Positions 1-64,000 of a stretch of 64,000 nt of DNA are shown here, one piece after another. Source of the stretch: Candidatus Schekmanbacteria bacterium (GTDB lineage: Bacteria > Schekmanbacteria > GWA2-38-11 > J061); the NCBI GenBank assembly GCA_016219965.1, contig JACRJM010000003.1, positions 130,299 to 194,298 of the forward strand. The letters are read 5' to 3'. The position numbers were made by a program, and so were the translations under genes. The notes below the pieces were generated by a model. The model did not search any database and was not told the origin of the DNA. It was given only the letters and a program-made list of their open reading frames with translations. Position 1 is the first letter of the stretch. The number at the start of each line of letters is the position of its first letter.

Positions 1-434
1 TCGATCCTCAGAAATGGGAAGGCAAACCAAGGCTCGTGAAGATACACCAGGACATGGCATCAGTCCTGGACTCTACAGGAGTATGTTACTTCTTTGCGAT
101 TCGCTATTATGTACTGCCTGTACTTGAGGTAACTCCGGAGGGGTTTTGCAATTTCCTGAATGCTGCTACCGGTGCCGGATACACAATAGAAGAAGTTGAA
201 AAAGCAGGCGAACGTATCTTCAACGCCGAGAGGCAGTTCATGGTGAAGGCCGGATTTTCGCGCAAGGATGATTCGCTACCTGACCGGCTCGTCAAGGAAC
301 CAATGCCTGAAGGACCAGCCAAGGGGCTCGTGGTTCACCTCGATGAAATGCTTGATGAGTATTACAAGCTTAGAGGATGGGACCAAAACGGCATTCCCAC
401 TATTGAAAAGCTAAATGAATTGGGGCTAGCCTGA
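1..434 (+). CDS. Aldehyde:ferredoxin oxidoreductase (tungsten AOR family), C-terminal fragment; 5' end lies outside the window
   Basis: The reading frame is open from nt 3 (…DPQKWEGKPRLVKIHQDMASVLDSTGVC…). The C-terminal sequence LDEMLDEYYKLRGWDQNGIPTIEKLNELGL is typical of AOR-family C-termini. A MoaD-like gene immediately downstream is a common AOR neighbour. Confidence 0.55.
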   Translation, partial: DPQKWEGKPRLVKIHQDMASVLDSTGVCYFFAIRYYVLPVLEVTPEGFCNFLNAATGAGYTIEEVEKAGERIFNAERQFMVKAGFSRKDDSLPDRLVKEPMPEGPAKGLVVHLDEMLDEYYKLRGWDQNGIPTIEKLNELGLA

Positions 435-468
435 CTCCAAATCCTCAGTTTGGACAGGAATTAACGAC

Positions 469-702
469 ATGAAGATAAGGGTTCATCTTTTTGCATATCT
501 TGCAAAGTATGCGCCAGAAGGTGTGAAGGATTTCACTATAGAGCTTAAGCCCGGTGCTTCTGTGGAAGATATTATTAAGTATCTTGGCATACCACCCACA
601 GAAGGCAAGATTATAATCGTAAATGGAAGACATAGTGGTGAAGATACACCTCTGAATGAGAATGATGAGGTTGTGTTCATGACTCCCGTAGAAGGCGGAT
701 AA
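469..702 (+). CDS. MoaD/ThiS-family small sulfur-carrier protein
   Basis: 77 aa with a beta-grasp-like sequence and a C-terminal Gly-Gly (…MTPVEGG). ATG start with a 35-nt gap after the AOR gene. Confidence 0.65.
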   Translation: MKIRVHLFAYLAKYAPEGVKDFTIELKPGASVEDIIKYLGIPPTEGKIIIVNGRHSGEDTPLNENDEVVFMTPVEGG

Positions 703-754
703 CTAAAATATTCAATTAGAATTTAGGATTATAAAACTTAAAAGGAAAGTTCCC

Positions 755-1996
755 ATGATTAAAGAAATAGTTCAAACCTACGCCTGTTCGAAATGTGGTT
801 TATGTATTGCCGCTTGTCCTGAAAAAGCTATCTCCCTTAGCGGAGATTATTCTCCCTATGTTGATGAAAAATGCACTAATTGCAGAATTTGTCTTGAAGT
901 CTGCCCTAGGAGTGAACTTCCTTTTAACGAAATAAAGAAAAATCTCAATACTGTAAACTTCCCTAAGTTTGAAGAAGAACTTTTGGGTCCTTATAACCGG
1001 ATAGTACTTGCAAAGACCTGCAACAATGAAATACTGAAAAGATGTTACAGCGGTGGAGTGACAACAGAGTTCCTGTGTTTCCTTTTAGAAAAGGGATATA
1101 TTGATTCAGCACTTTTGACTGACCGCGAGCATGATCTTTCCTTTTGCGGACATCCTGTCCCATTCATAGCAAGAACCCGCGAGAATATAATAAAATGCGC
1201 AGACACAAAACCCTGTGTTAATCCCATTTTAGCTTCATTGCCAGTTGATGGTGATCGAGTAGCATTTGTCGGAGTATCGTGCCATACGGAGGGGATTAGA
1301 AAAGCGCAGTGGCTTGCAGAACATGGAGATAAATCCAAGGAAATATGCAAGCATTTAATCGGGAATATAAGCTACGTCATAGGATTGAACTGTTTTTTCT
1401 CCTTCGGTAGAAACGGAGTAGATCGCCTGCTTGCAAAGGTTGGTCTCAAAGAAGAAAATATTGAGAAGTTTTTTAACTGGAAAGGAAAACCTGTTGCAAG
1501 AATGCATGGCGGAAAAGAAATAGTTGATTTTGGAGATGAAGGAGATTTTTCAAACTCAAACTTAGGATGTTTTCTCTGTTATCCTTCATATTCTGCAAAG
1601 CTTTCTGATATAACTTTTGGGAAATGCATCAGCGAAGAATGGGGCTGGAACGATGTTATAGTAAGAAGCGAAAAATGTGACAGTATTATTTCTGAGATGG
1701 AAGAAAAAGGCCTCATTACTATCAAAGCAGCTGGAAATGAAAAAAGTGAGATTTTAGAAGCTCTTCTTGAAGCAAATGTTTTTGAGGTAGATGCAGTTGG
1801 TTACGGAGGTTTCTTAGACACCGGAAAATTTGAAGGAAGTCTTCCAGGCACTTCCCCTATGCCTCAGCAGGAAGGAAGCTCTATAAAGGGAATCAATAGA
1901 ATAAGACTAATCCAGGCAGTAAGGCGAGATTCCTTCTATAAAATAGCAACAACAGAAAGAAAAAAAAGGGGAATTCTAAATCCTATTTTAAAGTAA
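755..1996 (+). CDS. 2x[4Fe-4S] ferredoxin domain fused to an F420-hydrogenase/dehydrogenase beta-subunit (FrhB/FdhB)-like domain
   Basis: N-terminal CSKCGLCIAACP and CTNCRICLEVCP motifs. The central VAFVGVSCH region matches the FrhB-family flavin/Fe-S fold. RBS aaaggaaag upstream. Confidence 0.55.
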   Translation: MIKEIVQTYACSKCGLCIAACPEKAISLSGDYSPYVDEKCTNCRICLEVCPRSELPFNEIKKNLNTVNFPKFEEELLGPYNRIVLAKTCNNEILKRCYSGGVTTEFLCFLLEKGYIDSALLTDREHDLSFCGHPVPFIARTRENIIKCADTKPCVNPILASLPVDGDRVAFVGVSCHTEGIRKAQWLAEHGDKSKEICKHLIGNISYVIGLNCFFSFGRNGVDRLLAKVGLKEENIEKFFNWKGKPVARMHGGKEIVDFGDEGDFSNSNLGCFLCYPSYSAKLSDITFGKCISEEWGWNDVIVRSEKCDSIISEMEEKGLITIKAAGNEKSEILEALLEANVFEVDAVGYGGFLDTGKFEGSLPGTSPMPQQEGSSIKGINRIRLIQAVRRDSFYKIATTERKKRGILNPILK

Positions 1997-2020
1997 GCCT
2001 AAATCCTCAGGGAGATAACC

Positions 2021-2896
2021 ATGATATTGCTTGCAGGTGCTACGGGACAGCTGGGAAGTGCTGTTTATAACGCTCTAAAAAAAGAATATGGAACTAATTT
2101 CAAATGTCTGGATATAAACGCTGACAAACTTGAGGTCTATAAAAATGAAGGAATCCCGGTCTTCTGTAACGATCTTTCTGATATTGAAGAGATCAAAAAG
2201 ATTCTCCAAGATGTTGACTCCGTAATAAGCGTTGTCGGGCTTCAACGGGAGACTGAAACTCTATCACATATGGATGTAGACTATGGAAGAAATAAAAATT
2301 TACTGCAGGCTGCACTAAAAACCGGCGTCAGGCATTTTGCTTATGTAAGCGCGCTGCAAACGCGCGAAGATGCACCGCGGAAAGTACACAAGGCAAAATG
2401 GCTTATGGAGGAAGAACTTAAAAAAAACGGGATGGATTATACAATTTTCAGGCCTTCAGGTTTTTTTACAGATTTCATCCATTATTTCGGGAAGAAATGC
2501 AAGGATAGTAATTCATTTACTCTTATAGGAAGCGGCAATATGAAAATTCAGCCAATAAGCATTGACGACCTAGCCATGTGTCTTGTCATGTCATCTAAAA
2601 CCCCTGCTGCAAAAAATAAGATATTTGTTATCGGCGGACCGGAAGTTATGACTCTGAATGAGTTAATAGAATACTATGCTGAATTTTTCAGCAAGAGGAT
2701 AAAAATCCGACATATCCCGATGGGTCTTATGAGATTTTTTGCAGCTTTGACTTTTGACAAAGTAATTTCAAGAGATTTCTTAAAAAGACTTGAAACTGAC
2801 AGTATCTGCGATGTAACGGCAGTCAAAGAAGCATTTAAAATAAATTTTACATCGTTACGCGATTATATAAGGAACTTTGACTGGTCAAAAATATGA
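2021..2896 (+). CDS. NAD(P)H-binding NmrA-like/atypical SDR family protein
   Basis: N-terminal Rossmann motif ILLAGATGQLGSAV; 291 aa. Confidence 0.55.
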   Translation: MILLAGATGQLGSAVYNALKKEYGTNFKCLDINADKLEVYKNEGIPVFCNDLSDIEEIKKILQDVDSVISVVGLQRETETLSHMDVDYGRNKNLLQAALKTGVRHFAYVSALQTREDAPRKVHKAKWLMEEELKKNGMDYTIFRPSGFFTDFIHYFGKKCKDSNSFTLIGSGNMKIQPISIDDLAMCLVMSSKTPAAKNKIFVIGGPEVMTLNELIEYYAEFFSKRIKIRHIPMGLMRFFAALTFDKVISRDFLKRLETDSICDVTAVKEAFKINFTSLRDYIRNFDWSKI

Positions 2897-2929
2897 TTTA
2901 TTGTTTTAATAAAAAGATTGGCTAATGAA

Positions 2930-3316
2930 TCAGTATCGGATTTTTAGGATAACTGCAGTGATCATCATCCCTATAGAATCTATAATGACATCATGATAGT
3001 TTCCCTGCCTGCCTTTTATGAAGAGTTGATGAATTTCATCGCTTGTTGCTAACAGTAGAGAGATTATAAATGAAAAACAAATGGTGTGACTAATGCTGTT
3101 ATTTTTTCTCTTTTCAGGTTGTTGAGATTTGTAAATCGCATTAAAAATGAGGAAAGAAAGAATTGCAAATTCTATCATATGAGCTCCCTTGCGCAGTATA
3201 AAATCGTAAGGAAGATCTGATTTCAGGCTGGGCTGATTTGAAAGAAAGAAAATTACTTCGTACCAGATTATCACCGGACCCCAAAGCCTTATAAAATTCC
3301 AAAATTTATTTTTCAT
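2930..3316 (-). CDS. VanZ-like membrane protein
   Basis: 128 aa with about four TM segments; the RKGAHMIEFAILSFL motif resembles the VanZ family. Confidence 0.4.
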   Translation of the reverse strand: MKNKFWNFIRLWGPVIIWYEVIFFLSNQPSLKSDLPYDFILRKGAHMIEFAILSFLIFNAIYKSQQPEKRKNNSISHTICFSFIISLLLATSDEIHQLFIKGRQGNYHDVIIDSIGMMITAVILKIRY

Positions 3317-3896
3317 TAAAGACTTTCTTTATATTGTATGGCATCCACTTTGTCCCAGTGATCCTTCTGTAAGTTTCAATATGAAAGAGAGCCTCGTTTT
3401 TCCTGCCACTTTCAATATAAATAAGCGAGAGATTAAAATGAGCAGCTGGGTTGTCCGGAGACAGATAGAGTACTGATTTAAATATTTCTTCACCTTTGAT
3501 TATATCCCCAGATTTTCTATATGATATACCCAAGGCAATCATACCTTCTAAAGACATTGGAAAAGATTGATGATAATTTTGGAACGCATTGATTGATGCC
3601 TTTAAATTTCCAACAGTCTGATAATTCAAGCCGAGATTGAAATAATAGACTGGGTCGTATATAGCTGCTTTTGTGTAATAGGTTACAGCTTTCGTAAAAT
3701 CAAGTTTACTTTCTTCTATTTCCCCAAGGTGAAAATAACATTCAGCACAGGATGGATTAAATCTTGTTAACTGTAAAAGAATTCTGCTTGCATTATCCCA
3801 ATCTCCCCTTTGTTTCAGAATCATTGCATTAGCTAATGTTTCATCAGCAGCATATACATTCCAAGAGCTGAGCAGCTGAGCGAGCAGGAATCCCAT
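3306..3896 (-). CDS. Secreted TPR-repeat protein
   Basis: Signal peptide MGFLLAQLLSSWNVYAA followed by tandem TPR-like A..Y…G repeats. Overlaps the downstream VanZ gene, consistent with an operon. Confidence 0.5.
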   Translation of the reverse strand: MGFLLAQLLSSWNVYAADETLANAMILKQRGDWDNASRILLQLTRFNPSCAECYFHLGEIEESKLDFTKAVTYYTKAAIYDPVYYFNLGLNYQTVGNLKASINAFQNYHQSFPMSLEGMIALGISYRKSGDIIKGEEIFKSVLYLSPDNPAAHFNLSLIYIESGRKNEALFHIETYRRITGTKWMPYNIKKVFNEK

Positions 3897-3915
3897 AATA
3901 ATCAGTTTTACATTG

Positions 3916-5541
3916 CTAAGTTTTTTTTCCAGGTTCCCTCCTCCTCATTATTACACATTCCCTGTTTTCTCCTACTTTAACAAGTTTAGACTGTATCAAC
4001 TCATCAAGATCTCTATCAAAGTCCTTTTTTCTGAAGATATAATATTCATCATAATTATTATTTGTATGATATAGCCTGTATGTAAGCTGAAATTTGTGAT
4101 CAATCCTTAATATCCTGCGTTGCGAGTAAAATACGAATGAGGGTTTAAAAAACTTAAAAAAAACTATTTCACTTTTCCCAATAGCAGAACTTTTAAGTGT
4201 AAGAGCTAATTTCTTGTTAGATTTGAATTTTTCAAAAGCATCAACATTTATAACAGCTCCTAGAAAAATAAATACCACGAGAAAAACCTGCATATAAAAT
4301 ATAGCCACTTTTTTATTCTTGTATGTCAGAAAAACTAAAACAATAAACCAGATATTGAGACTTATCAATGTCCATATCAAAGCGGTTAAACCTATTGCGT
4401 CTAAAACAATTACTACTATATTAGGAAAAAATTTAAGGATTATCAAAGCAGATATATCAAAACTTAGAAACAATGCAAAAATGGCATATATTCCCAAGGT
4501 TATTCCTTTATCTTCTCTGCGCTGAAAACAATCTTTCCAGCACTTCCCGGCTATCATAGCAAGAGGTGGATAAATGGGAAGTATATAGTTTGGCAGCTTT
4601 GACTTTGAAAGAGAATAGAAGACAAATATAGCACAAGCCCATGCAATGAGAAATTTAAGTTGCCTTGAGTCTTCGGTCTGATTACTTATACTTTTTGTTG
4701 CCTGAAAAGGCAGAAAAAAAATCCATGGGAAAAAACCACCGATAATTACCGGTATATAGTAAACAATGCTACCGCTTCTTTCATGGACATCTGTAAAATA
4801 CCTCATGATATTTTCATAAACTATATTTTCATACAAAAAACCCGGAGTTTTAATTGAAGAAGCTACGTACCACGGCAGGATTACTAACAGTGTAATCAGT
4901 ATCCCTGTTGGTTTAAAAAAAACTTTTATTGATTCGAATTCTTTGAAAATCAGTATATAAAAAAAAATTATAATTCCAGGGACAATAATTCCCAGAGGTC
5001 CCTTTGACATAAACCCTAATCCAAGTGAGATAAATAATATTACCCGATGTATTTTACTATATGGAGAATATTTCCCAGTTGTATTAATAAATGAAAAAAC
5101 AGAAAGGGTAATAAAAAAAGCAAGAGTCATGTCTGTTACTATTGAGTGAGAAAGCGCAATAAACTCTATACTGGTAAGAAGGATGATAAGGGAAAGTAAT
5201 CCAGTTTCAAAACAGAAAAAATTTTTTCCAAGTGCGAATACAAGATATAGTAATCCGGCTCCAAATAGTGTCGTAACATAACGTGGAGCATAATCAGCCA
5301 TTCCAGTTAAATTAAAGGCAATTGCAGAAAGCCAGAAATAAAGAGGAGGTTTTTTATTATATGCTTCATAGTTTAGATGCGGAGATATGTAATCCCCTGA
5401 TTCAATCATTTCCCTAGCTATCTCCGCATATCTCGCTTCATCAGGGTCCCATAAGTCACGGGATGACAATCCAAAAAAAAGGAGAAATATGGCAAATAAT
5501 ATTGTCCCTGATAGGAAAAGTTTTTTTTGTGAAGACGTCAT
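3916..5541 (-). CDS. GT-C fold glycosyltransferase, ArnT/PMT-like (GT39/GT83)
   Basis: 541 aa polytopic membrane protein. The first-loop motif RDLWDPDEARYAEIAREM (DExRYAE) is the signature of ArnT/PMT undecaprenyl- or dolichyl-phosphate-sugar transferases. Confidence 0.7.
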   Translation of the reverse strand: MTSSQKKLFLSGTILFAIFLLFFGLSSRDLWDPDEARYAEIAREMIESGDYISPHLNYEAYNKKPPLYFWLSAIAFNLTGMADYAPRYVTTLFGAGLLYLVFALGKNFFCFETGLLSLIILLTSIEFIALSHSIVTDMTLAFFITLSVFSFINTTGKYSPYSKIHRVILFISLGLGFMSKGPLGIIVPGIIIFFYILIFKEFESIKVFFKPTGILITLLVILPWYVASSIKTPGFLYENIVYENIMRYFTDVHERSGSIVYYIPVIIGGFFPWIFFLPFQATKSISNQTEDSRQLKFLIAWACAIFVFYSLSKSKLPNYILPIYPPLAMIAGKCWKDCFQRREDKGITLGIYAIFALFLSFDISALIILKFFPNIVVIVLDAIGLTALIWTLISLNIWFIVLVFLTYKNKKVAIFYMQVFLVVFIFLGAVINVDAFEKFKSNKKLALTLKSSAIGKSEIVFFKFFKPSFVFYSQRRILRIDHKFQLTYRLYHTNNNYDEYYIFRKKDFDRDLDELIQSKLVKVGENRECVIMRRREPGKKT

Positions 5542-5874
5542 TTATCTTTTTTTCGCTAAGCGATTAATTGTTAATTTTAGAAGTAAAGGTTATTTAAGAT
5601 TCTGCGAAATCTAAGATAAAATATTATTACCGTCAATGTAAATTAACTTAAAAAGTTTTTCGTCATGACATTGACGTTGTTGTCAAAAGATACCCGTAAA
5701 AAATTGCCGCAAACTATCAATATGTTCCTATTAACAATTTGTTATCCAACGAATGGAAGAAGGTCTGGCTGTCAATATATTTTATATCTTTCCACAATAT
5801 ATCTTAGTAAATCAGTAAGTTAAAGATTGCTATTCAAATTTTATTTATCTCGTTGCTAAAAAACTGATTCTCTC

Positions 5875-5889
5875 TGGCATAGTAATTGC
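5875..5889 (+). promoter_or_regulatory. Sigma-54 (-24/-12) promoter upstream of the chemotaxis operon
   Basis: TGGCAT-agtaa-TTGC matches the TGGCAC-N5-TTGCW consensus with correct GG–GC spacing. It lies about 50 nt upstream of the cheY start at 5940. Confidence 0.55.
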
Positions 5890-5939
5890 GTAATCAATAA
5901 AGATTTTTTTAACAACTATGAACAGGAGGCCATGTAACC

Positions 5940-6314
5940 ATGAAGATTATGATAGTAGACGATTCATCGGTTATGCGAAAAATAGTAACACGAACAATCA
6001 GACAAACCGGTTTTGAAATAGAGGAAATAGTTGAAGCATCTGATGGACTGGATGCATTGGAAAAACTGAAATCTTACACAAGCGATTTGATTCTCTGTGA
6101 CGTTAATATGCCAAACATGAATGGGTTAGAATTTGTAGAGAAGGTAAACGCTGAAAAAATCGCACCTGAGAGTGACATTATTATGGTCACGACTGAAGGA
6201 GGAATAGACATCGTAAACAAGGCTGTGGAAAACGGCGCCAAAGGATTCATAATCAAGCCATTTACTCCAGAAGATTTCGTCGCCAAGGTAAAACATTTAT
6301 GCAAGAGGTGGTAA
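5940..6314 (+). CDS. cheY: Chemotaxis response regulator CheY
   Basis: Single REC domain (MIVDDSSVMRK…LILCDVNMPNMNG…KP). AGGAGG RBS upstream. Confidence 0.85.
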   Translation: MKIMIVDDSSVMRKIVTRTIRQTGFEIEEIVEASDGLDALEKLKSYTSDLILCDVNMPNMNGLEFVEKVNAEKIAPESDIIMVTTEGGIDIVNKAVENGAKGFIIKPFTPEDFVAKVKHLCKRW

Positions 6315-6358
6315 AATTCACGCTGCCGATGAAACCCTTAAAAGAAAGCGCATAATAT

Positions 6359-6838
6359 ATGGAATCAATTATATCGCTTATGTCAGAAACTGCAGTTGAG
6401 GTGCTTAAAAAAATGGCTTTTTTAGATGTAGAACACATAAGGAATGATGAACCCATTTCAAAAGCTATAGAAAATGTCCACATGTGTTCAATGATCATGC
6501 TCGACGGTACGTTAAAAGGCTCTATCGTTTTTCATTGCTCTGATAAACTTGCGAAACAGGTGACATGCGCTCTTTTAGGGGAAGATATGGCAAATGACAT
6601 AGCAGATATGGATATAAAAGACGCAATAGGTGAAGTTACAAATGTAATTGCAGGAAATGTTAAAAACAAGATTTCGAATTTAGGTCATAGCTTTTCTCTT
6701 TCTTCTCCTAAAGTTTTGGAATGGGGAGAATATGTGATCGAACTTAAGACTAAAGCACGCCAGGGGATTATGGAATTTACCTCGGGAAAAGAAACTTTTT
6801 TTATTGAGTTGTTATCAAGTAATGGGTCTCACGATTAG
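6359..6838 (+). CDS. cheX: CheX-type CheY-P phosphatase (CheC/CheX/FliY family)
   Basis: Contains the D-x3-E-x2-N-x21-P active-site motif (DAIGEVTNVIAGN…SSP) in a protein of about 155 aa. Confidence 0.7.
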   Translation: MESIISLMSETAVEVLKKMAFLDVEHIRNDEPISKAIENVHMCSMIMLDGTLKGSIVFHCSDKLAKQVTCALLGEDMANDIADMDIKDAIGEVTNVIAGNVKNKISNLGHSFSLSSPKVLEWGEYVIELKTKARQGIMEFTSGKETFFIELLSSNGSHD

Positions 6839-6851
6839 ATAAACAAAACAT

Positions 6852-7877
6852 GTGAAAAGTGACATGGCCAATCCTGTTGAGAAAATAAAAGAAACTATTG
6901 ATGAAATCCTTGACTCTGTTGAGAATGAAATAGTTACTATTTTCAATGCATTGTTTGGAAAGCTTGTCAGTTGTTTTCTAGCAGGTGTGTCAGTTACAAC
7001 CGCCAAGGAATTCCTCGATCCACGAAAAGGTAAAAAAAGCTTCCTTATAGATCTTAATACTAATGAAGAAATAAAGGGAGATATCTTTATCTGTCTCGAC
7101 CACAAAGAAGCTTGCTGGGTTTCAGCAATTATGAATGGCCTTGCTGAATCAATGGCAGATGAAAAAGAAAAAAGCGGCCAATTTGATGAAAATGATATTG
7201 ATGCTGTTTCAGAAGTTGGCAATCAATTAGCTGGAAAATTGAATTTTGTCCTCAAGCCTATTGCCAAGAAAAAACTACATTTTATTAAAACCAGGCATTT
7301 TTTGACTGAAGAGATGCAGGGAGAAGACAATAAAATACCTCTTGATGAAGAAGAAACTGTAATTATCCCTAAATTCTCTTTTTCCTCTGAGGGGAAGGAA
7401 ATAGGATTTATTTATGTAATGTTCCCGGTAAACTTTGCTTCCCTGATGGTTGGGATACCTCTCAGTGGCGACACTCAAGAAAAAGATAATGAAAGTGAAT
7501 CTGCTAAATTAAGAAAGATAATCCTCCTTTGCCAGCAAATTGATAGCAAGGAAGAAGCACTTTATAATATGGTTGCAGATAAGTTTTCGGCAAGCTTTAT
7601 TACCTGTAAGCTTAACTCTGCTCTTGAGGAAAACCCAGAAATTAAAGAAGCAGATCTGATTTTCGTCGACTCCTATGATGATCCAAACAGTGGGATAGAC
7701 ATATGTAAACAGCTTATAGCGTTAAAAAGCAGTAAAAAAAAATCAATAATTCTCAGTTCAAAAAATATAACAAAAGATCTTTTGCTCCAGGCTATATCTA
7801 CCGGAATTTGTGACATCATAGTAAAGCCCGCTTCTACAAAAACAATTATGCAGAAAGTACAAGCGAATATAGGGTGA
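6852..7877 (+). CDS. CheC/CheX-like domain fused to a degenerate receiver (pseudo-REC) domain; start uncertain (GTG 6852 or ATG 6864)
   Basis: The N-terminal half contains a D-x3-E-x2-N motif (DAVSEVGNQLAG). The C-terminal roughly 120 aa have REC topology (…DLIFVD…, IILSS, IIVKP) but lack the N-terminal acidic pair, which is replaced by IILLCQQ. Confidence 0.45.
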   Translation: MKSDMANPVEKIKETIDEILDSVENEIVTIFNALFGKLVSCFLAGVSVTTAKEFLDPRKGKKSFLIDLNTNEEIKGDIFICLDHKEACWVSAIMNGLAESMADEKEKSGQFDENDIDAVSEVGNQLAGKLNFVLKPIAKKKLHFIKTRHFLTEEMQGEDNKIPLDEEETVIIPKFSFSSEGKEIGFIYVMFPVNFASLMVGIPLSGDTQEKDNESESAKLRKIILLCQQIDSKEEALYNMVADKFSASFITCKLNSALEENPEIKEADLIFVDSYDDPNSGIDICKQLIALKSSKKKSIILSSKNITKDLLLQAISTGICDIIVKPASTKTIMQKVQANIG

Positions 7878-7881
7878 GGTT

Positions 7882-10629
7882 ATGGCATTAAATATAGAAA
7901 AAATAAATGAGATTGTTAATCAGCTTTCAATATCTTTGATTTCTGAAAACGGCAATTTTTTTTCTATTCCGCAAGTTAAAGCAGAAATAATAGAACTTCT
8001 AGAGTTACTCAATGCAGGCACTACCCCTGAGCTGTCAAATATATGCAATGAGATTAACGCAGTTATTCAGAAAGCTTCAGAATGTAAGAGTAATAAAAAT
8101 ATAGGTGATCCGACAAAAAGAATTTCAGAACTATTAATAAGTCTTCAGAATCTGATTCTCTCAACTCCACACCGGTCAGACAGCGATATATCTAAAAAGA
8201 ACACTCAATCATCTGGAGAGCCACATTTTGCCGTTCCAGAACATCAAAAAAAGGATGAAGAGATGCTTAATATACCTGATGACGAAAGAGAAATTTATGG
8301 AGATTTTGTTACAGAGAGTCTTGAACATATCCAACAGATAGAAAAAGGAATATTGGAACTTGAGAACAACAGTGCTGATGCAGAGATAATCAACAGTATG
8401 TTCCGTTGTTTTCATTCCATTAAGGGAAATTCCGGTTTTTTAAATCTTAAAGTGATGAACAATTTATCTCATAAGTGTGAGGGACTCCTTGACAAGCTCA
8501 GAAGCAAAAAAATGAACTATACTGAAGAGATTACAGATATTGTTCTTGAAGCAATTGACATTCTCAAGGGTATGCTCGGTGATATTGGTGCTGCGGTTCG
8601 CGATAAGCAACCGCTTAATTGTCACTATGAAATTGAAACATTTCTACAAAAAATAGAAGATGTTAAAAATCCTATCATTACTAAGGATGTCACTAAACCA
8701 TCAGATGTAAATAAATCTGATTCTGCTGAGATTAAACAACCCCAGGAGGCCACTTGTGATGAATTCAATGTTAACTCTTTAGTTAATAGGGAAGAGGAAG
8801 AGTTTATTCATCTTCCAGAGGACTCTGATATTAGCCTGATTGGTGAATTTATAACAGAAAGCAATGATAATATAGCTGGTGCTGAGGCCGCTCTTCTTTC
8901 TCTTGAAACTCAACCTGACGACATGGAAGCAGTTAACACATGCTTTCGAGCTTTTCATACAATGAAGGGAACTGCCGGTTTTATTGGCATAAAACCTATG
9001 GCAGAATTTGCTCATCACGCTGAATCACTTCTCAGTCGTATCCGTGACCGCAAAATCTCCTATACTCCCGGATATGCAGATCTGGCACTGCGTTCGATAG
9101 ATATGTTCAAGGAATTAATACAATCCCTACAGACTGTCTTAGGAGGAGAAACTGCAAGTAAACCTTCAGGCTACACTGAATTAATTCATGATTTAATGAA
9201 CCCTGAATCTGTCACTGCAAAGAATTCTATGCCAGAGATTGTCACTCCAAGGCTCGGAGATATTCTTGTTGCTGATGGAAAGGCTGACCGGAATGAAGTC
9301 GAAAAGGCTGCGTCATCTAAGAGCGAAGAACCAATAGGAGTAAAATTGGTAAAAAATGGCGCTGCATCCCTTCAGGATGTTGCAGGTGCCATACGTAAAC
9401 AACAATCTACTGCTGCTGGTGACAGCAACATTTCGGATACATCTGTACGAGTCAGGACAGACCGTCTTGACCGTCTCATAGATATGGTGGGTGAGCTTGT
9501 AATATCTCAGTCTATGGTTTCGCAGGATATAAGTGTAGCAGGCAATGGCTATCATGAGTTGTCAAAGAAAATTTCTCATACAGGAAAAATAGTAAGAGAG
9601 TTGCAGGATCTAACTATGTCAATGAGAATGGTGCCTCTTAAACCCACTTTCCAGAAAATGACACGACTCATAAGGGATCTTTCACGTAAGAGCGGAAAGA
9701 TTGTCAATTTCATTACACAGGGTGATGATACCGAGATAGACAGGAATATGGTTGATGTCATTAACGATCCTCTTGTACATATGCTTCGCAATGCTGCGGA
9801 CCATGGTGTTGAGTTGCCGGAAATCAGGGAAAAGAATGGGAAAGCAAAAGAAGGGACTATTTCTCTCTCAGCATACCATTCAGGCGGAAATGTTGTGATT
9901 GAAATTAAGGATGACGGCAAAGGAATTGACAGGGAAAAGGTAATTAAAAAAGCTGTTGCTGCCGGTCTTATTGACCCGGGGAAAAATCTGTCTGACAGCG
10001 AGGTGTTTAACCTTATATTTGAACCAGGCTTTTCTACAGCAGATAAAGTAACGGATATTTCGGGCAGAGGAGTTGGGATGGATGTAGTTAAGCGAGGAGT
10101 AGAGTCATTAAGGGGAAAGATTAATCTGACATCAGTTGCAGGCAAGGGAAGTACTTTTTCCATGTATCTGCCGCTCACAATGGCAATAACTGACGGTATG
10201 CTTGTTAAAGTAGGAAGCGAACGCTATCTCATTCCTACAGTGAATATTTCCATGAGTTTTAGACCTGATGCCAAACTCCTTTTTACGGTTGGTGAAAAAG
10301 GAGAAATTGTAATGCTTCGCGACAATCCTGTTCCAATATTCCGATTGCACAGTCTGTTTGGGATTAAAGGCGCAGTTGAAAATCCTTTAGAAGCATTGCT
10401 TGTTATCATAGATGACGGAAATCAACAGAATGCACTTCTTGTTGATGAATTATTGGGTCAGCATCAGGTTGTGGCAAAACCGCTGGGTAACTGGTTAGGA
10501 CAGATCCCCGGAGTATCTGGTGGCGCAATCCTGGGAGATGGACATGTCGGATTAATTCTTGACTCATCAGATCTTATTGCGGCGGCAAAACAAAATAGTA
10601 CTGCAAGTGATTGCAGATATGCAGCATAG
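7882..10629 (+). CDS. cheA: Chemotaxis histidine kinase CheA with two N-terminal Hpt (P1) domains
   Basis: Two Hpt motifs (HSIKGNSGFL and HTMKGTAGFI). Dimerisation domain (RLDRLIDMVGELVISQSM), HATPase_c (HMLRNAADHG…GRGVGMDVV) and a C-terminal CheW-like domain follow. Confidence 0.9.
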   Translation: MALNIEKINEIVNQLSISLISENGNFFSIPQVKAEIIELLELLNAGTTPELSNICNEINAVIQKASECKSNKNIGDPTKRISELLISLQNLILSTPHRSDSDISKKNTQSSGEPHFAVPEHQKKDEEMLNIPDDEREIYGDFVTESLEHIQQIEKGILELENNSADAEIINSMFRCFHSIKGNSGFLNLKVMNNLSHKCEGLLDKLRSKKMNYTEEITDIVLEAIDILKGMLGDIGAAVRDKQPLNCHYEIETFLQKIEDVKNPIITKDVTKPSDVNKSDSAEIKQPQEATCDEFNVNSLVNREEEEFIHLPEDSDISLIGEFITESNDNIAGAEAALLSLETQPDDMEAVNTCFRAFHTMKGTAGFIGIKPMAEFAHHAESLLSRIRDRKISYTPGYADLALRSIDMFKELIQSLQTVLGGETASKPSGYTELIHDLMNPESVTAKNSMPEIVTPRLGDILVADGKADRNEVEKAASSKSEEPIGVKLVKNGAASLQDVAGAIRKQQSTAAGDSNISDTSVRVRTDRLDRLIDMVGELVISQSMVSQDISVAGNGYHELSKKISHTGKIVRELQDLTMSMRMVPLKPTFQKMTRLIRDLSRKSGKIVNFITQGDDTEIDRNMVDVINDPLVHMLRNAADHGVELPEIREKNGKAKEGTISLSAYHSGGNVVIEIKDDGKGIDREKVIKKAVAAGLIDPGKNLSDSEVFNLIFEPGFSTADKVTDISGRGVGMDVVKRGVESLRGKINLTSVAGKGSTFSMYLPLTMAITDGMLVKVGSERYLIPTVNISMSFRPDAKLLFTVGEKGEIVMLRDNPVPIFRLHSLFGIKGAVENPLEALLVIIDDGNQQNALLVDELLGQHQVVAKPLGNWLGQIPGVSGGAILGDGHVGLILDSSDLIAAAKQNSTASDCRYAA

Positions 10630-10669
10630 ATACTTTTTAAAATGACAAAATTTAAAGAGGGAAAGAAAC

Positions 10670-11182
10670 ATGTTAGGTGGAAATGAAGGGATAAATGAAA
10701 ACCGAGATAAGGGATTTAATTCCGAAAAGGCTGCTGGCAAGTCTGGCGAAACAAAGAAATTTCTCAGCTTTTTTCTTGGAACAGAAGAATACGGAATAGA
10801 CATTGTTAGTGTCCACGAGATCATTGGTGTATTACCCATAACTTCAATTCCATACACTTCAAATTTTATCAAGGGTGTAATTAATCTTCGTGGGAAGATA
10901 ATTCCGGTAATTGACTTAAGGCTCAAGTTTGAAATGAGTGAAGCTGAATATACAGAAGAAACATGCATAATAGTTACCCAGTCGGAAAACTTACAAGTTG
11001 GTGTCATCGTAGACAAAGTATCAGAGGTTCTAGATATTTCACCCTCTCAAATTGAGGATGTGCCATCTTTTGGAATAAGAACAAATATTGATTACCTTTT
11101 AGGCATCTGTAACATCAGGGGAGGAGTCAAACTTTTGCTTGATATAGATAATGTACTTTCAAGCAAGGCAGCTTCAGCATAA
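10670..11182 (+). CDS. cheW: Chemotaxis coupling protein CheW
   Basis: 170 aa with a CheW fold (FLSFFLGTEEYGIDIVSVHEII…NLRGKIIPVIDLR). Confidence 0.85.
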   Translation: MLGGNEGINENRDKGFNSEKAAGKSGETKKFLSFFLGTEEYGIDIVSVHEIIGVLPITSIPYTSNFIKGVINLRGKIIPVIDLRLKFEMSEAEYTEETCIIVTQSENLQVGVIVDKVSEVLDISPSQIEDVPSFGIRTNIDYLLGICNIRGGVKLLLDIDNVLSSKAASA

Positions 11183-11252
11183 ATACATCGAAACATCTAT
11201 AAAGAATAATTTTGGCAATGAATAAAAATGAATAAAATGGAGGGGAATAGTT

Positions 11253-13736
11253 ATGTTGAATAGAATCAAATCAAGTCTGTCTATTAAAATTTGTACTCTC
11301 GTTGCCAGCGTTTTGACCATAGTGCTCGCGACAACCGGTTATTTCCAGATTAAGGACAAGGAAAGTATGTTTATGAACGACTTAATCGAAGAGTCCTCTA
11401 ACATGACGTCAGTTTTAGATTCATCCCTACATCAGGGAATGATGAAGGCTGATATGGAAGGAATTGACGATGTGTTAAACAAGACAGGCCAGATAAAAAA
11501 AATAAAAAGGGCCTACATACTTTCATCCTCAGGCAAAGTTTTCAAATCTTCAGATAAAACACTGGTTGGGAAAACTGAAGGACAGTCAGCGATTGAAAAG
11601 ATTAAAGGGACAAGGCAGAATTTTTTTGAACTAATGAAAACTTCTGACGGTAATCCTTATGTAATGGGATTAAGCGCAATTTCGACTGAAAAAGGGTGCA
11701 TCGAGTGTCACGCAGAGTTTAAGGAAGGGGAAACAATCGGCTACCTTGGGCTTGATACATGGGCTATAGATAATTTCAAAGATCTTGAGGCGAGCACAAC
11801 AAAGACCGTTCTTTCTTATGCGATTGCCGTTATGCTTCTCCTCGCTACAATAATTTTTATTATCAGGAAGTCTGTAAATCCTATTGTCAATATTTCCAGG
11901 GCCGCCAGCTTAATTTCAAAAGGTGACTTAAATCAGTCAGTAGATTTTCATTCTGATGATGAGGTAGGAGCTCTTGCAAATTCTTTCCGTGAACTCATCG
12001 ATTACATCAAGAAAGTGAGCGATGCAGCAGATCAGTTAAGCAAGGGGAAACTGAAGATTGATATTGAGATGAAAAGTGACAAGGATGAATTAAATAAATC
12101 CTTTCAGCAATTACAGATAACCATGAATAATCTTGTTACAGAAATTGATCAGATGATCCAATGGGCTAAGGATGGAGAACTTCAAAAACGCGGTGATCCA
12201 TCTAAGTTTGAAGGAGGTTATCGCAAATTAATAAAGAGCACAAATGAAATGCTTGATGCGGTAATCGAGCCTGTGAACGACGCCTCCAATGTTCTGGAGC
12301 GAATAGCAGAAAAGGATCTTACGGCGCAGATAACCGGAGACTATAAAGGTGACCATGCTAAGATCAAAAATTCTCTGAACAGAGCTGTTTTCAATCTAAG
12401 CAACGGGCTTGAACAGGTTGCTGTAGGAGCAGACCAGGTTTCATCCGCATCTTCAGAGATAGGAAGCGGAAGCCAGTCGCTGGCTCAGAGTGCGTCTGAA
12501 CAGGCTGGTTCGCTTCAGGAGATATCGAGTAGTTTGCATGAGATAGCATCAATGACAAGACAAAACAGGGAAAATTCCAAAGAGGCAGAAGCCCTTTCTA
12601 GTGCAGCCAAGTCCAGTGCCAATAAGGGTGTAGAAAGCATGAAGCGACTCTCCGATGCCATTAACAAGATTAAGGCATCTTCAGACGAAACTGCAAAGAT
12701 TGTAAAAACCATTGATGAGATAGCATTTCAGACAAATCTTCTTGCCCTAAATGCTGCAGTTGAGGCTGCCAGAGCTGGAGATGCAGGAAAAGGATTTGCC
12801 GTAGTTGCTGAAGAAGTAAGAAATCTTGCAATGAGAAGCGCTGAAGCTGCGAAAAACACTGCTGCCATGATTGAGGGTTCAGTGAAAAAGTCTGAAGATG
12901 GCGTTGTGATCAATAAGGAAGTTTTAGCCAATTTAGAAGAAATAAATGGGAACGTGACTAAAGTCAGTGAGGTTATGTCTGAGATATCTGTCGCATCAGA
13001 GCAGCAAAGTCAGGGGATAGAGCAGCTAAACACTGCTGTGGAGCAGTTAAACCAGGTTACCCAGCATAATGCGTCATATTCAGAGGAATCTGCAAGTGCA
13101 GCACAGGAACTTTCCGGACAGGCATCTGAAATGAAAAATTTAGTTAATAGCTTTAAACTTGGAAAGTTTAGCAACAACGATAGTACTGATATGGAAAATA
13201 ATAGTAGAAGACTACGCACAACAGGGACAAGAACTGTAAGCGCAATGCCGGAACACCGAAAAACAGGAAGCTCTGCCAGCTCATCTGTTGACTTTTCTTC
13301 AGCAAGAACCAAGCACAGACTCTGGATTACAAGACTCAGGTCTTTTTTAGACGGCAAGGAATCGCTTACTGAGCAACAGATTGTCTCACATAAGGACTGT
13401 GACCTTGGAAAATGGATCTATGCGGAAGGCATTAAAAAATATGGAAACATTGCCCAGTTCCAGCAGCTTGAAAAAATACATGAGGATTTTCATTCAAAGA
13501 TAAAGACTGTTAAACAGCATAGAGATTCAGGAGATATTCAGCTTGCTGAACAGGCTTTTGATAAAATGATGCCAATCTCTGAACATGTAATTTCTCTGCT
13601 TAATGATATTGAGCAGAAATTAAAATCTCCCAATTCAAGTACTGTTTCTCAACAGGGAGAGATGGAATCAGATGGTTTAGGAAAAATAGTTCCCATGCGT
13701 AATGATATGGAAAAAGCTTTCTTGCAGTCTTTTTAA
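11253..13736 (+). CDS. Methyl-accepting chemotaxis protein with a periplasmic CxxCH (c-type heme) sensor domain, HAMP repeats and a C-terminal CZB zinc-binding domain
   Basis: TM1 at residues 12-32 and TM2 at about 186-208. The periplasmic domain of about 150 aa contains CIECH. HAMP and MCP signalling domains (…[31 protein letters not shown]…) follow. The C-terminal HRLWITRL…CDLGKWIY…HEDFH matches the CZB Hx3W…CxLGKW…H motif. Confidence 0.85.
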
Positions 13737-13798
13737 TGCTTAACGCTGTGTAACTATTTTGACTGGAATATTTTTCTGGGGACTTTTGGAGGAAAAAA

Positions 13799-14650
13799 AT
13801 GAGCAATATTTCCGCAAACGAAACTGCACACAGTATTGCAACTTTTCATCTCAAAGAAGCCGAGTTTAAAAAAATTTGCAGGATCGTATACAGTGTATGC
13901 GGAATAGATCTGCACGAAGGGAAGGAAGAACTGGTAAAATCGCGCCTTTCTAAGCGCCTCAGGGCTTTGAATATAAATAGCTTTGAGAATTATCTTACTT
14001 TTATTGAAAAAGAGCCTTCAAAAAAAGAATTAAATTATATGGTAGATATATTGACTACCAATAAAACATATTTTTTCCGGGAATCTCAGCACTTTGACCT
14101 TCTTAAACAAAAAGTCATTCCAAAACTTGATCATTCAAAAATCAGGTTCTGGAGTGCAGGGTGTTCGTCCGGAGAAGAACCATACACTCTTTCCATTCTT
14201 TTAAGGGAAGAAATACCTGATATTGATAAAATTGATGTAAAAATTCTTGCTACAGATATATCCTCAAGGGTTCTCGAAAAAGCAAATTCAGCAGTTTATG
14301 AAAAAGAAGCCTTCAATGATCTTCCTCAGGCATATTTAAGAAAATATTTCACCAGCGTTGGATCTAACTCGCATCAGTCTTTCCGTGTAAATGAGAACAT
14401 AATGAAAACAGTTTATTTTGCACAGCTAAATCTCATGGAACAGTGGCCCATGGCAGGAAAGTTTGATGTCATATTTTGCAGGAATGTTATGATTTATTTT
14501 GACAGACCTACCAGAGAAAAACTGATTAACCGTTTTTGGGATTACTTAGTTCCCGGAGGATATCTTTTTGTAGGACATTCTGAAAGCCTCACAGGACTTT
14601 CGCATCAATTTGGTTATGTTCAGCCAGCGGTTTATATTAAATCCAATTAA
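13799..14650 (+). CDS. cheR: Chemotaxis protein methyltransferase CheR
   Basis: CheR N-terminal and SAM-methyltransferase domains (RFWSAGCSSGEEPYTLSILL). Confidence 0.85.
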   Translation: MSNISANETAHSIATFHLKEAEFKKICRIVYSVCGIDLHEGKEELVKSRLSKRLRALNINSFENYLTFIEKEPSKKELNYMVDILTTNKTYFFRESQHFDLLKQKVIPKLDHSKIRFWSAGCSSGEEPYTLSILLREEIPDIDKIDVKILATDISSRVLEKANSAVYEKEAFNDLPQAYLRKYFTSVGSNSHQSFRVNENIMKTVYFAQLNLMEQWPMAGKFDVIFCRNVMIYFDRPTREKLINRFWDYLVPGGYLFVGHSESLTGLSHQFGYVQPAVYIKSN

Positions 14651-14672
14651 AATAAAGATATGAGGTTTTGTA

Positions 14673-15197
14673 GTGATATATACTGTTGGCATTGCTGATA
14701 TGAAGATTTCGACTCAACATTCTGACATTATAATTACCTATGCTCTTGGAAGTTGTCTTGGAATTACAATTCATGACCCTGTGGCCTGCGTAGGTGCTAT
14801 GCTTCATATCATGCTACCTACTTCTTCAATAGACATACAAAAGGCAGCACAGAATCCCTGCATGTTTGTAGATACAGGAGTGCCCAAACTTTTTAATGAT
14901 TGTTACAAGTTTGGAGCGCGCAAAGAAAGACTTGTCGTGACAGTTGCCGGAGGCGCAAGTCCATTAAGCGTATCCGGGAATGATCATTTTCAGATTGGCA
15001 ACAGGAACTTTATAACATTAAGAAAACTTCTCTGGCATAATGGAGCGCTGCTTAAAGCATATGACGTCGGTGGAACAGTTGCTCGTACCATGTCTCTTGA
15101 GATAGGGACGGGCAAAGTAGTTGTGAAACATAGTGGCGGCGAAACAAAAGTAATTAACATTGACGTCGAAGATTGCAACGTCGGAAGGAGAAATTAA
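14673..15197 (+). CDS. cheD: Chemoreceptor glutamine deamidase CheD
   Basis: Motif ALGSCLGITIHDPVACVGAMLHIMLP; GTG start. Confidence 0.8.
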   Translation: MIYTVGIADMKISTQHSDIIITYALGSCLGITIHDPVACVGAMLHIMLPTSSIDIQKAAQNPCMFVDTGVPKLFNDCYKFGARKERLVVTVAGGASPLSVSGNDHFQIGNRNFITLRKLLWHNGALLKAYDVGGTVARTMSLEIGTGKVVVKHSGGETKVINIDVEDCNVGRRN

Positions 15198-15202
15198 CCT
15201 TT

Positions 15203-15592
15203 ATGCTAAACATACTGATTGTAGACGACAGCGCAGTTATGCGTGCAATGATAATCAAGACATTTAAGCTTTGTGGTATTCCCTTTGGTGAAATAATGGA
15301 AGCTTCAAACGGAAAAGAAGGGATAGATGTTATTGACACCAAGTGGGTTGACCTCATTCTTGCTGATATCAATATGCCGGTTATGAATGGCATAGAGATG
15401 ATAGATAAAATACAAAAAAATCCTCAAACTGCAGATACTCCCATAATAGTGATATCAACGGAAAGCAGCCAACCCAGGATAGAAGCCCTCAAAAACAAGG
15501 GCGTACACTTTGTAAAAAAACCATTTACTCCTGAAATTCTGAGAGAAACCATTACAAATATTATAGGAATAAAATTCAATGGAAAAGATTGA
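15203..15592 (+). CDS. CheY-like single-domain response regulator (second copy)
   Basis: REC domain MLNILIVDDSAVMRA…ILADINMPVMNG…KKP. I start it at the internal ATG 15203, which has a GGAGG RBS, rather than the ORF-track 15173. Confidence 0.8.
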   Translation: MLNILIVDDSAVMRAMIIKTFKLCGIPFGEIMEASNGKEGIDVIDTKWVDLILADINMPVMNGIEMIDKIQKNPQTADTPIIVISTESSQPRIEALKNKGVHFVKKPFTPEILRETITNIIGIKFNGKD

Positions 15593-16049
15593 AAATATAT
15601 TACTGAATGCGGCTACTAATGCTTTTGAACAGTTATGCTTCATGTTTAGTTCTCCTGATGATGAAGATACTGAAAAAAATTTACGTACCTGGGTAGCGTC
15701 GATTGTGAATTTTTCCGGCCCATTTTCTGGTAAATTAATTGTAAGAGCGCACAAAGGGTTGCTTAATGTAATTGCTTCAAACATGCTGGGGGAAGAGGCA
15801 TCAACAGCCAAACAACAGATAGATGCGCTTGGGGAAGTTTCAAATGTCATATGCGGAAGCGTTCTCCCTCAGATTGCCGGAGTAGCAGAGGTTTTTAATC
15901 TTGAAGCTCCGAAAATTCTTCAAAATTCTGAACCTGTATCACCTCAAAATGGAGAAAAAATGGTCTTTGTCAGCATGACTTTGGATGAGGGACGAGTTGA
16001 ATTACAACTTTTCATTAAAGAGGGATTAGAGCTTTTAAAGGAGGTCTAA
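15579..16049 (+). CDS. CheX-type phosphatase (second copy)
   Basis: DALGEVSNVICGS…EAP matches the D-x3-E-x2-N-x21-P motif. Overlaps the preceding cheY by 14 nt. Confidence 0.7.
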   Translation: MEKIENILLNAATNAFEQLCFMFSSPDDEDTEKNLRTWVASIVNFSGPFSGKLIVRAHKGLLNVIASNMLGEEASTAKQQIDALGEVSNVICGSVLPQIAGVAEVFNLEAPKILQNSEPVSPQNGEKMVFVSMTLDEGRVELQLFIKEGLELLKEV

Positions 16050-16050
16050 T

Positions 16051-17112
16051 GTGATCCGTGTACTGGTCGTAGACGATTCAGCGGTTGTAAGGAAAGTATT
16101 GACTGAAGAACTTTCCAAATATGAAGGGATTGAAGTTGTCGGAAGTGCAATAGATCCATATATTGCTCGTGAAAAAATCATCAGCCTTCGTCCTGATGTC
16201 ATAACCCTTGATTTGGAAATGCCAAGGATGGATGGCTTATCGTTTCTTTCAAAGTTAATGAAATTTTATCCATTACCTGTCATAGTTGTAAGTTCTCTTA
16301 CACCTGAAAACAGCGCTACCGCGATTAAGGCTCTTGAACTTGGAGCAATTGATGTAATATGTAAACCTGGTTCTGCTTATTCCATACCCAATGTATCTCA
16401 TCGTTTAGTAACTGCCATACGTGCTGCCGCAACTGCCAAAGTTGTCAAAATGCAGGATGTTAGCGAGAGCCAATCTTCTGTTGCATCGATAAGCGGATTT
16501 CAGCTTCAAACTACACATAGAATTATAGCTATTGGAGCATCAACTGGAGGAACAAAGGCAATAGAAGCTGTTCTGACTAAATTGCCTCCTACAACGCCAG
16601 GTATAGTTATAGTGCAACACATGCCTGAATATTTTACCGCAGGATTCGCAGAAAGACTTAACCAGATATGCAGAATGGAGGTAAGGGAGGCCAAGAACAA
16701 TGACCCTGTTGTACCGGGCGTTGTTCTGATTGCACCGGGTAATTACCATATGGTTTTGGAAAAATCAGGTGCTCGTTATTTCGTAAAGATAAAAGATGGC
16801 CCCTATGTCCACTATCAGCGTCCAAGCGTGGATGTACTGTTCCATTCTGTTGCAGCTAATGCCGGAAGAAATGCAGTCGGCGCCATTTTAACAGGAATGG
16901 GGGCTGATGGAGCTCAGGGACTTTTGAAAATGAGAGAAAACGGAGCACATACTATTGCTCAAGATGAACAATCATGTGTTGTCTTTGGAATGCCAAAAGA
17001 AGCTATAAATCTTGGGGCAGCTGATGAAATAGTTCCACTGCAGGACGTAGCACAGGCATTACTAAATGCCCTGGTTGATAACGATAATATAAGACAGGTT
17101 AAGACAGCCTGA
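16051..17112 (+). CDS. cheB: Chemotaxis response regulator protein-glutamate methylesterase CheB
   Basis: REC domain plus CheB methylesterase domain (IAIGASTGGTKAIEAVL…GMGADG). GTG start with AAAGGAGG RBS. Confidence 0.85.
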   Translation: MIRVLVVDDSAVVRKVLTEELSKYEGIEVVGSAIDPYIAREKIISLRPDVITLDLEMPRMDGLSFLSKLMKFYPLPVIVVSSLTPENSATAIKALELGAIDVICKPGSAYSIPNVSHRLVTAIRAAATAKVVKMQDVSESQSSVASISGFQLQTTHRIIAIGASTGGTKAIEAVLTKLPPTTPGIVIVQHMPEYFTAGFAERLNQICRMEVREAKNNDPVVPGVVLIAPGNYHMVLEKSGARYFVKIKDGPYVHYQRPSVDVLFHSVAANAGRNAVGAILTGMGADGAQGLLKMRENGAHTIAQDEQSCVVFGMPKEAINLGAADEIVPLQDVAQALLNALVDNDNIRQVKTA

Positions 17113-17190
17113 GAAGTAAAATATGTTTAAAAACTACAATAATGCGGAATGTAGCATGTATACCACTATATTCAAAGGAGGTAAAAAACC

Positions 17191-18045
17191 ATGAGCAGAC
17201 TTGATGAAATCATGGAGAAAGTAGATAAGTTACCTCCTTTTTCGAATGTTGTTGGCAGGGCAGCAGCCTTATTCAGCAACCCTGAAATAGAGCCAGAAGA
17301 AATAGTAGATGTAATTAAATTTGAACCTGCCATTACTGCAAACGTCCTGAAAATATGTAATTCTGCTTATTATGGCCTTATGAGAAAAGTAAGTTCCCTC
17401 AAGGAAGCAGCAACATATCTCGGGACCGAAGAACTCCTGAAAATTGCACTGGCAAACGGCATGGCTGATGTATTGAAAGACAATATAAAGGGCTATGATC
17501 TTAAAGAAGGGGAACTCTTTAAACATTCTATCGGATGTGCAATAGCATCCCAGTTGTTATCAAAAAAACTTTTTGTTCAGAATTCGAATATACTTTTTAC
17601 AGGATCTCTTTTGCATGATATCGGCAAGCTCATCTTAAGTGAATTTGTAAATGAGGAATACAATAATATACATAGGATGGTTGTTGAAAAACAATGTTCA
17701 TTCATAGAGGCTGAACGAGAGATACTTAACACAGATCATGCGGAGATAGGTGGTTTTTTAGCTGATGAGTGGAAATTTCCTGAGGAGCTCAAGGCAATAA
17801 TAAAATATCATCATGAGCCTGCAAAAGGCCCTGAATCGCAGCAACAGAATATCGAAATAGTTCATGTAAGCGATCTGTTGTGTCTTATATCCGGGATAGG
17901 GATAGGATCTGATGGTATGGCTTACAGGGCATCGCTCCAGCAAATTAACATTATAAAGCTTATTGACAGTAGCCTTGAATCACTTATATGCGACCTTATT
18001 ACAGAACTTGAGAAAGTGAGTACTTCATACAATCTCAGCAATTGA
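17191..18045 (+). CDS. HDOD domain protein
   Basis: HD-related output domain (…NVLKICNSAYYGLMRKVSSLKEAATYLG…HDIGKLIL). Last gene of the che operon. Confidence 0.7.
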   Translation: MSRLDEIMEKVDKLPPFSNVVGRAAALFSNPEIEPEEIVDVIKFEPAITANVLKICNSAYYGLMRKVSSLKEAATYLGTEELLKIALANGMADVLKDNIKGYDLKEGELFKHSIGCAIASQLLSKKLFVQNSNILFTGSLLHDIGKLILSEFVNEEYNNIHRMVVEKQCSFIEAEREILNTDHAEIGGFLADEWKFPEELKAIIKYHHEPAKGPESQQQNIEIVHVSDLLCLISGIGIGSDGMAYRASLQQINIIKLIDSSLESLICDLITELEKVSTSYNLSN

Positions 18046-18063
18046 GCTGTTAACCGGATTTTT

Positions 18064-18951
18064 TTACTCTGGAAATCCCTCTACTTCTCTGCAGAACTCG
18101 TTGGCTCTTAGTCCCTGGGTCCTTACTAAATTTATCATATCAATTCTTTTTTGCGTAAACCATGCTTCACGCAAAGGCCTGTCGGATATGTTTGAGACCG
18201 GATCCACCCATGCTCCAGCTTCACAAGGACAAAGTATAATATTCCCGTCAGTGGTAATTGACATTTCGTTTTCTATGAAATAACAACTTCTGGAATCAGG
18301 TACGCAGGGAATTGCCTCTTTGTCTAAATCACCGCCTCTTAAACGATATGAAGGGAACTGTACCTTTTTTATCCCCAGCTCGTTAAAGAACTTTTTAAAT
18401 TCCTCCCATCCTTCTGAAACCGTAATGGGAAGCTGTATTTTGGAAATCCAGACCTCTGCCGTTGAACCGGTCTTATGTTTGATATCCATAAACCTTTCTA
18501 CATTCTCCAATACCACACTTAACGGCAGGCCTCTTATGTATTTATATAACTCGTGGTTTAACGTATCAATGGAAAAAACTATTATGTCTGTATTACTTTC
18601 GAGGAGCCTGTAAGCTCTTTCCTCGTTGAGCAGATAACCTGTTGTTGTTATCCAGTTTGCAATCCCTTTGCTATTAGCCCTTTTCATAAAGCCGTATATC
18701 CTGTCGTCACAAAGGGGATCGTTAATCCACTCCCAGTTTATAAAACACTCCCAGTCAATCTCGTCCAGGATCTTATCGATCATCCAGTCAGGCATCAGCT
18801 TGTTCTTGCGTGTTTGAAGAACCTTGCTTCTGGGGCACATTATGCAGTTAGCCGGACACTGAGTTGTCGTCTCAATGGAAAAGTATGCCGGAAGATGAAG
18901 TCCTTCCCATACGTCCTGACCTGGGTAACGGAGAATAGCGTTCTCAGCCAA
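18064..18951 (-). CDS. Radical SAM enzyme with C-terminal SPASM/twitch domain
   Basis: CPANCIMCP (Cx3Cx2C) near the N-terminus. The C-terminal Cys cluster is CPCEAGAWVD…. Confidence 0.7.
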   Translation of the reverse strand: MAENAILRYPGQDVWEGLHLPAYFSIETTTQCPANCIMCPRSKVLQTRKNKLMPDWMIDKILDEIDWECFINWEWINDPLCDDRIYGFMKRANSKGIANWITTTGYLLNEERAYRLLESNTDIIVFSIDTLNHELYKYIRGLPLSVVLENVERFMDIKHKTGSTAEVWISKIQLPITVSEGWEEFKKFFNELGIKKVQFPSYRLRGGDLDKEAIPCVPDSRSCYFIENEMSITTDGNIILCPCEAGAWVDPVSNISDRPLREAWFTQKRIDMINLVRTQGLRANEFCREVEGFPE

Positions 18952-21850
18952 AGCAAACTCCCTTTTCCAGTATTCTGTTCATGTCTGCTAACTCTTCATG
19001 CCTGTTAACCTGCTTATGCCCCTCATACCAGTATCCAAGCGTATTCCCTATCTCGGAAGCAACAATCTTAAACAATGCTTCTGAAAAATCTTTTTTTCCT
19101 ATTTTTAATGAGTTATGATTTTCAAGAATATATTTCATGAGATTTTTCATTTGCTCATTAAAGTTAGAAAACATGTGGTTGTATTTGAATGGGTTGCCGC
19201 TGCCTTTATGTCCATTGGTACAATTAATTTCAAGGAGCAGATTTTTTAGACTTGCTTCATCACAGGCAGTACCATTGAATTTTCTTACCTTGTCATAGAA
19301 ATTTTCTGTTGATTCATTTAACAGTTGAAGAAATGCCTTGAAATCATTGGGTGTTATGTTTGCCTGCGGTTCCCACTCAGAAATTGACATCTTTATTGTG
19401 TCATAGAGAACCCATGATTTATGGGCTATATCCCTAAGTGAAGATATATGGAGAGTTTCAAAATTGGGCACCTCATTTCCGAGAAGCTCTGTAAATGCCT
19501 TCATGCCATTGTAATTCCTCTTAAGGAAATAATCAGCATTCTTGTAGTGCCAGTGATATACCCCGCAGGAATAAAGAAATCCAAGGTGCTCTCCGTTCCG
19601 TGCCATTCTCATCCCTGCCTCGATGTCCTCGGCGTTTGATATTTTTTTAAATCCATATTTAAGGAGAGATTTCTTTGAATAACATGCACAAACATTGTCA
19701 ATAAATGAGACTTTTCTCTTTAATTGCTCCGGCAGACAGTCAAAAGATTCTTTGTCCTGTAAATAGTATTCTACGTCCCTGTCAAATCCGTAGGAGTTAT
19801 ATGTTATATCGGTAATCCATCTGCTGTAAAGGTCGGCATCAGAATTTACCATCTGCCTTATTGAGAGAGCTGCAAGCTCAGGAGATGCCTTAAAAGTTTG
19901 AGCTATCTTGTATAACAGATAATCGCTGGCAGGAAGGGCATCATGTACCGTATAGAGGACATAATCGCCGCTTGCGTGTTCCGCTGCCAGCTGCCTCGTC
20001 GCACCATGATTAAAAGATTCCCTTGGTATCTGAACAATCTTTGCTCCATTCTTTGCAGCAACTTCCAATGTGCCGTCAGTGGAACCTGAATCTATAATAA
20101 CTATCTCAACATCCTTCACCTTCTTTTGTTTTTTTATTTTATCCATAAGAGCTATAAATTGCTGCCCACCGTTCAATACTGGGATTACTATTGAAAATTT
20201 AGCATCAGCACAGCTGGCATCAGATATATTGCTTTTTATGGGATTGAATGTCATCAACTTGCTTAATGTCTTATTCAAAGTGGCACTTCTATTGAGGAAT
20301 TTCTGATTTGTATGGTCCAAAAGATTATTCAATTCCCTGTTCTTTTCAAGCTCGCTCTGATAGCGTTTATGCATCATATCTATTATGCTTACAGTCCCAT
20401 CAAATGCTTTAGCTTTAAAGATATAGTCGTCACTGTCCGCAGTTGACTGGCCATTTGCAGGTTCAACAGAATTAGATGTTTCTTTTTTATCCATTTTATC
20501 ATCAGCGGCAAAAACAGAATCATCTACCATGATTTTTTCAAGAAATGAGTAGTCGACACCTTTTACCTTTGCAGCCATTTTCCCGCGGTTTGACATATCT
20601 TCCACAGAACCATCGCACATGATAAGGTTGTTTTTCTTATAGAAGTCAAAAAGAGTACTTCCCGGGACAGGAGTGTAAAGGGCCGGCGAATAATGGATAG
20701 GCTTGACTTTTAATACTCCAGCCACTGTCATTATATCATCTTCTTTATGCCAGCCTGTATCAGTGGGGATGCCTAAAATATAATTTGCCCAGATCTTTAC
20801 ACCATACTTGTGTAATATTTCTGTAGCCCTGAAATTGTCCTCGGGAGTTGCCTTCTTGTTAAACCATTTTAATATCCTTGGGCTGAAAGACTCAAAGCCA
20901 ATAATAAGAAATGCAAGGCCAGAGCCTGCCATTTTTTCTATTAAATCCTCGTTCTTGCAAATTACATCTGCCTTAGAAGATGTAACCCATTTGAAACCGC
21001 TCTTTACAAAGCCTTTATCATGAAGAGCCTGCGTGAATTCTTCCACCCACTCGCGGGACATTATAAACTGGTCATCATGAAACATGGCAGACCTGATACC
21101 ATACTTATCCCTAAGCATCTCTAACTCTGCAATCACATTTTCAACACTTCTTCCCCTGATATAGGAAATGCGTTTGCCATCCTTATCAAGCCTTGTGTAA
21201 AGTTGATGTTCTCCGGGTCCGCAGCAGAATGTGCAGTTAAAGGGACAACCTCTGGTATTCATAAGTTCAGCCATAGGGAGAGGGAAATGAAATTTTTTCA
21301 AGCCAAAGGGCTCGCAGTTCATTCTTACATCATAATCCGACCAGATCTCCCTGTCAGGAAACGGGATCTGGTTTAAATCAGGAGTTTTCCCCCAGGAATA
21401 TTTCGGGAACTTTGATGGGTTTTCAATAAGCTCTGGAAAACTTATTTCACCTTCTCCCTGTATTACATAGTCAAAGGCGCCTGTCTTAAGACATTCCTCG
21501 GGAAACATAGTAGGGTGAATGCCACCCGCAACCCTCATAGCTTTTGGGAGGATGGCAGAGGCTATTTTTCCTGCTTCTACAGCTATTGAAAATTCCACAG
21601 AATGGATTGAAAATCCTATTACGTCAGGAGAATTTTTCTTTAACAAAGTCTTATATTCATCCCAGCCGGAAAGCATCCTGAAGTCCACAAGGAAAACCTC
21701 ATGTCCTTTAGATTTAAGCGCTCCCGCCAGATAAGCTAGTCCAAGACGTATGAAAATACTGTCAGGAGATGGTTTTTTTAAATCAGCATCCCACGAACTA
21801 TAGGCTAAGGCTGGATTGACTAAAAGAACTTTTGCCATTTTCCTCTCCAA
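18944..21850 (-). CDS. Fusion protein: B12-binding (class B) radical SAM domain + GT2 family glycosyltransferase + unknown C-terminal domain
   Basis: The N-terminal 150 aa form a cobalamin-binding-like Rossmann region (KVLLVNPA…DVIGFSIHS). Radical SAM CPFNCTFCCGP follows. A GT2 domain starts near residue 555 (FSIVIPVLNG…IIDSGSTDGT). The last roughly 200 aa resemble nothing I recognise. Confidence 0.65.
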   Translation of the reverse strand: MERKMAKVLLVNPALAYSSWDADLKKPSPDSIFIRLGLAYLAGALKSKGHEVFLVDFRMLSGWDEYKTLLKKNSPDVIGFSIHSVEFSIAVEAGKIASAILPKAMRVAGGIHPTMFPEECLKTGAFDYVIQGEGEISFPELIENPSKFPKYSWGKTPDLNQIPFPDREIWSDYDVRMNCEPFGLKKFHFPLPMAELMNTRGCPFNCTFCCGPGEHQLYTRLDKDGKRISYIRGRSVENVIAELEMLRDKYGIRSAMFHDDQFIMSREWVEEFTQALHDKGFVKSGFKWVTSSKADVICKNEDLIEKMAGSGLAFLIIGFESFSPRILKWFNKKATPEDNFRATEILHKYGVKIWANYILGIPTDTGWHKEDDIMTVAGVLKVKPIHYSPALYTPVPGSTLFDFYKKNNLIMCDGSVEDMSNRGKMAAKVKGVDYSFLEKIMVDDSVFAADDKMDKKETSNSVEPANGQSTADSDDYIFKAKAFDGTVSIIDMMHKRYQSELEKNRELNNLLDHTNQKFLNRSATLNKTLSKLMTFNPIKSNISDASCADAKFSIVIPVLNGGQQFIALMDKIKKQKKVKDVEIVIIDSGSTDGTLEVAAKNGAKIVQIPRESFNHGATRQLAAEHASGDYVLYTVHDALPASDYLLYKIAQTFKASPELAALSIRQMVNSDADLYSRWITDITYNSYGFDRDVEYYLQDKESFDCLPEQLKRKVSFIDNVCACYSKKSLLKYGFKKISNAEDIEAGMRMARNGEHLGFLYSCGVYHWHYKNADYFLKRNYNGMKAFTELLGNEVPNFETLHISSLRDIAHKSWVLYDTIKMSISEWEPQANITPNDFKAFLQLLNESTENFYDKVRKFNGTACDEASLKNLLLEINCTNGHKGSGNPFKYNHMFSNFNEQMKNLMKYILENHNSLKIGKKDFSEALFKIVASEIGNTLGYWYEGHKQVNRHEELADMNRILEKGVCFG

Positions 21851-21883
21851 TATTTATAAAAAATTATTTTATCTGCGCGACGC

Positions 21884-23005
21884 TCACAGGAAGCATACGT
21901 GTTCTTTGGGTCTTGTGATATTCCATAATACCTGATTAAATGTGTTGCACCTGCACAATGGGATACAGTCATCAAAATCTATTTTTTCGCAGGCCTCTTT
22001 CCGTTCTTCCGAATTCCAAACCTCTGCAAGACTTTTTTCCTTGAGATCCCCGATACAATACTTTTCATAACCTCTGAGATGGCAGCAGATGTACATCTTG
22101 CCGGTTGCGGCAATAACCGTAGCAAACTGGTGGCCATAGCATTCCTTGTAATTCCTTCCATAATCTTTCGAGTTCATCATGTCGTATTTATGTTTTGAAT
22201 GGAGGACATCAAAGGCATTGCCGCTGTATTTTATACATTTCGCAATTTCCCTCGTAACATCTTCCCAGTTGTATTCAAAATTTCCGCCGCGATGTATCTG
22301 CATTGGACGAAACTGGATATAGTCAACTCCCATATCTCTGCAAAGGATAGTTGCTTTTTCCAAATCACCGCTTGTCTCCCTGCTGGTCAGGTATCCTACT
22401 CCCACTGTGGCGTTGCTTTGTAATTCCTTTTTCATTCTTGTCAGCATTCGTATATTCTCTACAACCTTGTTAAAAGCATTTCCGTCCCTTCCATGCGTTT
22501 TCAAGAATACTTCAGGGGTTGCAGCATCAAGAGAAACCCTTATCCATGTGCAATTTTTCAGAAGCTTCTCTGCTGACTCTTCTTTTAGAAGCTGGCCATT
22601 TGTGATAAAACCGACATCTATACCTCTTGATTTTGCACGCTCGACTATATCAGGAGTATCAGGATGGCATAATGGTTCTCCGCCGCCGGTAAAAATCAAT
22701 CCCCTTGCTCCTTCTTCGCCTAATTGATCTATAATTGATTCTGCCCTTTCCCTTGAAAGGGAATTACTGTCTGTAAGCTGGTAATAACTTACAACGCACT
22801 CCGGGCACTTGTGATTGCATACATTTGTCATATCTATTTCAACAGTAATAGGTGGAGGATTATCTCCATCTATCCATGCGCTGACCCTGTCCAAATGTTG
22901 CAGAATTTTCTCAGAACTGAACTGTTTTACATCATTAAGCTTTTCCTTAAGGTCGGGGATAAATTCTATGATGTTTTCTTTTTTTGGTGCTGCAGCGCCC
23001 TTCAT
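21884..23005 (-). CDS. Radical SAM enzyme with SPASM domain (first gene of the operon)
   Basis: CNHKCPECV (Cx3Cx2C) with a C-terminal Cys-rich SPASM region. I start it at the internal ATG (MKGAAAPKK), which has a perfect AAAGGAGG RBS 6 nt upstream. The ORF track extends to 23056. Confidence 0.7.
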   Translation of the reverse strand: MKGAAAPKKENIIEFIPDLKEKLNDVKQFSSEKILQHLDRVSAWIDGDNPPPITVEIDMTNVCNHKCPECVVSYYQLTDSNSLSRERAESIIDQLGEEGARGLIFTGGGEPLCHPDTPDIVERAKSRGIDVGFITNGQLLKEESAEKLLKNCTWIRVSLDAATPEVFLKTHGRDGNAFNKVVENIRMLTRMKKELQSNATVGVGYLTSRETSGDLEKATILCRDMGVDYIQFRPMQIHRGGNFEYNWEDVTREIAKCIKYSGNAFDVLHSKHKYDMMNSKDYGRNYKECYGHQFATVIAATGKMYICCHLRGYEKYCIGDLKEKSLAEVWNSEERKEACEKIDFDDCIPLCRCNTFNQVLWNITRPKEHVCFL

Positions 23006-23057
23006 AAAAAATCCTCCTTTTAATAAATAAAAATGCTCATAGATAAAAAATACCAAG

Positions 23058-23072
23058 CCTCTTTAAGCAATA
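23058..23072 (-). promoter_or_regulatory. Sigma-54 (-24/-12) promoter for the radical-SAM operon
   Basis: The minus strand reads TGGCAG-gatta-TTGCT, an almost perfect TGGCAC-N5-TTGCW. It sits about 40 nt upstream of the RBS/ATG at 23005. Confidence 0.5.
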
Positions 23073-23298
23073 ATCCTGCCAAAGGTTTATTAGAAGGAGA
23101 AGGGATTATTATCAGACAATAACCATTTGATATTTATATTTTTTTTGAAGCGGTGCCTTTTTTCTCAATAGAGCATTCTTAAACAATTATTGTGGAAAAG
23201 ATTGCCCATTGAGGAGAAAAATTAGCCTGGTGAAATGATTATCAGGAAATTGATTTCATGCTGAGTACTTCTTAAGATAGGGGAGCAAATTTACTTCT

Positions 23299-23703
23299 TC
23301 AGGATTTATCAACAAGGTACTGAAAAGAGTATATTTGAAGGTTTTTTATAAGGTTTTGCTCGACCTCCTTGCATACGGTATGTATGGGGCATGTTGCCTT
23401 CCTTTTGCATACATCTTCCCCGTTTACGCATATATTTATAAGTGGTAATGCTTCCATTGCTTTAACAACATCAAAAACAGTCAACTGACTAGGTGTTACG
23501 GCCAATGAATAACCGCCGCCTTTACCCCTCTGGGATTGCACGATTCCTTGTTTGTTCAGACGGTGCATTATTTTGGCAACAAATGGGCGAGGTATTTCTT
23601 CGTCGGCAGACAGGGCATCTATCCTGGAAAACCCTTTTTCCTGTTTTGACAGGTTTAAAACGCACCTTATTGCATAATCTGTATCACGCTTAATACGTAA
23701 CAT
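23299..23703 (-). CDS. Rrf2-family (IscR-like) transcriptional regulator
   Basis: N-terminal wHTH DYAIRCVL…S..EIP..F.AKI. Three cluster-ligand cysteines (CVNGEDVCKRKATCP). Confidence 0.75.
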   Translation of the reverse strand: MLRIKRDTDYAIRCVLNLSKQEKGFSRIDALSADEEIPRPFVAKIMHRLNKQGIVQSQRGKGGGYSLAVTPSQLTVFDVVKAMEALPLINICVNGEDVCKRKATCPIHTVCKEVEQNLIKNLQIYSFQYLVDKS

Positions 23704-23765
23704 ATATTATCTGTAAATAGCTAAAAAAACACAAAGTCAATATTTTTTTTAAAATATTTATTATT

Positions 23766-24740
23766 TTAGCCATTAATTCTTTTTGCCATACGGTCAAGAT
23801 ACCCGGAAAGCTTTAACTTTATAGACTGAAGAGTATCGAACTCATTTACAACTATGCGCTTAAGCATTAACCTGCTGTCACTGAAAGTATTCAGACCGAA
23901 AACTGTGGAACAGGTATTTTCATAGCCTGATGATGAAAAAACCTGTGCGTTAATATTTCTGAAGTATTTTTCTCCTCCAAAAGGCATGGCGAAGGACAAT
24001 ACTTTTTTTGATGTGACAGATTCGAGGTATTCCCTTGAATGAGTTAATTCTTTTTTGATCTCATCCTTTCCGAGCATGCTGAAATCAGCATGGGAATGAC
24101 TGTGTGAGGCAACTTCAATAAAAGGAGAGGAAATATGTCTGACATCCTCTGCGGAAAGAAAATTCCTTTCAATATAACCGAATAGCATATTTACATTAAG
24201 AATCTTTTCAACAAGACTTCTTGTTTTTCCCTGATTATTAGAGGCAAGTATTGAAGTAATTGATCTTTTTAGCAGGAGATGATTTTTACTTTTAGTGATA
24301 TGCAATTCATTAAGAAGCATTTCGAATGAATCTTTGTTGTTTAATGCAGCCTCAATATATATATATAATGGAATCGCATCCCCTGAAAGTATTCCCGTAG
24401 GAAGAAAAAATGTGCAGGGTATATTGCTTTTATCAACTAGAGGTATCACATTGCTGATTAATGATTTGTAGCCATCATCAAAGGTAATGGCAACAAAGGG
24501 TTTCCCCCCTTCTGAAATTTTGCAATTGGCAATATGATCTGCCACTTCAGAAAGCGGAACTATCCGGAAATATTTTTTAAGGAAAAAGATATGCGATTCA
24601 AAATCTTTTACCGTGCAGCTTACAGTCCCATCGTAATAAAAATTTTCATTTGAATCCTCGTCATTTTCATCAATTATCCTGTGGTAGGCAAGTATAGGAA
24701 AACAGCTCTTCTTGAGCTTTGAGAGAGAAGAATCAAGCAT
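23766..24740 (-). CDS. Polysaccharide deacetylase (CE4/NodB family)
   Basis: NodB motif VAITFDDGYKS and a His-rich SHSHSHADF motif. Confidence 0.65.
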   Translation of the reverse strand: MLDSSLSKLKKSCFPILAYHRIIDENDEDSNENFYYDGTVSCTVKDFESHIFFLKKYFRIVPLSEVADHIANCKISEGGKPFVAITFDDGYKSLISNVIPLVDKSNIPCTFFLPTGILSGDAIPLYIYIEAALNNKDSFEMLLNELHITKSKNHLLLKRSITSILASNNQGKTRSLVEKILNVNMLFGYIERNFLSAEDVRHISSPFIEVASHSHSHADFSMLGKDEIKKELTHSREYLESVTSKKVLSFAMPFGGEKYFRNINAQVFSSSGYENTCSTVFGLNTFSDSRLMLKRIVVNEFDTLQSIKLKLSGYLDRMAKRING

Positions 24741-24825
24741 TTTCTGCTGCGTTTTCCCTTTGAGAAGGAAAGATAGTGCAGATGTAAGAATCCGTTCATT
24801 GTCTCTTAAGAATTTTGAAAATATC

Positions 24826-25731
24826 TCAATAGTATGTCCTTCCCATTAATTTATTTATTTTTTTTATGGTTTCAGCGCTTAAGACATTGTCATCTTTCCT
24901 GACAGCCTGTATTTTTTTTATACCATGAACCAATCCCTTTAAGTAATGCTTTAATGATGATGTACGCATACTTTCCAAAAATACAAAAACGCTCCATAAA
25001 AGACTATGGATAATGGCATAGCGGAGAGGCAGATATTTAAAAGCAACGTTAATTCTATTTTTTATGAGATAATATGAACGCTGACCCTCTGATTTTCCTG
25101 ATGGCGACATAAAGTGTTTTATTTTTACGTCCGGTATAAAGAAAATATCTATTCCCTTTTCCATCAGTCTGAACGAGAAATCAAGCTCTTCGCAACCAAA
25201 GAAATATTCTTCAGGGAGTAGGCCTATATCTTCAAATATTTTTTTTCTGAAAGCGCAGGCTCCCCCGAAAAAATAGGAGCATGCTGTATCTGAATCAAGT
25301 CTTTTCCCGCGCCGGACAGGATAACCACCATGGTCTATATTCTTCCCTCTGCTCTCAGGTTTTATATCTTCAATCTTGAAACTAAGAGCACCGGCAGAAG
25401 GGTATCTGTCAAAAGATCTGATGATGTTTTGTATATCTTCATTAGAAGAAAAGCATGCATCATCATCAATAAAAATGACAAACTTTCCTGAAGAGTTTTT
25501 TATACCAATATTTCTTCCACCTGCAACCCCGGTGTTTATTTCAGATTTTACCTGTTTGAGATCCATTCCATTGAAAAGTGCAATCTGTTCATTGCTGCAA
25601 TTAACACCGTTTTCAACAAGGATTATTTCAAAATCCTTAAATGTCTGGATTTTGAGGCTGTCTGCAAGGGAGTGGAGTTCTTTTTCCCGTTCCATAGAAG
25701 ATATCACAACGACTATACTGATTAAAGGCAT
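24826..25731 (-). CDS. GT2 family glycosyltransferase
   Basis: GT-A fold motifs ISIVVVISS…EIILVENG…FIDDD. Confidence 0.7.
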   Translation of the reverse strand: MPLISIVVVISSMEREKELHSLADSLKIQTFKDFEIILVENGVNCSNEQIALFNGMDLKQVKSEINTGVAGGRNIGIKNSSGKFVIFIDDDACFSSNEDIQNIIRSFDRYPSAGALSFKIEDIKPESRGKNIDHGGYPVRRGKRLDSDTACSYFFGGACAFRKKIFEDIGLLPEEYFFGCEELDFSFRLMEKGIDIFFIPDVKIKHFMSPSGKSEGQRSYYLIKNRINVAFKYLPLRYAIIHSLLWSVFVFLESMRTSSLKHYLKGLVHGIKKIQAVRKDDNVLSAETIKKINKLMGRTYY

Positions 25732-25869
25732 GGTATTCTTCTTTAAAAAAGTGAATAAAATACTAATAAAAGATTTTTATTTAGATTGCCAGTCCAAAGA
25801 GACATGGTAAACTTGTTTTTATTATTAATTAATAGCAATAGATATTGGCATCTTTAACATTTTATTGAA

Positions 25870-28476
25870 ATGAAAACACAGACTAAAATTATTATCTTAT
25901 TGTCCTTTCTAATATTTATCTTTATTTGCGGTCTGGTATCGCTGCAGTATTTTCAACTTCAGAAGGCAGAGCACATTTCTAATGAAAGTAAAATCTACAG
26001 AGAGAAGATGTTTGATAAAATCATCGATATTAAAGGCAAGACACTGGAAGGCTTTACCAATGATTATAGCTACTGGGATGGGATGGTAAGTCTGGTTTCA
26101 CAGCCTTTGGATAAAAAATGGGCGTATGAAAATATAGATATTGTAATTCATAATTACAATGTTCAGGTGGTCTGGGTTTATACGAAAAATTTTTCCAATG
26201 TATATTCTACGAACAGTTTTAATGATGAAAAACTGAAGGGAAACCTCCTGTCTGAAGAAGCGCTGAAGAAAATCTTTAAAACAAATCTTTTCCCACATTT
26301 CTTTGTTAACACAAGCCGCGGACTAATGGAAATCAGGGGAGCCCCGATTCAGGCTACTGCCGACAGCAAAAGGGAAACAACTCCATCAGGATTTCTTATT
26401 GCCGGACGTTTATGGGATAGCATTTATATTAATGAAATTTCGGAGTTGGTGGACGGTTCTATAATACTCTCTGATTTTGCAGGTAATAAGAAGCAGGATG
26501 CTGACCATCCCAATGAACAGGATGTTATCGAATTTTCAAAAATATACAATGGATGGGATGGTAAACCCCTGGTATTCGTTAATGTATCTGCTAATTCCCA
26601 TATAATGACAGAGATCAACCAATGGTCCAAAAATGTGTTTTTCATATTCATGGTCTTTTCTCTGGCTATTTTAATTATTATCCCTGCATTTATTATCCGC
26701 TGGGTTACAACCCCTTTGAATAAAATATCGCAGAGCTTGAATCAAGATGCCCCTGATGCAATTGAGAGTCTGAGGGAAGAAAAATCAGAATTTGGCAATA
26801 TAGCAAAACTGATTGCAGAGTTTTTCAGACAAAGAAGCGAACTGAAGGCAGTTGTTAACGAGATGGAAATAAGAGTTCAGGAGAGAACATCTGAGATAGC
26901 GAAGGTAAATGAAAATCTCCGTTCTGAGATCATTGAGCGGGAAAAAGCAGAAGAGTTCATTAAAAATATCCTTGAAACCGTTGACGAAGGCTTCATCGTT
27001 GTAGACCGCGAGTACAGGATAATATCTGCAAACAATGCTTATATAAAACAGGCAAATATACCTTTGAAAGATATAATAGGCAGGCACTGTTATGAAGTAT
27101 CCCATAATGTAAGCAGACCATGTTATGAGGAAGGTGAGGATTGTGCCGTCAGGCATACTTTTTCTTCGGGCAACCCACATACTTCCATCCATACCCACCG
27201 GGACAATGATAACCGCCCTGTTTATGTGGAAACAAAAACTTATCCAATGAAAAACGAGTCAGGAGAAATAATTTCTGCAATAGAAATTGTTAATAATATT
27301 ACTGAAAAAAAGAAGCTTGAGGCTCAGTTGCGTCATTCTCAAAAGATGGAAGCAGTGGGCCAGCTTGCAGGAGGTGTGGCGCATGATTTTAACAACATAC
27401 TTACTGCCATAATCGGTTACGGCACTATGCTGCAGAGGAAAGTTGGAGATAACAACACGTTAAGAACATATGTAGATACCATTCTTTCCTCAGCTGAAAG
27501 AGCAGGTAATCTTACCAAGAGCCTTCTTGCATTCAGCAGAAAACAGATAATGGAGCCAAAACCTGTAAACCTCAATCAATTAATAAATGAAGCAAAGAAA
27601 CTTCTTTCAAAGCTCGTAAACGAAAAAATAGAGTTTAAGGTGACGCTTTCAGATCAGGATATGGTTGTCATGGCAGATAGCGGCCAGATAGAGCAGGTGC
27701 TGATGAACCTTGTAACGAATGCAAAGGATGCGATGCCTGACGGAGGCACTTTACAGATTACTACAGAGATTGCAGAAACTGAAGATGAGTATATTAAGTT
27801 CCCAGCCTTTATGAAACCCGGCAGATATGTTCTAATTTCTATTTCGGATACAGGTATTGGAATGGATGATGATACAAAGGAAAAAATATTTGAACCATTT
27901 TTTACTACAAAAGACCCAGGGAAAGGCACTGGACTCGGGCTGGCGATAGTTTATGGCATAGTAAAACAGCATAACGGTTATATAGAAGTTAACAGCGAAT
28001 TTTCGCAGGGGACTACTTTTAAAATATATCTTCCGCTCATTGAATCCATTGCTGAAAAAAAAGGAGACAGTGCAGCATTATTACTGCCTAAAGGGAATGA
28101 AACAATATTGGTAGCAGAAGATGAACTCTCTGTAAGGGAAATTGTAAGAATGCTCCTCGAAGAACAGGGATATAAGGTAATAGAAGCTGTTAACGGCGAA
28201 GATGCGGTGAAAAAGTTCACTGCTAATAAAGACAGCATCGAGCTTATTCTCCTTGACCTTATGATGCCTCAGAAAGATGGCAGGACTGTTTATGAGGAAA
28301 TAAAGAAGATAAGGCCGGGAATTAAGGCGATTTTTATGAGCGGTTATTCTGAAGAGACTGTCAGTATATCAGGGATTATTAAGGATAAACTGCACTTCAT
28401 CCCGAAGCCGATTTCGCCGGAAAAACTTTTATTTAAGATACGAGAGGCAATTTCTGGTGATGGTCACCCTGCCTGA
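25870..28476 (+). CDS. Hybrid sensor histidine kinase (periplasmic sensor–PAS–HisKA–HATPase–REC)
   Basis: TM segments at about 8-28 and 254-276. The PAS domain contains a Cys/His cluster ([24 protein letters not shown]). H-box [12 protein letters not shown], HATPase G-boxes and a C-terminal REC (ILVAEDE…LILLDLMMP…KP). Confidence 0.8.
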
Positions 28477-28525
28477 TAGGTTTGCAGTTTCCCGGGCATA
28501 GCTTATCATTTCCTGACACTTCGGT

Positions 28526-30589
28526 TTAGTTTTTTACAGGTACGAAGAATCTTGGTTTTACAGGACCTTTTTCCCCTTCAGGAGTCTGCCAGACAAGCAT
28601 GAATCTGGCGCTTCCGGACTTTTTTATTGATATATCGATCAGGTGGAATCCGGCATCAGCCTGTACGCTGTAAGTGCTGATACTATTTTCACTGCTTAAA
28701 GGATGTATCTTGGATTTGTCTATTGAAAATTCAATGTTGCCTTTGGACAAGAGAGCGAATCTGTATGTCCCGCTGGCAGGGAACAACAACATGGTATCTA
28801 TGGATATTGATCTTATTTTTTCCGGTACAATCGGATTATCCCAGTAGCCTGTCATGGCAAGCCATATTTTTTCCGGATTATCGCTGTATTCTCGCTGTAT
28901 TGACATTAATACTGATTTGCGTGAAGGTACGATTCTCCTCTCTTCGTCACGGATAATGTTCTCAATTGATTTGTAAACAGAAATAAGCTGTACCCCTTCG
29001 GATGAAACTGTGTAGTCAGGAATCATGTAATCATAGCAGAACCATTCAAGGCTTTTAAAAACTCCCTGTCTGCTGTTGAGCACCAGATAATCATAAGACT
29101 TGTTGAATGAATAGGCATCAGTCGTGCTGTATCCGTTTTCTATGAACGAACTGTCAATATATCCATTTTTATTATAAAATTTGAGCTGTCTTAATTCATC
29201 AGGCAATGCGCAATAAAGGATCTTCTTCCCTTTGTAACGCTCTTTGAGAACATAAAGAAAATCCTTATTGAAGGTATCTCCCCAGTAAGTAGTTTCAAGC
29301 TTTATCTTCTGCGCGCCACTTAACCCTCCGATCAAAATGTTATAGTATGAAAGTTCGTAGGGATGTATCATCAAGAGCGAGACAAAAGGGAATATGAGGA
29401 ATAAAGAACATGCTGCTATTCTGTGCCATACTTTTTTCCCATAGCGGTCAACAATCATAGCGGCACCTATTCCGCTTAGTCCTGCAATAAAAGTAAATGC
29501 CGGAAGGAAAAGCCGCACACTATCATATTTTGGAATACCCGGAGACGATGCTGCGCCGAGCATCACTGCTGCATTGACGAGGAAAAGCAACATCATACTC
29601 ATTTTCTGATCTGTAATTTTTCCTGATCTTTTCCCTTCTTTTATTATGTTTATAATACTTGCAATTGCCGCTATAAGCATTAATGGCGGAACAGTAAAAA
29701 TGACCATGACAGGTACATAGTGCCACGGGATATCCCAGGATTTTAATTCGCCGAGATAATAGGTGAATTTAAAATTTGTTGAAAGATCTCCTATCTGGTC
29801 TTGCTCAAAACCCATGGCACGATTAAATGTATTGTGCCAGAGCCATGGCCATGAAATAATGAATACAGGGAACGTAAAAAAAGTCATTGAGAGGAAATTC
29901 ATCTTTGCCCGTCTGTCGCGGGTAAGTATATACCAGATTACTAAAGCTGCCGGTATAAGAAGTGCATGGATCTTTGTAGAAAGAGAAAGCCCAAGCAGTA
30001 TCCCTGTTGCAAGCGCCCACCGCCTGCTTTGAAGTCCGTAAACAAATGAGAAAACCGTTAGAAACCACATAGCTGAGATTGGGGTATCCAGGGCAAAGAT
30101 ATGCGCGTGCCCGAAGACATGAGGCATAAGTATTAAAGAGACGCTTGAAAGAAGGCCTGCCATTGCGCCAAAATATTTTGAAACAAGGAGAAAAAGCAGC
30201 ATGCTCTCGATGGCAAAAAAAACTGCGGAAGGGAGTCGATATGCCCTGTATTCACCAATTACGTCTTTGAGGGAATACCATGAAAGCCCCCCCATGAACC
30301 TGGCAAGAGGAGGGTGCCAGTTTACCCTGTCTCCACCTTCTACAAGTGCGCCAAAATATTTGTCAGCAACCTCCTTAGAAGCAAAACTTAAATCTCCTCT
30401 TTTAATATCGTGCACTGCAAGTTTTAGCCAGTCTGTATAAAGCTTAGCCGCATCATCATTAATGTAGACCTCATCCCAGGATATTCCTATGTCAGTCAGG
30501 GTAAAAAGCACCGGCAGAAAGGAAAAAATAAAAACCAACAGTCCCGATATTTTCCTGTTTTCCCTTAACATGGCAGCAAGACTCTTCAT
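28526..30589 (-). CDS. GT-C fold membrane glycosyltransferase (PMT/ArnT-like) with a C-terminal periplasmic domain
   Basis: About 11 TM helices. The first-loop motif DIGISWDEVYIND (DE motif) is present. The last roughly 200 aa are soluble. Confidence 0.5.
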   Translation of the reverse strand: MKSLAAMLRENRKISGLLVFIFSFLPVLFTLTDIGISWDEVYINDDAAKLYTDWLKLAVHDIKRGDLSFASKEVADKYFGALVEGGDRVNWHPPLARFMGGLSWYSLKDVIGEYRAYRLPSAVFFAIESMLLFLLVSKYFGAMAGLLSSVSLILMPHVFGHAHIFALDTPISAMWFLTVFSFVYGLQSRRWALATGILLGLSLSTKIHALLIPAALVIWYILTRDRRAKMNFLSMTFFTFPVFIISWPWLWHNTFNRAMGFEQDQIGDLSTNFKFTYYLGELKSWDIPWHYVPVMVIFTVPPLMLIAAIASIINIIKEGKRSGKITDQKMSMMLLFLVNAAVMLGAASSPGIPKYDSVRLFLPAFTFIAGLSGIGAAMIVDRYGKKVWHRIAACSLFLIFPFVSLLMIHPYELSYYNILIGGLSGAQKIKLETTYWGDTFNKDFLYVLKERYKGKKILYCALPDELRQLKFYNKNGYIDSSFIENGYSTTDAYSFNKSYDYLVLNSRQGVFKSLEWFCYDYMIPDYTVSSEGVQLISVYKSIENIIRDEERRIVPSRKSVLMSIQREYSDNPEKIWLAMTGYWDNPIVPEKIRSISIDTMLLFPASGTYRFALLSKGNIEFSIDKSKIHPLSSENSISTYSVQADAGFHLIDISIKKSGSARFMLVWQTPEGEKGPVKPRFFVPVKN

Positions 30590-32055
30590 TTCAATTTTAT
30601 AATAGCGCCGTAGGGTGTAGCCTCAATCTCTTTATAGTTTTTGTCTCTTCTAATCTTCTCTGCTTCTATTGAGGCAACAAGCACTGCTCCTTTTTTTTGG
30701 AGGACACCGATGTTGCCAGATGTTACATCCTCTATATCAACATACCAGCCTCTTCTGCCTGAAAGGTAAAAAAGCGACGGTACTGGGGTGACAGCTTCTG
30801 TTCCTGCAACTATGATAAGATCATTTTGGCTGGTCGCTCCGGCTATCTGTTCAGAAGTTTTGAGCAGCCTTTTGTCAACCTTGTAAAATCCATTTTCCAT
30901 GTACATTTTCCCTTCGAGTGTATAATAGCCTGAAAAAAGAATGGCAGAGGCAAATATTAAAACAACCGCTGCTTTTGCAATCACAGATGTTCCACTGGAT
31001 TGCAAAACAGGCATCATCCCCTTTCCTGCAATTATTGAGAATGGTACAAGAAAGGGCAAAAGATAATAATCATGGGAGTAAAATCCTTTAGCAACAAGGA
31101 TTGCAACAGCAGGAAGGAGAGTGAGCCAGATATAAATCCAGTTTCTCTTTGAATCTTTTTCTTCGATTAGCAAACCTGCACAAAATGTAATCAGTCCTAC
31201 AGGAGTTATCATAAGCGTAAAAAGCCGTTTAAAAATTTTTTCATAAAATAAAACACTTCTCCAGTCATAACCTGATGTGAATTTAAGAAACCCGCCGGAG
31301 AGTATTCCGAAGGTGAGGCCTGTTTTCTGATAAATAAAATATGCATACACATACCAGAAAATCGGAGGAAGCAATGCTATAGAACTGAAGACCGAGATAT
31401 CTTTCCCAAATTTTTTTAAATTGGACGAGTTCCGGTATATGATGAATGCAAAGACAACCATCAGATAAAGTACAAGGACCTTGACAAGCAGGGCAAGGGC
31501 AAAGAATAGCGCCGAGAGATGAATATAATATTTTCTCCCTCCTTCCTTCCACAGCAGCAGCATATAAAGTGACAACACAATAAAAAAGATGAGAAGCATT
31601 TCAGGCATGAAAGTCCTCGAATAATAGATAGAGAGAGGAGAGAATGTGAAAAAGAAAAGGGAAGCACAGGCACAATCTTCCCCATATAGTATCCGGACTA
31701 TCAGGTAGAATACAACCGCAGACAAAGAAAACAGAAAGACAGAGAATAATCTTCCTAAAATGTCATATTCCCCTGCTATCCTGTACAATAAAGAAACTGA
31801 ATACTGAAAAAGCGGGAATTCGGATTCAACAAGACCGGAAGAATCTCCTCCCCAGTCTATCTGGGGTGAAAGGATAGAAGTTCCGTTAAGATAAAAATTC
31901 CTTGCCATTGACGCGGTGTCGCACTGTCTCCAGTTCTGATGGTCGGCAAGAGGAGAATCTATTTTATAGAGTCTTACAGCTATGCCGGAGCCAATTATTA
32001 TGGCAGCTAATAAAAAATATATCCGGACTTTTTTCAGATTAGTTTTACTTTTCAT
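30586..32055 (-). CDS. GT-C fold membrane glycosyltransferase (GT39/ArnT-like)
   Basis: The N-terminal loop motif WRQCDTASMARNFY is typical of bacterial PMT_2/ArnT-like proteins. Polytopic membrane protein. Confidence 0.55.
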   Translation of the reverse strand: MKSKTNLKKVRIYFLLAAIIIGSGIAVRLYKIDSPLADHQNWRQCDTASMARNFYLNGTSILSPQIDWGGDSSGLVESEFPLFQYSVSLLYRIAGEYDILGRLFSVFLFSLSAVVFYLIVRILYGEDCACASLFFFTFSPLSIYYSRTFMPEMLLIFFIVLSLYMLLLWKEGGRKYYIHLSALFFALALLVKVLVLYLMVVFAFIIYRNSSNLKKFGKDISVFSSIALLPPIFWYVYAYFIYQKTGLTFGILSGGFLKFTSGYDWRSVLFYEKIFKRLFTLMITPVGLITFCAGLLIEEKDSKRNWIYIWLTLLPAVAILVAKGFYSHDYYLLPFLVPFSIIAGKGMMPVLQSSGTSVIAKAAVVLIFASAILFSGYYTLEGKMYMENGFYKVDKRLLKTSEQIAGATSQNDLIIVAGTEAVTPVPSLFYLSGRRGWYVDIEDVTSGNIGVLQKKGAVLVASIEAEKIRRDKNYKEIEATPYGAIIKLK

Positions 32056-32126
32056 AAAAAGTTAAAAAAGATATAGTCAATCTACTTATACTACAAATCA
32101 TTGAAGTGATATTACATAAAATTTAA

Positions 32127-33272
32127 ATGAAGATTGCCTATATAACCCACGAGACTTTCTTTCCTCCAAAAGGAGGCGGTGCCGTACGGGTACTGAATAT
32201 AGCAAAGGCTTTTGCAAAAAAAGGGCATGAGGTAAAATTATTTGCGCCCTATGGGGATTTATATAGCGGAGAAAAGGAAATAATCCCGGATGTAGCTTTC
32301 ATCCCTGTCTCTAAGATTGAAAGGTTTAAAACAAAAAACAAGGAAACTGCTTATATAAAATTTCTGTTCAGTTTGACTTCTCTTCTTATTAAAGAGAAGT
32401 TTGACCTTCTCTTTTCTCATATTGCAGTAGCAGGAACCTCCGGAGCCCTTGTTAAGACCATAAAGAGGAAACCCGCAGTAATAGACCTTGACGATATAAT
32501 ATCAGGACTTTCCGGAATATCTTTTGTCCAGAGATATGGACCTCCTTTTGAATTTTTTATTCCGGTTTTTTATGACAGAGTCATATGCATGTCTGAGTCT
32601 CTCGCCAAAAGGGTCTCCATGGTAAAAAAAGACCATGTCTTTGTAGTCCCTCATGGCGCAGACTTTGGGCTATTTTATCCGGGGGGAGAAAGCAGGAAAG
32701 AAAGACACTTTGTTTTTTCAGGCGGCATAGAAAAACATGACGGAGTTGATTTGATTCTCATGGCAGCAAAGGAGCTGATTGATAAATATCCTGATATGAA
32801 GATCACTATTTTAGGCGATGGGAGCGAACTTTCACGAAATATGGAATTAAGCAGGGAGCTTGGACTGTCCAGCATTGTAGAGTTTAAAGGCTGGATAGAG
32901 CATGAGCGAGTCCCTGAATATCTGAGGCACGCGTGTGCCGGGATTGTTTCTGACAGAAGGCGGGCGGCGACTGAAGTAGCCCTTGTAGTAAGAGGCGTCG
33001 AATATATGGCATCAGGTATCCCTGTAATAGCTCCTGACCACGGCGGAACACGCGAGCTGCTGGGTGATGACGGTGAAAGAGGCATTATATTCAGGAGCGG
33101 TGATTATCCGGACCTTGCTTCCAAAATGGCATGGGTTATGGATAATCCTGACGAAGCTTATAATATTGGAATAAAAGGACGCAAGTATGCAGAAGTCAAT
33201 TATTGCTGGGAAAATAATGCGGAGCGCATAGTTAAGATATGCGAAGCAGTATATAGAGAGAAAAGCTCTTAG
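32127..33272 (+). CDS. GT4 family (GT-B) glycosyltransferase
   Basis: N-terminal HETFFPPKGGGAVRVLNIA. The C-terminal E-x7-E region is …GIPVIAPDHGGTRELL…. Confidence 0.75.
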   Translation: MKIAYITHETFFPPKGGGAVRVLNIAKAFAKKGHEVKLFAPYGDLYSGEKEIIPDVAFIPVSKIERFKTKNKETAYIKFLFSLTSLLIKEKFDLLFSHIAVAGTSGALVKTIKRKPAVIDLDDIISGLSGISFVQRYGPPFEFFIPVFYDRVICMSESLAKRVSMVKKDHVFVVPHGADFGLFYPGGESRKERHFVFSGGIEKHDGVDLILMAAKELIDKYPDMKITILGDGSELSRNMELSRELGLSSIVEFKGWIEHERVPEYLRHACAGIVSDRRRAATEVALVVRGVEYMASGIPVIAPDHGGTRELLGDDGERGIIFRSGDYPDLASKMAWVMDNPDEAYNIGIKGRKYAEVNYCWENNAERIVKICEAVYREKSS

Positions 33273-33275
33273 AAA

Positions 33276-34226
33276 ATGTATATCCTTATCACCATTGATT
33301 GTGAAAATACTTACCGGCAATTCCCATTCAATGACTTCACATTAGTAAATATGGATGGGAAATCATATGGCATCCCCATGATAATGGAAGCTCTTGACAA
33401 AAGGGGAATAAAGGGGAATTTTTTTCTCGATACCTGCGCGGCAGAATATTACGGAAATGATACTGTTGCCTCTGTAGCTTCTCTTATTTCTGAACAAGGA
33501 CATGAAGTTGAACTTCATACACACCCTCTTGACGGGGATTTCTGCCGGATAGGCCGGGAAAAGCAAAAAGAGATAATCGAGAGAGGAATTGCCCTTATAA
33601 AATCTGTTGCCCGAAAACCGCCATACGCATTCAGAGCAGGAAGCTATATGATGGATGAATCAGGGCTGGCAATATTGAAAGAATATGGAATAACGGCAGA
33701 CTGCAGCAACTATTATGGCGTTTCACCCTTGTCAGTTACCAGGAATGCAGTAAAAAAAATAAACGGGATTTATGAGTTCCCTGTTTCCTTCTTCAGACTA
33801 CATATTTCCCCGGCAATAAGCACTTTCAATAGAATTGCAGGCACACATTTGTTGTATAACGGGAACTGCAAACTCGACATAAACTGGATGAACATTTCAG
33901 GGCTTAAAAGAGTTATAGATACTTTTGCACTTAATGGAACAGCTGTCCTTGTAATATTCCTGCACAGTTACAGCTTTGCAGATGAAAAAAAACTGGCTCA
34001 GGGGAAACGCGGCAAAGATGTAATCAAAGGCGAAGTAATAAAAAGGTTTAACGGTCTTCTGGATTATTTTAGTTCAGAAAATGAATTCGAAGTTGTTACG
34101 ATAAAATGGCTTCTTGAAAAAATGAATGAGGATAACAACTTTAGCGAAAAAATCCTCTCTGCCCCTGATTATGTTCCCCATGATATCTGGGGAATTGATG
34201 TCAGTCATCTAAGGTTAAAAAGATAG
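33276..34226 (+). CDS. Polysaccharide deacetylase-like (CE4-related) protein
   Basis: ILITIDCE…HEVELHTHP resembles a variant NodB motif 1/2. Confidence 0.4.
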   Translation: MYILITIDCENTYRQFPFNDFTLVNMDGKSYGIPMIMEALDKRGIKGNFFLDTCAAEYYGNDTVASVASLISEQGHEVELHTHPLDGDFCRIGREKQKEIIERGIALIKSVARKPPYAFRAGSYMMDESGLAILKEYGITADCSNYYGVSPLSVTRNAVKKINGIYEFPVSFFRLHISPAISTFNRIAGTHLLYNGNCKLDINWMNISGLKRVIDTFALNGTAVLVIFLHSYSFADEKKLAQGKRGKDVIKGEVIKRFNGLLDYFSSENEFEVVTIKWLLEKMNEDNNFSEKILSAPDYVPHDIWGIDVSHLRLKR

Positions 34227-34240
34227 CATTGAGCGGGAAA

Positions 34241-35155
34241 TTATTTCTCTTTCTTCTCTGAAAAGTACTCAACCACCATTTCTCCCAAAAATCCAAGCGA
34301 GATTACCTGCACCCCAAGTATCATCAAGGCAACACCTAAAATGAGCATCGGAATATGTTCCTTGATGTCGTAAACGCTGAGCATGTAATCAGATATTACC
34401 TGGAGCATATTGATAAGAAACCCAAATGAGAAAATAGTTCCTCCGGTGGCACCGAAAAAATACATTGGCTTCTTCATGAATGACAGGCGGAATTTCACGA
34501 CGACCAGATCTATTATGCCTTCAAAAAGCCTCCTTGCACCAAACTTAGATTTGCCTGAGTTTCTCTCATACCAGTTTGTTTCAACTTCTTTGACTTTGAA
34601 ACCTTCGTGGTAAGCAATTGGAATAATATAACGGTGCCAGTTTGCCCGGAGAGGCAGTTCATTTATTACCTCTTTCCGGAAAGCTTTTATCCAGTTCTGG
34701 TCCTTTGCTTTTACTCCGAAAAGAAGGTAACAGACAAAATTATAAAGCCTTGATGCCAGTACCTTGAATTCTTTTCTCCCTACCCGGCAGCCAACTGCTA
34801 AATCATAACCTTCATTTATAACACTTAACAGTTTCGGAATGTCTTCCACCGGGTCAGACTGCATGTCGGACGGTAAAAATATAATAATGTCTCCGTCTGC
34901 ATGACTGAATCCTGTAACAAGGGCACTTGTAAGTCCTGTTCTTTTTCTGTGGTGAAATACTCTAATATTTTCATTTTTTCTCTTTAGCGATTCTGCTATC
35001 TCTCCGGTCTTATCACTGCTCCCGTCATTGATTATTATTATATTCCCCTTGAGGGATTCCTGGTGGAATGACTCATTAATCCTGCCTACAACCTTTTCAA
35101 GATTTCCTTCTTCATTGCATGCCGGAAGTACAACGCTTATTAGTGTGTCCATCAC
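34241..35155 (-). CDS. Polyprenol-phosphate glycosyltransferase (GT2; DPM1/ArnC/GtrB-like)
   Basis: ISVVLPACNEEGNL…IIINDGSSDKT…DGD with two C-terminal TM helices. This is the characteristic GtrB-type architecture. Confidence 0.75.
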   Translation of the reverse strand: MMDTLISVVLPACNEEGNLEKVVGRINESFHQESLKGNIIIINDGSSDKTGEIAESLKRKNENIRVFHHRKRTGLTSALVTGFSHADGDIIIFLPSDMQSDPVEDIPKLLSVINEGYDLAVGCRVGRKEFKVLASRLYNFVCYLLFGVKAKDQNWIKAFRKEVINELPLRANWHRYIIPIAYHEGFKVKEVETNWYERNSGKSKFGARRLFEGIIDLVVVKFRLSFMKKPMYFFGATGGTIFSFGFLINMLQVISDYMLSVYDIKEHIPMLILGVALMILGVQVISLGFLGEMVVEYFSEKKEK

Positions 35156-37029
35156 CTGTATTCCACTTCTATCAGATGTTTCCCTTGTTCAAGTATTATA
35201 AGCCCTTTTTCCCTGTAAGAATCAGAACTTAGAGAATTGCCATCAACTTTTATCTCTACTATATCACTGCTCTGCTGTAATTTCAAAGTTTGCCCCTGAG
35301 CTAATGCTTCTGCATCAATTTTAAGGCTCTTGCCTGTCCTGTATGAGAATACCCTGCTTTTTTTCCGTATATTGAAATAATCGACGAGATTGTTTATCCC
35401 TGTTTTCCATATCCTGTCATCCCCTGATATAAAAGCAGTTATTCTTTCCAGTTTTTCCTTTGATTTTGCATTTGTAACACAGTAGTGAGGATGGAAGAGA
35501 AGGACTACCGGAGAATTGAATTTTTCCGCTGAATCCCTGATTATAGATTCAATCTGCTCAACTGAAAGCTTCCCGTGCGGTTCATGAACCTGAAACGGCA
35601 GTTCGTAAATCTGTGCGGGTGTCCCGTTATCATTTTCCGGGTTATATGGGAACCCTGTGCCAAATATATATCCACCCATATTTCTGCCGGGGCCGAATGA
35701 AGAGTCTATCTTGATCCCTGCCTGTTGAAGAATCAGAAATATCTTTGCTGGATCACTTTCTGCAACAAGGTAGTGTATGCGCGAAACAGAGGCTGGTTCT
35801 GATCCGCTTATTTCACTGAGCTTCTTTATTTGTGATGATAAAGACTTCTCTTTCTCCATGTGCATCCCTGTAACAGTTGCATGTAAATGAAAGCGGTTCC
35901 AATGAATACCTGTTCCAAGTCTGCGGTTTCTTAAAAGTTCAAATGTTGAATGTCTGGCAGGAGTGGAAGACATCATAAAGAACATAGGATTCAGTTTTGA
36001 TACATCTCCCATTGAAAGAACGTCTGCTGCCTCGTCACCGCAGTAATCCTCATCAAATGTAAGAATAGCTGCGGAAGATTTTCCATCAGGGTAATACCAC
36101 CATGTAGGCACTTTTTCACATTCTGCCGCAGTCAAAATTATGGAGCGTTCGAAAATATCGAGGAACGGCATTGCCTCATATCTTTTATTATTGAGACAAC
36201 TGGAATCACTAGTCTGCCTGTGGCTTAGACTGATAAGGGAAATCGCTTTCGATATAATTTGTTTTTTACTCTTTTCCCCGCCCTGAGAAAGCAGAAAGCG
36301 CCAATCTGAGATTTTGAAAAATATGCTTACCACTATTCCTTTCCCGGACCGGCATCTCAGGATTATGGGAAGGCCATCAACCTCTGATATTATTTCTTCA
36401 TTTTCAACCTGCGATGTAATCTGTCTGCATAAGAGCTTGGGCAGTCCAGTAGGAAAGAGGCTCTTGTCGCTGCCGCGGCTGGAGAACCTAATCCCGTTCA
36501 GATTTATGTTAATTAAAGGACCTGTTGAAACCCCTGTTAAAAGCTCGATCCTGTTATCAGGACATTCGAGAAGAACAGTTCTCCCTGTTTCCCTCACCAA
36601 ACCCAGGAGTTTATTGATTCTTTTTGAAGAAGAGGATATTTCTTCAACTGCTTCAGCAGTAAATATTATGACCCGGCCATTCTGAGGGATAAAGTTTTCA
36701 TCAGAAGTAAGCCTGTACATACCAAAAAACCCGCATTCTTTTGAAAGTATGTTGAGCCACTCCATTTCATGGCTATCTTTCCTGCTCCCTGTAAACGAAG
36801 AAATAACCAATATGAAATCTGCCTCTGTGTTTTGAACTTCCTCGATATTTGAGGCTGTCATCTGAGCCGGATTCTCTTTGATCAAAAGGGGAAGAAGAAT
36901 AAAAGCAATAATAGCAACAATTACAGCAAATGCGACCGGCACAATTATCGGTAAAACTTTAAGGAATGGAGAAATGACTGCAATAAACAAAAAAAGGTAA
37001 AAAAAGATTTTAAGTATATTTCTTCCCAT
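35152..37029 (-). CDS. Membrane-anchored protein of unknown function (possible deacetylase-like core)
   Basis: N-terminal TM helices followed by a large extracytoplasmic domain. The ILTFDEDYCGDEA segment is reminiscent of the CE4 motif. Overlaps the GT2 gene by 4 nt. Confidence 0.3.
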   Translation of the reverse strand: MGRNILKIFFYLFLFIAVISPFLKVLPIIVPVAFAVIVAIIAFILLPLLIKENPAQMTASNIEEVQNTEADFILVISSFTGSRKDSHEMEWLNILSKECGFFGMYRLTSDENFIPQNGRVIIFTAEAVEEISSSSKRINKLLGLVRETGRTVLLECPDNRIELLTGVSTGPLININLNGIRFSSRGSDKSLFPTGLPKLLCRQITSQVENEEIISEVDGLPIILRCRSGKGIVVSIFFKISDWRFLLSQGGEKSKKQIISKAISLISLSHRQTSDSSCLNNKRYEAMPFLDIFERSIILTAAECEKVPTWWYYPDGKSSAAILTFDEDYCGDEAADVLSMGDVSKLNPMFFMMSSTPARHSTFELLRNRRLGTGIHWNRFHLHATVTGMHMEKEKSLSSQIKKLSEISGSEPASVSRIHYLVAESDPAKIFLILQQAGIKIDSSFGPGRNMGGYIFGTGFPYNPENDNGTPAQIYELPFQVHEPHGKLSVEQIESIIRDSAEKFNSPVVLLFHPHYCVTNAKSKEKLERITAFISGDDRIWKTGINNLVDYFNIRKKSRVFSYRTGKSLKIDAEALAQGQTLKLQQSSDIVEIKVDGNSLSSDSYREKGLIILEQGKHLIEVEYR

Positions 37030-37150
37030 TTTGCCCAGTCAATCTTGATATAAGAAATTGAATTTAGTATTTAGAAGTATAATGTATTAAAATAAGTTTT
37101 GTTAAATAAAAATAAAGGAATTTATATGAATTGTTATCAAGAGACCTTAT

Positions 37151-37315
37151 ATGGATGATGTTGTACAACAAAGGACAAAATGTCCTGACTGTGATTATTG
37201 CCTTAATTGCCCTGTCAGCAGGTGCAATTTGTGCAGAGCGCAGAAGAAGAAAAGCGAGATGAAAAAATGCTGCAAGAAAGAACAACCCGAAACACCTGAG
37301 GTTAGCGAGCCTTAA
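37151..37315 (+). CDS. Small Cys-rich protein (54 aa, 8 Cys), not in the ORF track
   Basis: Hand translation gives MDDVVQQRTKCPDCDYCLNCPVSRCNLCRAQKKKSEMKKCCKKEQPETPEVSEP*. The stop lies 3 nt before the radical-SAM ATG at 37318. A possible TTGTTA-N17-TTATAT promoter lies at 37099-37127. Confidence 0.4.
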   Translation: MDDVVQQRTKCPDCDYCLNCPVSRCNLCRAQKKKSEMKKCCKKEQPETPEVSEP

Positions 37316-37317
37316 AT

Positions 37318-38331
37318 ATGAAAGAGGCATACCTTTATGAAAAACTTGATGATCTGATTGTCGGCTGTTTTCTGTGCGAACACCGCTGTAAGATAAACGA
37401 AGGGAAGAAAGGAATATGCGGAGTCCGTGAAAACAGAGGTGGGATTCTCTATTCCATTGTATATGGCATTGCATCTGCGCTTAACATAGACCCTATAGAA
37501 AAAAAACCTCTCTATCATTTCTATCCCGGATCACAGGCACTCTCTATCGCAACAATCGGCTGTAACTTTGTGTGCCGGTTCTGTCAGAACCATGATATCT
37601 CTCAGGCATCAAGGGGTGAATTTAAAAGTAAATCTGACAAAAAAATTCTTCCTGAAGATATAGTACGGATTGCAGCTGATGCCGGATGTAAAAGCATATC
37701 CTATACATACACTGAACCTACAATTTTTTTCGAATATGCCTATGATACGTCGGTGCTTGCCGTAAAGAGGGGGATAAAGAATAATTTTGTGACTAACGGT
37801 TTTATGACTCCTGAGATGCTGAACATGATTAAACCATATCTTCATGCTGCAAATGTGGATATCAAGTGCTTCAATGACAGGACTTACAGAAAACTCATGG
37901 GAGGGAGGCTGGAGCCGGTTTTAGATTCCATAAAACTGATGAAGGAGATGGGAATTTGGGTTGAGGTGACGACTCTCATAATCCCCGGAGTAAACGACTC
38001 TGATGAAGAGCTTGAGCAAATCGCTGATTTCATAGTTTCAGTGGGAAATGAAATCCCCTGGCACGTGAGCCGCTTCCACCCTGACTATAATTTTAATGAT
38101 TCACCTGCAACTCCTGAAGAACGAATCATCTCAGCCAGAGAGATCGGTATTACAGCCGGACTAAAGTATGTCTATACTGGAAACATATTCCATAATGAAG
38201 GTAACACCACGTACTGCCATGCCTGCGGAGAAACCCTTATCGAACGGGTCGGTTTGTCAGTAACCCGGTACAATGTAGTCAACGGAAAATGTCCCAAATG
38301 TAATGCTCCTCTTTCAGGAATAGGAGTATAA
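37318..38331 (+). CDS. Radical SAM enzyme, PflA-like activase of the AmmeMemoRadiSam type
   Basis: CFLCEHRC followed by CNFVCRFCQN (Cx3Cx2C). The whole protein resembles the AMMECR1/MEMO1-associated radical SAM family. Confidence 0.65.
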   Translation: MKEAYLYEKLDDLIVGCFLCEHRCKINEGKKGICGVRENRGGILYSIVYGIASALNIDPIEKKPLYHFYPGSQALSIATIGCNFVCRFCQNHDISQASRGEFKSKSDKKILPEDIVRIAADAGCKSISYTYTEPTIFFEYAYDTSVLAVKRGIKNNFVTNGFMTPEMLNMIKPYLHAANVDIKCFNDRTYRKLMGGRLEPVLDSIKLMKEMGIWVEVTTLIIPGVNDSDEELEQIADFIVSVGNEIPWHVSRFHPDYNFNDSPATPEERIISAREIGITAGLKYVYTGNIFHNEGNTTYCHACGETLIERVGLSVTRYNVVNGKCPKCNAPLSGIGV

Positions 38332-38333
38332 TT

Positions 38334-39395
38334 TTACTTTCCGAACTTTTCCACCACCTGCTTCATCATATCAGGGATGGGCAGATCATAAGGACACCTT
38401 GTTACGCACTCTCCGCATGCTACACATTCTGAAGCCGGGACAAGTAATCCTTTTTCCACCCCGTCAGAGTAAGCTTTTTTCTTTTTCTCAAAGCTCAACA
38501 CGCCTGCGTTCAGGAGATCTATAAGCCCGTAAATCCTTATATTCTGAGGGCATGGGAGACAATAGCCGCATCTGTGGCAGTAAAGTTTTCCCATTCTTTG
38601 TGCAAACTCGCTCAACTGTTCCTTTTCAGCCTCTGAGAGCTCTTCATTCCTTCTCGCAATGTTGATGTTCATTTTCAGCTCATCAATGGTTTTTGTTCCG
38701 GGTATTATGGTAGAAACTGGTTTATGGAGAAGCCATTTAAGCTGGGCCTCAGCTATGTCTCCGAATTGCCCTCCGCCTAAAGGCTTCATTACGATCGTCC
38801 CGATGTCCATTTTATTTGCGAGAGGAACCAATTCTGTATCAACATCCCGCTCTATCACATTGAAAGGGAATTCCACTATGTCAAAAGCACCTGTCTTTAT
38901 TGCTTCTGCAAGAATCGGATAGTTATGCCCTGCTACAAGAGTATAGTCTATCAATCCCTGCTTCTTTGCCTCAAGGATTGCCTCGATTCCCCCGTCAGGC
39001 TCGCTTACCTCCTTTAAAACATCATCGTAGTCGATAAATGCAAGCTGGAATATGTCAATCACTTCCCTTGAAGTGCCTTTGAATATTAAGTTTAGCGCCT
39101 TATCTATGTCTTCCAGCACTTCTGACTTTTTTCTTCTCATGGTTTTTACACCCACATACACTTCGCTTCTCCGCTCTTTAAGAACTTCCCCTATTTTTTC
39201 CTGGCTGTCTTTGTATACAGCTTCCTGGTAAAATTGTTTTGGGCCTTCGTCGAGATCAAAATAGTTTACTCCTTCATCTATTGCGGCATTGATAAGCTCT
39301 ATGGCATCTTTTGTAGGTATGAATGTACTCGGAAGACCTCCGAATGATATAGAAGAAACTTTAAGCCCGGTTCTTCCAAGTCGTCTGTATTCCAT
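38334..39395 (-). CDS. Aldo/keto reductase with C-terminal 2x[4Fe-4S] ferredoxin domain
   Basis: AKR N-terminus (YRRLGRTGLKVS.ISFG). C-terminal CHRCGYCLPCP and CVACGECVTRCP motifs. Confidence 0.75.
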   Translation of the reverse strand: MEYRRLGRTGLKVSSISFGGLPSTFIPTKDAIELINAAIDEGVNYFDLDEGPKQFYQEAVYKDSQEKIGEVLKERRSEVYVGVKTMRRKKSEVLEDIDKALNLIFKGTSREVIDIFQLAFIDYDDVLKEVSEPDGGIEAILEAKKQGLIDYTLVAGHNYPILAEAIKTGAFDIVEFPFNVIERDVDTELVPLANKMDIGTIVMKPLGGGQFGDIAEAQLKWLLHKPVSTIIPGTKTIDELKMNINIARRNEELSEAEKEQLSEFAQRMGKLYCHRCGYCLPCPQNIRIYGLIDLLNAGVLSFEKKKKAYSDGVEKGLLVPASECVACGECVTRCPYDLPIPDMMKQVVEKFGK

Positions 39396-39599
39396 CTTAT
39401 CTCCTTTCTATTGCTGTTTTGTCTACCTGCAATCAGATGTTGTTAAAATATTTTCAATCCTTTTTTGTCTAAATTATTTTTTAGCACACTTCAATATGAA
39501 AATAGGTGTATAATTTTGTAGACTATGCAATAATATGTAATAGAATATGAACATAAGAATATGCAAGAAAACTACAATCCTCTATCATGATAAAAAGGT

Positions 39600-40271
39600 A
39601 TGGTAAGGGAAATTGAGCTTTTAAAGAATGTTCCTATTTTCTCTGGTATTTCAGACAAAGAAATAGGCTTGGTTACAAGTATCCTCCGTAAGAGGTCTTT
39701 TCCGAAGAGCAGTGTCGTTATTCATAAAGGTGATGAAGGAGAAGCTCTCTATATTATTCTTTCCGGTAAAGTAAAGGTCACCTTAATAAGTGATGCAGGA
39801 AAGGAGATAATACTCGCAATATTAAGAGAAGGAAATTTCTTCGGAGAGATGTCTCTTCTAAACAACGAGCCAACGTCCGCAAATGTAGTAACTGCAGAGG
39901 ATTCTGTTTTTTTAACTATCTACAGGGATGACTTCAACTACATTTTGAGAAAGGACCCGGGGATAGCCCTTAATCTTCTTAAGCATATGTCCCTGAGACT
40001 GAAGATTGCCGACAAGAAGATAGGAAGTCTTGCCCTGCTTGATGTTTGCGGCAGAATAGCAAACCTTTTCATCGATATGGCAAAAGAAGAAAAACATGAG
40101 ATATATATAGTTGAAAAGATTACTCACGCAGAGATTGCCCACATGATAGGCTCCACAAGAGAAGTGGTAAGCCGTGCCATAAAATGCCTTAAGGATAGCG
40201 GTTATATCAAAGTGCTAAGAGACAAAATTATCTTAGATAAGGATCTGAAGCTCAAGATAGATGATTTTTAA
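39600..40271 (+). CDS. Crp/Fnr-family transcriptional regulator
   Basis: cNMP-binding domain (GEALYIILSGKV…FGEMSLL) plus a C-terminal HTH (…REVVSRAIKCLK). An extended -10 (TGTATAAT) lies at 39507-39514. Confidence 0.8.
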   Translation: MVREIELLKNVPIFSGISDKEIGLVTSILRKRSFPKSSVVIHKGDEGEALYIILSGKVKVTLISDAGKEIILAILREGNFFGEMSLLNNEPTSANVVTAEDSVFLTIYRDDFNYILRKDPGIALNLLKHMSLRLKIADKKIGSLALLDVCGRIANLFIDMAKEEKHEIYIVEKITHAEIAHMIGSTREVVSRAIKCLKDSGYIKVLRDKIILDKDLKLKIDDF

Positions 40272-40367
40272 CCGCAAGTGATAAATAATACAGCATCATA
40301 GTGTGTTAAGTCCTATCTTTTGATTAATGAATTACTATAATTAATATATGCCAATATTGGGTTTTCG

Positions 40368-40446
40368 AAAAAGGCAAACTCCGTGTAAGCGGAAGACGCA
40401 AAGCCAACGGATCCTAAAAAGTTAGGATGGCCGGGTCGCCGAAGAA
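40368..40446 (+). ncRNA. Candidate c-di-GMP-I (GEMM) riboswitch aptamer
   Basis: GGCAAAC is followed by a hairpin with a GUAA (GNRA) loop (CCGU-GUAA-GCGG). Next comes the hallmark GACGCAAAGCC, a hairpin containing CCUAAA…GGAUGG (tetraloop-receptor-like), and 3' CCGGGUCGCCGA (compare Vc2 CGGGGUUACCGA). A putative expression-platform hairpin (gaagaaacc…ccuguuucuuc) lies at 40441-40475. The gene starts at 40590. Confidence 0.5.
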
Positions 40447-40589
40447 ACCGGGAGAATATGATAACCTGTTTCTTCATAAACCGAGAAATGGGTTATATTT
40501 TTTTGATAAGGAGGTGATTAAGTTCAAAAGAAAATTTAGTATTAACAAAAAAATTTAATAAATTTTTTTATAATTTGGAGGAAAAATAT

Positions 40590-42116
40590 ATGAAGCAAAG
40601 AATTACAATAATGGCAATAATAGCGGTTTTTGTAATGGCTTTTTGCCTTGGAGAGATTATCAATGCCAAACAGCCGGGAGGACAACCTTCAATAAAGTCC
40701 GTAAAAGTTACGCCTGTAAAAGTTAAAGTTAAAACAGATAAAACTAAGAAATTTAAAGCTGTAGTAAAAGCAAAAGGAGGTGCGGATAAAAGTGTCAGTT
40801 GGTATGTCAATGACGTACTCGGCGGAGATAGTTCCGTAGGAACTATAACACAAAGCAATCCGGCTGTTTACACTGCTCCGGCAGCACCCCCAAATCCAGC
40901 GACAGTAACTATTAAGGCTGTTAGCACTTCAGACACTTTAAAATATGCGACATCAAAGGTTAAAATAGAACTTTCAACTAAGAAGAAGGCAAAAATAAAA
41001 GGAGTCGCAGCAACGGGTGCTCCTATAGCCAACGGAACAGTTGTAATAACTGATGCGACAGGAAAGGAAGTAGGAACAGATGAGACATCTGCCGATGGTT
41101 CCTATTCCGTAAACTATCAAAAAAAATACCAGCTTCCATTTCTTATTAAAGTTACCAGTGAAGATGGTACTGTTACCCTTTACAGTGTAACCAATGATCC
41201 AACACAACCTGCAAACATAACACCTTTTACGGACAAGGCTGTTGAAACACTGGTTGTACAAAATGGAGGAGATGTCAGCGACGGCGAAGTTGAAGACGAT
41301 ATTGAAGAACTAGCGGGCCAGACTGCAGACATGGACAGCGCCATATCCAAAGCGCTTGAAACAATCAAAAATGCGTTGGGGCTTTCAACTGTAGATATCA
41401 ATTTTGTAACTTCCAAACTTGATACTGAAGATCCCGATGATTTTTATGATGATCTGCTTGATGCTGTTGAATCCTCGATTGAAGACGCAGGAAAAGATGA
41501 CATTGACGATCTGATCGAAGTAGATGACGATTATATCAAAGTCGATAAGACAATAACTTTAAAATATGGCGAATACGGGGTTAAAACAGATGATGGTGAA
41601 GAACTCGAGGACGAATCTCCGGAAGACCTATCTGAAGATGAGCAACCTGAGATAGAGGGAACTATCAGCGCTGTTGATCCAATCAGCATGACCATAACAG
41701 TAAACAGCAATACAATAGGGGTTACAGACACAACCGTGATAAAAATGGAAGATATTGACGGCAATGATACGGTTGTAACTTTTAGCGCATTGGCAGAAGG
41801 CCAATTTGTAAAGATTGAGGCAAAATTTGAAGGAGATTTATTGGTTGCAGCAAAGATCAAGATAAAAAATGAATCAGAAGATGATGATGAGGATGAATTC
41901 GAGGCGGCAATAACACAGAAGAACGATGAAGCTTCGACCATTGTTGTCGACAATGCCCTGATATATGTGACTGTTGACACAGTGATAGATATCAATGATA
42001 CCAGCGGGGCTTTTTCTGACCTCGCTGTGGGACAGGAGGTTGAAGTTAAAACCCAGCTTGTAGATTTTAAACTTGTCGCTGTTAAAATAGAAGTAAAAGA
42101 TGAAGACAGCAACTAA
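40590..42116 (+). CDS. Secreted protein: signal peptide + Big_2-like Ig domain + highly acidic region + two C-terminal DUF5666-like beta domains
   Basis: I start it at ATG 40590 (MKQRITIMAIIAVFVMA…), which has a GGAGG RBS 8 nt upstream. The ORF-track TTG at 40575 overlaps the RBS. VKVTPVKVKVKTDKTKKFKAVVKAKGG…VSWYVND is Big_2-like. The D/E-rich segment spans about 230-360. Two repeated modules of about 65 aa (…TVVTFSALAEGQFVKIEAKF… and …AFSDLAVGQEVEVKTQL…) end the protein. Confidence 0.55.
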   Translation: MKQRITIMAIIAVFVMAFCLGEIINAKQPGGQPSIKSVKVTPVKVKVKTDKTKKFKAVVKAKGGADKSVSWYVNDVLGGDSSVGTITQSNPAVYTAPAAPPNPATVTIKAVSTSDTLKYATSKVKIELSTKKKAKIKGVAATGAPIANGTVVITDATGKEVGTDETSADGSYSVNYQKKYQLPFLIKVTSEDGTVTLYSVTNDPTQPANITPFTDKAVETLVVQNGGDVSDGEVEDDIEELAGQTADMDSAISKALETIKNALGLSTVDINFVTSKLDTEDPDDFYDDLLDAVESSIEDAGKDDIDDLIEVDDDYIKVDKTITLKYGEYGVKTDDGEELEDESPEDLSEDEQPEIEGTISAVDPISMTITVNSNTIGVTDTTVIKMEDIDGNDTVVTFSALAEGQFVKIEAKFEGDLLVAAKIKIKNESEDDDEDEFEAAITQKNDEASTIVVDNALIYVTVDTVIDINDTSGAFSDLAVGQEVEVKTQLVDFKLVAVKIEVKDEDSN

Positions 42117-42144
42117 TTTTTAAATTTTTTCAATTGTAGAAAAA

Positions 42145-42170
42145 GGGGCTCAAATCGAGCCCCTTTTTTT
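42145..42170 (+). terminator. Rho-independent terminator
   Basis: GGGGCUC-aaauc-GAGCCCC followed by U7, immediately after the stop at 42116. Confidence 0.75.
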
Positions 42171-42175
42171 GTCCG

Positions 42176-42205
42176 TTGACCTTCTTAGCATATCTTTATT
42201 ATAAT
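42176..42205 (+). promoter_or_regulatory. Sigma-70-like promoter (TTGACC-N18-TATAAT)
   Basis: -35 TTGACC at 42176-42181 and -10 TATAAT at 42200-42205. About 45 nt upstream of the AlaDH-family gene. Confidence 0.45.
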
Positions 42206-42250
42206 AATATTATAAAGATGTTTTTCCCCAGATGAGAGAATGAAGAGAAT

Positions 42251-43363
42251 ATGGATATTGCAATAGCTCACAACTTGGGTTCAGAAGACTATAGGGTCCC
42301 CCTTACCCCAGGCGCAGTCGGAAGCATCACAAAAGCAGGAAATAATGTCTATCTTCTTCAGGGAGCAGGAGCTGCAAGCGGTTATAGCGACCGTGAATAT
42401 GAGCTGAAAGGTGCAAACATAGTTTATTCTTCTGAAGAAATCTATAAGCGGGGAGATCTGTTAGTTTCAGTATCTTCGCCATCCCTGGAAGCCCTGAGCG
42501 TTATTAACAACAAAACAGTAGTTATGTCTTTTCTCCATTTAGCTGTGGCTGGTGAAAAATACCTTGACCTTCTTATTGAAAAAGAAATTACGTCAATAGG
42601 CTTTGAAGTTATATCGGATGAGAATTGTGAGCTTCCTCTTGAAGTATCTACCGGAGAAATAGCCGGAGCTCTGAGCGTGCAGATAGCAGCTAACTATCTT
42701 CAGAGCAACATGGGAGGAAAGGGGATACTTCTCGGAGGGGCCCCGGGTATTGAACCCGCGAAAGTTCTTATCATAGGAGCAGGCTCAGTCGGAAGAACTG
42801 CGGCGAAAATAGCAGCGGCAATCGGAGCGGAGGTCCTCATTGTTGACAGAAATGTCAGAAAGCTCCGGCAGATTGAAGATACGATAGGAATGGGTATATC
42901 AACAGGGTTTTCAAGCATACATGGACTTTCAGACTGGATAAAAGATGCGGACGTTGTGATCGGGGCAGTTTACCTTAAAGGGGCAAAAAGCCCGGTTGTC
43001 GTAACCGAGGAGATGGTAAGCTCTATGAAGAAAGGTTCCATCATTATTGATCTTTCCATCGACCAGGGGGGATGCGTTGAAACAAGCAGAAGGACTACGC
43101 TCAGCTCGCCTGTCTTTGAGTATAAAGGAATAATCCATTATTGCGTTCCGAACATACCATCGCTTGCGGCAAAGGCATCTTCTCAGGCATTAAGCCATGC
43201 TCTTTATCAATATATTATCCAGATGTCGCATCATGGGAGTGATTTCCTTAAAAACATCCCGGACATTGCACGGGGCACGTACACCCATAAGGGGAAAATC
43301 ACCATGAAGGTCCTCGCAGAGCTTTTCAGGAAAGAATACTTCCCCATAGAGGGACTTCTCTGA
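42251..43363 (+). CDS. Alanine dehydrogenase/PNT-family NAD-dependent dehydrogenase
   Basis: AlaDh_PNT N-domain. NAD-binding VLIIGAGSVGRTAAKIAAAIGAEVLIVD. About 370 aa, as for Ald. Confidence 0.65.
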   Translation: MDIAIAHNLGSEDYRVPLTPGAVGSITKAGNNVYLLQGAGAASGYSDREYELKGANIVYSSEEIYKRGDLLVSVSSPSLEALSVINNKTVVMSFLHLAVAGEKYLDLLIEKEITSIGFEVISDENCELPLEVSTGEIAGALSVQIAANYLQSNMGGKGILLGGAPGIEPAKVLIIGAGSVGRTAAKIAAAIGAEVLIVDRNVRKLRQIEDTIGMGISTGFSSIHGLSDWIKDADVVIGAVYLKGAKSPVVVTEEMVSSMKKGSIIIDLSIDQGGCVETSRRTTLSSPVFEYKGIIHYCVPNIPSLAAKASSQALSHALYQYIIQMSHHGSDFLKNIPDIARGTYTHKGKITMKVLAELFRKEYFPIEGLL

Positions 43364-44658
43364 TGGAGTGGCCGCTTGTTTATCGCGAAAAGGTGACAAC
43401 TCCTGAGAAAGCAGTCAGATATATAAAATCCGGGAACAGGATAATTATAGGTTCCGGCTGCGCAGAACCGCAGTCGCTTGTCAAAGCCTTAAACAGCGTT
43501 GCTCCGGAACTTCACGAAGTCGAGGTTGTCAGCATGCTCACTACCGGCATTGCAGACTATACCGGACCAGAATTTAAAGGTTCCTTCAGACATAACGCAT
43601 TCTTTGTAGGTGCAAATGTAAGGGATGCAGTAAACGCTGGCAGGGCTGACTTCATTCCCATATTTCTCTCCGAAATTCCGAGGCTTTTTAAAAAAAAGAT
43701 CCTCCCCATAGATGTTGCCCTTATACAGGTTTCACCCCCTGACACGCACGGCTTTTGCTCATTCGGCGTCTCTGTTGATATCATAAAACCGGCTGCGGAG
43801 AATGCATCAATAATCCTTGCTGAAGTGAACGATAAAATGCCCAGGACTTTGGGAAACAGTTTCATCCATGTAAGCAAGCTTACGGCAATAGTTGAAAGCT
43901 CATCTCCAATACTCACACTTGCACGTCCTGAGATATCTGAGACTAACATGAAGATAGGAAAGCATGTTGCCGAGCTTATAGAAGACGGCTCAACTCTTCA
44001 GATGGGCATCGGAGGAATCCCTGATGCAACGCTGGCGCAGTTGAAGGATAAAAAAGATCTCGGTGTTCACACGGAAATGTTCTCCGACGGTGTCATAGAC
44101 CTTGTGGAACTTGGGGTTATAAACAACGAAAAAAAAACCCTTCATCCGGGCAAGATTATTTCAAGCTTCATCATGGGGAGCGAAAGCCTTTATCGCTTTG
44201 TTGACAACAATCCCATCATAGAGCTTCACCCTTCGGACCACACTAATGATCCATTTATTGTCTCACAGAACAAAAAAATGGTTGCCATAAACTCAGCCAT
44301 TCAGGTTGATATCACCGGGCAAGTCTGCTCTGACAGCATGGGGACTTTACAGTTTAGCGGCATTGGCGGTCAGGTAGATTTTATCCGCGGCGCGGCAAAA
44401 TCTGAAGGGGGAAAACCAATAATAGCTTTACCGGCCACAGCCAAAGGCGGACGCATATCAAGAATAGTCCCCAAGCTAGACGCAGGTTCAGGGGTTGTAA
44501 CGTCAAGGGGCGATGTACACTGGATTGCGACTGAGTTCGGCGCAGTTGACCTTCATGGTAAAAATCTCCGTCAGCGTGCAAAATCCCTGATCAGCATTTC
44601 CCACCCTGATTTCAGGGAAGCCCTCGAATGCGAAGCACGGGAGAGAAAGTTCTGGTGA
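43363..44658 (+). CDS. Acetyl-CoA hydrolase/transferase family CoA-transferase (Cat1/4-hydroxybutyrate CoA-transferase-like)
   Basis: Family-wide similarity (…IIIGSGCAEPQSLV…, …GGQVDFIRGA…). Its start overlaps the upstream stop (ATGA). Confidence 0.7.
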   Translation: MEWPLVYREKVTTPEKAVRYIKSGNRIIIGSGCAEPQSLVKALNSVAPELHEVEVVSMLTTGIADYTGPEFKGSFRHNAFFVGANVRDAVNAGRADFIPIFLSEIPRLFKKKILPIDVALIQVSPPDTHGFCSFGVSVDIIKPAAENASIILAEVNDKMPRTLGNSFIHVSKLTAIVESSSPILTLARPEISETNMKIGKHVAELIEDGSTLQMGIGGIPDATLAQLKDKKDLGVHTEMFSDGVIDLVELGVINNEKKTLHPGKIISSFIMGSESLYRFVDNNPIIELHPSDHTNDPFIVSQNKKMVAINSAIQVDITGQVCSDSMGTLQFSGIGGQVDFIRGAAKSEGGKPIIALPATAKGGRISRIVPKLDAGSGVVTSRGDVHWIATEFGAVDLHGKNLRQRAKSLISISHPDFREALECEARERKFW

Positions 44659-44882
44659 AGAGCAAAGCAGTCCTTGTCTTCAGCACCACCCATATGACCC
44701 TGAAGGCAGAAGAAATCCTCAAAAATAGAAAAATCCCCAACATGGTAATCCCTAAGCCTGAAAGCGCAAAATCAAAATGCGGGATGGCGCTGAGAATCTA
44801 CGAAGAAGATTTAACGCGGGTTAAGGATTTGCTGCGGAAAGAAAACATAAAAACATTTACTGTCTTGAACAACGAAATATAA
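44628..44882 (+). CDS. DUF3343-family small protein
   Basis: VLVFSTTHMTLKAEEILK…MVIPKP…CGMALRI matches DUF3343 (YedF-related). The start may be GTG 44655, overlapping the upstream stop as GTGA. Confidence 0.5.
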   Translation: MRSTGEKVLVKSKAVLVFSTTHMTLKAEEILKNRKIPNMVIPKPESAKSKCGMALRIYEEDLTRVKDLLRKENIKTFTVLNNEI

Positions 44883-44950
44883 AAGGCTTGGCAGTCCCGC
44901 TTAGGCTTAAAACTTCATGCGCCTGCCGCGGGAACTGCCAAGCCTTTTTA
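44883..44950. repeat. Palindromic REP-like element copy 1 / terminator-like hairpin
   Basis: AAGGCTTGGCAGTCCCGC…GCGGGAACTGCCAAGCCTTTTT: about 18-bp arms and a T-run. Confidence 0.45.
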
Positions 44951-45152
44951 GAAATTAAATGGTATTCTAATAGGTTTGGGTTACTGATTGAACAATTAAG
45001 AAAAAACATTTAGAAAGCGGAGGCAGCCTGCATAGGAGCGCATGTAGTTTTAAGCGAAATGCAGGTTGCCTCCTCTTTTCAACATAAGTATTTTATCTCC
45101 ACGCTCACTAAGCAACTTCAGATAGCATTGAAATTGAATAAGAGAATAACTG

Positions 45153-45215
45153 GCTTGGCTGCTTCCGCGGCAGGCACCTGCTTTTTAGTGCCAGAGCGGG
45201 AGCTGCCAAGCCAGC
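45153..45215. repeat. Palindromic REP-like element copy 2 (nested hairpins)
   Basis: CTGGCTTGGCTGCTTCCGC…GCGGGAGCTGCCAAGCCAG has arms nearly identical to copy 1. An inner hairpin is GGCAC-ctgcttttta-GTGCC. A third hairpin GGAGGCAGCCTGCAT…ATGCAGGTTGCCTCC lies at 45019-45074. Confidence 0.45.
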
Positions 45216-45238
45216 CCAGGAACACAATTAATTTGTAT

Positions 45239-46996
45239 TTAATTTTTAACTTCGCTATCGGGTCTTGGCATTAATGGAGGCCTGGTTTTCTTCTCGGGTT
45301 TTCTCTGCAGTTCTATTTCTTCAATCAACACGCTTGGTGCTACTGTAGAAACAGGCACTGAGCCGGATTCTGCCGAGCAGTAACCGTTAAACACATCATA
45401 ATCTTTTCCGGTGGCTATTATCCTGTTTATGCTGATAAGGGGAGTCCCTACTATTTCAACCCCACGGACAAGCTCTTCCTTCCCTGTTTCAACATCAACC
45501 CTGTAAACAAACTTGGGTGTACTCCTGAAAGCCTGGAAATTAAGCTTTGCTGTTGAAGTTTCTCCTCCCCCTTCGATATCTTTAACTATGAATCCGAAAG
45601 TCTTTCCTCTTTTTTTTGCCTCTGCGATAAGCATCTCTTTGAGTTTGTCTTCGCTAAATTCTCTGGAAGACCTGACTATGATGTTTCCCATTCTCCCCAT
45701 AGGCTTCTGGAGCCCGCTTGATCTGCCGTGGCCATTTGATTTTGAAAACCCCTCAACAGGAGTTCTTGACATGAGATAGTTTTGAAGTATCCCATTGCTG
45801 ATAAGCGTTACCTTCTGTGACTTTACTCCTTCATCATCATATTCATAGAAGCCGTTCAGCTCGGTTCCGTTATATTCCTTTAATGTCGGGTCATCTTCAA
45901 CGGTTATAAAATCAGGAATTACCTTAGCGCCTATTTTCCCCTTGAAAGTCTGCCCTTCCTTTTCAAGCCGTTGCCGTTCTCCCTCAAGCCTGTGTCCCAC
46001 TGCCTCGTGGAAAAAAACTCCGGTAACCGTTGGGGAAAGTATAGCGGGAGCAGTATAGGGATCACTACGCGGAACTGCTTTAAGCAGTTTTAGCTCTTCC
46101 ATAACTTTTGACACGCTTTTTGAAAGCGCACTTTCGCTGAATATATCTTCCGGTGTCCTTGCATAGATGTAGTCAGCGTTCCCTATTTCTTCTCCAGTAT
46201 CAAGGACAAGGCTTGCCGAAGCAGAAGCAAGATAAATGGGATAGGATGTAAATATCAATGAGCCATCGGAGTTTACAAAATACTTTGATTCTATCCTTCC
46301 CTCTATCTCAACTTCGCTTGTAGTTATACCCGGAAGCTCCTTAAAAAGCAGGCTTGCTTTGCGAATGCTCTCTTTCCATTTCTCTTCATCCATCTTAAAA
46401 GTAAAAGTGTTCGATGTGTGGATCTGTTTTTCTTCAACAGAAAAATCATCAACATCATTCTTTTTTTCAACATTGAACACTTTGTCGCCCTTCTTCTTAA
46501 GATATGAAGAAAGCGCTTCTTTGTATTTGTAATCCGTTAATAGCCATAGGGCGCTCTTTAATGCCGGCACATTATCCTCAAGGGGAGCGACAGAGAGCAT
46601 ATAGGAATCCATGAAAGAATAACGGCTGTCGAGCTGGAATCCGGGCGATTCTATATTAGAGCTGTCCAAGTGGTGATTCCCGACTCTCGTCTCGCAGTAT
46701 ATACTCCTCGCCTTGTCTTTGTTATCCGAATAGAGAGCTCCGTCGCGTGCCGAAAAAGAGAAGGTATCTTTCTCTCTCATAAGATAGCTTATAAAATATG
46801 GAGATTCAAAATCAGGAAGCTTCAATTTCTCCATGGAGCGGTCGACCTCGCTTTTCATGGCATTTAAAATATTCCCCGCATTGTCATTGCTGCTTCCTTT
46901 GTCACTCTTTTCATCAGTTGAAAACCATCCAACCAGGAAAAAAATAAAAATGACAGGAAAGATCTGCCATAACCTTATTCTTTGGCCATATCTCAT
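45239..46996 (-). CDS. TldD/PmbA-family metallopeptidase (secreted or membrane-anchored)
   Basis: TldD/PmbA core (…HEAVGHRLEG…, …SNGHGRSSGLQKPMGRMGNIIV…). N-terminal hydrophobic signal or anchor. Confidence 0.7.
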   Translation of the reverse strand: MRYGQRIRLWQIFPVIFIFFLVGWFSTDEKSDKGSSNDNAGNILNAMKSEVDRSMEKLKLPDFESPYFISYLMREKDTFSFSARDGALYSDNKDKARSIYCETRVGNHHLDSSNIESPGFQLDSRYSFMDSYMLSVAPLEDNVPALKSALWLLTDYKYKEALSSYLKKKGDKVFNVEKKNDVDDFSVEEKQIHTSNTFTFKMDEEKWKESIRKASLLFKELPGITTSEVEIEGRIESKYFVNSDGSLIFTSYPIYLASASASLVLDTGEEIGNADYIYARTPEDIFSESALSKSVSKVMEELKLLKAVPRSDPYTAPAILSPTVTGVFFHEAVGHRLEGERQRLEKEGQTFKGKIGAKVIPDFITVEDDPTLKEYNGTELNGFYEYDDEGVKSQKVTLISNGILQNYLMSRTPVEGFSKSNGHGRSSGLQKPMGRMGNIIVRSSREFSEDKLKEMLIAEAKKRGKTFGFIVKDIEGGGETSTAKLNFQAFRSTPKFVYRVDVETGKEELVRGVEIVGTPLISINRIIATGKDYDVFNGYCSAESGSVPVSTVAPSVLIEEIELQRKPEKKTRPPLMPRPDSEVKN

Positions 46997-47213
46997 TAAA
47001 ATCCTCCATTTATATTAAGGAAACAAAAATATCCCATTAGACCATAAAATGCAAATATGCTTTTCTCTTGAATTAATAATTGGATTAATAATTGACATCA
47101 TAGGTATTATTATAATTAAATTAATGAGATATACTTTTTTTCAGCTCATAGTTTTTGAGTTTATGATTTAATGGTGTCGGTGCAGAACTTTATTTAGAGG
47201 GGGGAATATAAAA

Positions 47214-47432
47214 ATGCTCGGTAAAGAAGAGCTCAAGACAGTTATTTCAAAGCAGAAAACCATATTAAAAGAAAAGATGAAGGAAGAAGGGGACATAGAC
47301 CTCACAGAACTGAGAAAATGTAAAAAAGACCTCAAACGTTCCCAGAGAAAACTTCGCTCAATTCTTGCAGTAGAAGAAAGAGAAAAAATTAAAAAGGAAA
47401 AAAAGAAAAAAGAAGCAGAACAGACAGCTTAA
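47214..47432 (+). CDS. Small K/E-rich hypothetical protein (predicted coiled coil)
   Basis: 72 aa. Strong RBS (GAGGGGGG) 7 nt upstream of the ATG. Confidence 0.4.
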   Translation: MLGKEELKTVISKQKTILKEKMKEEGDIDLTELRKCKKDLKRSQRKLRSILAVEEREKIKKEKKKKEAEQTA

Positions 47433-48013
47433 CTTCTCTCCATATCTGCTATAGCTGAATTAATAAGACTTTCAGCGCTTTCGCCGTCAGTTGGATAAGT
47501 AGCAACTCCTATCTTTATGTCTGGCCATTTTTTCTCTTCTGCAATCTTGAGGAGCCTGTCTTTGATAATATTTGCCGAATTGTCTGCAGTTATATGTGAA
47601 AGCACGACTTTGTATCTTCTGTAATCAACCTGCAAAAATTGATCTGATTTCCTTATCTCCTTTTCAACATGCTCAACATTCACAGTTCTGCCCGGGAGGA
47701 AATAATGTATTCCTCTTCCCACAGAGTCTTCAATATCCATTATCATTATGCCTGTCCTGTGACCGTGCCTTTTTGCACGTTCAATCTCAGAGACAAGCAA
47801 ATTCTTTGTCATAGTTTTTTGCGCTGAATAGAAAGTTTCCCTCTGTCTTATCATGAGGAGATAGAGAAGTATTCCAACTACGGCTATTGCGCCAATGGCC
47901 GGCAGTAAAATGATAGCAAATGGGGTATCATTCAAATCATTTTGGGTACAGCTGGATATAATTGCCGGTGTTAATAAGGATAAACCAAAGAAACATTTCG
48001 TTGCTGATTTCAT
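47429..48013 (-). CDS. Membrane-anchored degenerate GGDEF-domain protein
   Basis: N-terminal TM helix. The domain has GGDEF topology (…MIMDIEDS…, …KIGVATYPTDGESAESLINSAIADM…), but the GG[DE]EF active site is replaced by YRRYKV. Confidence 0.5.
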   Translation of the reverse strand: MKSATKCFFGLSLLTPAIISSCTQNDLNDTPFAIILLPAIGAIAVVGILLYLLMIRQRETFYSAQKTMTKNLLVSEIERAKRHGHRTGIMIMDIEDSVGRGIHYFLPGRTVNVEHVEKEIRKSDQFLQVDYRRYKVVLSHITADNSANIIKDRLLKIAEEKKWPDIKIGVATYPTDGESAESLINSAIADMERS

Positions 48014-48028
48014 TGCTTTCCTCCTTTT

Positions 48029-49561
48029 TCAGGAAGCTTTAGCGGTTTTAACTTCTCTTTTCATTGACGCTATAGTTTCAACTATATGGTCCTGTGCAAG
48101 TTTTGCCGCGATTACATCCCTGCAATTGTTTATAATAATGGAAAACACAATCGGTTCTTTTTCATCTGTCATTACATATCCTGATAAAGCTGATGTTCCG
48201 TTTACATATCCTGTCTTTGCACGTATGTGTCTTTTAAGCGGCGATTTTTGAAGGCGTCTGTGTAATGTTCCATCAACTCCCATGATTGGCAAAGAGGCAA
48301 TAAACTCAGGTCCCTGCCCCAAATCTGTATAAAGGTCTTCAAGCACTTTTGTTATAAAATGTGCTGTGAGCCTGTTCTCCTTGGAAAGTCCTGAGCCATC
48401 CTTGATCTTAATTCCCTCACTGTATATCTTGTCCTTTTTAAACAGTTCGATCTCGGTACTGATACTTTTTTCAGCAGTTGCCGGCATTCCCAGGGCCTTG
48501 GCGCCGACTGCTACAAACAGGTGGTCGGCTATGAAATTATTGCTGTACTTGTTCATATCTACTATTATCTGCGACAGAGGTTTAGAGCCGTGCCTGTAAA
48601 CGAGAACAGACTTTTCAGGGATTGTGCCCTCTTTTACTTTCCCTGCAACCTTCACCCCGTCAGACAGAAGTAATTTTCTGAAGCTCTCTCCTGTAAAGAG
48701 ACAGGGGCTATTAACGCGGCTGTAGCCGGTCACAGGAAGTTTACCGTTGAATTTTCCGTTGAAGACTACTTTTTCACCTTTATCATTATTTTTATAGGTT
48801 GTTACCTGTGTAGTATTTTCCTCGGTCGGTTCTCCGGGTTTCACGTTGTTTGAAAGGGAAAGATATGATGAAAACGGATCAGCTGAAATGAAAGGTGAGC
48901 TTCCGTTCGGAGACTTGTTGTAAGGAGACACTGTATATCTGACTGAGTTAAAATTCAGAGGCAGAGCCGAGAGAACAGTCGAATCTGAGGTGCTGCCGAG
49001 TTTTTGCTCTGCTAATGATTTGGCAAGGTAACTGCCGTCTACAACTATATCGCCCTTTACCTCATTGATACCGAGAAGAGAAATCTCTTTTGCCATTATC
49101 CATATGTCTTCAGGATAAAGGACAGGATTCCCAAAGCCTTTGATATAAAGATCCCCGTCAATCTTTCCCCCTGAAGGGGTGGACTGCGAGTAAATATCGG
49201 TATTAAAAGTATATTCAGGGCCAAGTATATCAAGAGCAACAGCGCTTGTTATTATTTTCATGTTTGAAGCAGGAATAAGCAGCAGGTTTTCATTTGCGCT
49301 GTAAATGATTTCGCCTGTCTTTAAAGACTTGATGTAAATGCCATACATTGTATTGCTCAGCAATCCTGATGTGACAACCCGCTTTATCTCATTTTTTATC
49401 CCTTCAGGAGAATAGTCTTTTAATACTGCGGGTGCCGGCTTTGGCTTGGCCTTGGGTTTGGCTTTAAGCCTCTGTGCTGAAGAATCAAAGACGCAGGGAA
49501 GCAGAAGCATCTGAATAATAAAAACAACAATAGTTCTTTTAAATATTTTTTTTATATTCAT
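48029..49561 (-). CDS. dacB: D-alanyl-D-alanine carboxypeptidase/endopeptidase (PBP4, peptidase S13)
   Basis: Signal peptide, active-site PASNMKIIT (SxxK), family-wide similarity. Confidence 0.7.
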   Translation of the reverse strand: MNIKKIFKRTIVVFIIQMLLLPCVFDSSAQRLKAKPKAKPKPAPAVLKDYSPEGIKNEIKRVVTSGLLSNTMYGIYIKSLKTGEIIYSANENLLLIPASNMKIITSAVALDILGPEYTFNTDIYSQSTPSGGKIDGDLYIKGFGNPVLYPEDIWIMAKEISLLGINEVKGDIVVDGSYLAKSLAEQKLGSTSDSTVLSALPLNFNSVRYTVSPYNKSPNGSSPFISADPFSSYLSLSNNVKPGEPTEENTTQVTTYKNNDKGEKVVFNGKFNGKLPVTGYSRVNSPCLFTGESFRKLLLSDGVKVAGKVKEGTIPEKSVLVYRHGSKPLSQIIVDMNKYSNNFIADHLFVAVGAKALGMPATAEKSISTEIELFKKDKIYSEGIKIKDGSGLSKENRLTAHFITKVLEDLYTDLGQGPEFIASLPIMGVDGTLHRRLQKSPLKRHIRAKTGYVNGTSALSGYVMTDEKEPIVFSIIINNCRDVIAAKLAQDHIVETIASMKREVKTAKAS

Positions 49562-49606
49562 TTATTATTCCTGAAAAACTGTATGATGTTTGTTTTGGAC
49601 TGTCGG

Positions 49607-50071
49607 TTATTCATCTTCGCTTTCATCTGGTGCTGTTTCATTTTGAGGCTCTGTTTCACCGCTATCAGGCTCGGCAACCGGTGCTTCATCATTTGAGCCA
49701 GGTTCTGTCAAGGCCGGAGCATTTTCATCTTCTGTTGAACCAGGCTCCTCTGCATTATCCTCTCCCTGTTGATCTGTGCTTTCCCCGTTTTCTTCGCCTT
49801 GTACTTCCGTAGCAGTATCATCAGCATAGTTCTGCGCTATGAGCCTCTTTCCATTGCCTCCCGGCAGGAACACAGCTCCCAATATTAAGAGCAAAACTGC
49901 AAAGAGAGACATAGCCCAAAAAAGATACTTCCCGCGGGAATTGTCTTTTTTATTGCTATCCATTCCATTGAGCTTGAATATCCTGCCGCAGGACGGGCAA
50001 GCTCTGGCATCAGAATCTGCTTTCTCCCCGCAAAACGGACAGTTTTTTAATTCTTTTTTTTTGGATTTCAT
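49607..50071 (-). CDS. Zinc-ribbon membrane protein with acidic C-terminal tail
   Basis: CPFCGEKA…CPSCG zinc ribbon, one TM helix and a D/E-rich tail. Confidence 0.5.
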   Translation of the reverse strand: MKSKKKELKNCPFCGEKADSDARACPSCGRIFKLNGMDSNKKDNSRGKYLFWAMSLFAVLLLILGAVFLPGGNGKRLIAQNYADDTATEVQGEENGESTDQQGEDNAEEPGSTEDENAPALTEPGSNDEAPVAEPDSGETEPQNETAPDESEDE

Positions 50072-50310
50072 TTTTCTGATTTCTTTTCCTTTATTTTTGT
50101 AGAGCGTTCATCAGTTCTTTTCAGTTCATCATCTATAAAACTTTTCATTGCCATAAGAAGTTCTTTTTTTGAATTGCAAAGATGTTTTGCAACGTCTTCA
50201 GGCATCTTTGAAAGCATGGAATCAACCACCATTTCCCCCATCTCACGCAGGCTTTTCCTGTTGTCTTTTTTCTTTTCTTCTTTATCACAGGTATCAGACA
50301 TTTTTTTCAC
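50068..50310 (-). CDS. Hypothetical small charged protein
   Basis: 80-aa ORF. Its 3' end overlaps the downstream zinc-ribbon gene start by 4 nt, a coupled arrangement. Confidence 0.3.
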   Translation of the reverse strand: MKKMSDTCDKEEKKKDNRKSLREMGEMVVDSMLSKMPEDVAKHLCNSKKELLMAMKSFIDDELKRTDERSTKIKEKKSEK

Positions 50311-50328
50311 CTCCTTTTCACTATAGTC

Positions 50329-51993
50329 TCATCTGAAAGGATAATCCCTTCCCATCTCCCTTTCAACTCTTTTTGCATGTCTTGACCTATAGTCAAAGAG
50401 CCTCCTTGCAGGAAGAAGGAAGGTAAGCGTCATCAGCAGAACGGAAAACCCAAGGAACAGGCATAGAACTATGAGATTCCCGTTCCTGATATATATCATT
50501 GAACCTACAACTGCATTTGTCAAAGAAGATATCCCCACAATCACTCTTCTCAGTATATAACCAAGATAACCTTCAATTCTCAAAATATCTACCGGATGAA
50601 GCCTTACCCGGAAAAGCTCTCTTTCCGCCCGCTTTAAAATAGTTTCAAGATTTTCTGTCATTTTATACGTATCTTTCATTTTTTGAAACAGAAAATCTAT
50701 AATGTCAGTTTTTGGTTCGCTCATCGCTTCCCTAAACATCTCTTTCACTATGGGGGTACCGTCCTTAATTCCGTTGAAGGAGGGATCGAATTTCATTCCT
50801 ATCCCTTCTATCATTACAGCAGACTTGAAGAGATATACGAGGTTGGACGGCAGATTGAGAGGGAACTGATAAAAGGTATTGAAGATCTCATTAGTGAGTT
50901 CCTTGATACGTTTTTTGTTTACCTTCTTTTTATCGAATATATCTGTCATCACTGAGATAGCATCCTTCATTACCGAGACATTTATTTCAGGGCCGATTAT
51001 GTTAAGCTTTATAAGCGCATCAACAAGCCCGTCATAGTCCCGTTTTGCCCCTGATATCGCGGCTTTTACGAGTTCCCTTTTGGTCTCATCATCGATTGGC
51101 ACCACCATTCCGAAATCAAGAAGTATTATTTTCCCCTCTTCGTTTACAAGGATATTGCCGGGATGCGGGTCTGCATGGAATATACCGTCCACAAGGACCT
51201 GATGAGAATAAAGCAGGATGAGTTTTTTAATGAGATCCTCTACGCTTATTCCCATTCCCTTAAGAGCTTCCACATCATCAACCTTTACCCCCTTGTAATA
51301 TCTGAGCACCAGCACTTTCCTGGAAGTAAGCGCGGTAAAGATTTCGGGGATTATGATATCAGGGTGTCCCTTGAAGTTTTCGCTGAAAATGGAGATGTTC
51401 TCAGCCTCTTTGCGAAAATCCATCTCTTCTCTTATTATCTTGGAAAATTCGCTGACTACGGTTGAAAGAATGTCAGCCTCATGGGAAGGATAGAAAAAAT
51501 TAAATGCATCTGTAAGCCTCATCATGATGTCTAAATCCATCTCGACAAGTTCTGGTACTCCGGGTTTCAGCACTTTCACTATCACCTCTTCCCCGCTATA
51601 AAGCGCCCTGTGAACCTGCCCGAGCGATGCTGCCGCTATCGCCTCTTTGTCAAAGCGTTCAAAAATATCATCTATCTTTTTTCCAAACTCATTTTCTATG
51701 GCCTCAATTATATATTTGCCGTCTATGGGAGGAACCTGGTCCTGCAGTTTGCTCAACTCCAGCAGATAATGAGGAGGAAGGATGTCCGCCCTGCTGCTTA
51801 GAATCTGTGTAAGCTTTATGAAAGTGGCACCGAGGGATGAGATGGTTTCACGAAGTTCTACAGCCCTTTTCTTGTGTACCTTGTCAGTTACATCCCTTGG
51901 CCTTCCAAACAGTATGAACCTTTTCCTGTCGCGCAGAAGGTCTGTGAGATGCGGGATTAACGCCAATATTACTTTTAGAGTTCGTGAAAACAT
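50329..51993 (-). CDS. ABC1/UbiB-family atypical protein kinase
   Basis: ABC1 kinase motifs (…AAASLGQVHRA…, HADPHPGNILV, …ILLDFGM…) with C-terminal TM helices. Confidence 0.8.
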   Translation of the reverse strand: MFSRTLKVILALIPHLTDLLRDRKRFILFGRPRDVTDKVHKKRAVELRETISSLGATFIKLTQILSSRADILPPHYLLELSKLQDQVPPIDGKYIIEAIENEFGKKIDDIFERFDKEAIAAASLGQVHRALYSGEEVIVKVLKPGVPELVEMDLDIMMRLTDAFNFFYPSHEADILSTVVSEFSKIIREEMDFRKEAENISIFSENFKGHPDIIIPEIFTALTSRKVLVLRYYKGVKVDDVEALKGMGISVEDLIKKLILLYSHQVLVDGIFHADPHPGNILVNEEGKIILLDFGMVVPIDDETKRELVKAAISGAKRDYDGLVDALIKLNIIGPEINVSVMKDAISVMTDIFDKKKVNKKRIKELTNEIFNTFYQFPLNLPSNLVYLFKSAVMIEGIGMKFDPSFNGIKDGTPIVKEMFREAMSEPKTDIIDFLFQKMKDTYKMTENLETILKRAERELFRVRLHPVDILRIEGYLGYILRRVIVGISSLTNAVVGSMIYIRNGNLIVLCLFLGFSVLLMTLTFLLPARRLFDYRSRHAKRVEREMGRDYPFR

Positions 51994-52127
51994 TTGTATT
52001 GTCCCTTTAAAAGCACGTCATTGCGAGGAGCAACTGCAACGAAGAAATCATCAATATATTTAATGATAGCAATATAACCGCGGTGCTTTCAAGAAAAAAG
52101 GGATAGAAGAGAAACTCTGAAGAAATG

Positions 52128-52319
52128 TTAAACTGTGAGCACTGATATGACAATAGCAAGGAGTATGCTGACCCCTACCAGTCCTGAGAATATATATGCC
52201 CCGCTTTTTAAAGCTTCAGGCTTGTCTTCCTTTTCTCCATTAAATGAAAGTATCCCCCATATAACGGAGATACCCAAAACAAGAAACAGGAAGCTTAAAA
52301 TAAATCCAAAACTGTTCAA
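52128..52319 (-). CDS. Small membrane protein (two TM helices)
   Basis: 63-aa hydrophobic ORF. Its start overlaps the upstream gene stop by 4 nt. Confidence 0.3.
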   Translation of the reverse strand: MNSFGFILSFLFLVLGISVIWGILSFNGEKEDKPEALKSGAYIFSGLVGVSILLAIVISVLTV

Positions 52320-52735
52320 CTTTTTTTCCCTTTTACTATGTCGTAGTTATCAAAAATTATGAGTATATTCAAAATGCCTGCCACAAGGATATAAGTGCCG
52401 CCTATTTCATCAAACTCAGGCGGCGCCTGGAAACCTGAAAAAAGAAATACAGAGAGCCAGAACACGAGTCCATTGAAAGCCTCTATGAAAACAGAAAGTA
52501 TCTTTAACGCTCCGAAAAGCTCTGGATTGCTTAGTTCTCCGCGTGGCACAAAATAGGAGCCGAGGAGCATGAATCCGATCAGCGAAAATGTTGTGACTAT
52601 AATAAATGAAATTATTCCCCTGTACTTTTTCCCCAAATAAAGATAACCGCCTCCGGGAATAATAATCCCCGCAAGAAATGCCATCGCTAAATTATTTATG
52701 CCACTCTTTTGTTCCTGCATCTGTTTTGCCTTCAT
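52316..52735 (-). CDS. Hypothetical integral membrane protein
   Basis: 139 aa, about four TM helices; first gene of the minus-strand block. Confidence 0.35.
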   Translation of the reverse strand: MKAKQMQEQKSGINNLAMAFLAGIIIPGGGYLYLGKKYRGIISFIIVTTFSLIGFMLLGSYFVPRGELSNPELFGALKILSVFIEAFNGLVFWLSVFLFSGFQAPPEFDEIGGTYILVAGILNILIIFDNYDIVKGKKS

Positions 52736-52913
52736 GGTTTAAAATACTACGTATAAAAGTTATATTTATTTATCACCTATAACAATAATTAGCAAGTGAC
52801 ATCAAAAGAGGAATTTGTGGGGTTTGGTTAAGAAAAAACTGAACTGGAAGAGAAAAAGTGATAATGTAAAAATTGATAATAATTTTTTTCATTCAATATT
52901 AAAAACATAAAGG

Positions 52914-55037
52914 ATGAGCATGACAATCAACAAACTCAGGGAAGATATTATCAAGGAAATATCCCTTCATAAAAAAAAGTCTGTCCCCCTTTCCGAGCTT
53001 GCAGAAAGTGTTGGATTAAACCGGAAGGACCGCGATTTTAAAGAGCTGTGCAGGGAACTTGAACTCGAGGGGTTTCTTTATCTTGAAGGGGGAACAGCAG
53101 TAAAGCCTTCTGCATGGAACCTCGTGCTAGGGAAAATAAAGATTGGCAGGACGGGTGATGCCAGAGTTGCCCCTAAAGACGATCCATCAAACTCCATATA
53201 TATAGATTCCCGCGATACCGGTGATGCCTTAAACGGCGACATAGTCTTTGTTAAGATAGCTCAGTGGGGAAGAAACAGAAGGCCTGCCGGAAAAGTGGTA
53301 AAGGTTGTCAAAAAAGGTTTCCCCAGAATCGTTGGTGAAGTAGAAAAAAAATCAGGGCGGACTTATGTGATTCCGCTTCCTGACTACCGTATGCCTGATA
53401 TTCATTTATCACCGGTTGATGCAGAGAGTTTAAAAAGAGGAGAGCTTGTTGTAGTAGAGCCGCTCGGATTCAAACAAAAACAGGGGATAATCGAAGCTAA
53501 GCTTCTCAAAGTAATAGGCAAAAAAGGGGAGGATTTCATAGACACCCGCATTGTCGTGGAAAAATACGGACTTCCGGAAGAATTCACCCCTTCCGTCCTT
53601 GAAGAAGCAGACCGCCTCTTTGAGCCATCCGAGGGAAATATAGCCGGGAGAAAAGATTTCAGGAAACTTCGCACTGTCACGGTTGACGGCGAGAAGGCAC
53701 GCGATTTCGATGATGCTATTTCAATCGAAAGATTTAAAGAAGATGGATACCGCCTTTATGTCCATATTGCAGATGTTTCCCACTTTGTAAGGGAAGAGTC
53801 GGCAATTGACCGCGAAGCGCTGCGGCGCGGCACAAGCGTTTATTTTCCCGATTATTGGATCCCCATGCTCCCCATGAGGCTTTCAAGCGGGCTTTGCAGT
53901 TTAAACCCGCATGAAGACAGGCTTACATTGACAGTTGTAATGAATTTTGACCGCATCGGAAACATAGTGAAGTATGAGCTTTTTGAATCTGTCATAAACA
54001 GCAATGAGCGCATGACCTATACAGACCTTCACACACTCCTTGATGGGGATGACCAGTATCTTCAAAAACGTTACAAGGATAATATGGATGATTTCAAGCT
54101 CATGAAAGAGCTTTGCCTGATCCTCAAAGATAAGAGGAATAAAAGAGGAAGCCTTGACTTTGACTTGCCTGAACCTGAATTCGTCCTTGATGCTACGGGT
54201 GACATAGTTGATATAATGGCTGCTGAGCGGAACATTGCGCACAAATTGATCGAGGAGTTCATGATCGCCGCCAACGAAACCGTAGCTTCCCATTTAAATA
54301 AGAATCAGGTCCCTTCAATATACAGGATACACGAAACCCCGGACAGAGACCGTATAAAAGAATTCAATGAATTTTTAAAAGACCTTGATATTGGGATAAA
54401 AGGGGTCGGGAAGATAACTCCAAAGGCATTCCAGACTGTCCTTGATGCAGTGAAGGGGCTGGAGATGGAGCATCTTATCTCAACGGTTCTTCTCCGCTCT
54501 CTAAAACATGCCTCCTATTCCACATCCACTTTGGGACACTTCGGGCTTGCATCAAAATATTACACACATTTTACTTCGCCCATCAGGCGCTATCCTGACC
54601 TTATGGTTCACAGGATTTTGAAAAAATTTCTTAAAGGAGAAAGCGGCCAAACAGGGCGAAAAGCAGCCGGCAAGGCGCTTGACAATATTGCCCTCTCCTG
54701 CTCCGTGACAGAAAAGACTGCTGAGAATGCTGAAAGGGAAGTGCTTGACCTAAAGAAGCTTGAATATCTTAAGAGCCGGATAGGTGATGTGCTTGAAGGA
54801 GTAATAGCAGGTGTTGCTGATTTCGGATTTTTCGTTGAGATCAGCGGATATTATGTTGACGGACTTGTAAGGATGGCATCAATGAAAGATGACTACTATA
54901 TACTTGAGCCAGAAAAACACCGCATAAGAGGAAAACGCCGCGGCAAAATCTTCCGCATCGGCGACAAGGTTAAAGTCGTTCTCGATGATGTTCACCCCGA
55001 CCGCGGAGAGATGGATCTGAGGATGATAGTGGATTAA
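52914..55037 (+). CDS. rnr: Ribonuclease R (RNase II/R family 3'-5' exoribonuclease)
   Basis: Cold-shock/OB N-terminus, RNB catalytic domain (…DFDDAISI…, …IYRIHE…) and a C-terminal S1 domain. Confidence 0.85.
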   Translation: MSMTINKLREDIIKEISLHKKKSVPLSELAESVGLNRKDRDFKELCRELELEGFLYLEGGTAVKPSAWNLVLGKIKIGRTGDARVAPKDDPSNSIYIDSRDTGDALNGDIVFVKIAQWGRNRRPAGKVVKVVKKGFPRIVGEVEKKSGRTYVIPLPDYRMPDIHLSPVDAESLKRGELVVVEPLGFKQKQGIIEAKLLKVIGKKGEDFIDTRIVVEKYGLPEEFTPSVLEEADRLFEPSEGNIAGRKDFRKLRTVTVDGEKARDFDDAISIERFKEDGYRLYVHIADVSHFVREESAIDREALRRGTSVYFPDYWIPMLPMRLSSGLCSLNPHEDRLTLTVVMNFDRIGNIVKYELFESVINSNERMTYTDLHTLLDGDDQYLQKRYKDNMDDFKLMKELCLILKDKRNKRGSLDFDLPEPEFVLDATGDIVDIMAAERNIAHKLIEEFMIAANETVASHLNKNQVPSIYRIHETPDRDRIKEFNEFLKDLDIGIKGVGKITPKAFQTVLDAVKGLEMEHLISTVLLRSLKHASYSTSTLGHFGLASKYYTHFTSPIRRYPDLMVHRILKKFLKGESGQTGRKAAGKALDNIALSCSVTEKTAENAEREVLDLKKLEYLKSRIGDVLEGVIAGVADFGFFVEISGYYVDGLVRMASMKDDYYILEPEKHRIRGKRRGKIFRIGDKVKVVLDDVHPDRGEMDLRMIVD

Positions 55038-55177
55038 ATTTTATTGAAATGCTGTCATTCCGCACTTGATGCGGAATCCAGTTTTGTTCATTATTTCTGG
55101 ATCCCCGCTTTCGCGAGGATGACAAAAAAATGATAACAAAAATTAATGGGCGTTGTCGCTATTTTCCCCACCTTGAA

Positions 55178-55206
55178 TTGACACATCTTCCATGCTTTGG
55201 TAGAGT
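55178..55206 (+). promoter_or_regulatory. Sigma-70-like promoter (TTGACA-N17-TAGAGT)
   Basis: -35 TTGACA at 55178-55183 and -10 TAGAGT at 55201-55206. About 28 nt upstream of the 55234 ATG. Confidence 0.4.
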
Positions 55207-55233
55207 TAGCTCAAGCTAACGGAAGGAAACTAC

Positions 55234-55881
55234 ATGTCCATATTTATACGAAACATTCTTATAGACCTCGATGAAGCACAGGAAAACGTCATGCGCGTTT
55301 CAGCCCACATGAAAGACGTTGTCCATGATATCAGGGTGAGCCTTTTCGTGTCGCTTCCTGATTACACCATAATAGATGTTTCCCTTGAAATGAGGGAAAC
55401 CCCTGAGAAGGCATGCCAGAAGCTTAACGATGTGATAGGGAGTATAAAGGGGATTAAGATCGAAGCAGGGTTTAATACAAAGATCAAAAGGCTTCTCTCA
55501 GGGAAAACAGGGTGTACTAACGTGCTAAGCCTTCTTACAGTTGCCGCTCCTCTTGTCATAAATATATCATGGTTTCTCTACCGCAAAAAAAACAAGATGA
55601 GCGACGAGGAATACCAGAAGATGAAGCGGGCTGACATGATAGACAAATGCATAGCCTTCAGCGAGACGTCAGATGCCGAGGCTGCAAGAACATCGCTTTC
55701 TTCCGGTGAAGAGGCTATTGTGCGTGACTGCGCAAGGTGCTCTTCAGTGACAAAAGGGGACAACATAAAAAAAAGGCTTACCAATAACATTATGTCCCTT
55801 TCAAAGCTCTTTGATATTCCTGAAGCAACCGTTGAAGAACTTATAAAAGATGTGGAGCTTCTGGAGAAAAAAAACGCCTAA
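55234..55881 (+). CDS. DUF2889-like protein
   Basis: IFIRNILIDL…VSLFVSLPDYTIIDVSLEMRETPEKAC…GCTNVLSLL resembles the DUF2889 pattern. This is a family-level guess. Confidence 0.35.
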   Translation: MSIFIRNILIDLDEAQENVMRVSAHMKDVVHDIRVSLFVSLPDYTIIDVSLEMRETPEKACQKLNDVIGSIKGIKIEAGFNTKIKRLLSGKTGCTNVLSLLTVAAPLVINISWFLYRKKNKMSDEEYQKMKRADMIDKCIAFSETSDAEAARTSLSSGEEAIVRDCARCSSVTKGDNIKKRLTNNIMSLSKLFDIPEATVEELIKDVELLEKKNA

Positions 55882-55899
55882 CCTTTTAAGCTGTGTTCT

Positions 55900-57006
55900 A
55901 TGAGCCGTGAAAACTGGATAGCACTTAATCTTATTGCCGGTATCGAAGGGCGTGTTTTCACCTCGCTGATTTCGCATTTTGGTTCTCCTTCGAATGTACT
56001 TGCCGCTTCAAAAGATGAACTCCTTAAGGTAAATGGAATAAGCAGGAAAGAAGCTGATGCAGTAGTTTCCATGAAAGGAGGAGAAAGGCTCGATGCAGAG
56101 CTTGCGGCTATTAACAAAAACAATATAAAGGTAACAACGCTTGAAGATGAGGATTATCCTGCACTTTTAAAGGAAATAGATACGCCTCCTCCGGTCATTT
56201 ATGTAAAAGGCAGCCTGCCATCTCAATTTCTCGGGATTGCCGTAGTGGGAACAAGAAAACCGTCAAGCTACGGTCTTCTAATGGCAGAGAGGCTGGTATC
56301 TGAAATTGCAGGGGCAGGGATAGTAACAGTGAGCGGTATGGCGCGAGGTATTGATACGGCAGCGCACAAGTCTGCCCTTTCCAAAGGAGGATTCACCGTA
56401 GCAGTGCTCGGTTGCGGCGTTGACAGGGTTTACCCGCCGGAGAATAAAAAACTTTATGATGAGATCGCAGATAAGGGAGCAGTTATTTCCGAATTCCCGA
56501 TGGGAACCTTTCCCCATAAAGCCAATTTCCCGAGACGTAACCGCATAATAAGCGGCATGAGCAAGGCTGCCCTTATTATAGAAGCCGGAGAAAAGAGCGG
56601 CACCCTTATCACTGCCCGCTTTGCCCTTGAGCAGGGACGCGATGTTTTAGCTGTACCGGGAAGAGTGACATCTTCAGAGAGCAGGGGAACAAACGACCTC
56701 ATAAGAAAAGGCGCAAGACTTGTTGAGACTTTCAGTGATATCTGTGAAGAGCTTGATCTCAAAATCAAGACAGACAAAAAAAATTCAACGAAAAATACAG
56801 AGAAAAACAATCTGACAACTGTTCCGCAAAACCTCAGCGATGAAGAAAGAAGACTGCTCGGTGTTTTAAGCGATGAACCGCTTCATATAGATAAGATTGT
56901 CCGTAATTCAGGTTTGCCAGCCGGGAAAGCATCATCTATACTTATGAAGCTTGAAATAGAAGGGCTTATCCGGCAAACAGCCGGGAAACTTTTTTTAAGA
57001 TTGTGA
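55900..57006 (+). CDS. dprA: DNA-processing protein DprA (SMF family)
   Basis: Rossmann-like DprA core (GIAVVGTRKPSSYG…SGMARGIDTAAH) plus a C-terminal winged-helix domain. Confidence 0.8.
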   Translation: MSRENWIALNLIAGIEGRVFTSLISHFGSPSNVLAASKDELLKVNGISRKEADAVVSMKGGERLDAELAAINKNNIKVTTLEDEDYPALLKEIDTPPPVIYVKGSLPSQFLGIAVVGTRKPSSYGLLMAERLVSEIAGAGIVTVSGMARGIDTAAHKSALSKGGFTVAVLGCGVDRVYPPENKKLYDEIADKGAVISEFPMGTFPHKANFPRRNRIISGMSKAALIIEAGEKSGTLITARFALEQGRDVLAVPGRVTSSESRGTNDLIRKGARLVETFSDICEELDLKIKTDKKNSTKNTEKNNLTTVPQNLSDEERRLLGVLSDEPLHIDKIVRNSGLPAGKASSILMKLEIEGLIRQTAGKLFLRL

Positions 57007-57013
57007 GGTCGGA

Positions 57014-59227
57014 TTGACTAAGCAGACAGAGACTACACCGAAGAAGAGAAGGACTATCATAGCGATAGTAAGCTTCGTCCTCCTCTTTGTTGTTCTCCTT
57101 ACAATGGAGATTTCAACGCAGAACATAGCGACGTCATCTCCCATCGCCAACTATGTAATCTTTTATTCCTTTTACAACATTAATTTTATCCTTCTTCTTG
57201 TGCTCTTCTATCTTGTCATAAGAAACCTCGTAAAACTGTATTTTGAGCGGCAGCGGCGTGTACCCGGAGCCAAGTTCAGGACAAAGCTGATAGTTTCCTT
57301 TTTCCTTCTTACCATAATCCCATCGGTGCTGCTCTTCCTGTTTGCCCGGGTCCTGATAGCCCAGACAATAGAATACTGGTTCAGTGTCCCCATAGAGCAG
57401 TCATTGAAAGGGGCAATAGATGTTTCAGACCAGTACAACAAAACCCGCCTTGAGAAGTCGCTGCATTTTTCTTCGCTTATAGGAAAAACCGTAGTACGCA
57501 GGAACCTTCTTGCTCCGCGCAACAACACCCATCTGAAGAATTATCTTAATGCAAAACTCAGGGAGTATGACCTTGACTCTATTTTTATCTACAATGATAA
57601 AGGAAATGAGATAATCCATATAGACACCGGAAAGAAAGGGGAACCCAAACCTGACAAGAAACTCATAGCGCAGTCATTGCTAGGGAAGAAATATACCAAG
57701 GTTGAATCTGACGTTGAAGATGATTCGATTTTTGGGACTTTCACAATGAAGGAGGGGGGGAATAAAACAATCGGCGTGGTGGCTGTAGGCTACTACCTGC
57801 CCAAAAGCACATCACAGGATATAAGGTCTGTTGCCCTTGCTTTCAAAGATTACAGGCAGAAAGAGATATTTAAAAAGCCTATCATGGACAACTACATTGC
57901 CATGTTCGCCATCGTGACTGTGCTCGTCATATTTGCAGCAATGTGGTTCGGGTTCCAGCTTGCAAAGGAGATAACAGTACCCATACAGCAGCTTGCCGAA
58001 GGAACGCATGCGGTCGCAGAAGGGAACCTTGATTTCCATATAGATATCAAAGTCAAGGACAGAAGCCAGGATGAGATAGGAATACTTGTCGATTCCTTCA
58101 ATAAGATGACGCATGATTTAAAGATCCACAAGCTTGAGCTTGAAGACAAGAACATGAGCCTTGAGAATACCAACAGGGAACTTGACAGGAGGAGAAGCTA
58201 CATTGAAACCGTTCTTGAAACAGTAAGCACCGGAGTTATATCACTTGACGCATGGGGAAAGATAACAACCATCAATGATGCGGCAGAAGACATGCTCCAG
58301 ATAAGAGGGGAGGATTATGCCGGCAAACATTACCAGCAGGCTTTCGGGAAATCCCAGCTTGAGCCGCTGAAAAAAGTCATAAACGAGCTTGAGGAAAAAA
58401 GGGACCGAAGCATTCAGCAGGAGATTAACCTTAACATCAATGGCGAAGTTTTCACCTTAATGACAAATATCAGGGAACTTTACGACGGGAATGGCACGCT
58501 GATGGGAATGGTCATGGTGCTCGATAACGTTACTGAACTAGTCCGTGCACAAAGAGTGGCTGCATGGAGGGAGGTCGCAAGGATGATCGCCCATGAGATA
58601 AAGAACCCACTCACCCCGATAAAACTTTCTGCCCAGAGGCTCAAAAAACGTTATTTTCAGAAGATCAGCGGAGACGATGCGGTCTTTGAAGAATGTGTTG
58701 ATACTATCATACAGGAGGTGGATGATTTAAAGGGCATGATTAATGAATTTTCAAATTTTGCACGCATGCCGGTTTTCGACCCTGTAGATACCAATATCGA
58801 GAATGTCATAAATGAAACTATTTCTCTTTACAAAACAAGCATGAAAGATGTTAAAATAGACCTTGTTTCGGGCGGGGAGATGCCTTCGCTGAAACTTGAC
58901 CCTGATCAGATAAAACGTGTATTCATCAACCTTGTCGATAATGCGATTGAGGCAATGGGGGGCAAGGGAGAGATAAAAGTAGCGCTTGAATATTTAAAAG
59001 ATTTGCAGACTGTTAAAATAGAGTTTTCCGACAATGGAGCCGGCATTGCTCCAAACATCAAGGAAAAGATGTTTATGCCCTATTTTTCGACCAAGAAAAA
59101 GGGAACGGGGCTGGGGCTGGCCATAGTGAACACCATAATCTCGGAACACCGGGGTTACATAAGGGTAAAAGACAACAATCCGCGGGGGACGACTTTTGTA
59201 ATTGAGCTCCCCGTGAGAGTAGCTTAA
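57014..59227 (+). CDS. ntrY: NtrY-like sensor histidine kinase (TM–HAMP–PAS–HisKA–HATPase)
   Basis: Four N-terminal TM helices, HAMP, PAS, H-box MIAHEIKNPLTPI and HATPase N/G boxes. The ORF-track start is TTG 57014; an ATG alternative lies at about 57104. Confidence 0.7.
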   Translation: MTKQTETTPKKRRTIIAIVSFVLLFVVLLTMEISTQNIATSSPIANYVIFYSFYNINFILLLVLFYLVIRNLVKLYFERQRRVPGAKFRTKLIVSFFLLTIIPSVLLFLFARVLIAQTIEYWFSVPIEQSLKGAIDVSDQYNKTRLEKSLHFSSLIGKTVVRRNLLAPRNNTHLKNYLNAKLREYDLDSIFIYNDKGNEIIHIDTGKKGEPKPDKKLIAQSLLGKKYTKVESDVEDDSIFGTFTMKEGGNKTIGVVAVGYYLPKSTSQDIRSVALAFKDYRQKEIFKKPIMDNYIAMFAIVTVLVIFAAMWFGFQLAKEITVPIQQLAEGTHAVAEGNLDFHIDIKVKDRSQDEIGILVDSFNKMTHDLKIHKLELEDKNMSLENTNRELDRRRSYIETVLETVSTGVISLDAWGKITTINDAAEDMLQIRGEDYAGKHYQQAFGKSQLEPLKKVINELEEKRDRSIQQEINLNINGEVFTLMTNIRELYDGNGTLMGMVMVLDNVTELVRAQRVAAWREVARMIAHEIKNPLTPIKLSAQRLKKRYFQKISGDDAVFEECVDTIIQEVDDLKGMINEFSNFARMPVFDPVDTNIENVINETISLYKTSMKDVKIDLVSGGEMPSLKLDPDQIKRVFINLVDNAIEAMGGKGEIKVALEYLKDLQTVKIEFSDNGAGIAPNIKEKMFMPYFSTKKKGTGLGLAIVNTIISEHRGYIRVKDNNPRGTTFVIELPVRVA

Positions 59228-59241
59228 TAGCGGAGAAAAAA

Positions 59242-61440
59242 GTGAGAAAAGGACACATATTAGTTGTTGATGATGAAAACAACATAGGCACAACCCTTGA
59301 AGGGATTCTTACTGACGAAGGGTATGAAGTGTCGAAGGCTGAAAACGGGCTTCAGGCACTTGACATGATAAAGCGGGTCCCTCCGGATGTGGTATTGCTT
59401 GATATCTGGATGCCGGGAATGGACGGGATAGAAGTCTTAAAAAGCATAAAAGAACATGAGAGCGATACTGAGGTGGTTATAATGTCAGGGCATGGCTCTA
59501 TTGATACCGCCGTAAGGGCCATCAAGCTGGGTGCATTTGATTTCATCGAGAAACCTCTTTCGCTTGACTCCCTGCTTTCTACAATCAACCATGCCCTTGA
59601 AAGACAGAGGACAGCAAAAGAAAGCCAGGAACTTAAAAGAGAACTTCTTCAGCGGTATGAGCTTATAGGTGAGAATCCGAAAATACAGGAGGCACGAAAG
59701 CTTATCAGCGCAGCCGCAATCTCAAATGCAGGGGTATTGATAGAAGGGGAACATGGCACAGGCAAAGAACTTGTGGCAAGGACCATTCATATCAACAGCA
59801 TCAGACGCAACAGGCCTTTTGTAAAAGTAAATTGTGCTGCTCTTCCTGATGATATAATAGGGAATGAAATGTTCGGCTGCGACTCAAACAACGGAGGAGG
59901 AATAAGCAAAAGGGGAAAATTTGAGCTTGCAGAAGACGGCACTCTCTTCCTCGACGGCATAGAAAAGCTGGACATCAATGTTCAGGAGACAATCCTGAAA
60001 GTTCTTCAGACAGGAAAATTCATGCGGATTAACGGGAAGAGGCTTCTCCCTGTCAACTTCAGGATAATAGCTGCAAGCGAAAAGGACATTCAGAAACTGA
60101 TTGAAGAGAACAAATTTTCCAGTGAGCTCTATTCATTCATATCTACCTTTGTCATATATCTGCCCCCCCTGCGCGACAGAAAGGATGACATCCCGTCACT
60201 TGTAAATTACTTTAGCCGCGAGCTTACACAGGATTACGGCAGAGGTGTTAAGGAAATCGACGACAATGCCATGGCAGCCCTTGTGACTTTTGACTGGCCC
60301 GGCAATGTGAAAGAAATCAAGAATATTATCGAGCGTCTGGCAATATCTGTTCCCACAGGGAGGATATCTGCCGACGATATCCCTGTTTCGATCCGCGGAA
60401 TAACGCCAAAGACTTCCCAGTACCAGTACAACGGCTACTCATTGAAAGACGCGAGACAGAAATGGGAAAAGGAATACCTCATTCACTGTCTGACCATGAC
60501 AGGATGGGACCTCAAGAAGACCGCAAAGGAAATGGGAATAACCTGCAAGACCCTTGAGAAGCACATAAAATCCTTCGGTCTTAAAAAACCTAAGAAAGAG
60601 ACAAGCACTGCTGCAAGAATCCAGCGCACACTAAAGACAAGCGTAGTCCTCTGCGGTCAGGGGCTCCATTCCGGACTTAAGACAGGTCTGATACTTGTCC
60701 CCCAGAATCCAAACGCCGGTATCGTATTTGCTAATGTTTCTACCGGAGAAACCATGACAGCAGTTCTTGATAACGTGGAATCAACAGACTATGCCACATC
60801 GTTAAAGTGCGGCAAGTCCCATGTAAAAACAATAGAACATATCATGGCTGTGCTTAATATTTACGGGATAAACAACCTTCTCATAAAGATAACCGACGAG
60901 GTTCCCATAATGGATGGTTCATCCCTTGATTTCTGTGAACTTATTGAGGATGGGGGCATTCTTGAGCAGGATGAGTTTATAGAGGAAATAGTCATAGACA
61001 AGGTCATAGTTCACGGCAAGGAAAGTCCCAAGGAAAAGTATATTAAAATAGAGCCCTGCGATAAGTTTTCCGTGAAGTATATAATGGATTATCCTCCGCC
61101 CATCGGCAAACAGGAAATGGATTATGTTTTCAAGGGGGCCGAGGATTTTAAAAAGAACATTGCCCCTGCCAGAACCTTCGGTTTCCTCAAGGACGTAGAA
61201 TACCTTGAGAAGAAGGGGCTGATCAGCGGAGGAAAGCTTCACAATGTCATCCTCCTTGATAACGAGAAGGTAATAAACACTGAGCTGAGGTTCAAGAATG
61301 AGTTTGCAAGGCACAAGGTGCTCGACATTATCGGCGATTTCTATCTCCTCGGCAGACCGCTAAGGGGCAAAATTACCGCGCACCTTACAGGCCATTCAGA
61401 AAACATAGCTCTTCTTAATAAGATACGTTCTATCTACTGA
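59242..61440 (+). CDS. NtrX-like response regulator (REC–sigma54-type AAA+–HTH) fused in frame to a complete LpxC (UDP-3-O-acyl-GlcNAc deacetylase) domain
   Basis: Residues 1-457 carry REC (ILVVDDE…LLDIWMPGMDG), Walker A GEHGTGKE and a Fis-type HTH. Residues about 470-732 align over their whole length with E. coli LpxC: IQRTLK…GQGLHSG, TIEHIMAV (zinc-ligand EH), RTFGF, ARHKVLDIIGD, TGHSEN. There is no stop codon and no in-frame start codon at the junction. Confidence 0.7.
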   Translation: MRKGHILVVDDENNIGTTLEGILTDEGYEVSKAENGLQALDMIKRVPPDVVLLDIWMPGMDGIEVLKSIKEHESDTEVVIMSGHGSIDTAVRAIKLGAFDFIEKPLSLDSLLSTINHALERQRTAKESQELKRELLQRYELIGENPKIQEARKLISAAAISNAGVLIEGEHGTGKELVARTIHINSIRRNRPFVKVNCAALPDDIIGNEMFGCDSNNGGGISKRGKFELAEDGTLFLDGIEKLDINVQETILKVLQTGKFMRINGKRLLPVNFRIIAASEKDIQKLIEENKFSSELYSFISTFVIYLPPLRDRKDDIPSLVNYFSRELTQDYGRGVKEIDDNAMAALVTFDWPGNVKEIKNIIERLAISVPTGRISADDIPVSIRGITPKTSQYQYNGYSLKDARQKWEKEYLIHCLTMTGWDLKKTAKEMGITCKTLEKHIKSFGLKKPKKETSTAARIQRTLKTSVVLCGQGLHSGLKTGLILVPQNPNAGIVFANVSTGETMTAVLDNVESTDYATSLKCGKSHVKTIEHIMAVLNIYGINNLLIKITDEVPIMDGSSLDFCELIEDGGILEQDEFIEEIVIDKVIVHGKESPKEKYIKIEPCDKFSVKYIMDYPPPIGKQEMDYVFKGAEDFKKNIAPARTFGFLKDVEYLEKKGLISGGKLHNVILLDNEKVINTELRFKNEFARHKVLDIIGDFYLLGRPLRGKITAHLTGHSENIALLNKIRSIY

Positions 61441-61473
61441 TACCTTTTATTTTTACTAAGAGTTGGAGTGTAA

Positions 61474-62511
61474 ATGGATAACAAAAAAATAGATTACAGA
61501 TCGTCAGGAGTGAACATAGATGCCGGCAATGAGTTCGTGCGGCGAATAAAGCCGCTTACGAAATCGACTTTTATAGAAGGCGTTGTTTCAGATATCGGGG
61601 GGTTCGGCGGATTTTTCAGGCTCCCCCAGGGATTGAAGAATCCCCTCCTTGTGGCGACTACGGACGGAGTCGGCACAAAGCTCAAGGTTGCCTTTGATGC
61701 AGGAATACATACCACCATCGGAATAGACCTTGTCGCCATGTGCGCAAATGACCTTATAGCCACAGGTGCTACACCTCTTTTCTTCCTTGATTACTTTGCA
61801 ACAGGGGCGCTCACAATAGAGCAGGGAGTCGATGTAGTAAAAGGGATTACCGAGGGGTGCCGCGAAGCCGAGATGGCTCTCATAGGCGGCGAGACCGCTG
61901 AAATGCCGGGTTTTTATAAAAATGGCGAATATGATATTGCAGGATTTGCGGTAGGTGTCGTTGAAGAAGGTAAAGCCCTCCCATCCAAGGACATAAGGAC
62001 AGATGACTGTCTTATTGGAATCGCATCCAACGGACTTCACAGCAACGGCTATTCCCTTGCAAGGAAGTTGTTTTTTGATGAGCTTTTAATGTCTGTAGAA
62101 GACGATTTCCCCGGAGGTCAGGGGCAGTCGGTGGGCAATGTGCTTTTAAGACCTACCCGCATATACGTCAAGCTTATGAAATCCCTTTTAAAATCTTACC
62201 ATATAAAGGCTGTCGCACATATAACAGGCGGAGGATTCATTGACAACATACCGCGCGTGCTTCCGGATATGGCTACTGCCATAATCGAAGAGGGAAGCTG
62301 GGAGATGCCCGATGTTTTCCGCTTCATAGTCGAGACAGGAAAAATAGAGAGGAATGAACTCTACAGGACATTCAATATGGGAATAGGACTTGTCCTTGTG
62401 GTAAGCCGGGAATCCTGTGATGATGTTCTTTCCCTTGTCAAGGCTTGCGGCGACAAGGGGTGGAAAATCGGAAGAATAGAACGAGGGGAAAAAGAAGTAG
62501 TGATAAGATGA
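61474..62511 (+). CDS. purM: Phosphoribosylformylglycinamidine cyclo-ligase (AIR synthetase)
   Basis: Canonical PurM sequence (DYRSSGVNIDAGNE…ATTDGVGTKL…). Confidence 0.9.
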   Translation: MDNKKIDYRSSGVNIDAGNEFVRRIKPLTKSTFIEGVVSDIGGFGGFFRLPQGLKNPLLVATTDGVGTKLKVAFDAGIHTTIGIDLVAMCANDLIATGATPLFFLDYFATGALTIEQGVDVVKGITEGCREAEMALIGGETAEMPGFYKNGEYDIAGFAVGVVEEGKALPSKDIRTDDCLIGIASNGLHSNGYSLARKLFFDELLMSVEDDFPGGQGQSVGNVLLRPTRIYVKLMKSLLKSYHIKAVAHITGGGFIDNIPRVLPDMATAIIEEGSWEMPDVFRFIVETGKIERNELYRTFNMGIGLVLVVSRESCDDVLSLVKACGDKGWKIGRIERGEKEVVIR

Positions 62512-62515
62512 CATT

Positions 62516-63148
62516 ATGAAAAACATCGGCATACTTGTTTCAGGACGCGGGAGCAACCTCCAGGCATTGATTGACTCAATCTCAAAGAGAGAGATAAATG
62601 GCACCATTGCCATAGTTGTCAGCAATATTGAAGATGCGCAGGCCTTGAACCGTGCAGCCTCCGCCGGTATCAGGACAGCCGTAGTTGACCACAGGAAGTT
62701 TAAATCGCGCGAAGATTTTGAGAAGGAACTTATAAGGGTTCTCGATGATTCAAAAGTCGACCTTGTATGCCTTGCAGGTTTCATGCGTGTCCTTACATCC
62801 TTTTTTATAAGGAACTACAGGAACAGAATCATAAATATCCATCCTGCGCTTCTCCCGTCATTCCCAGGTATCCATGCACAGAAGCAGGCTCTGGATTATG
62901 GGGTGAAGGTCAGCGGATGTACTGTCCATTTTGTTGACGAAGGGACCGACACTGGCCCTATCATACTTCAGAAGACTGTACCTGTTTACGATGCGGACGA
63001 TGAAGAGAGCCTTTCAGAGAGGATACTTGCCGAAGAGCATAAACTCTACGTTGAAGCAGTCAAACTTTTCTGCAGTGACAGAATCATTGTGAACGGCCGG
63101 AAAGTTTTCATAAAACAGGATTATGAAGAGGATAAAACCACGAGATAA
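62516..63148 (+). CDS. purN: Phosphoribosylglycinamide formyltransferase
   Basis: IGILVSGRGSNLQALID and the NIHPALLPSFPG motif of the formyl-transferase fold. Confidence 0.85.
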   Translation: MKNIGILVSGRGSNLQALIDSISKREINGTIAIVVSNIEDAQALNRAASAGIRTAVVDHRKFKSREDFEKELIRVLDDSKVDLVCLAGFMRVLTSFFIRNYRNRIINIHPALLPSFPGIHAQKQALDYGVKVSGCTVHFVDEGTDTGPIILQKTVPVYDADDEESLSERILAEEHKLYVEAVKLFCSDRIIVNGRKVFIKQDYEEDKTTR

Positions 63149-64000
63149 AAGGTACTGCAAAGTTATTGCAGGGCAAATCCGAAGCACTCCCGTTTTCTGG
63201 ATATTACTTTTTATTGCAGCCTTTCCCATAAATTCCTTCTGCGGGGAAACTGCGCCCTCTAAAAACGTCCTTGCTGTTATTGATGGAAAGAATATCAGCG
63301 TATCTGAAGCTGAAAAATACCTGATGCTTCTTCCTGAAGCAGATAGAGTTAAATTCCAGAACAGCAAGATGAAGAATATATTCATCCGTGATTTTATCGA
63401 TACTGAACTTCTCTTCAGGGAAGGGGTTGCTAGGGGAGTTTCAAATGACGAGAGAGTGCGTCTAAGGCTTCAAAGTCTTGAGAGGATACTGGTAAGGGAT
63501 CTTTATATAAACAACTTCATCATGCCAAAGGTGAAAGTGACAGAAGACGATGCTTTTAATTATTATAAATCGCACAAGAATGATTTCGTTGACAGAGGCT
63601 ATGCATTGGCTGAACATATTGCCGTGCTGTCTAAAGAAGAGGCTGAGAGGATTAAAGAGGAAATAAATTCAGGGAAGATTTCATTTGAGGATGCGGTAAA
63701 AAAATATTCCATAGACAAATATACTTCAGGCAATAAAGGGGCACTCCCGCTTATATTAAACGGAAGACCTATTGAGGGATACAGAGATAGCGGCGAGATA
63801 ATAAAACTTGCTTTCTCGGCAAAGGTCGGGACTGTGGCAGGTCCTGTAAAGAGCCTGATGGGGTGGCATATTCTACGCATAAAATCTAGGAAGGATGATA
63901 TGCCTCGTGCTTATGATACAGTAAAAGGGGAAGTGAAAAATATGGTAACCAAAGAAAAACTGGTAAAGGCTCTGGATGAGGAAATAGATAAGCTCAAAAA
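63123..64000 (+). CDS. Periplasmic parvulin-type peptidyl-prolyl isomerase (SurA/PpiD-like), truncated at the 3' window end
   Basis: Hand translation from ATG 63123, in the +1 frame overlapping the purN end. A signal peptide (…VFWILLFIAAFPINSFC) and SurA-N-like region are followed by a PpiC domain (…LAEHIAVLSKEEAE…GWHILRIKS…). The ORF is open to the window end. Confidence 0.55.
   Translation, partial: MKRIKPRDKRYCKVIAGQIRSTPVFWILLFIAAFPINSFCGETAPSKNVLAVIDGKNISVSEAEKYLMLLPEADRVKFQNSKMKNIFIRDFIDTELLFREGVARGVSNDERVRLRLQSLERILVRDLYINNFIMPKVKVTEDDAFNYYKSHKNDFVDRGYALAEHIAVLSKEEAERIKEEINSGKISFEDAVKKYSIDKYTSGNKGALPLILNGRPIEGYRDSGEIIKLAFSAKVGTVAGPVKSLMGWHILRIKSRKDDMPRAYDTVKGEVKNMVTKEKLVKALDEEIDKLK

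What the first reader, a model, noticed from the sequence alone, without database searches (positions are those of the whole stretch)
37099..38331. Unannotated 8-Cys mini-protein translationally coupled to an orphan AmmeMemoRadiSam-type radical SAM activase
A 54-aa ORF (CPDCDYCLNCP…CNLC…CC, missed by the 60-aa ORF cutoff) stops 3 nt before the PflA-like radical-SAM gene. A plausible promoter lies upstream. The radical-SAM enzyme belongs to the family normally found with AMMECR1 and MEMO1 partners, and neither is adjacent here. The Cys-rich peptide could be a substrate such as a RiPP-like or metallopeptide, an Fe-S donor, or a novel partner replacing Amme/Memo.
Basis: seen in the sequence. Interest (0 to 1): 0.6.

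Follow-up and report, generated by a model that had tools for sequence, protein, structure and literature searches.

The report
Cys-rich mini-protein coupled to radical-SAM enzyme
A real 54-residue cysteine-rich protein gene abuts a radical-SAM enzyme gene in a small bacterial clade, and the mini-protein belongs to a large, uncatalogued family of probable metal-binding proteins, so it is more likely a helper subunit than a natural-product precursor.

Summary
ORF 37151-37315 (+, 54 aa, 8 Cys) ends 2 nt before the ATG of a 337-aa radical-SAM (rSAM) gene (37318-38331). That gene scores 364 bits against TIGR04337 (AmmeMemoRadiSam rSAM; cutoff 220).

The small ORF is a genuine gene. The same mini-ORF/rSAM pair, abutting or overlapping, occurs in six contigs representing four lineages (rSAM identity 65-98%), with different flanking genes. 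Core dN/dS is 0.02-0.03 in the close pairs. These rSAMs form an exclusive clade, at least partly Candidatus Schekmanbacteria.

Only six Cys are conserved: C-x2-C-x2-C-x2-C-x4-C-x2-C. GenBank already lists the ORF as hypothetical protein HZA77_02980.

What is new is the family. The core defines at least 759 clusters of 50-120-aa proteins with no Pfam or NCBIfam model, from Geobacterales, Nitrospirota and others. Sampled members lie away from any adjacent rSAM. Some are fused to a ferredoxin or sit in oxidative-stress and electron-transfer operons.

No AMMECR1 or Memo lies in the 64-kb window, and none was detected beside the 80 closest rSAM relatives either, so "orphan" is normal here.

Favoured reading: a metal-binding accessory or electron-relay subunit (about 0.4). 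Main rival: a peptide substrate (about 0.25). No function has been shown.

The parts
37078..37083 (+). Perfect TATAAT hexamer in the 121-nt divergent intergenic region. It is a possible -10 element for the two-gene operon, but the evidence is weak.
   Evidence: Read from the sequence. The best -35 (TTGAAT, 37058-37063) has a 14-nt spacer. The consensus scan reports no + strand promoter here, and its hits are not above shuffled expectation.
37151..37315 (+). Gene for the 54-aa Cys-rich mini-protein (GenBank hypothetical protein HZA77_02980).
   Evidence: ORF shown. An identical protein is in NCBI. Conserved orthologues lie directly upstream of the rSAM in L083, L002, L082, L084/L085 and L091. 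Purifying selection is shown.
37181..37234 (+). Conserved Cys6 core, CPDCDYCLNCPVSRCNLC (C11, C14, C17, C20, C25, C28, plus invariant D13 and near-invariant R24). This is the presumed metal-binding module.
   Evidence: Invariant columns in alignments A2, A3 and A4. It is the only match to the motif in the six-frame window. The module is tandemly duplicated in P0008.
37268..37273 (+). CC pair (C40-C41) inside the Lys-rich tail. It is specific to one sub-branch.
   Evidence: Present in the window, L083 and L002. Absent in L082/P0002, L084/P0003 and L091/P0005.
37313..37320 (+). Stop-start junction: TAA, then AT, then ATG.
   Evidence: The equivalent junctions are a 4-nt ATGA overlap in L002 and L083, a 14-nt overlap in L082, a 32-nt overlap in L091, and a 23- or 41-nt overlap in L084/L085, depending on which rSAM start is used. 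The only GAGG upstream of the rSAM ATG lies 16 nt away.
37318..38331 (+). AmmeMemoRadiSam-type (TIGR04337) radical-SAM enzyme, PflA-like, 337 aa.
   Evidence: TIGR04337 at 364 bits, cutoff 220. PF04055 is the only significant Pfam domain; a second, sub-threshold Radical_SAM_2 hit also appears, and there is no SPASM. The nearest solved structure is PflA at E = 1.8e-7.
37366..37419 (+). N-terminal Cys4 motif of the rSAM (C17, C20, C24, C34).
   Evidence: 100% conserved in 82 aligned family members.
37561..37584 (+). Radical-SAM CxxxCxxC motif (C82, C86, C89).
   Evidence: Aligns to the PflA cluster motif.
37867..37869 (+). Cys184, a cysteine found only in the rSAM clade that carries the mini-protein.
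   Evidence: Cys in 3 of 82 aligned sequences, all three of them the peptide-linked ones, and also in L091. It aligns to PflA Q132, next to the conserved D-x-K strand.
38215..38301 (+). C-terminal CxxC...CxxC motif of the rSAM (C300, C303, C325, C328).
   Evidence: 99-100% conserved in 82 family members.

Best explanation
The 54-aa ORF is a real protein-coding gene. It forms a conserved two-gene operon with a TIGR04337-type radical-SAM enzyme in a narrow bacterial clade; the two named members are Candidatus Schekmanbacteria. The genes abut or overlap, which suggests translational coupling.

The protein is a member of a large, previously uncatalogued family of 50-120-residue proteins built around an invariant Cys6 knuckle (C-x2-C-x2-C-x2-C-x4-C-x2-C, consensus CPDCDFCQxCxxxRCxLC). 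The knuckle most likely binds metal: Fe, an Fe-S cluster or Zn.

I infer that in this clade the mini-protein is made roughly 1:1 with the enzyme and acts as a stoichiometric accessory subunit. The most likely role is a small redox or metal centre that relays the electron needed to reduce the enzyme's [4Fe-4S] cluster, or that otherwise supports or protects its clusters. It is probably not the enzyme's substrate.

Shown: the gene is real, the pairing is conserved and clade-specific, and the family is large with redox-linked contexts. Inferred: metal binding, physical association with the enzyme, and electron transfer.
For: Gene reality:
- Synonymous-dominated divergence, including Cys codon switches.
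- Core dN/dS of 0.02-0.03 in close pairs; synonymous sites saturated with pN 0.14-0.29 in distant pairs.

Pairing:
- The mini-ORF lies immediately upstream of the rSAM in the window, L083, L002, L082, L084/L085 and L091. Junctions range from a 2-nt gap to an ATGA overlap to overlaps of 14-41 nt.
- Flanking genes differ between lineages.
- The peptide-linked rSAMs form an exclusive clade among 82 sequences.
- The window operon is bounded by a divergent gene upstream and a convergent gene 2 nt downstream.

Module-like nature:
- 6 Cys plus D13 are invariant and R24 nearly so across all subtypes, while the N- and C-terminal tails vary.
- The module is tandemly duplicated in P0008.
- At least 759 clusters exist, with no Pfam or NCBIfam model.

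Redox links:
- Three clusters (P0004, P0007, P0010) and L086 carry the module ahead of a ferredoxin sequence; Pfam scores a Fer4_13 domain in P0007, P0010 and L086.
- L092 places it in an operon with rubrerythrin, desulfoferrodoxin, rubredoxin, a multihaem cytochrome, glutaredoxin, the FTR-B subunit and Ni-SOD.
- L087 has a similar arrangement, next to a prismane-family protein.
- L086 lies between a flavodiiron protein and a pyridine-nucleotide disulfide oxidoreductase.

Motif precedent:
- A Cx2Cx2Cx2CP motif occurs within the stretch that Pfam scores as a 4Fe-4S dicluster domain in the neighbouring aldo-keto reductase (CHRCGYCLPCP).

General knowledge (mine, not tested here):
- Stop-start overlap typically gives equimolar synthesis of complex subunits.
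- Radical-SAM enzymes need an external one-electron donor.
- The small Cys4 iron-binding protein Dph3/Kti11 plays that role for Dph1-Dph2.
Against: - No metal binding, interaction or expression has been shown.
- AlphaFold2 on a 19-sequence alignment gives pLDDT 55, which is uninformative.
- The core matches no ferredoxin or rubredoxin model and no solved structure.
- Most sampled family members sit in unrelated contexts, for example downstream of a polysaccharide deacetylase in Geotalea and Geomonas, or free-standing. The redox link therefore rests mainly on one subtype.
- The Schekmanbacteria subtype is not clearly closer to that subtype: mean core identity is 0.58 to FTYG against 0.55 to PLF.
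- The rSAM keeps all its own Cys motifs, so nothing is obviously missing for the mini-protein to supply.
- Cys-rich peptides next to rSAM enzymes are classically substrates.
Confidence: 0.4

Rival explanations
1. The mini-protein is the substrate of the radical-SAM enzyme. It would be a ribosomally made Cys-rich peptide or protein that the enzyme modifies post-translationally, for example by a thioether cross-link, Cα or Cβ H-abstraction, or Cys modification. In this clade it would stand in for whatever the AmmeMemoRadiSam enzyme normally acts on.
For: - The small Cys-rich ORF lies directly upstream of an rSAM gene in a dedicated two-gene operon conserved in four lineages.
- The rSAM is PflA-like, so it belongs to a protein-acting branch.
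- Kaur et al. 2020 (PMC7159879) report an rSAM domain related to the Memo-AMMECR1 system enzymes inside predicted peptide-processing systems.
- A Cys near the predicted active-site strand (C184) is unique to the peptide-linked clade.
- Precedents from my own knowledge: SCIFF/ranthipeptides and QhpC/QhpD.
Against: - The rSAM has no SPASM/twitch or RRE domain.
- No peptidase or exporter lies in the operon or next to it.
- The variable region is the N-terminus, where a leader would sit, while the invariant region looks like a metal knuckle.
- The family has at least 759 clusters, and none of the nine sampled members outside this clade is adjacent to an rSAM.
- The window peptide has no Gly, so it cannot be a glycyl-radical site.
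- Overlapping stop-start coupling implies 1:1 synthesis, which is atypical for precursor and enzyme (general knowledge).
Confidence: 0.25
2. The mini-protein is a different kind of accessory: a metal- or redox-sensing regulator, or a cluster or metal chaperone for the enzyme. It would gate activity or cluster loading according to Fe, Zn or oxidant status, and would not act as an electron donor.
For: - It shares the same conserved coupling evidence.
- Family members occur in oxidative-stress operons and next to thioredoxin and GrpE.
- Tails vary by subtype (KLSxxEQIxLYExLN, HKPLFxx[FY], FTYGxYxxWK, Lys-rich). This suggests one sensing or binding module attached to different partner-specific tails.
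Against: Nothing distinguishes this from electron relay in silico. There is no DNA-binding or known chaperone domain.
Confidence: 0.2
3. The adjacency is functionally meaningless. A free-standing member of the Cys6 family happened to land upstream of the rSAM gene in an ancestor of this clade and has simply been inherited.
For: - The family is mostly free-standing.
- The pairing is restricted to one clade, so it may represent a single evolutionary event.
Against: - The tight junction persists while rSAM identity drops to 65% and synonymous sites saturate.
- It has been remodelled (gap, ATGA, longer overlaps) without ever separating.
- Flanking genes have been replaced around an intact pair.
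Confidence: 0.1
4. The small ORF is not a gene. It would be a chance open frame in an AT-rich leader.
For: - One automatic gene call on the identical contig omitted it.
- It has only a weak Shine-Dalgarno sequence in the window.
Against: - Purifying selection is clear.
- Hundreds of homologues exist.
- L084 has an AGGAG Shine-Dalgarno sequence 7 nt before its start codon.
- The motif occurs only once in 64 kb.
Confidence: 0.02

Closest known systems
AmmeMemoRadiSam system (TIGR04335 AMMECR1-type, TIGR04336 Memo-type, TIGR04337 radical SAM)
   Same: The enzyme scores well above the TIGR04337 cutoff and keeps every family Cys motif. Like the whole system, its substrate and reaction are unknown. 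Balaji and Aravind 2007 (PMC2034487) only predict a shared pathway, perhaps an RNA base modification.
   Different: No AMMECR1 or Memo lies within 64 kb. The coupled partner here is a 54-aa Cys6 mini-protein that is not part of the described system. In the nearest relatives the coupled partner is instead a class I methyltransferase.
Dph3/Kti11 with Dph1-Dph2 (a small Cys4 iron-binding protein that donates the electron to a radical-SAM enzyme). This is from my own knowledge and was not tested here.
   Same: It is the model for how this pair may work: a very small Cys-rich metal-binding protein serving one radical-SAM enzyme as its reductant.
   Different: There is no sequence relationship (no zf-CSL or other Pfam hit). 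Dph3 has 4 Cys in a CSL zinc-finger fold and is eukaryotic or archaeal. No biochemical data exist for this protein.
SCIFF/ranthipeptide and sactipeptide precursor-maturase pairs (Cys-rich RiPP precursors with rSAM-SPASM enzymes). From my own knowledge.
   Same: A short Cys-rich ORF lies directly upstream of a radical-SAM gene.
   Different: The enzyme lacks SPASM/twitch and RRE domains. There is no protease or exporter. The mini-protein family is mostly unlinked to rSAM genes. Its conserved part resembles a metal knuckle, not a leader plus core.
PflA and the glycyl-radical enzymes it activates (PflB, GrcA)
   Same: PflA is the closest solved structure and the nearest characterised enzyme branch. 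It is a protein-acting activase.
   Different: PflA scores only 58 bits against a 232-bit cutoff. The mini-protein has no glycine and no glycyl-radical motif. The enzyme carries extra N- and C-terminal Cys4 motifs that PflA lacks.
Small ferredoxins and rubredoxins, and the structural-zinc lobe of medium-chain dehydrogenases (Cx2Cx2Cx7C)
   Same: All have dense CxxC spacing in about 20 residues. The Cx2Cx2Cx2CP motif also occurs within the 4Fe-4S-domain stretch of the neighbouring aldo-keto reductase. C14-C17-C20-C28 reproduces the Cx2Cx2Cx7C spacing, and the only PDB hit, which is not significant (E = 1.7), is to that lobe of threonine dehydrogenase. Family members are fused to Fer4_13 and neighbour rubredoxin.
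   Different: No HMM match to any Fer4 or rubredoxin family for the core. The core has six, not four, invariant Cys. The metal is unknown.

Membership tests
TIGR04337 AmmeMemoRadiSam-system radical SAM enzyme | Full-length HMM score above the curated cutoff | tested here: met
   364 bits against a cutoff of 220, covering residues 7-334 of 337.
TIGR04337 AmmeMemoRadiSam-system radical SAM enzyme | CxxxCxxC radical-SAM motif plus the family's N-terminal Cys4 and C-terminal CxxC...CxxC motifs | tested here: met
   C82/86/89, C17/20/24/34 and C300/303/325/328 are all present and 99-100% conserved in 82 relatives.
TIGR04337 AmmeMemoRadiSam-system radical SAM enzyme | AMMECR1-type and Memo-type partners adjacent to or near the rSAM gene | tested here: not met
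   No PF01871 or PF01875 hit among about 50 window ORFs. No RGChG or HAGYxYSG motif ORF in the window or in any of the 93 fetched loci (the Memo regex is from memory). Adjacency is common but is not required by the family definition.
TIGR04337 AmmeMemoRadiSam-system radical SAM enzyme | Co-occurrence of AMMECR1-type and Memo-type genes somewhere in the same genome | not testable with these tools
rSAM-dependent RiPP precursor-maturase pair (SCIFF/ranthipeptide/sactipeptide type) | SPASM or twitch auxiliary-cluster domain in the maturase | tested here: not met
   Pfam finds Radical_SAM (PF04055) and a sub-threshold Radical_SAM_2 hit, and no SPASM. SPASM-type NCBIfam models score 19-23 bits against cutoffs of 400-625.
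rSAM-dependent RiPP precursor-maturase pair (SCIFF/ranthipeptide/sactipeptide type) | Precursor family found essentially only beside its maturase | tested here: not met
   None of the nine sampled family members outside the Schekmanbacteria-type clade has an adjacent rSAM. In L098 an rSAM gene lies about 4.7 kb away on the opposite strand.
rSAM-dependent RiPP precursor-maturase pair (SCIFF/ranthipeptide/sactipeptide type) | Leader peptidase and/or exporter in the cluster | tested here: not met
   The operon holds only two genes. The neighbours are an aldo-keto reductase with an Fe-S domain, a Crp-family regulator, a 625-aa protein without Pfam hits, and glycosyltransferases.
rSAM-dependent RiPP precursor-maturase pair (SCIFF/ranthipeptide/sactipeptide type) | Enzyme-dependent covalent modification of the peptide | not testable with these tools
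   This needs mass spectrometry of the co-expressed peptide.
Glycyl-radical enzyme and activase pair | Conserved glycine (RVxG-type motif) in the partner protein | tested here: not met
   The window mini-protein contains no Gly at all, and no Gly column is conserved in the family.
Ferredoxin (Fer4) or rubredoxin families | HMM match, or the canonical CxxCxxCxxxCP or CxxCG...CPxCG motifs | tested here: not met
   The core has no Pfam or NCBIfam hit even at E <= 1. The Fer4 hits come only from the C-terminal domains of the ferredoxin-fused members (P0004, P0007, P0010). The motif is Cx2Cx2Cx2C[PS], one residue shorter than the canonical form.
Uncatalogued Cys6 mini-protein family (defined here) | Invariant C-x2-C-x2-C-x2-C-x4-C-x2-C with Asp after the first Cys-x, and Arg/Lys before the fifth Cys, in a 50-120-aa protein | tested here: met
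   Invariant columns C11, D13, C14, C17, C20, C25 and C28, with R24 at 90% or more. Profile E-values reach 1e-21, and 759 clusters fall at E <= 0.1.
Uncatalogued Cys6 mini-protein family (defined here) | Metal or Fe-S binding by the Cys6 core | not testable with these tools
   The AlphaFold2 model is low confidence (pLDDT 55). This needs ICP-MS, UV-vis or EPR on purified protein.

The most novel reading that the evidence does not exclude
In Schekmanbacteria the Cys6 mini-protein may be the dedicated physiological partner of the AmmeMemoRadiSam-type radical-SAM enzyme, either as its private redox subunit or as its actual substrate. It would occupy the slot filled by a methyltransferase in Desulfobacterota and by AMMECR1/Memo in the classical system. 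If so, this two-gene operon would be the simplest tractable entry point to the unknown chemistry of a near-universal archaeal and eukaryote-linked system. The family of at least 759 clusters would be a new class of bacterial metal-binding micro-proteins.
Probability: 0.2. Interest if true: 0.7.

Novelty: new variant of a known kind. Interest (0 to 1): 0.5.

Why it matters
The AmmeMemoRadiSam radical-SAM enzyme, like its AMMECR1 and Memo partners (which have human homologues), still has no known substrate or reaction. A minimal, conserved two-gene operon that pairs it with one tiny protein gives a cheap experiment: co-express, purify anaerobically, then measure metals, mass shifts and SAM cleavage. 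That experiment could show whether this enzyme acts on a protein or needs a private reductant.

Separately, the work exposes a widespread family of 50-70-residue Cys6 proteins. It has at least 759 clusters at 90% identity and includes cultured Geotalea, Geomonas and Oryzomonas species, yet it has no Pfam or NCBIfam model and no literature. Such micro-proteins are often missed by gene callers. One automated call on this very contig missed it.

Tried and rejected
- **AlphaFold2 of the mini-protein.** A 19-sequence alignment gave mean pLDDT 55 and pTM 0.30. This is unusable, so I ran no fold search.
- **PDB profile search.** Nothing significant. The best hit was E = 1.7, to the structural-zinc lobe of threonine dehydrogenase. 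I keep it only as a spacing analogy.
- **Single-sequence searches.** The 5.8-billion-protein search found only the protein itself. The 1.84-billion-representative phmmer search found the protein and one relative. The family emerged only after profile iteration.
- **Pfam and NCBIfam on 19 family members at E <= 1.** No model covers the core.
- **Literature.** There are no functional papers under 'AmmeMemoRadiSam' and no hit for the motif CPDCDFC. Burroughs et al. 2019 on Memo-AMMECR1 systems is not held in the library.
- **Promoter scan.** No + strand hit upstream, and total hits were not above shuffled expectation.
- **Lost-motif idea.** I considered that the mini-ORF might supply a Cys motif the enzyme had lost. 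All family Cys are retained, and TIGR04337 covers residues 7-334, so I rejected this.
- **Other candidate small ORFs.** L004 (74 aa) and L035 (50 aa) have Cys-rich ORFs upstream of other relatives. Neither shows the motif or any similarity, so I rejected them.
- **Methyltransferase elsewhere in the window.** I searched for a copy of the partner seen in relatives and found none.
- **Peptide-enzyme complex prediction.** I did not attempt it. The tool takes single chains, only window or search-derived sequences are allowed, and no rSAM alignment was available.
Full report
**1. What is in the sequence**

ORF 37151-37315 (+) encodes a 54-aa protein, MDDVVQQRTKCPDCDYCLNCPVSRCNLCRAQKKKSEMKKCCKKEQPETPEVSEP, with 8 Cys. 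Its TAA stop ends at 37315, and the next gene's ATG is at 37318, a 2-nt gap.

That gene (37318-38331, 337 aa) scores 364 bits on TIGR04337, 'AmmeMemoRadiSam system radical SAM enzyme', against a cutoff of 220. PflA and other activase models reach 58 bits or less. Pfam sees Radical_SAM (PF04055) and a sub-threshold Radical_SAM_2 hit, with no SPASM. The nearest solved structure is PflA at E = 1.8e-7.

The pair is bounded on both sides. A divergent 625-aa gene ends its coding region at 37029, and a convergent aldo-keto-reductase/Fe-S gene has its stop at 38334. The unit is therefore a two-gene operon.

The source is a Candidatus Schekmanbacteria MAG. GenBank already lists the small ORF as hypothetical protein HZA77_02980 on a 657,901-bp contig. 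An independent gene call on an identical Logan contig omits it.

**2. Is the small ORF a gene?**

Yes.
- Its closest relative, L002 (rSAM 75% identical), has a 57-aa ORF in the same position with all 8 Cys, overlapping the rSAM start by ATGA.
- In the codon alignment, 12 codons are identical, 15 differ only synonymously and 27 change the residue. Five of the eight Cys codons switch between TGT and TGC.
- For the 24-codon core across six contigs, close pairs give dN/dS of 0.02-0.03. In distant pairs synonymous sites are saturated while pN stays at 0.14-0.29.
- The motif Cx2Cx2Cx2Cx3-5Cx2C occurs once in the six-frame translation of the whole window.

**3. Is the pairing conserved?**

The mini-ORF lies directly upstream of the rSAM in six contigs:

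| Contig | rSAM identity to window | Junction |
|---|---|---|
| window | - | 2-nt gap |
| L083 | 97.6% | ATGA overlap |
| L002 | 75% | ATGA overlap |
| L082 / P0002 | about 70% over the 82 aa available | 14-nt overlap |
| L084 = L085 / P0003 (Schekmanbacteria GWA2_38_11) | 65% | 23- or 41-nt overlap, depending on rSAM start |
| L091 / P0005 | not computed (its mini-protein is close to P0003) | 32-nt overlap |

In L084 the mini-ORF starts at a TTG preceded by AGGAG.

Flanking genes differ between lineages:
- window, L083 and L002: the 625-aa protein and a GT2 glycosyltransferase;
- L085: a 303-aa membrane protein upstream and a 186-aa protein downstream (neither was domain-scanned);
- L082: a different membrane protein.

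Among 82 aligned rSAMs the peptide-linked ones form an exclusive clade. None of the 78 other relatives (53-60% identity) has the peptide.

Only C11, C14, C17, C20, C25 and C28 are conserved, together with K10, D13 and R24. The CC pair in the tail is confined to the window/L083/L002 branch.

**4. 'Orphan' status**

No AMMECR1 or Memo domain occurs in about 50 window ORFs. This is the rule in this part of the family, not an exception.
- No ORF with the AMMECR1 RGChG signature (taken from PMC2034487) or a Memo-like HAGYxYSG signature (from memory) appears in any of the 93 fetched loci.
- Sampled neighbours are unrelated: ParA-like ATPase, archease, MazG and PfkB.
- In 47 of 74 loci with enough upstream sequence, a class I SAM methyltransferase ends within 60 nt of the rSAM start, overlapping it by 1-32 nt in most.

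The enzyme therefore has lineage-specific coupled partners. Whether the Schekmanbacteria genome has AMMECR1 or Memo elsewhere could not be tested.

**5. The mini-protein belongs to a large uncatalogued family**

A metagenome scan and two profile searches recover at least 759 clusters at E <= 0.1. They are nearly all 50-70-aa 'hypothetical proteins' with no Pfam domain. Sources include Geobacterales (for example Geotalea uraniireducens Gura_0977 and Geomonas paludis M1B72_13720), Nitrospirota/Thermodesulfovibrionia, Desulfuromonadales and others.

The core consensus is [KH]xCPDCxFCQxCxxxRCxLC. It has no Pfam or NCBIfam model, no PDB relative and no literature hit.

Tails define four subtypes:
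- Geobacterales: KLSxxEQIxLYExLN.
- Nitrospirota: a Lys-rich linker followed by HKPLFxx[FY].
- An FTYGxYxxWK type.
- The Schekmanbacteria type: a Lys-rich then acidic tail.

P0008 carries two tandem copies of the module.

Nine members outside the Schekmanbacteria-type clade were examined, and none is adjacent to an rSAM. The FTYG type is redox-linked:
- It is fused to, or continuous with, a ferredoxin sequence in P0004, P0007, P0010 and L086. Pfam scores a Fer4_13 domain in P0007, P0010 and L086.
- In L092 it sits in an operon with rubrerythrin, desulfoferrodoxin, rubredoxin, a multihaem cytochrome, glutaredoxin, the FTR-B subunit and Ni-SOD.
- L087 has a similar arrangement beside a prismane-family protein.
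- In L086 it lies between a flavodiiron protein and a pyridine-nucleotide disulfide oxidoreductase.

The Geobacterales type follows a polysaccharide deacetylase in two genera. The Schekmanbacteria core is about equally similar to the FTYG type (0.58) and the PLF type (0.55).

**6. Mechanism**

Shown:
- The gene is real.
- The operon is tight, conserved and clade-specific.
- The Cys6 module is self-contained: invariant core, variable tails, tandem duplication and domain fusion.
- One subtype has an electron-transfer context.

Inferred:
- The module binds a metal or Fe-S centre. A Cx2Cx2Cx2CP motif lies within the 4Fe-4S-domain stretch of the neighbouring reductase. C14/C17/C20/C28 also reproduce the Cx2Cx2Cx7C structural-zinc spacing of medium-chain dehydrogenases, although that PDB hit is not significant.
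- Stop-start overlap implies roughly equimolar synthesis, as expected for subunits.
- I therefore favour a stoichiometric accessory subunit, most likely an electron relay to the radical-SAM cluster. The analogy, from my own knowledge, is Dph3/Kti11 serving Dph1-Dph2. Confidence is about 0.4.

The main rival, at about 0.25, is that the mini-protein is the enzyme's substrate.
- For: the classic Cys-rich-ORF-plus-rSAM layout; the enzyme's PflA-like, protein-acting ancestry; a report of Memo-AMMECR1-type rSAM domains in predicted peptide-processing systems (PMC7159879); and a clade-specific Cys184 that aligns next to the D-x-K strand of PflA.
- Against: no SPASM or RRE domain; no protease or exporter; no leader-like conservation; no glycine; and a family that mostly lives without rSAM genes.

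A sensor or chaperone role (about 0.2) cannot be separated from electron relay in silico. Coincidental adjacency (about 0.1) is unlikely, because the junction persists through saturating divergence and flank turnover.

**7. Novelty and verdict**

The enzyme is a known family member. The small ORF is already annotated as hypothetical in GenBank. Two things are new:
- A large Cys6 micro-protein family with no model or literature.
- A lineage-specific, apparently translationally coupled pairing of one subtype with the enigmatic AmmeMemoRadiSam enzyme.

I rate this a new variant of a known kind, with interest about 0.5. Its interpretation is partly supported: the 'orphan' framing and the RiPP leaning are weakened, while the Fe-S/partner option is strengthened but not shown.

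Noticed in passing
L009-L080 (47 loci), e.g. L010:5219-6001 with the rSAM at 5998-7032: In 47 of 74 relatives' loci with enough upstream sequence, a class I SAM methyltransferase (Methyltransf_11/25, 236-338 aa) lies directly upstream of the TIGR04337 rSAM. It overlaps the rSAM start by 1-32 nt in most and ends within about 50 nt of it in the rest. These are mostly Syntrophaceae, Smithella and Desulfobacterales. This looks like a conserved methyltransferase-rSAM operon that I have not seen described, and it occupies the same position as the mini-protein here.
   Followed up: partly
window 37867-37869 (rSAM Cys184): This cysteine is present only in the rSAM clade that carries the mini-protein (3 of 82 aligned sequences, plus L091). 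It aligns to PflA Q132, immediately after the conserved D-x-K strand. It may be a contact or catalytic residue linked to the mini-protein.
   Followed up: partly
window 18064-23703 (- strand): Three further radical-SAM genes sit in a row: a 295-aa rSAM with a weak, sub-threshold SPASM hit, a 968-aa fusion of a B12-binding rSAM with a GT2 glycosyltransferase, and a 390-aa SPASM rSAM. An Rrf2 regulator lies beside them. The block is flanked by polysaccharide deacetylase, GT2 and PMT-type glycosyltransferases. This may be a glycan or peptide modification cluster. The B12-rSAM/GT2 fusion is unusual.
   Followed up: no
window 59242-61440 (+): One uninterrupted 732-aa ORF combines a response-regulator receiver, a sigma-54 activator AAA+ domain and HTH_8 (residues 6-443) with a full LpxC deacetylase domain (461-728). 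It is either a real NtrC-LpxC fusion or two genes joined by a missed stop or frameshift.
   Followed up: no
L092:2202-6772; L087:1448-4258: A recurring operon in anaerobes contains rubrerythrin, desulfoferrodoxin, rubredoxin, a 70-aa unknown, the Cys6 mini-protein (FTYG subtype), a multihaem cytochrome c, glutaredoxin, the ferredoxin-thioredoxin reductase B subunit and Ni-SOD. It suggests an oxidative-stress or electron-transfer role for that subtype.
   Followed up: partly
L094:4012-5183; L095:4036-5183: In Geotalea uraniireducens Rf4 (Gura_0977) and Geomonas paludis, the Cys6 mini-protein lies about 145-165 nt downstream of a 273-274-aa polysaccharide deacetylase on the same strand. In the window, the divergent neighbour (35152-37029, 625 aa, no Pfam hit) lies among deacetylase and glycosyltransferase genes. 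This may be a coincidence.
   Followed up: no
L002:3462-3704 and L002:3900-4140: Between the 625-aa gene and the mini-ORF, this relative has an extra 80-aa Cys-rich DUF2180 protein (E = 1e-26). It also has a direct repeat of about 70 nt (tccacgacttgatcggggaatccagttgtagctgttttccggctcttccggtca) flanking a masked stretch of N.
   Followed up: no
L093:5001-5249 (P0008): An 82-aa protein carries two tandem copies of the Cys6 module. It lies just after thioredoxin and GrpE genes.
   Followed up: no
window 5940-17112 (+): A complete chemotaxis cluster is present: CheY-like receivers, two CheX, CheA, CheW, an MCP with a zinc-binding CZB domain, CheR, CheD and CheB. An HDOD protein follows it. This is ordinary and recorded only for context.
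   Followed up: no

Follow-up and report, generated by a model that had tools for sequence, protein, structure and literature searches.

The locus described here raises the question of whether the 5′ leader of a gene for a secreted protein contains a genuine c-di-GMP riboswitch and, if so, which ligand it would bind and in which direction it would switch. The window, by which we mean the whole stretch of 64,000 nucleotides that was analysed, comes from a Candidatus Schekmanbacteria bacterium, and a first-pass annotation made from the letters alone had proposed a candidate c-di-GMP-I (GEMM) riboswitch upstream of this gene. We consider it likely that the element is a class-I c-di-GMP riboswitch in the monocistronic leader of a secreted acidic DUF5666 gene, and that it operates as a transcriptional OFF switch.

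The proposed riboswitch was borne out by a covariance-model search, the check that the first-pass annotation had named and one that was clearly passed. In a cmscan of the whole 64-kb window against 4227 Rfam families, RF01051 (c-di-GMP-I) matched at 40363-40443 on the forward strand with 64.6 bits (E 2.4e-10), almost 30 bits over its gathering score of 35, and the match runs end to end along the model (positions 1-87 of 87). RF01051 alone gave an above-threshold match in the 64 kb, and relaxing the cut-off to E <= 1 revealed no additional aptamer copy in the window. The GEMM hallmarks do follow one another in the right order, namely AAAAAG-GCAAAC, a hairpin with a GUAA tetraloop, GACGCAAAGCC, the P3 hairpin and GCCGAA. 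The span originally given, 40368-40505, covers the aptamer core and the terminator, but the true element occupies 40360-40504. By its sequence it is a member of a well-known class, here in uncultured Schekmanbacteria. The features of the locus, with + denoting the forward strand, are as follows.

39600-40271, +: gene for a CRP/FNR-family regulator (Pfam cNMP_binding, E 2.7e-26; HTH_Crp_2, E 3.1e-13)
40277-40292, no strand assigned: CRP-like palindrome AGTGATAAATAATACA, 7/10 matches to TGTGA-N6-TCACA
40336-40341, +: candidate -10 hexamer TATAAT, read from the sequence, a partly conserved block in alignment A1
40360-40504, +: complete riboswitch element, beginning with the 5′ strand of P1 at 40360
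40360-40367, +: 5′ strand of P1, GGUUUUCG, pairing with 40440-40449
40363-40443, +: c-di-GMP-I (GEMM-I) aptamer, from the RF01051 match and from pairing across related loci
40374-40399, +: P2 hairpin, with the GUAA tetraloop at 40385-40388
40402-40437, +: P3 hairpin, a short continuous helix
40440-40449, +: switching sequence CGAAGAAACC, able to serve in P1 (as 3′ strand) or in the anti-terminator (as 5′ strand)
40461-40504, +: intrinsic terminator from the terminator scan, hairpin 40461-40496 and U7 tract 40498-40504
40577-40581, +: GGAGG as the Shine-Dalgarno sequence, 8 nt 5′ of the ATG, read from the sequence
40590-42116, +: putatively regulated gene, 508 aa, with an ATG start, a signal peptide and DUF5666

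The assignment is strengthened by comparison with related loci. Full-length orthologues of the protein, with 88%, 58% and 44% identity, are encoded on contigs L002, L003 and L004, respectively, and a scan of genome contigs contributed one further locus, L006 (Candidatus Schekmanbacteria GWA2_38_11), encoding a paralogue in which the N-terminal module is the sole shared part. At each of the four, a GEMM-I aptamer occupies the corresponding place, with covariance-model matches at L002:231-313, L003:3820-3903, L004:5826-5902 and L006:2776-2856. In the alignment of these four and the window copy, 90.7% of the cells of the specified structure (30 pairs) are paired, against 33-51% in slid controls in which the partners were shifted by 1-3 columns, and both-side compensatory changes occur at 7 base pairs; the sample is five sequences, and MAFFT placed the P1 helix of L006 one column off. 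Within P1, pairing is retained in L002, L003 and L004 through changes from U-A to U-G, from U-G to C-G and from G-C to C-G or U-A. The three-helix architecture of P1, P2 and P3 is thus backed by covariation.

The aptamer is located in the 5′ leader on the coding strand, 147 nt 5′ of the ATG at 40590. Crystal structures of Vc2 place G20, A47 and C92 in contact with the ligand (PMC4744006, PMC5888326, PMC6140456), and these nucleotides are all present in the window as 40373, 40400 and 40439 and identical in the four related loci. Likewise, the interhelical C-G pair that PMC4744006 gives as universal among GEMM RNAs would be formed here, as a tertiary contact, by C44 (C40397, in GAC) and G83 (G40430, bulged from P3), and neither nucleotide varies among the five copies. 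The 3′ strand of P1 is CGAAGAAACC, from which AA at 40442-40443 is bulged, and the duplex has an energy of -8.0 kcal/mol. P2 bears the GUAA tetraloop, and the columns of the 11-nt tetraloop receptor of P3 are deleted in the Rfam alignment. GEMM-I representatives that lack the receptor were reportedly known to Sudarsan et al. in 2008, so the receptor is not strictly defining.

How could such an aptamer control the gene? The terminator hairpin (14 bp, 8-nt loop, -14.8 kcal/mol) begins 12 nt after P1 and has no overlap with the aptamer. Part of the P1 3′ strand, GAAGAAAC (40441-40448), is perfectly complementary to GUUUCUUC (40468-40475) in the 5′ arm of the terminator, and the two complementarities are mutually exclusive. 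The resulting anti-terminator duplex, at -13.6 kcal/mol, is stronger than P1 alone, and in a transcript ending at 40478, before the 3′ arm of the terminator, the anti-terminator is the minimum-energy fold. For the full-length transcript without ligand, the minimum-energy fold is already P1 plus terminator, and read-through in the ligand-free state must therefore be kinetic, by a predicted trapping of the nascent RNA.

The layout is retained in three of the four related loci. In L003, L004 and L006, as in the window, the 3′ strand of P1 is complementary to the 5′ arm of the terminator; the 5′ strand of P1 is moreover complementary to the 3′ arm, with a match of -10.9 in L003. The terminators of these three loci (-19 to -24 kcal/mol) are stronger than that of the window, and their anti-terminators are weak (-5.9 to -8.1 kcal/mol). 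As both strands of P1 match the terminator arms, a closed P1 frees the terminator and the logic is OFF either way.

On the reading that we prefer, transcription would start near 40348 and the aptamer (P1 40360-67/40440-49, P2 40374-99, P3 40402-37) would fold during synthesis. Binding of c-di-GMP via G40373, A40400 and C40439 would lock P1, making GAAGAAACC (40440-48) unavailable, so that the hairpin at 40461-96 could form, RNA polymerase would terminate in the U-tract at 40498-504 and no protein would be made. In the absence of ligand, P1 would be weaker than the helix between GAAGAAAC and GUUUCUUC (40441-48 with 40468-75), and this helix would occupy the 5′ arm of the terminator, allowing read-through and expression of the gene. 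From this OFF logic it follows that the protein is a predicted product of the low-c-di-GMP state.

The opposite direction, in which the same aptamer would let c-di-GMP induce a surface protein as for an adhesin of the sessile state, has a biological precedent, as surface and adhesin genes are often c-di-GMP-induced, for example in the case of Bc2, 5′ of cap, the gene for a collagen adhesion protein (PMC4933901); it also agrees with a no-ligand minimum-energy fold that already includes the terminator. We nevertheless find an ON switch unlikely. Such a design does not fit because no terminator arm lies inside the aptamer: with the terminator at 40461-96, ligand binding cannot sequester one of its arms, and the complementarity between P1 strands and terminator arms, by which P1 closure frees the terminator, has the same geometry in four loci.

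With regard to the ligand, position 20 points to c-di-GMP rather than 3′3′-cGAMP, since all copies of the Schekmanbacteria type carry G20. A G at this position selects against cGAMP and A20 is the signature of 3′3′-cGAMP riboswitches; for Vc2, a G20 RNA, binding is in the picomolar range with c-di-GMP and near 10 uM with cGAMP (PMC6140456). Where GEMM-Ib RNAs have A20, the window has G40373. That the lineage makes the ligand is indirectly suggested by the conservation of all contacts across five diverged loci.

The Rfam labels require some caution. On the window, RF03167 (c-di-GMP-I-GGC) scored 56.8 bits, under its gathering score of 59, and L002, L003, L004 and L006 pass that threshold with 63-69 bits, so that Rfam clan competition gives them the RF03167 label. 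We take 'GGC' to refer to positions 20, 47 and 92, in view of the printed consensus of the RF03167 model. At the equivalent of A47, the RF03167 consensus is GCGAA, while all five sequences have GCAAA, as does RF01051; the variant G (consensus GACGCGAA) is absent, all five reading GC-A-AA, and the cmscan match line is blank at this position. Judged by the defining nucleotide, the four related aptamers are canonical despite their label. The RF03167 model appears not to be specific for its variant nucleotide.

A wider view of the aptamer backbone came from a pattern for its 3′ half, which found 51 metagenomic loci (L008-L058), all with A47 and C92 because the pattern fixed both positions. A20 occurs at 13 of the 51 with the same 3′ half. 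At 22 of the loci, some with G20 and others with A20, the aptamer is followed after 17-35 nt by the gene for a multihaem c-type cytochrome of about 410-440 aa, and no terminator was found at these 22; in L052, the aptamer precedes a response-regulator/HD-GYP protein. Sensors of the c-di-GMP (G20) and of the cGAMP (A20) type thus share one backbone, and position 20 is what tells them apart. As a separate observation, about 15 of the metagenomic loci (L009, L014, L016, L020, L021, L026, L028, L029, L034, L035, L038, L039, L040, L047 and L050) have a nearly identical terminator, ACCCAUCUCCGGCAACAGAGAUGGGU plus U6, located 23-27 nt past the aptamer, and no convincing downstream ORF with a Shine-Dalgarno sequence was found at them.

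These relatives also provide an argument for a different ligand, be it 3′3′-cGAMP, the ligand of GEMM-Ib, or whatever the 'GGC' variant class binds: the A20 loci share the identical 3′ half and the missing tetraloop receptor, the backbone stands 5′ of multihaem cytochromes, which is the cGAMP context in Geobacter, where a GEMM riboswitch for cGAMP controls the PgcA gene (PMC5732950), and RF03167 is the best-scoring model for the four related loci. Yet every Schekmanbacteria-type copy combines G20 with A47 and has neither A20 nor the G47 of RF03167, the window itself stays below the RF03167 gathering score, and the affinities of G20-bearing Vc2 differ widely in favour of c-di-GMP, and we hold another ligand to be very unlikely.

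A further possibility is that the window riboswitch has weakened to the point where it no longer regulates, leaving expression constitutive or dependent solely on the promoter and on the CRP-family regulator next to it. Two pairs of the window copy, C40379/A40394 and A40402/C40437, are non-canonical, a trait not shared by the orthologues, and the second is at the base of P3 beside the binding pocket. Of the terminators compared, that of the window has the lowest stability and the highest AU content. In L002, the closest orthologous locus, the aptamer is kept and no terminator was found; comparison of L002:300-395 with 40440-40590 of the window locates the missing terminator region and suggests a deletion of about 58 nt that joined GAAGAAA to GGAGGU, and in that strain the gene may be constitutive or differently regulated. 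On the other hand, the window aptamer scores far above threshold, and the locus retains both every ligand contact and the perfect 8-nt complementarity of anti-terminator and terminator. The A-C variant at the P3 base recurs in 3 of 56 related aptamers, in unrelated contexts, and for this reason looks tolerated. Decay of the window copy thus strikes us as quite improbable. Control of translation by sequestration of the ribosome-binding site, which would suit L002 and the many metagenomic relatives that have no terminator and an ORF starting 17-35 nt downstream, is scarcely credible in the window, where the Shine-Dalgarno sequence lies about 130 nt past the aptamer, beyond the terminator, and the leader contains no anti-SD segment of the CCUCC type.

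We noted in addition a Shine-Dalgarno-like AAGGAGGUGA at 40508-40517, right after the U-tract, with no plausible start codon behind it; L002 has the similar AAAGGAGGUCA. A second promoter between terminator and gene (TATAAT at 40569-74) was considered and rejected, having no -35 element and a start inside the Shine-Dalgarno sequence.

Upstream of the riboswitch, the candidate -10 hexamer at 40336-40341 would probably place the transcription start near 40348, about 10 nt before P1; the consensus promoter scan did not report this hexamer because it has no good -35. The CRP/FNR-family gene that precedes it is syntenic in L002 and L003, and we regard its product as a neighbour and possible co-regulator that is not part of the riboswitch. 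CRP-like palindromes are found not only in the window, but also at L003:3729-3744 (9/10) and L002:139-154 (7/10), in each case as the best-scoring site and 88.5-93.5 nt 5′ of G20. A score of at least 7 occurs at 0.4% of window positions, and the window site alone is not significant. In L004 and L006, no comparable site was found, and the three loci with a palindrome are those with the CRP/FNR-family gene immediately upstream. It is tempting to speculate that the palindrome is an operator for the adjacent regulator, which would add control at the level of the promoter.

The protein encoded downstream has the same sequence as HZA77_03000 in NCBI, which belongs to a Candidatus Schekmanbacteria MAG, and the GGAGG Shine-Dalgarno sequence of its gene is conserved in L002, L003, L004 and L006. 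It carries a Sec-type signal peptide and two DUF5666 domains (Pfam, E 1.9e-14). The N-terminal module (module 1, aa 28-132) is basic and Ig-like, with a pI of 10.0, the motif WYVNDVLGG and sub-threshold Big_2 and I-set matches (E about 3e-3), and it is followed by a second Ig-like module (aa 133-222) with a sub-threshold match to Big_6 (E 6e-5). Asp and Glu make up 35% of a helical region and 20% of the mature protein, which has a pI of 4.15 and no cysteines. An AlphaFold model built on a 4-sequence alignment had a mean pLDDT of 47 and was confident solely for the DUF5666 beta-domains. The initial description as a secreted, acidic, Ig-like protein related to Big_2 and DUF5666 consequently stands with respect to secretion, acidity, Ig-like modules and DUF5666, with the Big_2 assignment remaining sub-threshold. 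It had also been suggested that the protein might be of the adhesin type, a typical GEMM target; the protein is indeed predicted to be secreted, but the c-di-GMP-induced adhesin that this implies fits poorly with the predicted OFF platform, and to call the protein an adhesin is a guess.

In a profile comparison, module 2 (aa 137-221; 40998-41252) aligned with PDB 9i0d, 'Lipoprotein cytochrome c', over residues 9-93 of that entry (E 7.6e-8). We suspected that 9i0d was Geobacter PgcA; no identical protein was found with the 9i0d fragment, and the link was dropped. The L006 paralogue has two copies of module 1, followed by CBM_4_9 (E 3.6e-16) and a dockerin-like tail. From locus to locus, the orthologues are followed by different genes, and in the window a strong promoter-like site (42176-42205) stands ahead of the next gene; for both reasons the riboswitch probably controls this one gene.

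The first-pass annotation had further argued that the window itself speaks for c-di-GMP signalling, naming an HDOD protein and a degenerate GGDEF protein. When every large ORF of the window was compared with Pfam, the two were recovered as follows.

17191-18045: HDOD protein (E 1.2e-51), at the end of a chemotaxis operon
47429-48013, - strand: degenerate GGDEF-like membrane protein of 194 aa, 22.8 bits against a gathering score of 23.8

Both proteins are thus present, but the same comparison of large ORFs found no catalytic GGDEF, EAL, HD-GYP or PilZ protein in the window, and the context lends the argument weak support. In the GGDEF-like protein, DYRRY replaces GGDEF and an RxxD motif (RKSD) is found at the usual spacing of an I-site, so that the protein may act as a receptor for c-di-GMP and not as a cyclase. 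A protein with GAF and HD-GYP-type domains is encoded about 1 kb from the L004 orthologue.

Two other regions of the window deserve mention in their own right. The chemotaxis operon is complete (6359-18045) and encodes CheX, CheA, CheW, an MCP, CheR, CheD, CheX and CheB directly ahead of the HDOD protein; its MCP carries a CZB zinc-binding domain. At 59242-61440 on the forward strand, a 732-aa ORF joins an NtrC-type regulator (aa 1-443; Response_reg, Sigma54_activat and HTH_8) to a complete LpxC domain (aa 461-728), which represents either an unusual fusion, a lost stop codon or an assembly error.

Placed among known systems, the window aptamer resembles V. cholerae Vc2 and RF01051 in its three-helix junction, G20/A47/C92, C44-G83, a GNRA-type P2 tetraloop and its place in a coding-strand 5′ UTR, and differs from them in lacking the 11-nt P3 receptor and in the A-C mismatch at the base of P3. 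A functional precedent is offered by C. difficile, where class-I c-di-GMP riboswitches are transcriptional OFF switches, among them those 5′ of a calcium-binding adhesion protein and of a secreted protease (PMC11477304). Those of flgB, PPEP-1/zmpI and CD2797 likewise act through an intrinsic terminator and in part on secreted or surface targets (PMC11477304); the window, by contrast, belongs to another phylum and has a DUF5666 target, and its OFF logic is deduced from the nucleotide sequence. With Geobacter GEMM-Ib (Gs1761, 5′ of pgcA) it shares a near-identical receptor-less backbone and extracellular-protein targets, but A20 there is G20 here (PMC6140456) and the window target is not a cytochrome. 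RF03167 has the same overall shape, including P1 and a short P3, and departs from the five sequences in its GCGAA consensus.

The finding extends a known riboswitch class to a candidate phylum without cultured members, for which no c-di-GMP biology was described in the literature that we searched, and it leaves the understanding of how this class works unchanged. It also carries a caution for annotation, as Rfam clan competition calls close relatives 'GGC' despite a canonical A47, and the ligand should be assigned by position 20 and not by the best-scoring model.

For the uncharacterised DUF5666 family, the locus provides a regulatory handle in the form of predicted expression at low c-di-GMP. 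More tentatively, and with rather more doubt than conviction, we propose that the GEMM-I riboswitches of Schekmanbacteria define a small regulon of c-di-GMP-repressed secreted proteins that share the WYVNDVLGG module, the members of which may include the acidic DUF5666 proteins and the CBM_4_9/dockerin-like paralogue. If this is true, the adjacent CRP/FNR-family regulator might add a further layer of control via the conserved palindrome about 90 nt 5′ of the aptamer, and DUF5666 would for the first time be placed in a physiological setting, in the role of a surface, matrix or mineral-binding factor produced at low c-di-GMP.

Follow-up and report, generated by a model that had tools for sequence, protein, structure and literature searches.

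Receiver-LpxC fusion proteins in Schekmanbacteria and other phyla: candidate response regulators with a lipid A enzyme as output

[quoted passage not shown] Either an excess or a shortage of the enzyme is toxic in Escherichia coli and Pseudomonas (PMC3333781), and a 2025 review describes regulation by proteolysis, by a LapB homologue and by transcriptional control (PMC12444477). NtrY/NtrX two-component systems are described from Brucella abortus, Rhodobacter sphaeroides and Caulobacter crescentus. When R. sphaeroides loses ntrYX, its lpxC mRNA goes up 8.8-fold and its LPS about doubles (PMC7240162, PMC12444477); in alphaproteobacteria, lpxC is affected through transcription, and this influence has been reported to be indirect. 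The NtrX of B. abortus is listed with those atypical enhancer-binding proteins in which the GAFTGA motif varies (PMC6158489). In Desulfovibrio vulgaris, lpxC is the single DAP-chip target of DVU2934, a regulator listed as 'ntrX' whose kinase is DVU2931 (PMC3333781). A receiver can also be joined to an enzyme: CheB, PleD/WspR (GGDEF) and RpfG (HD-GYP) each have an N-terminal receiver, a flexible linker and a C-terminal enzyme. In the openly accessible literature, we found no description of a receiver-LpxC fusion or of LpxC as the output of a receiver, and the words 'fusion' and 'fused' are absent from the 2025 review of LpxC (PMC12444477).

The gene studied here lies on the forward strand of a 64-kb window (the whole stretch of DNA that was analysed) from a Candidatus Schekmanbacteria MAG. 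It is a single open reading frame of 732 aa (59242..61440), running from a GTG start to a TGA stop, and encodes in order REC, AAA+, HTH, a linker and LpxC. An initial annotation, made from the sequence of the window, had claimed this unbroken REC-AAA+-HTH-LpxC frame, and both the open reading frame and the Pfam domains bear it out. When the sequences are read side by side, the product is identical to GenBank MBI5374391.1 (P0392 in our set). A GGAG resembling a Shine-Dalgarno sequence can be read at 59232..59235 on the same strand, 6 nt 5' of the GTG start, which itself lies 14 nt past the stop of an upstream kinase gene; an independent assembly (L087, ENA ERZ27247322) has exactly the same 14 nt between the two genes. 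A promoter and terminator scan of 54800-63400 gave counts that were not above those of shuffled sequence. The predicted product unites a two-component response regulator with LpxC, the lipid A enzyme, in one polypeptide, so that a full phospho-acceptor pocket and an intact LpxC are present in the same chain.

The REC domain (aa 5-118; 59254..59595) matches Pfam Response_reg over residues 6-115 (E 6.5e-33). Its phospho-acceptor, D54, is encoded by GAT at 59401-59403, and D10/D11, S82 and K104 complete the pocket. A linker (aa 119-140; 59596..59661), which in the AF2 model prolongs helix alpha5 (confidence is low at 127-136), leads to an atypical AAA+ module (aa 141-392; 59662..60417), in which Pfam identifies both the core (Sigma54_activat, 141-305, E 1.1e-46) and the lid (AAA_lid_14, 311-392). 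Within this module Walker A (GEHGTGKE) is intact; SNNGGG aligns at the GAFTGA site of canonical sigma-54 activators; Walker B has Gly for the Glu of the canonical LFLDEI (LFLDGI); and in sensor II the Arg of GNVREL is replaced by Lys (GNVKEI). The fusion protein thus lacks the GAFTGA loop, an intact Walker B Asp-Glu pair and the sensor II Arg, which sigma-54 enhancer-binding proteins of the NtrC family need in order to activate sigma-54 with ATP. Judged by these motifs, the Schekmanbacteria AAA+ domain cannot contact sigma-54 and is probably without ATP hydrolysis. The Fis-type HTH (aa 405-447; 60454..60582) is a weak match to Pfam HTH_8 (409-443, 23.8 bits; model cutoff 22), which AF2 models as three helices (401-419, 424-431 and 435-444).

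Taken together, the regulator part has an NtrX-type architecture, i.e. REC-AAA+-HTH without a GAFTGA loop, and NtrX (NCBIfam NF051870) is its best-scoring family, with 394.6 bits under an equivalog cutoff of 600. The resemblance to described NtrX proteins covers the REC, the AAA+ without GAFTGA and the Fis-type HTH, as well as a functional tie with the envelope and with the expression of lpxC (PMC7240162, PMC12444477). The fusion protein differs from them in carrying a C-terminal LpxC, in the replacement of the Walker B Glu and the sensor II Arg, and in its score below the cutoff.

Between the HTH and LpxC is a Lys-rich linker of 12 aa, KKPKKETSTAAR (aa 448-459; 60583..60618), just as first annotated; it contains no in-frame start codon and is predicted by AF2 to be disordered (pLDDT <50 at residues 451-456). 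The LpxC domain (aa 460-732; 60619..61437) is complete, with a Pfam LpxC match at 461-728 that spans model positions 1-266 of 268 (E 6.7e-82) and a score of 240-244 bits against the NCBIfam equivalog TIGR00325 (cutoff 187). Only 4 residues extend beyond the Pfam domain, leaving the protein without a C-terminal tail. In an alignment with P. aeruginosa LpxC, the four motifs that had been called conserved are indeed all kept: EH (E532, H533), RTFGF (644-648), HKVLD (691-695) and TGHSEN (716-721). The zinc ligands are H533, H691 and D695, the catalytic or helper residues are E532, H718, T645, K692 and D699, and F646 is also present; E532/H533 are encoded at 60835-60840, H691/K692 to 61312-61317, D695 to 61324-61326 and H718 to 61393-61395. 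The E-values of the domains exclude chance matches. In the AF2 model of the 732-aa long form the individual domains are folded, whilst their mutual arrangement is without confidence (pTM 0.46).

LpxC has no start codon of its own, as the initial annotation had also stated: ATC (I460) occupies the place expected for the initiator Met, and no in-frame ATG, GTG or TTG is present over residues 432-504 of the fusion protein. Separate production of LpxC from an internal start was rejected on this ground. An ATG at residue 431 was considered as an LpxC start as well, but an AAGGA directly abuts it, a spacing too short for a ribosome-binding site.

It is next to impossible that a missed stop or an assembly indel has joined a separate ntrX and lpxC. 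Errors or pseudogenes do happen in MAGs, as a relative with a frame break within the gene (L007) illustrates. However, the ATC in place of an LpxC start codon and the remaining two frames, both closed by many stops, argue against such an artefact, as do hundreds of unbroken homologues in NCBI, JGI, ENA and Logan assemblies. In the independent assembly L087 the frame is likewise 2196 nt long and free of indels; it differs by 77 substitutions (3.5% nt divergence), 63 of them synonymous and 14 non-synonymous (dN/dS 0.058). A sequencing error or missed stop was rejected on the L087 frame, the closed frames and at least 120 clusters of homologues. Resolved by domain, the comparison with L087 gives 0 non-synonymous and 14 synonymous changes in REC (dN/dS 0.00), a dN/dS of 0.028 for LpxC, the most constrained domain apart from the REC figure, and about 0.1 for the AAA+ and HTH modules; these values indicate that even the weak HTH is under purifying selection. 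The fused gene is real and strongly conserved.

Immediately upstream, on the forward strand at 57014..59227, is a gene for an NtrY-like sensor histidine kinase of 737 aa, which confirms the partner named in the initial annotation and is the presumed cognate kinase. Its Pfam domains are a TM/NtrY_N region, HAMP (316-369), PAS (397-503), HisKA (518-585) and HATPase (629-735), i.e. the NtrY_N, HAMP, PAS, HisKA, HATPase layout shared by the NtrY kinases of B. abortus, R. sphaeroides and C. crescentus. The NtrY_N match (22.4 bits) is slightly below the cutoff of 23.2; among orthologous kinases, NtrY_N is above the cutoff at two loci (L012 and L020) and recorded at another (L005). We sampled fused loci, one per genome, from at least 600 pattern matches in the genome collection. 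In 13/31 of these (~40%), the gene directly upstream encodes an NtrY-like kinase, beside long and short forms alike, and the kinase-adjoined loci include REC-LpxC proteins without any DNA-binding domain. The kinase is not adjacent in the Nitrospinota, Desulfomonile or Acidobacteriota loci. The proposal that NtrY sensing may be coupled to outer-membrane biogenesis has support from comparative evidence; adjacency of the kinase holds for only that fraction of the sampled loci.

The fusion is not peculiar to this Schekmanbacteria genome; it is a phylum-spanning family that is already in the databases under the name 'LpxC'. A check for related orthologous fusions found them to be abundant in near and distant genomes, with at least 120 protein clusters of the full architecture in Schekmanbacteria, Nitrospinota, Tectomicrobia and Thermodesulfobacteriota; they span 99-100% of the query and are 45-98% identical to it. 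Complete or near-complete genomes with the fusion include CP048620.1 (Ca. Nitrohelix vancouverensis), OZ241351.1 (Binatia) and CP070817.1, as well as those of Nitrospina gracilis and Syntrophobacter fumaroxidans. On comparative grounds, the fusion is old and common to Schekmanbacteria, Nitrospinota, Tectomicrobia, several Desulfobacterota/Thermodesulfobacteriota lineages, Binatia and part of the Acidobacteriota, and most likely originated when an ntrX-type regulator gene was joined to lpxC. In a simple NJ tree with an arbitrary root, 32/32 REC-fused LpxC domains fall in one clade (bootstrap 100/100). Long and short fusion forms are interleaved within the clade and neither is monophyletic (0/100 bootstrap). 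A few stand-alone LpxCs (P0276, P0281) are close to the fused clade.

Four architectures were found: REC-AAA-HTH-LpxC, REC-AAA-LpxC, REC-HTH-LpxC and REC-LpxC. The HTH is missing from several relatives of the fusion protein, and the short REC-LpxC forms, of about 430 aa, have neither AAA+ nor HTH. Pairwise identity across the family averages 0.68 in REC, 0.69 in LpxC, 39-40% in the AAA+ module (0.39 in its core) and 0.46 in the HTH, against 19% and 15% in the REC-AAA+ and HTH-LpxC linkers, respectively. The REC pocket (D10/D11, D54, S82 and K104) is invariant in the aligned fusions, bar one sequence with E-D at D10-D11, and the LpxC catalytic residues are invariant in the alignment of the fused family; conservation of the zinc ligands and catalytic residues is 90% or higher both in the fused set and in the stand-alone set. 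GAFTGA is absent in 121/121 family members aligned, and the Walker B position reads YLSN in most of them. The AAA+ and HTH modules are degenerate and have been lost in many lineages. Because REC and LpxC are kept while AAA+ and HTH are deleted in whole lineages, the middle modules appear to be accessory; by this comparison the conserved unit is REC + LpxC, and it is the receiver, not the whole NtrX, that is LpxC's conserved partner. The short-form receivers are 43-56% identical to the Schekmanbacteria REC, and in the one short form scanned (L012) the best NCBIfam response-regulator match is NtrX. An AF2 model of one short REC-LpxC has a pTM of 0.85 despite a disordered linker of 29 residues, which suggests that REC packs against LpxC in a defined way in the short form.

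We think it probable that the protein is a response regulator with LpxC itself as its output, coupling NtrY-type signalling to lipid A flux. The NtrY-like kinase encoded immediately upstream would phosphorylate D54 of the receiver; a conformational or oligomeric change of the receiver would then alter the activity, and possibly the stability, of the tethered LpxC; and a membrane or envelope signal would thereby set lipid A flux post-translationally, with activation and inhibition both conceivable. In the forms without a DNA-binding domain (REC-LpxC and REC-AAA-LpxC), there is no other output for the receiver. By analogy with Brucella NtrX, the AAA+ and HTH modules of the longer forms would probably serve in dimerisation or DNA binding, e.g. 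for autoregulation.

A response regulator that gates LpxC has to be weighed against a fusion that only ensures co-expression of LpxC with the NtrYX system, in which the NtrX part would be an ordinary DNA-binding regulator (e.g. a repressor of its own operon), LpxC would be an unregulated enzyme, and any coupling would be transcriptional with no allostery. Transcription is the known mode of NtrX proteins (PMC6158489; PMC3333781), the long form retains a detectable HTH, its AAA+ and HTH are under purifying selection, its linker is disordered and unconserved, and no fixed interdomain arrangement emerges from its AF2 model with pTM 0.46. Given the constraint on AAA+ and HTH and the intact Walker A, the long form may even be mainly a DNA-binding regulator. 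What makes mere co-expression unlikely for the family is that an intact receiver is found on LpxC without a DNA-binding domain in many lineages, often beside an NtrY-like kinase, and that REC conservation equals that of LpxC whilst the transcription-factor modules decay; the compact short form predicted by AF2 (pTM 0.85) also speaks for a closer relation of the two domains. The receiver might, alternatively, act on LpxC turnover as a phosphorylation-dependent degron or adaptor that leaves catalysis unaltered, which would make it a functional equivalent of the FtsH/LapB control in E. coli. Receiver domains can serve in proteolytic targeting, as in RssB and CpdR. The level of E. coli LpxC is set via a C-terminal degron (PMC12444477; PMC3333781), and the fused LpxC, having no C-terminal tail, would need a different handle. 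We nevertheless rate this as improbable, as the sequence gives no hint of a protease partner, no conserved protease gene is present in the fused-locus neighbourhoods examined, and the compact REC/LpxC packing predicted for the short form fits direct gating at least equally well. Where E. coli uses a C-terminal degron, none is present in the fusion, and the signal proposed here is His-Asp phosphotransfer to the fused receiver.

It is conceivable, but very improbable, that the LpxC-like domain is a paralogue with another function, such as ligand sensing for the regulator or deacetylation of another substrate, and that a stand-alone LpxC makes the lipid A. Consistent with such a role, the LpxC domains of the fusions group in a clade of their own with nine clade-specific residues (V469, T481, G482, H539, Y541, K549, C565, L671 and T680) and are only ~39% identical to stand-alone LpxCs. 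However, the score exceeds the LpxC equivalog cutoff, the catalytic and zinc residues are all conserved, and the dN/dS of the domain is low (0.028). Nor is there a second lpxC in the 64-kb window (tblastn). In a locus with a 67%-identical homologue (L004), the fused gene is a few genes downstream of lpxD-fabZ-lpxA-lpxB, and that cluster contains no other lpxC. A complete chromosome of 1.09 Mb (CP070817.1; L009) retains the REC-LpxC gene, and in so small a genome redundancy is unlikely. We infer that the fusion supplies the working LpxC of the cell.

In alphaproteobacterial NtrYX the effect on lpxC is transcriptional; in the fusion the enzyme is part of the regulator. DVU2931/DVU2934 resembles the fused system in pairing a kinase with a REC-AAA-DBD regulator aimed at lpxC, a likeness drawn from the 'ntrX' listing and the target rather than from sequence, and differs in that regulator and lpxC are separate genes with control at the promoter. 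Relatives of D. vulgaris in the same phylum, Syntrophobacter and Desulfomonile, carry the fusion. We would tentatively go further, to a reading that we consider possible but would not yet lean on: that REC-LpxC proteins make up a new class of response regulators, with the committed lipid A enzyme gated directly by His-Asp phosphotransfer across several phyla, that NtrYX control of lpxC in Desulfovibrio and the alphaproteobacteria is an unfused version of the same ancient circuit, and that NtrY is primarily a sensor of envelope/LPS homeostasis. The fusion also serves as a natural 'Rosetta stone' for the puzzling link of NtrYX to the envelope and lpxC in Rhodobacter, Caulobacter and Desulfovibrio. 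Its very long retention in at least six phylum-level lineages, often with an NtrY-type membrane kinase, suggests that phosphorylation switches lipid A flux directly; if true, outer-membrane control of this kind would extend across several phyla and be distinct from all described regulation of LpxC. The system should be tractable, as the REC-LpxC proteins of ~430 aa (e.g. P0121) are small and look soluble, and standard assays exist for LpxC. Plain database labels of 'LpxC' or 'NtrX' mean that automated reconstructions of pathways and regulons overlook half of the fusion's identity.

Two further kinds of multidomain protein bear comparison. LpxC-FabZ (PRK13188) likewise has LpxC as one domain of a larger polypeptide, but its partner is a C-terminal metabolic enzyme, whereas the partner here is an N-terminal signalling module; the PRK13188 match is limited to the LpxC part (208 bits, below the cutoff of 465), and a FabZ hot-dog domain is absent. 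The order of receiver, flexible linker and enzyme is shared with CheB, PleD/WspR and RpfG, and by analogy phosphorylation likely gates the catalytic domain of the fusion according to the same logic. The output differs, being a zinc amidase that works in lipid A biosynthesis where theirs is a signalling enzyme, and the long form of the fusion additionally holds relics of a transcription factor between receiver and enzyme. The window itself also encodes a CheB with the receiver-enzyme layout (16051..17112).

The 732-aa ORF at 59242..61440 (+) starts with GTG, has a GGAG 6 nt 5' of this start, and follows a histidine kinase gene (57014..59227, +) whose stop lies 14 nt before it. Pfam placed Response_reg at residues 6-115, Sigma54_activat at 141-305, AAA_lid_14 at 311-392, a weak HTH_8 match at 409-443 and a complete LpxC domain at 461-728 (model positions 1-266 of 268, E 6.7e-82). 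For the N-terminal 450 residues the top NCBIfam family was NtrX, at 394.6 bits, short of the 600-bit equivalog cutoff; the C-terminal part exceeded the lpxC equivalog cutoff (240 versus 187 bits). Residues 5 to 275 of P. aeruginosa LpxC align with the LpxC part, with the EH, RTFGF, HK..D and GH motifs in register. By codon inspection there was no in-frame ATG, GTG or TTG at residues 432-504; the LpxC initiator position is an ATC codon and the remaining two frames are closed. All elements described in the initial annotation are present.

A sequencing or assembly artefact joining two genes was ruled out by the intact frame in a diverged copy and by the abundance of full-length homologues. The protein is identical to GenBank MBI5374391.1 (Candidatus Schekmanbacteria MAG, 657,901-bp contig), annotated just as LpxC. 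The gene also occurs, with unchanged neighbours, in an independent ENA assembly (locus L087). As a check for a missed stop or indel, the two copies were compared: 77 of 2196 nt differ (63 synonymous and 14 non-synonymous), with no indel. The dN/dS was 0.058 for the whole gene, 0.00 for the receiver (REC), 0.028 for LpxC and about 0.10 for both AAA+ and HTH, and the latter two modules are still under purifying selection in the Schekmanbacteria fusion. Orthologous fusions in related genomes, another of the checks proposed, were plentiful: a search of a 5.8-billion-protein collection gave at least 120 clusters of full-length homologues (99-100% query coverage, 45-98% identity, 701-773 aa), with named sources in Schekmanbacteria, Nitrospinae/Nitrospinota, Tectomicrobia, Nitromaritima, Nitrohelix and Thermodesulfobacteriota.

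In an alignment of the query with 120 full-length homologues, mean pairwise identity was 0.68 for REC and 0.69 for LpxC, falling to 0.46 for the HTH, 0.40 for the AAA+ lid, 0.39 for the AAA+ core and 0.15-0.19 for the linkers. The REC acidic pocket, D54, S/T82 and K104 are kept family-wide, save for a single sequence with E-D for D10-D11, and the LpxC zinc-ligand and catalytic residues are conserved throughout. GAFTGA was found in no member of this alignment, the query having SNNGGG at that site. At Walker B the query has LFLDGI and most family members have YLSN, versus LFLDEI in canonical activators; sensor II is GNVKEI in the query versus the canonical GNVREL. Judged by these motifs, the AAA+ module of the fusion is atypical. 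In canonical NtrC-family activators the AAA+ core is the best-conserved module, a pattern opposite to that of the fusion family. Brucella NtrX, a known atypical enhancer-binding protein whose GAFTGA motif is variant, acts as a repressor at its own promoter (PMC6158489).

Smaller architectures were found when the GTDB genome collection was scanned with an LpxC-domain alignment and the loci were followed by tblastn and frame extension. Among the sample of matches listed, every LpxC at least 44% identical to the fusion's LpxC domain carries an N-terminal receiver, and all those at most 41% identical are stand-alone. Fused loci comprise long forms of about 665-745 aa and short REC-LpxC forms of about 420-450 aa, the latter containing only Response_reg and LpxC by Pfam and coming from Syntrophobacter(aceae), Binatia, Thermoanaerobaculia, Holophagales, Terriglobia, Desulfocapsaceae and a 1.09-Mb 'Deltaproteobacteria' chromosome. 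By Pfam, some proteins from Nitrospinaceae and Desulfomonile lack the HTH and are REC-AAA-LpxC. A homologue search from one short form gave at least 120 further clusters of 428-444 aa. Independently of the pattern scan, we ran an exhaustive phmmer search of 1.84 billion cluster representatives and typed the best matches with custom domain HMMs. Four architectures resulted: REC-AAA-HTH-LpxC, REC-AAA-LpxC, REC-HTH-LpxC (P0247, 505 aa, Nitrospinota, 35 cluster members; P0259, 491 aa, Entotheonellia) and REC-LpxC (17 representatives among the best matches). Three or four of the best 45 matches were stand-alone. One phmmer representative (P0243, 615 aa) has a Met start and AAA-HTH-LpxC without a receiver, which may reflect either a truncated gene call or a variant that lacks the receiver. 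In a Thermodesulfobacteriota MAG (L007, 2607..4807) the fused gene is interrupted by a frame break, with REC-AAA in one frame and AAA-lid-HTH-LpxC in another, owing either to pseudogenization or to an assembly error.

In a neighbour-joining analysis of 87 LpxC domains, the 32 fused domains formed a single clade (bootstrap 100/100), within which long and short forms are intermixed. Short-form receivers are 43-56% identical to the fusion's REC; the figure for other receivers in the window is 27-32%. In the sole short form scanned (L012), NtrX was the best NCBIfam response-regulator match. The LpxC tree and the receivers thus agree with a single fusion origin, and the simplest history would be that ntrX and lpxC fused once, long ago, after which the middle modules were repeatedly eroded or deleted. 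A divergent subgroup, with ARSFNT for ARTFGF, TSH for TGH and NVDGS or NIDGS for IMDGS, sits at the base of the fused clade; of its members, L030 (Desulfocapsaceae) is REC-fused whilst P0276 and P0281 are stand-alone.

The gene order in the window is RNase R, DUF2889, dprA, NtrY-like kinase, fusion, purM, purN, PPIase. It is the same around a 67%-identical homologue (L004), and the DUF2889-to-PPIase synteny spans 55234..63148 in the window and 6009..14207 in L004. On the same strand, 5' of the shared block, L004 has bamA, skp, lpxD, fabZ, lpxA, a GFO/IDH-family gene, lpxB and DUF374, a lipid A cluster with no lpxC of its own. Among 31 fused loci, 13 have an NtrY-like kinase directly upstream, and these include several REC-LpxC genes without a DNA-binding domain; no such kinase was present in the neighbourhood of the Nitrospinota (including a complete Ca. 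Nitrohelix genome), Desulfomonile and Acidobacteriota loci examined. In several phyla purN and/or purM lie 3' of the fused gene (loci including L002, L005, L010, L015, L017 and L018), and DUF4390 precedes the kinase in L002 and L005.

An AF2 model of the fusion (121-sequence alignment) had well-folded domains (mean pLDDT 84) but no confident mutual arrangement (pTM 0.46), with low-confidence linkers at 127-136, 388-399 and 451-456. For a short REC-LpxC protein (P0121, 100 sequences) pTM was 0.85 even though the linker (127-155) was disordered, suggesting a defined packing arrangement between receiver and LpxC. Nine residues that the fused clade conserves but stand-alone LpxCs seldom have (V469, T481, G482, H539, Y541, K549, C565, L671 and T680) are candidate interface positions.

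Taken together, the unit that selection keeps is a receiver capable of phosphorylation in covalent linkage with an intact LpxC, and an NtrY-type kinase frequently adjoins it. The AAA+ and HTH modules probably contribute dimerisation, and perhaps DNA binding, in the Schekmanbacteria fusion; the comparative data show that whatever holds REC and LpxC together does not require them. As the most likely mechanism, we somewhat favour LpxC being the output domain of the response regulator. Phosphotransfer to D54 would alter how the receiver packs or oligomerises and, by putative allostery in either direction, LpxC activity or possibly stability. The same logic operates in CheB and other receiver-enzyme fusions. 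Established by the analysis are the reading frame, the identity of the domains, their intact motifs, the pattern of conservation and the adjacency of the kinase; phosphotransfer, allosteric control and its direction are inferred. The earlier observation of an NtrX-like regulator fused to LpxC is confirmed, and the earlier interpretation is supported but refined: it is REC that forms the essential pair with LpxC, throughout a large multi-phylum family.

According to a 2025 review of lipid A regulation, NtrYX regulates lpxC transcription in R. sphaeroides and C. crescentus; neither 'fusion' nor 'fused' occurs in that review (PMC12444477). Deletion of ntrYX in R. sphaeroides raised lpxC mRNA 8.8-fold and LPS about two-fold (PMC7240162, PMC12444477), with no NtrX ChIP peak at lpxC (PMC7240162). 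In D. vulgaris, lpxC is the single DAP-chip target, confirmed by gel shift, of DVU2934 (REC-AAA-DBD, listed as 'ntrX', kinase DVU2931; PMC3333781). Given these connections, the fusion is a gene-fusion counterpart of an experimentally observed unfused link. Family members are already in public databases, labelled 'LpxC' or 'NtrX', and we found no paper in open-access texts describing LpxC fused to a receiver or NtrX. The fusion is best grouped with response regulators that have enzymatic outputs, the enzyme here being one of outer-membrane biosynthesis.

Elsewhere in the window, a chemotaxis cluster (6852..18045, +) encodes CheA (7882..10629, +; two Hpt stretches), an MCP (11253..13736, +; two HAMP domains and a CZB zinc-binding domain), CheR, CheB (16051..17112, +; itself a classical fusion of REC to an enzyme) and an HDOD protein. 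Three PMT/ArnT-like (PMT_2) membrane glycosyltransferases (3916..5541, 28526..30589 and 30586..32055, all -) occur with GT2 and GT4 glycosyltransferases, two polysaccharide deacetylases and radical SAM/SPASM genes (the grouping also takes in 23766..25731 and 32127..34226), apparently a region for modifying envelope glycans that shares the window with the lipid A regulator. A 967-aa ORF (18944..21850, -) unusually pairs a B12-binding radical SAM domain (32-366) with a family-2 glycosyltransferase domain (552-690), and a 624-aa ORF (35152..37029, -) had no Pfam match at E <= 1e-5. In 4-kb windows, G+C has its minimum of 0.338 at 4001-8000 and otherwise climbs, with about 0.37-0.40 over the first 28 kb and 0.446 over the final 8 kb.
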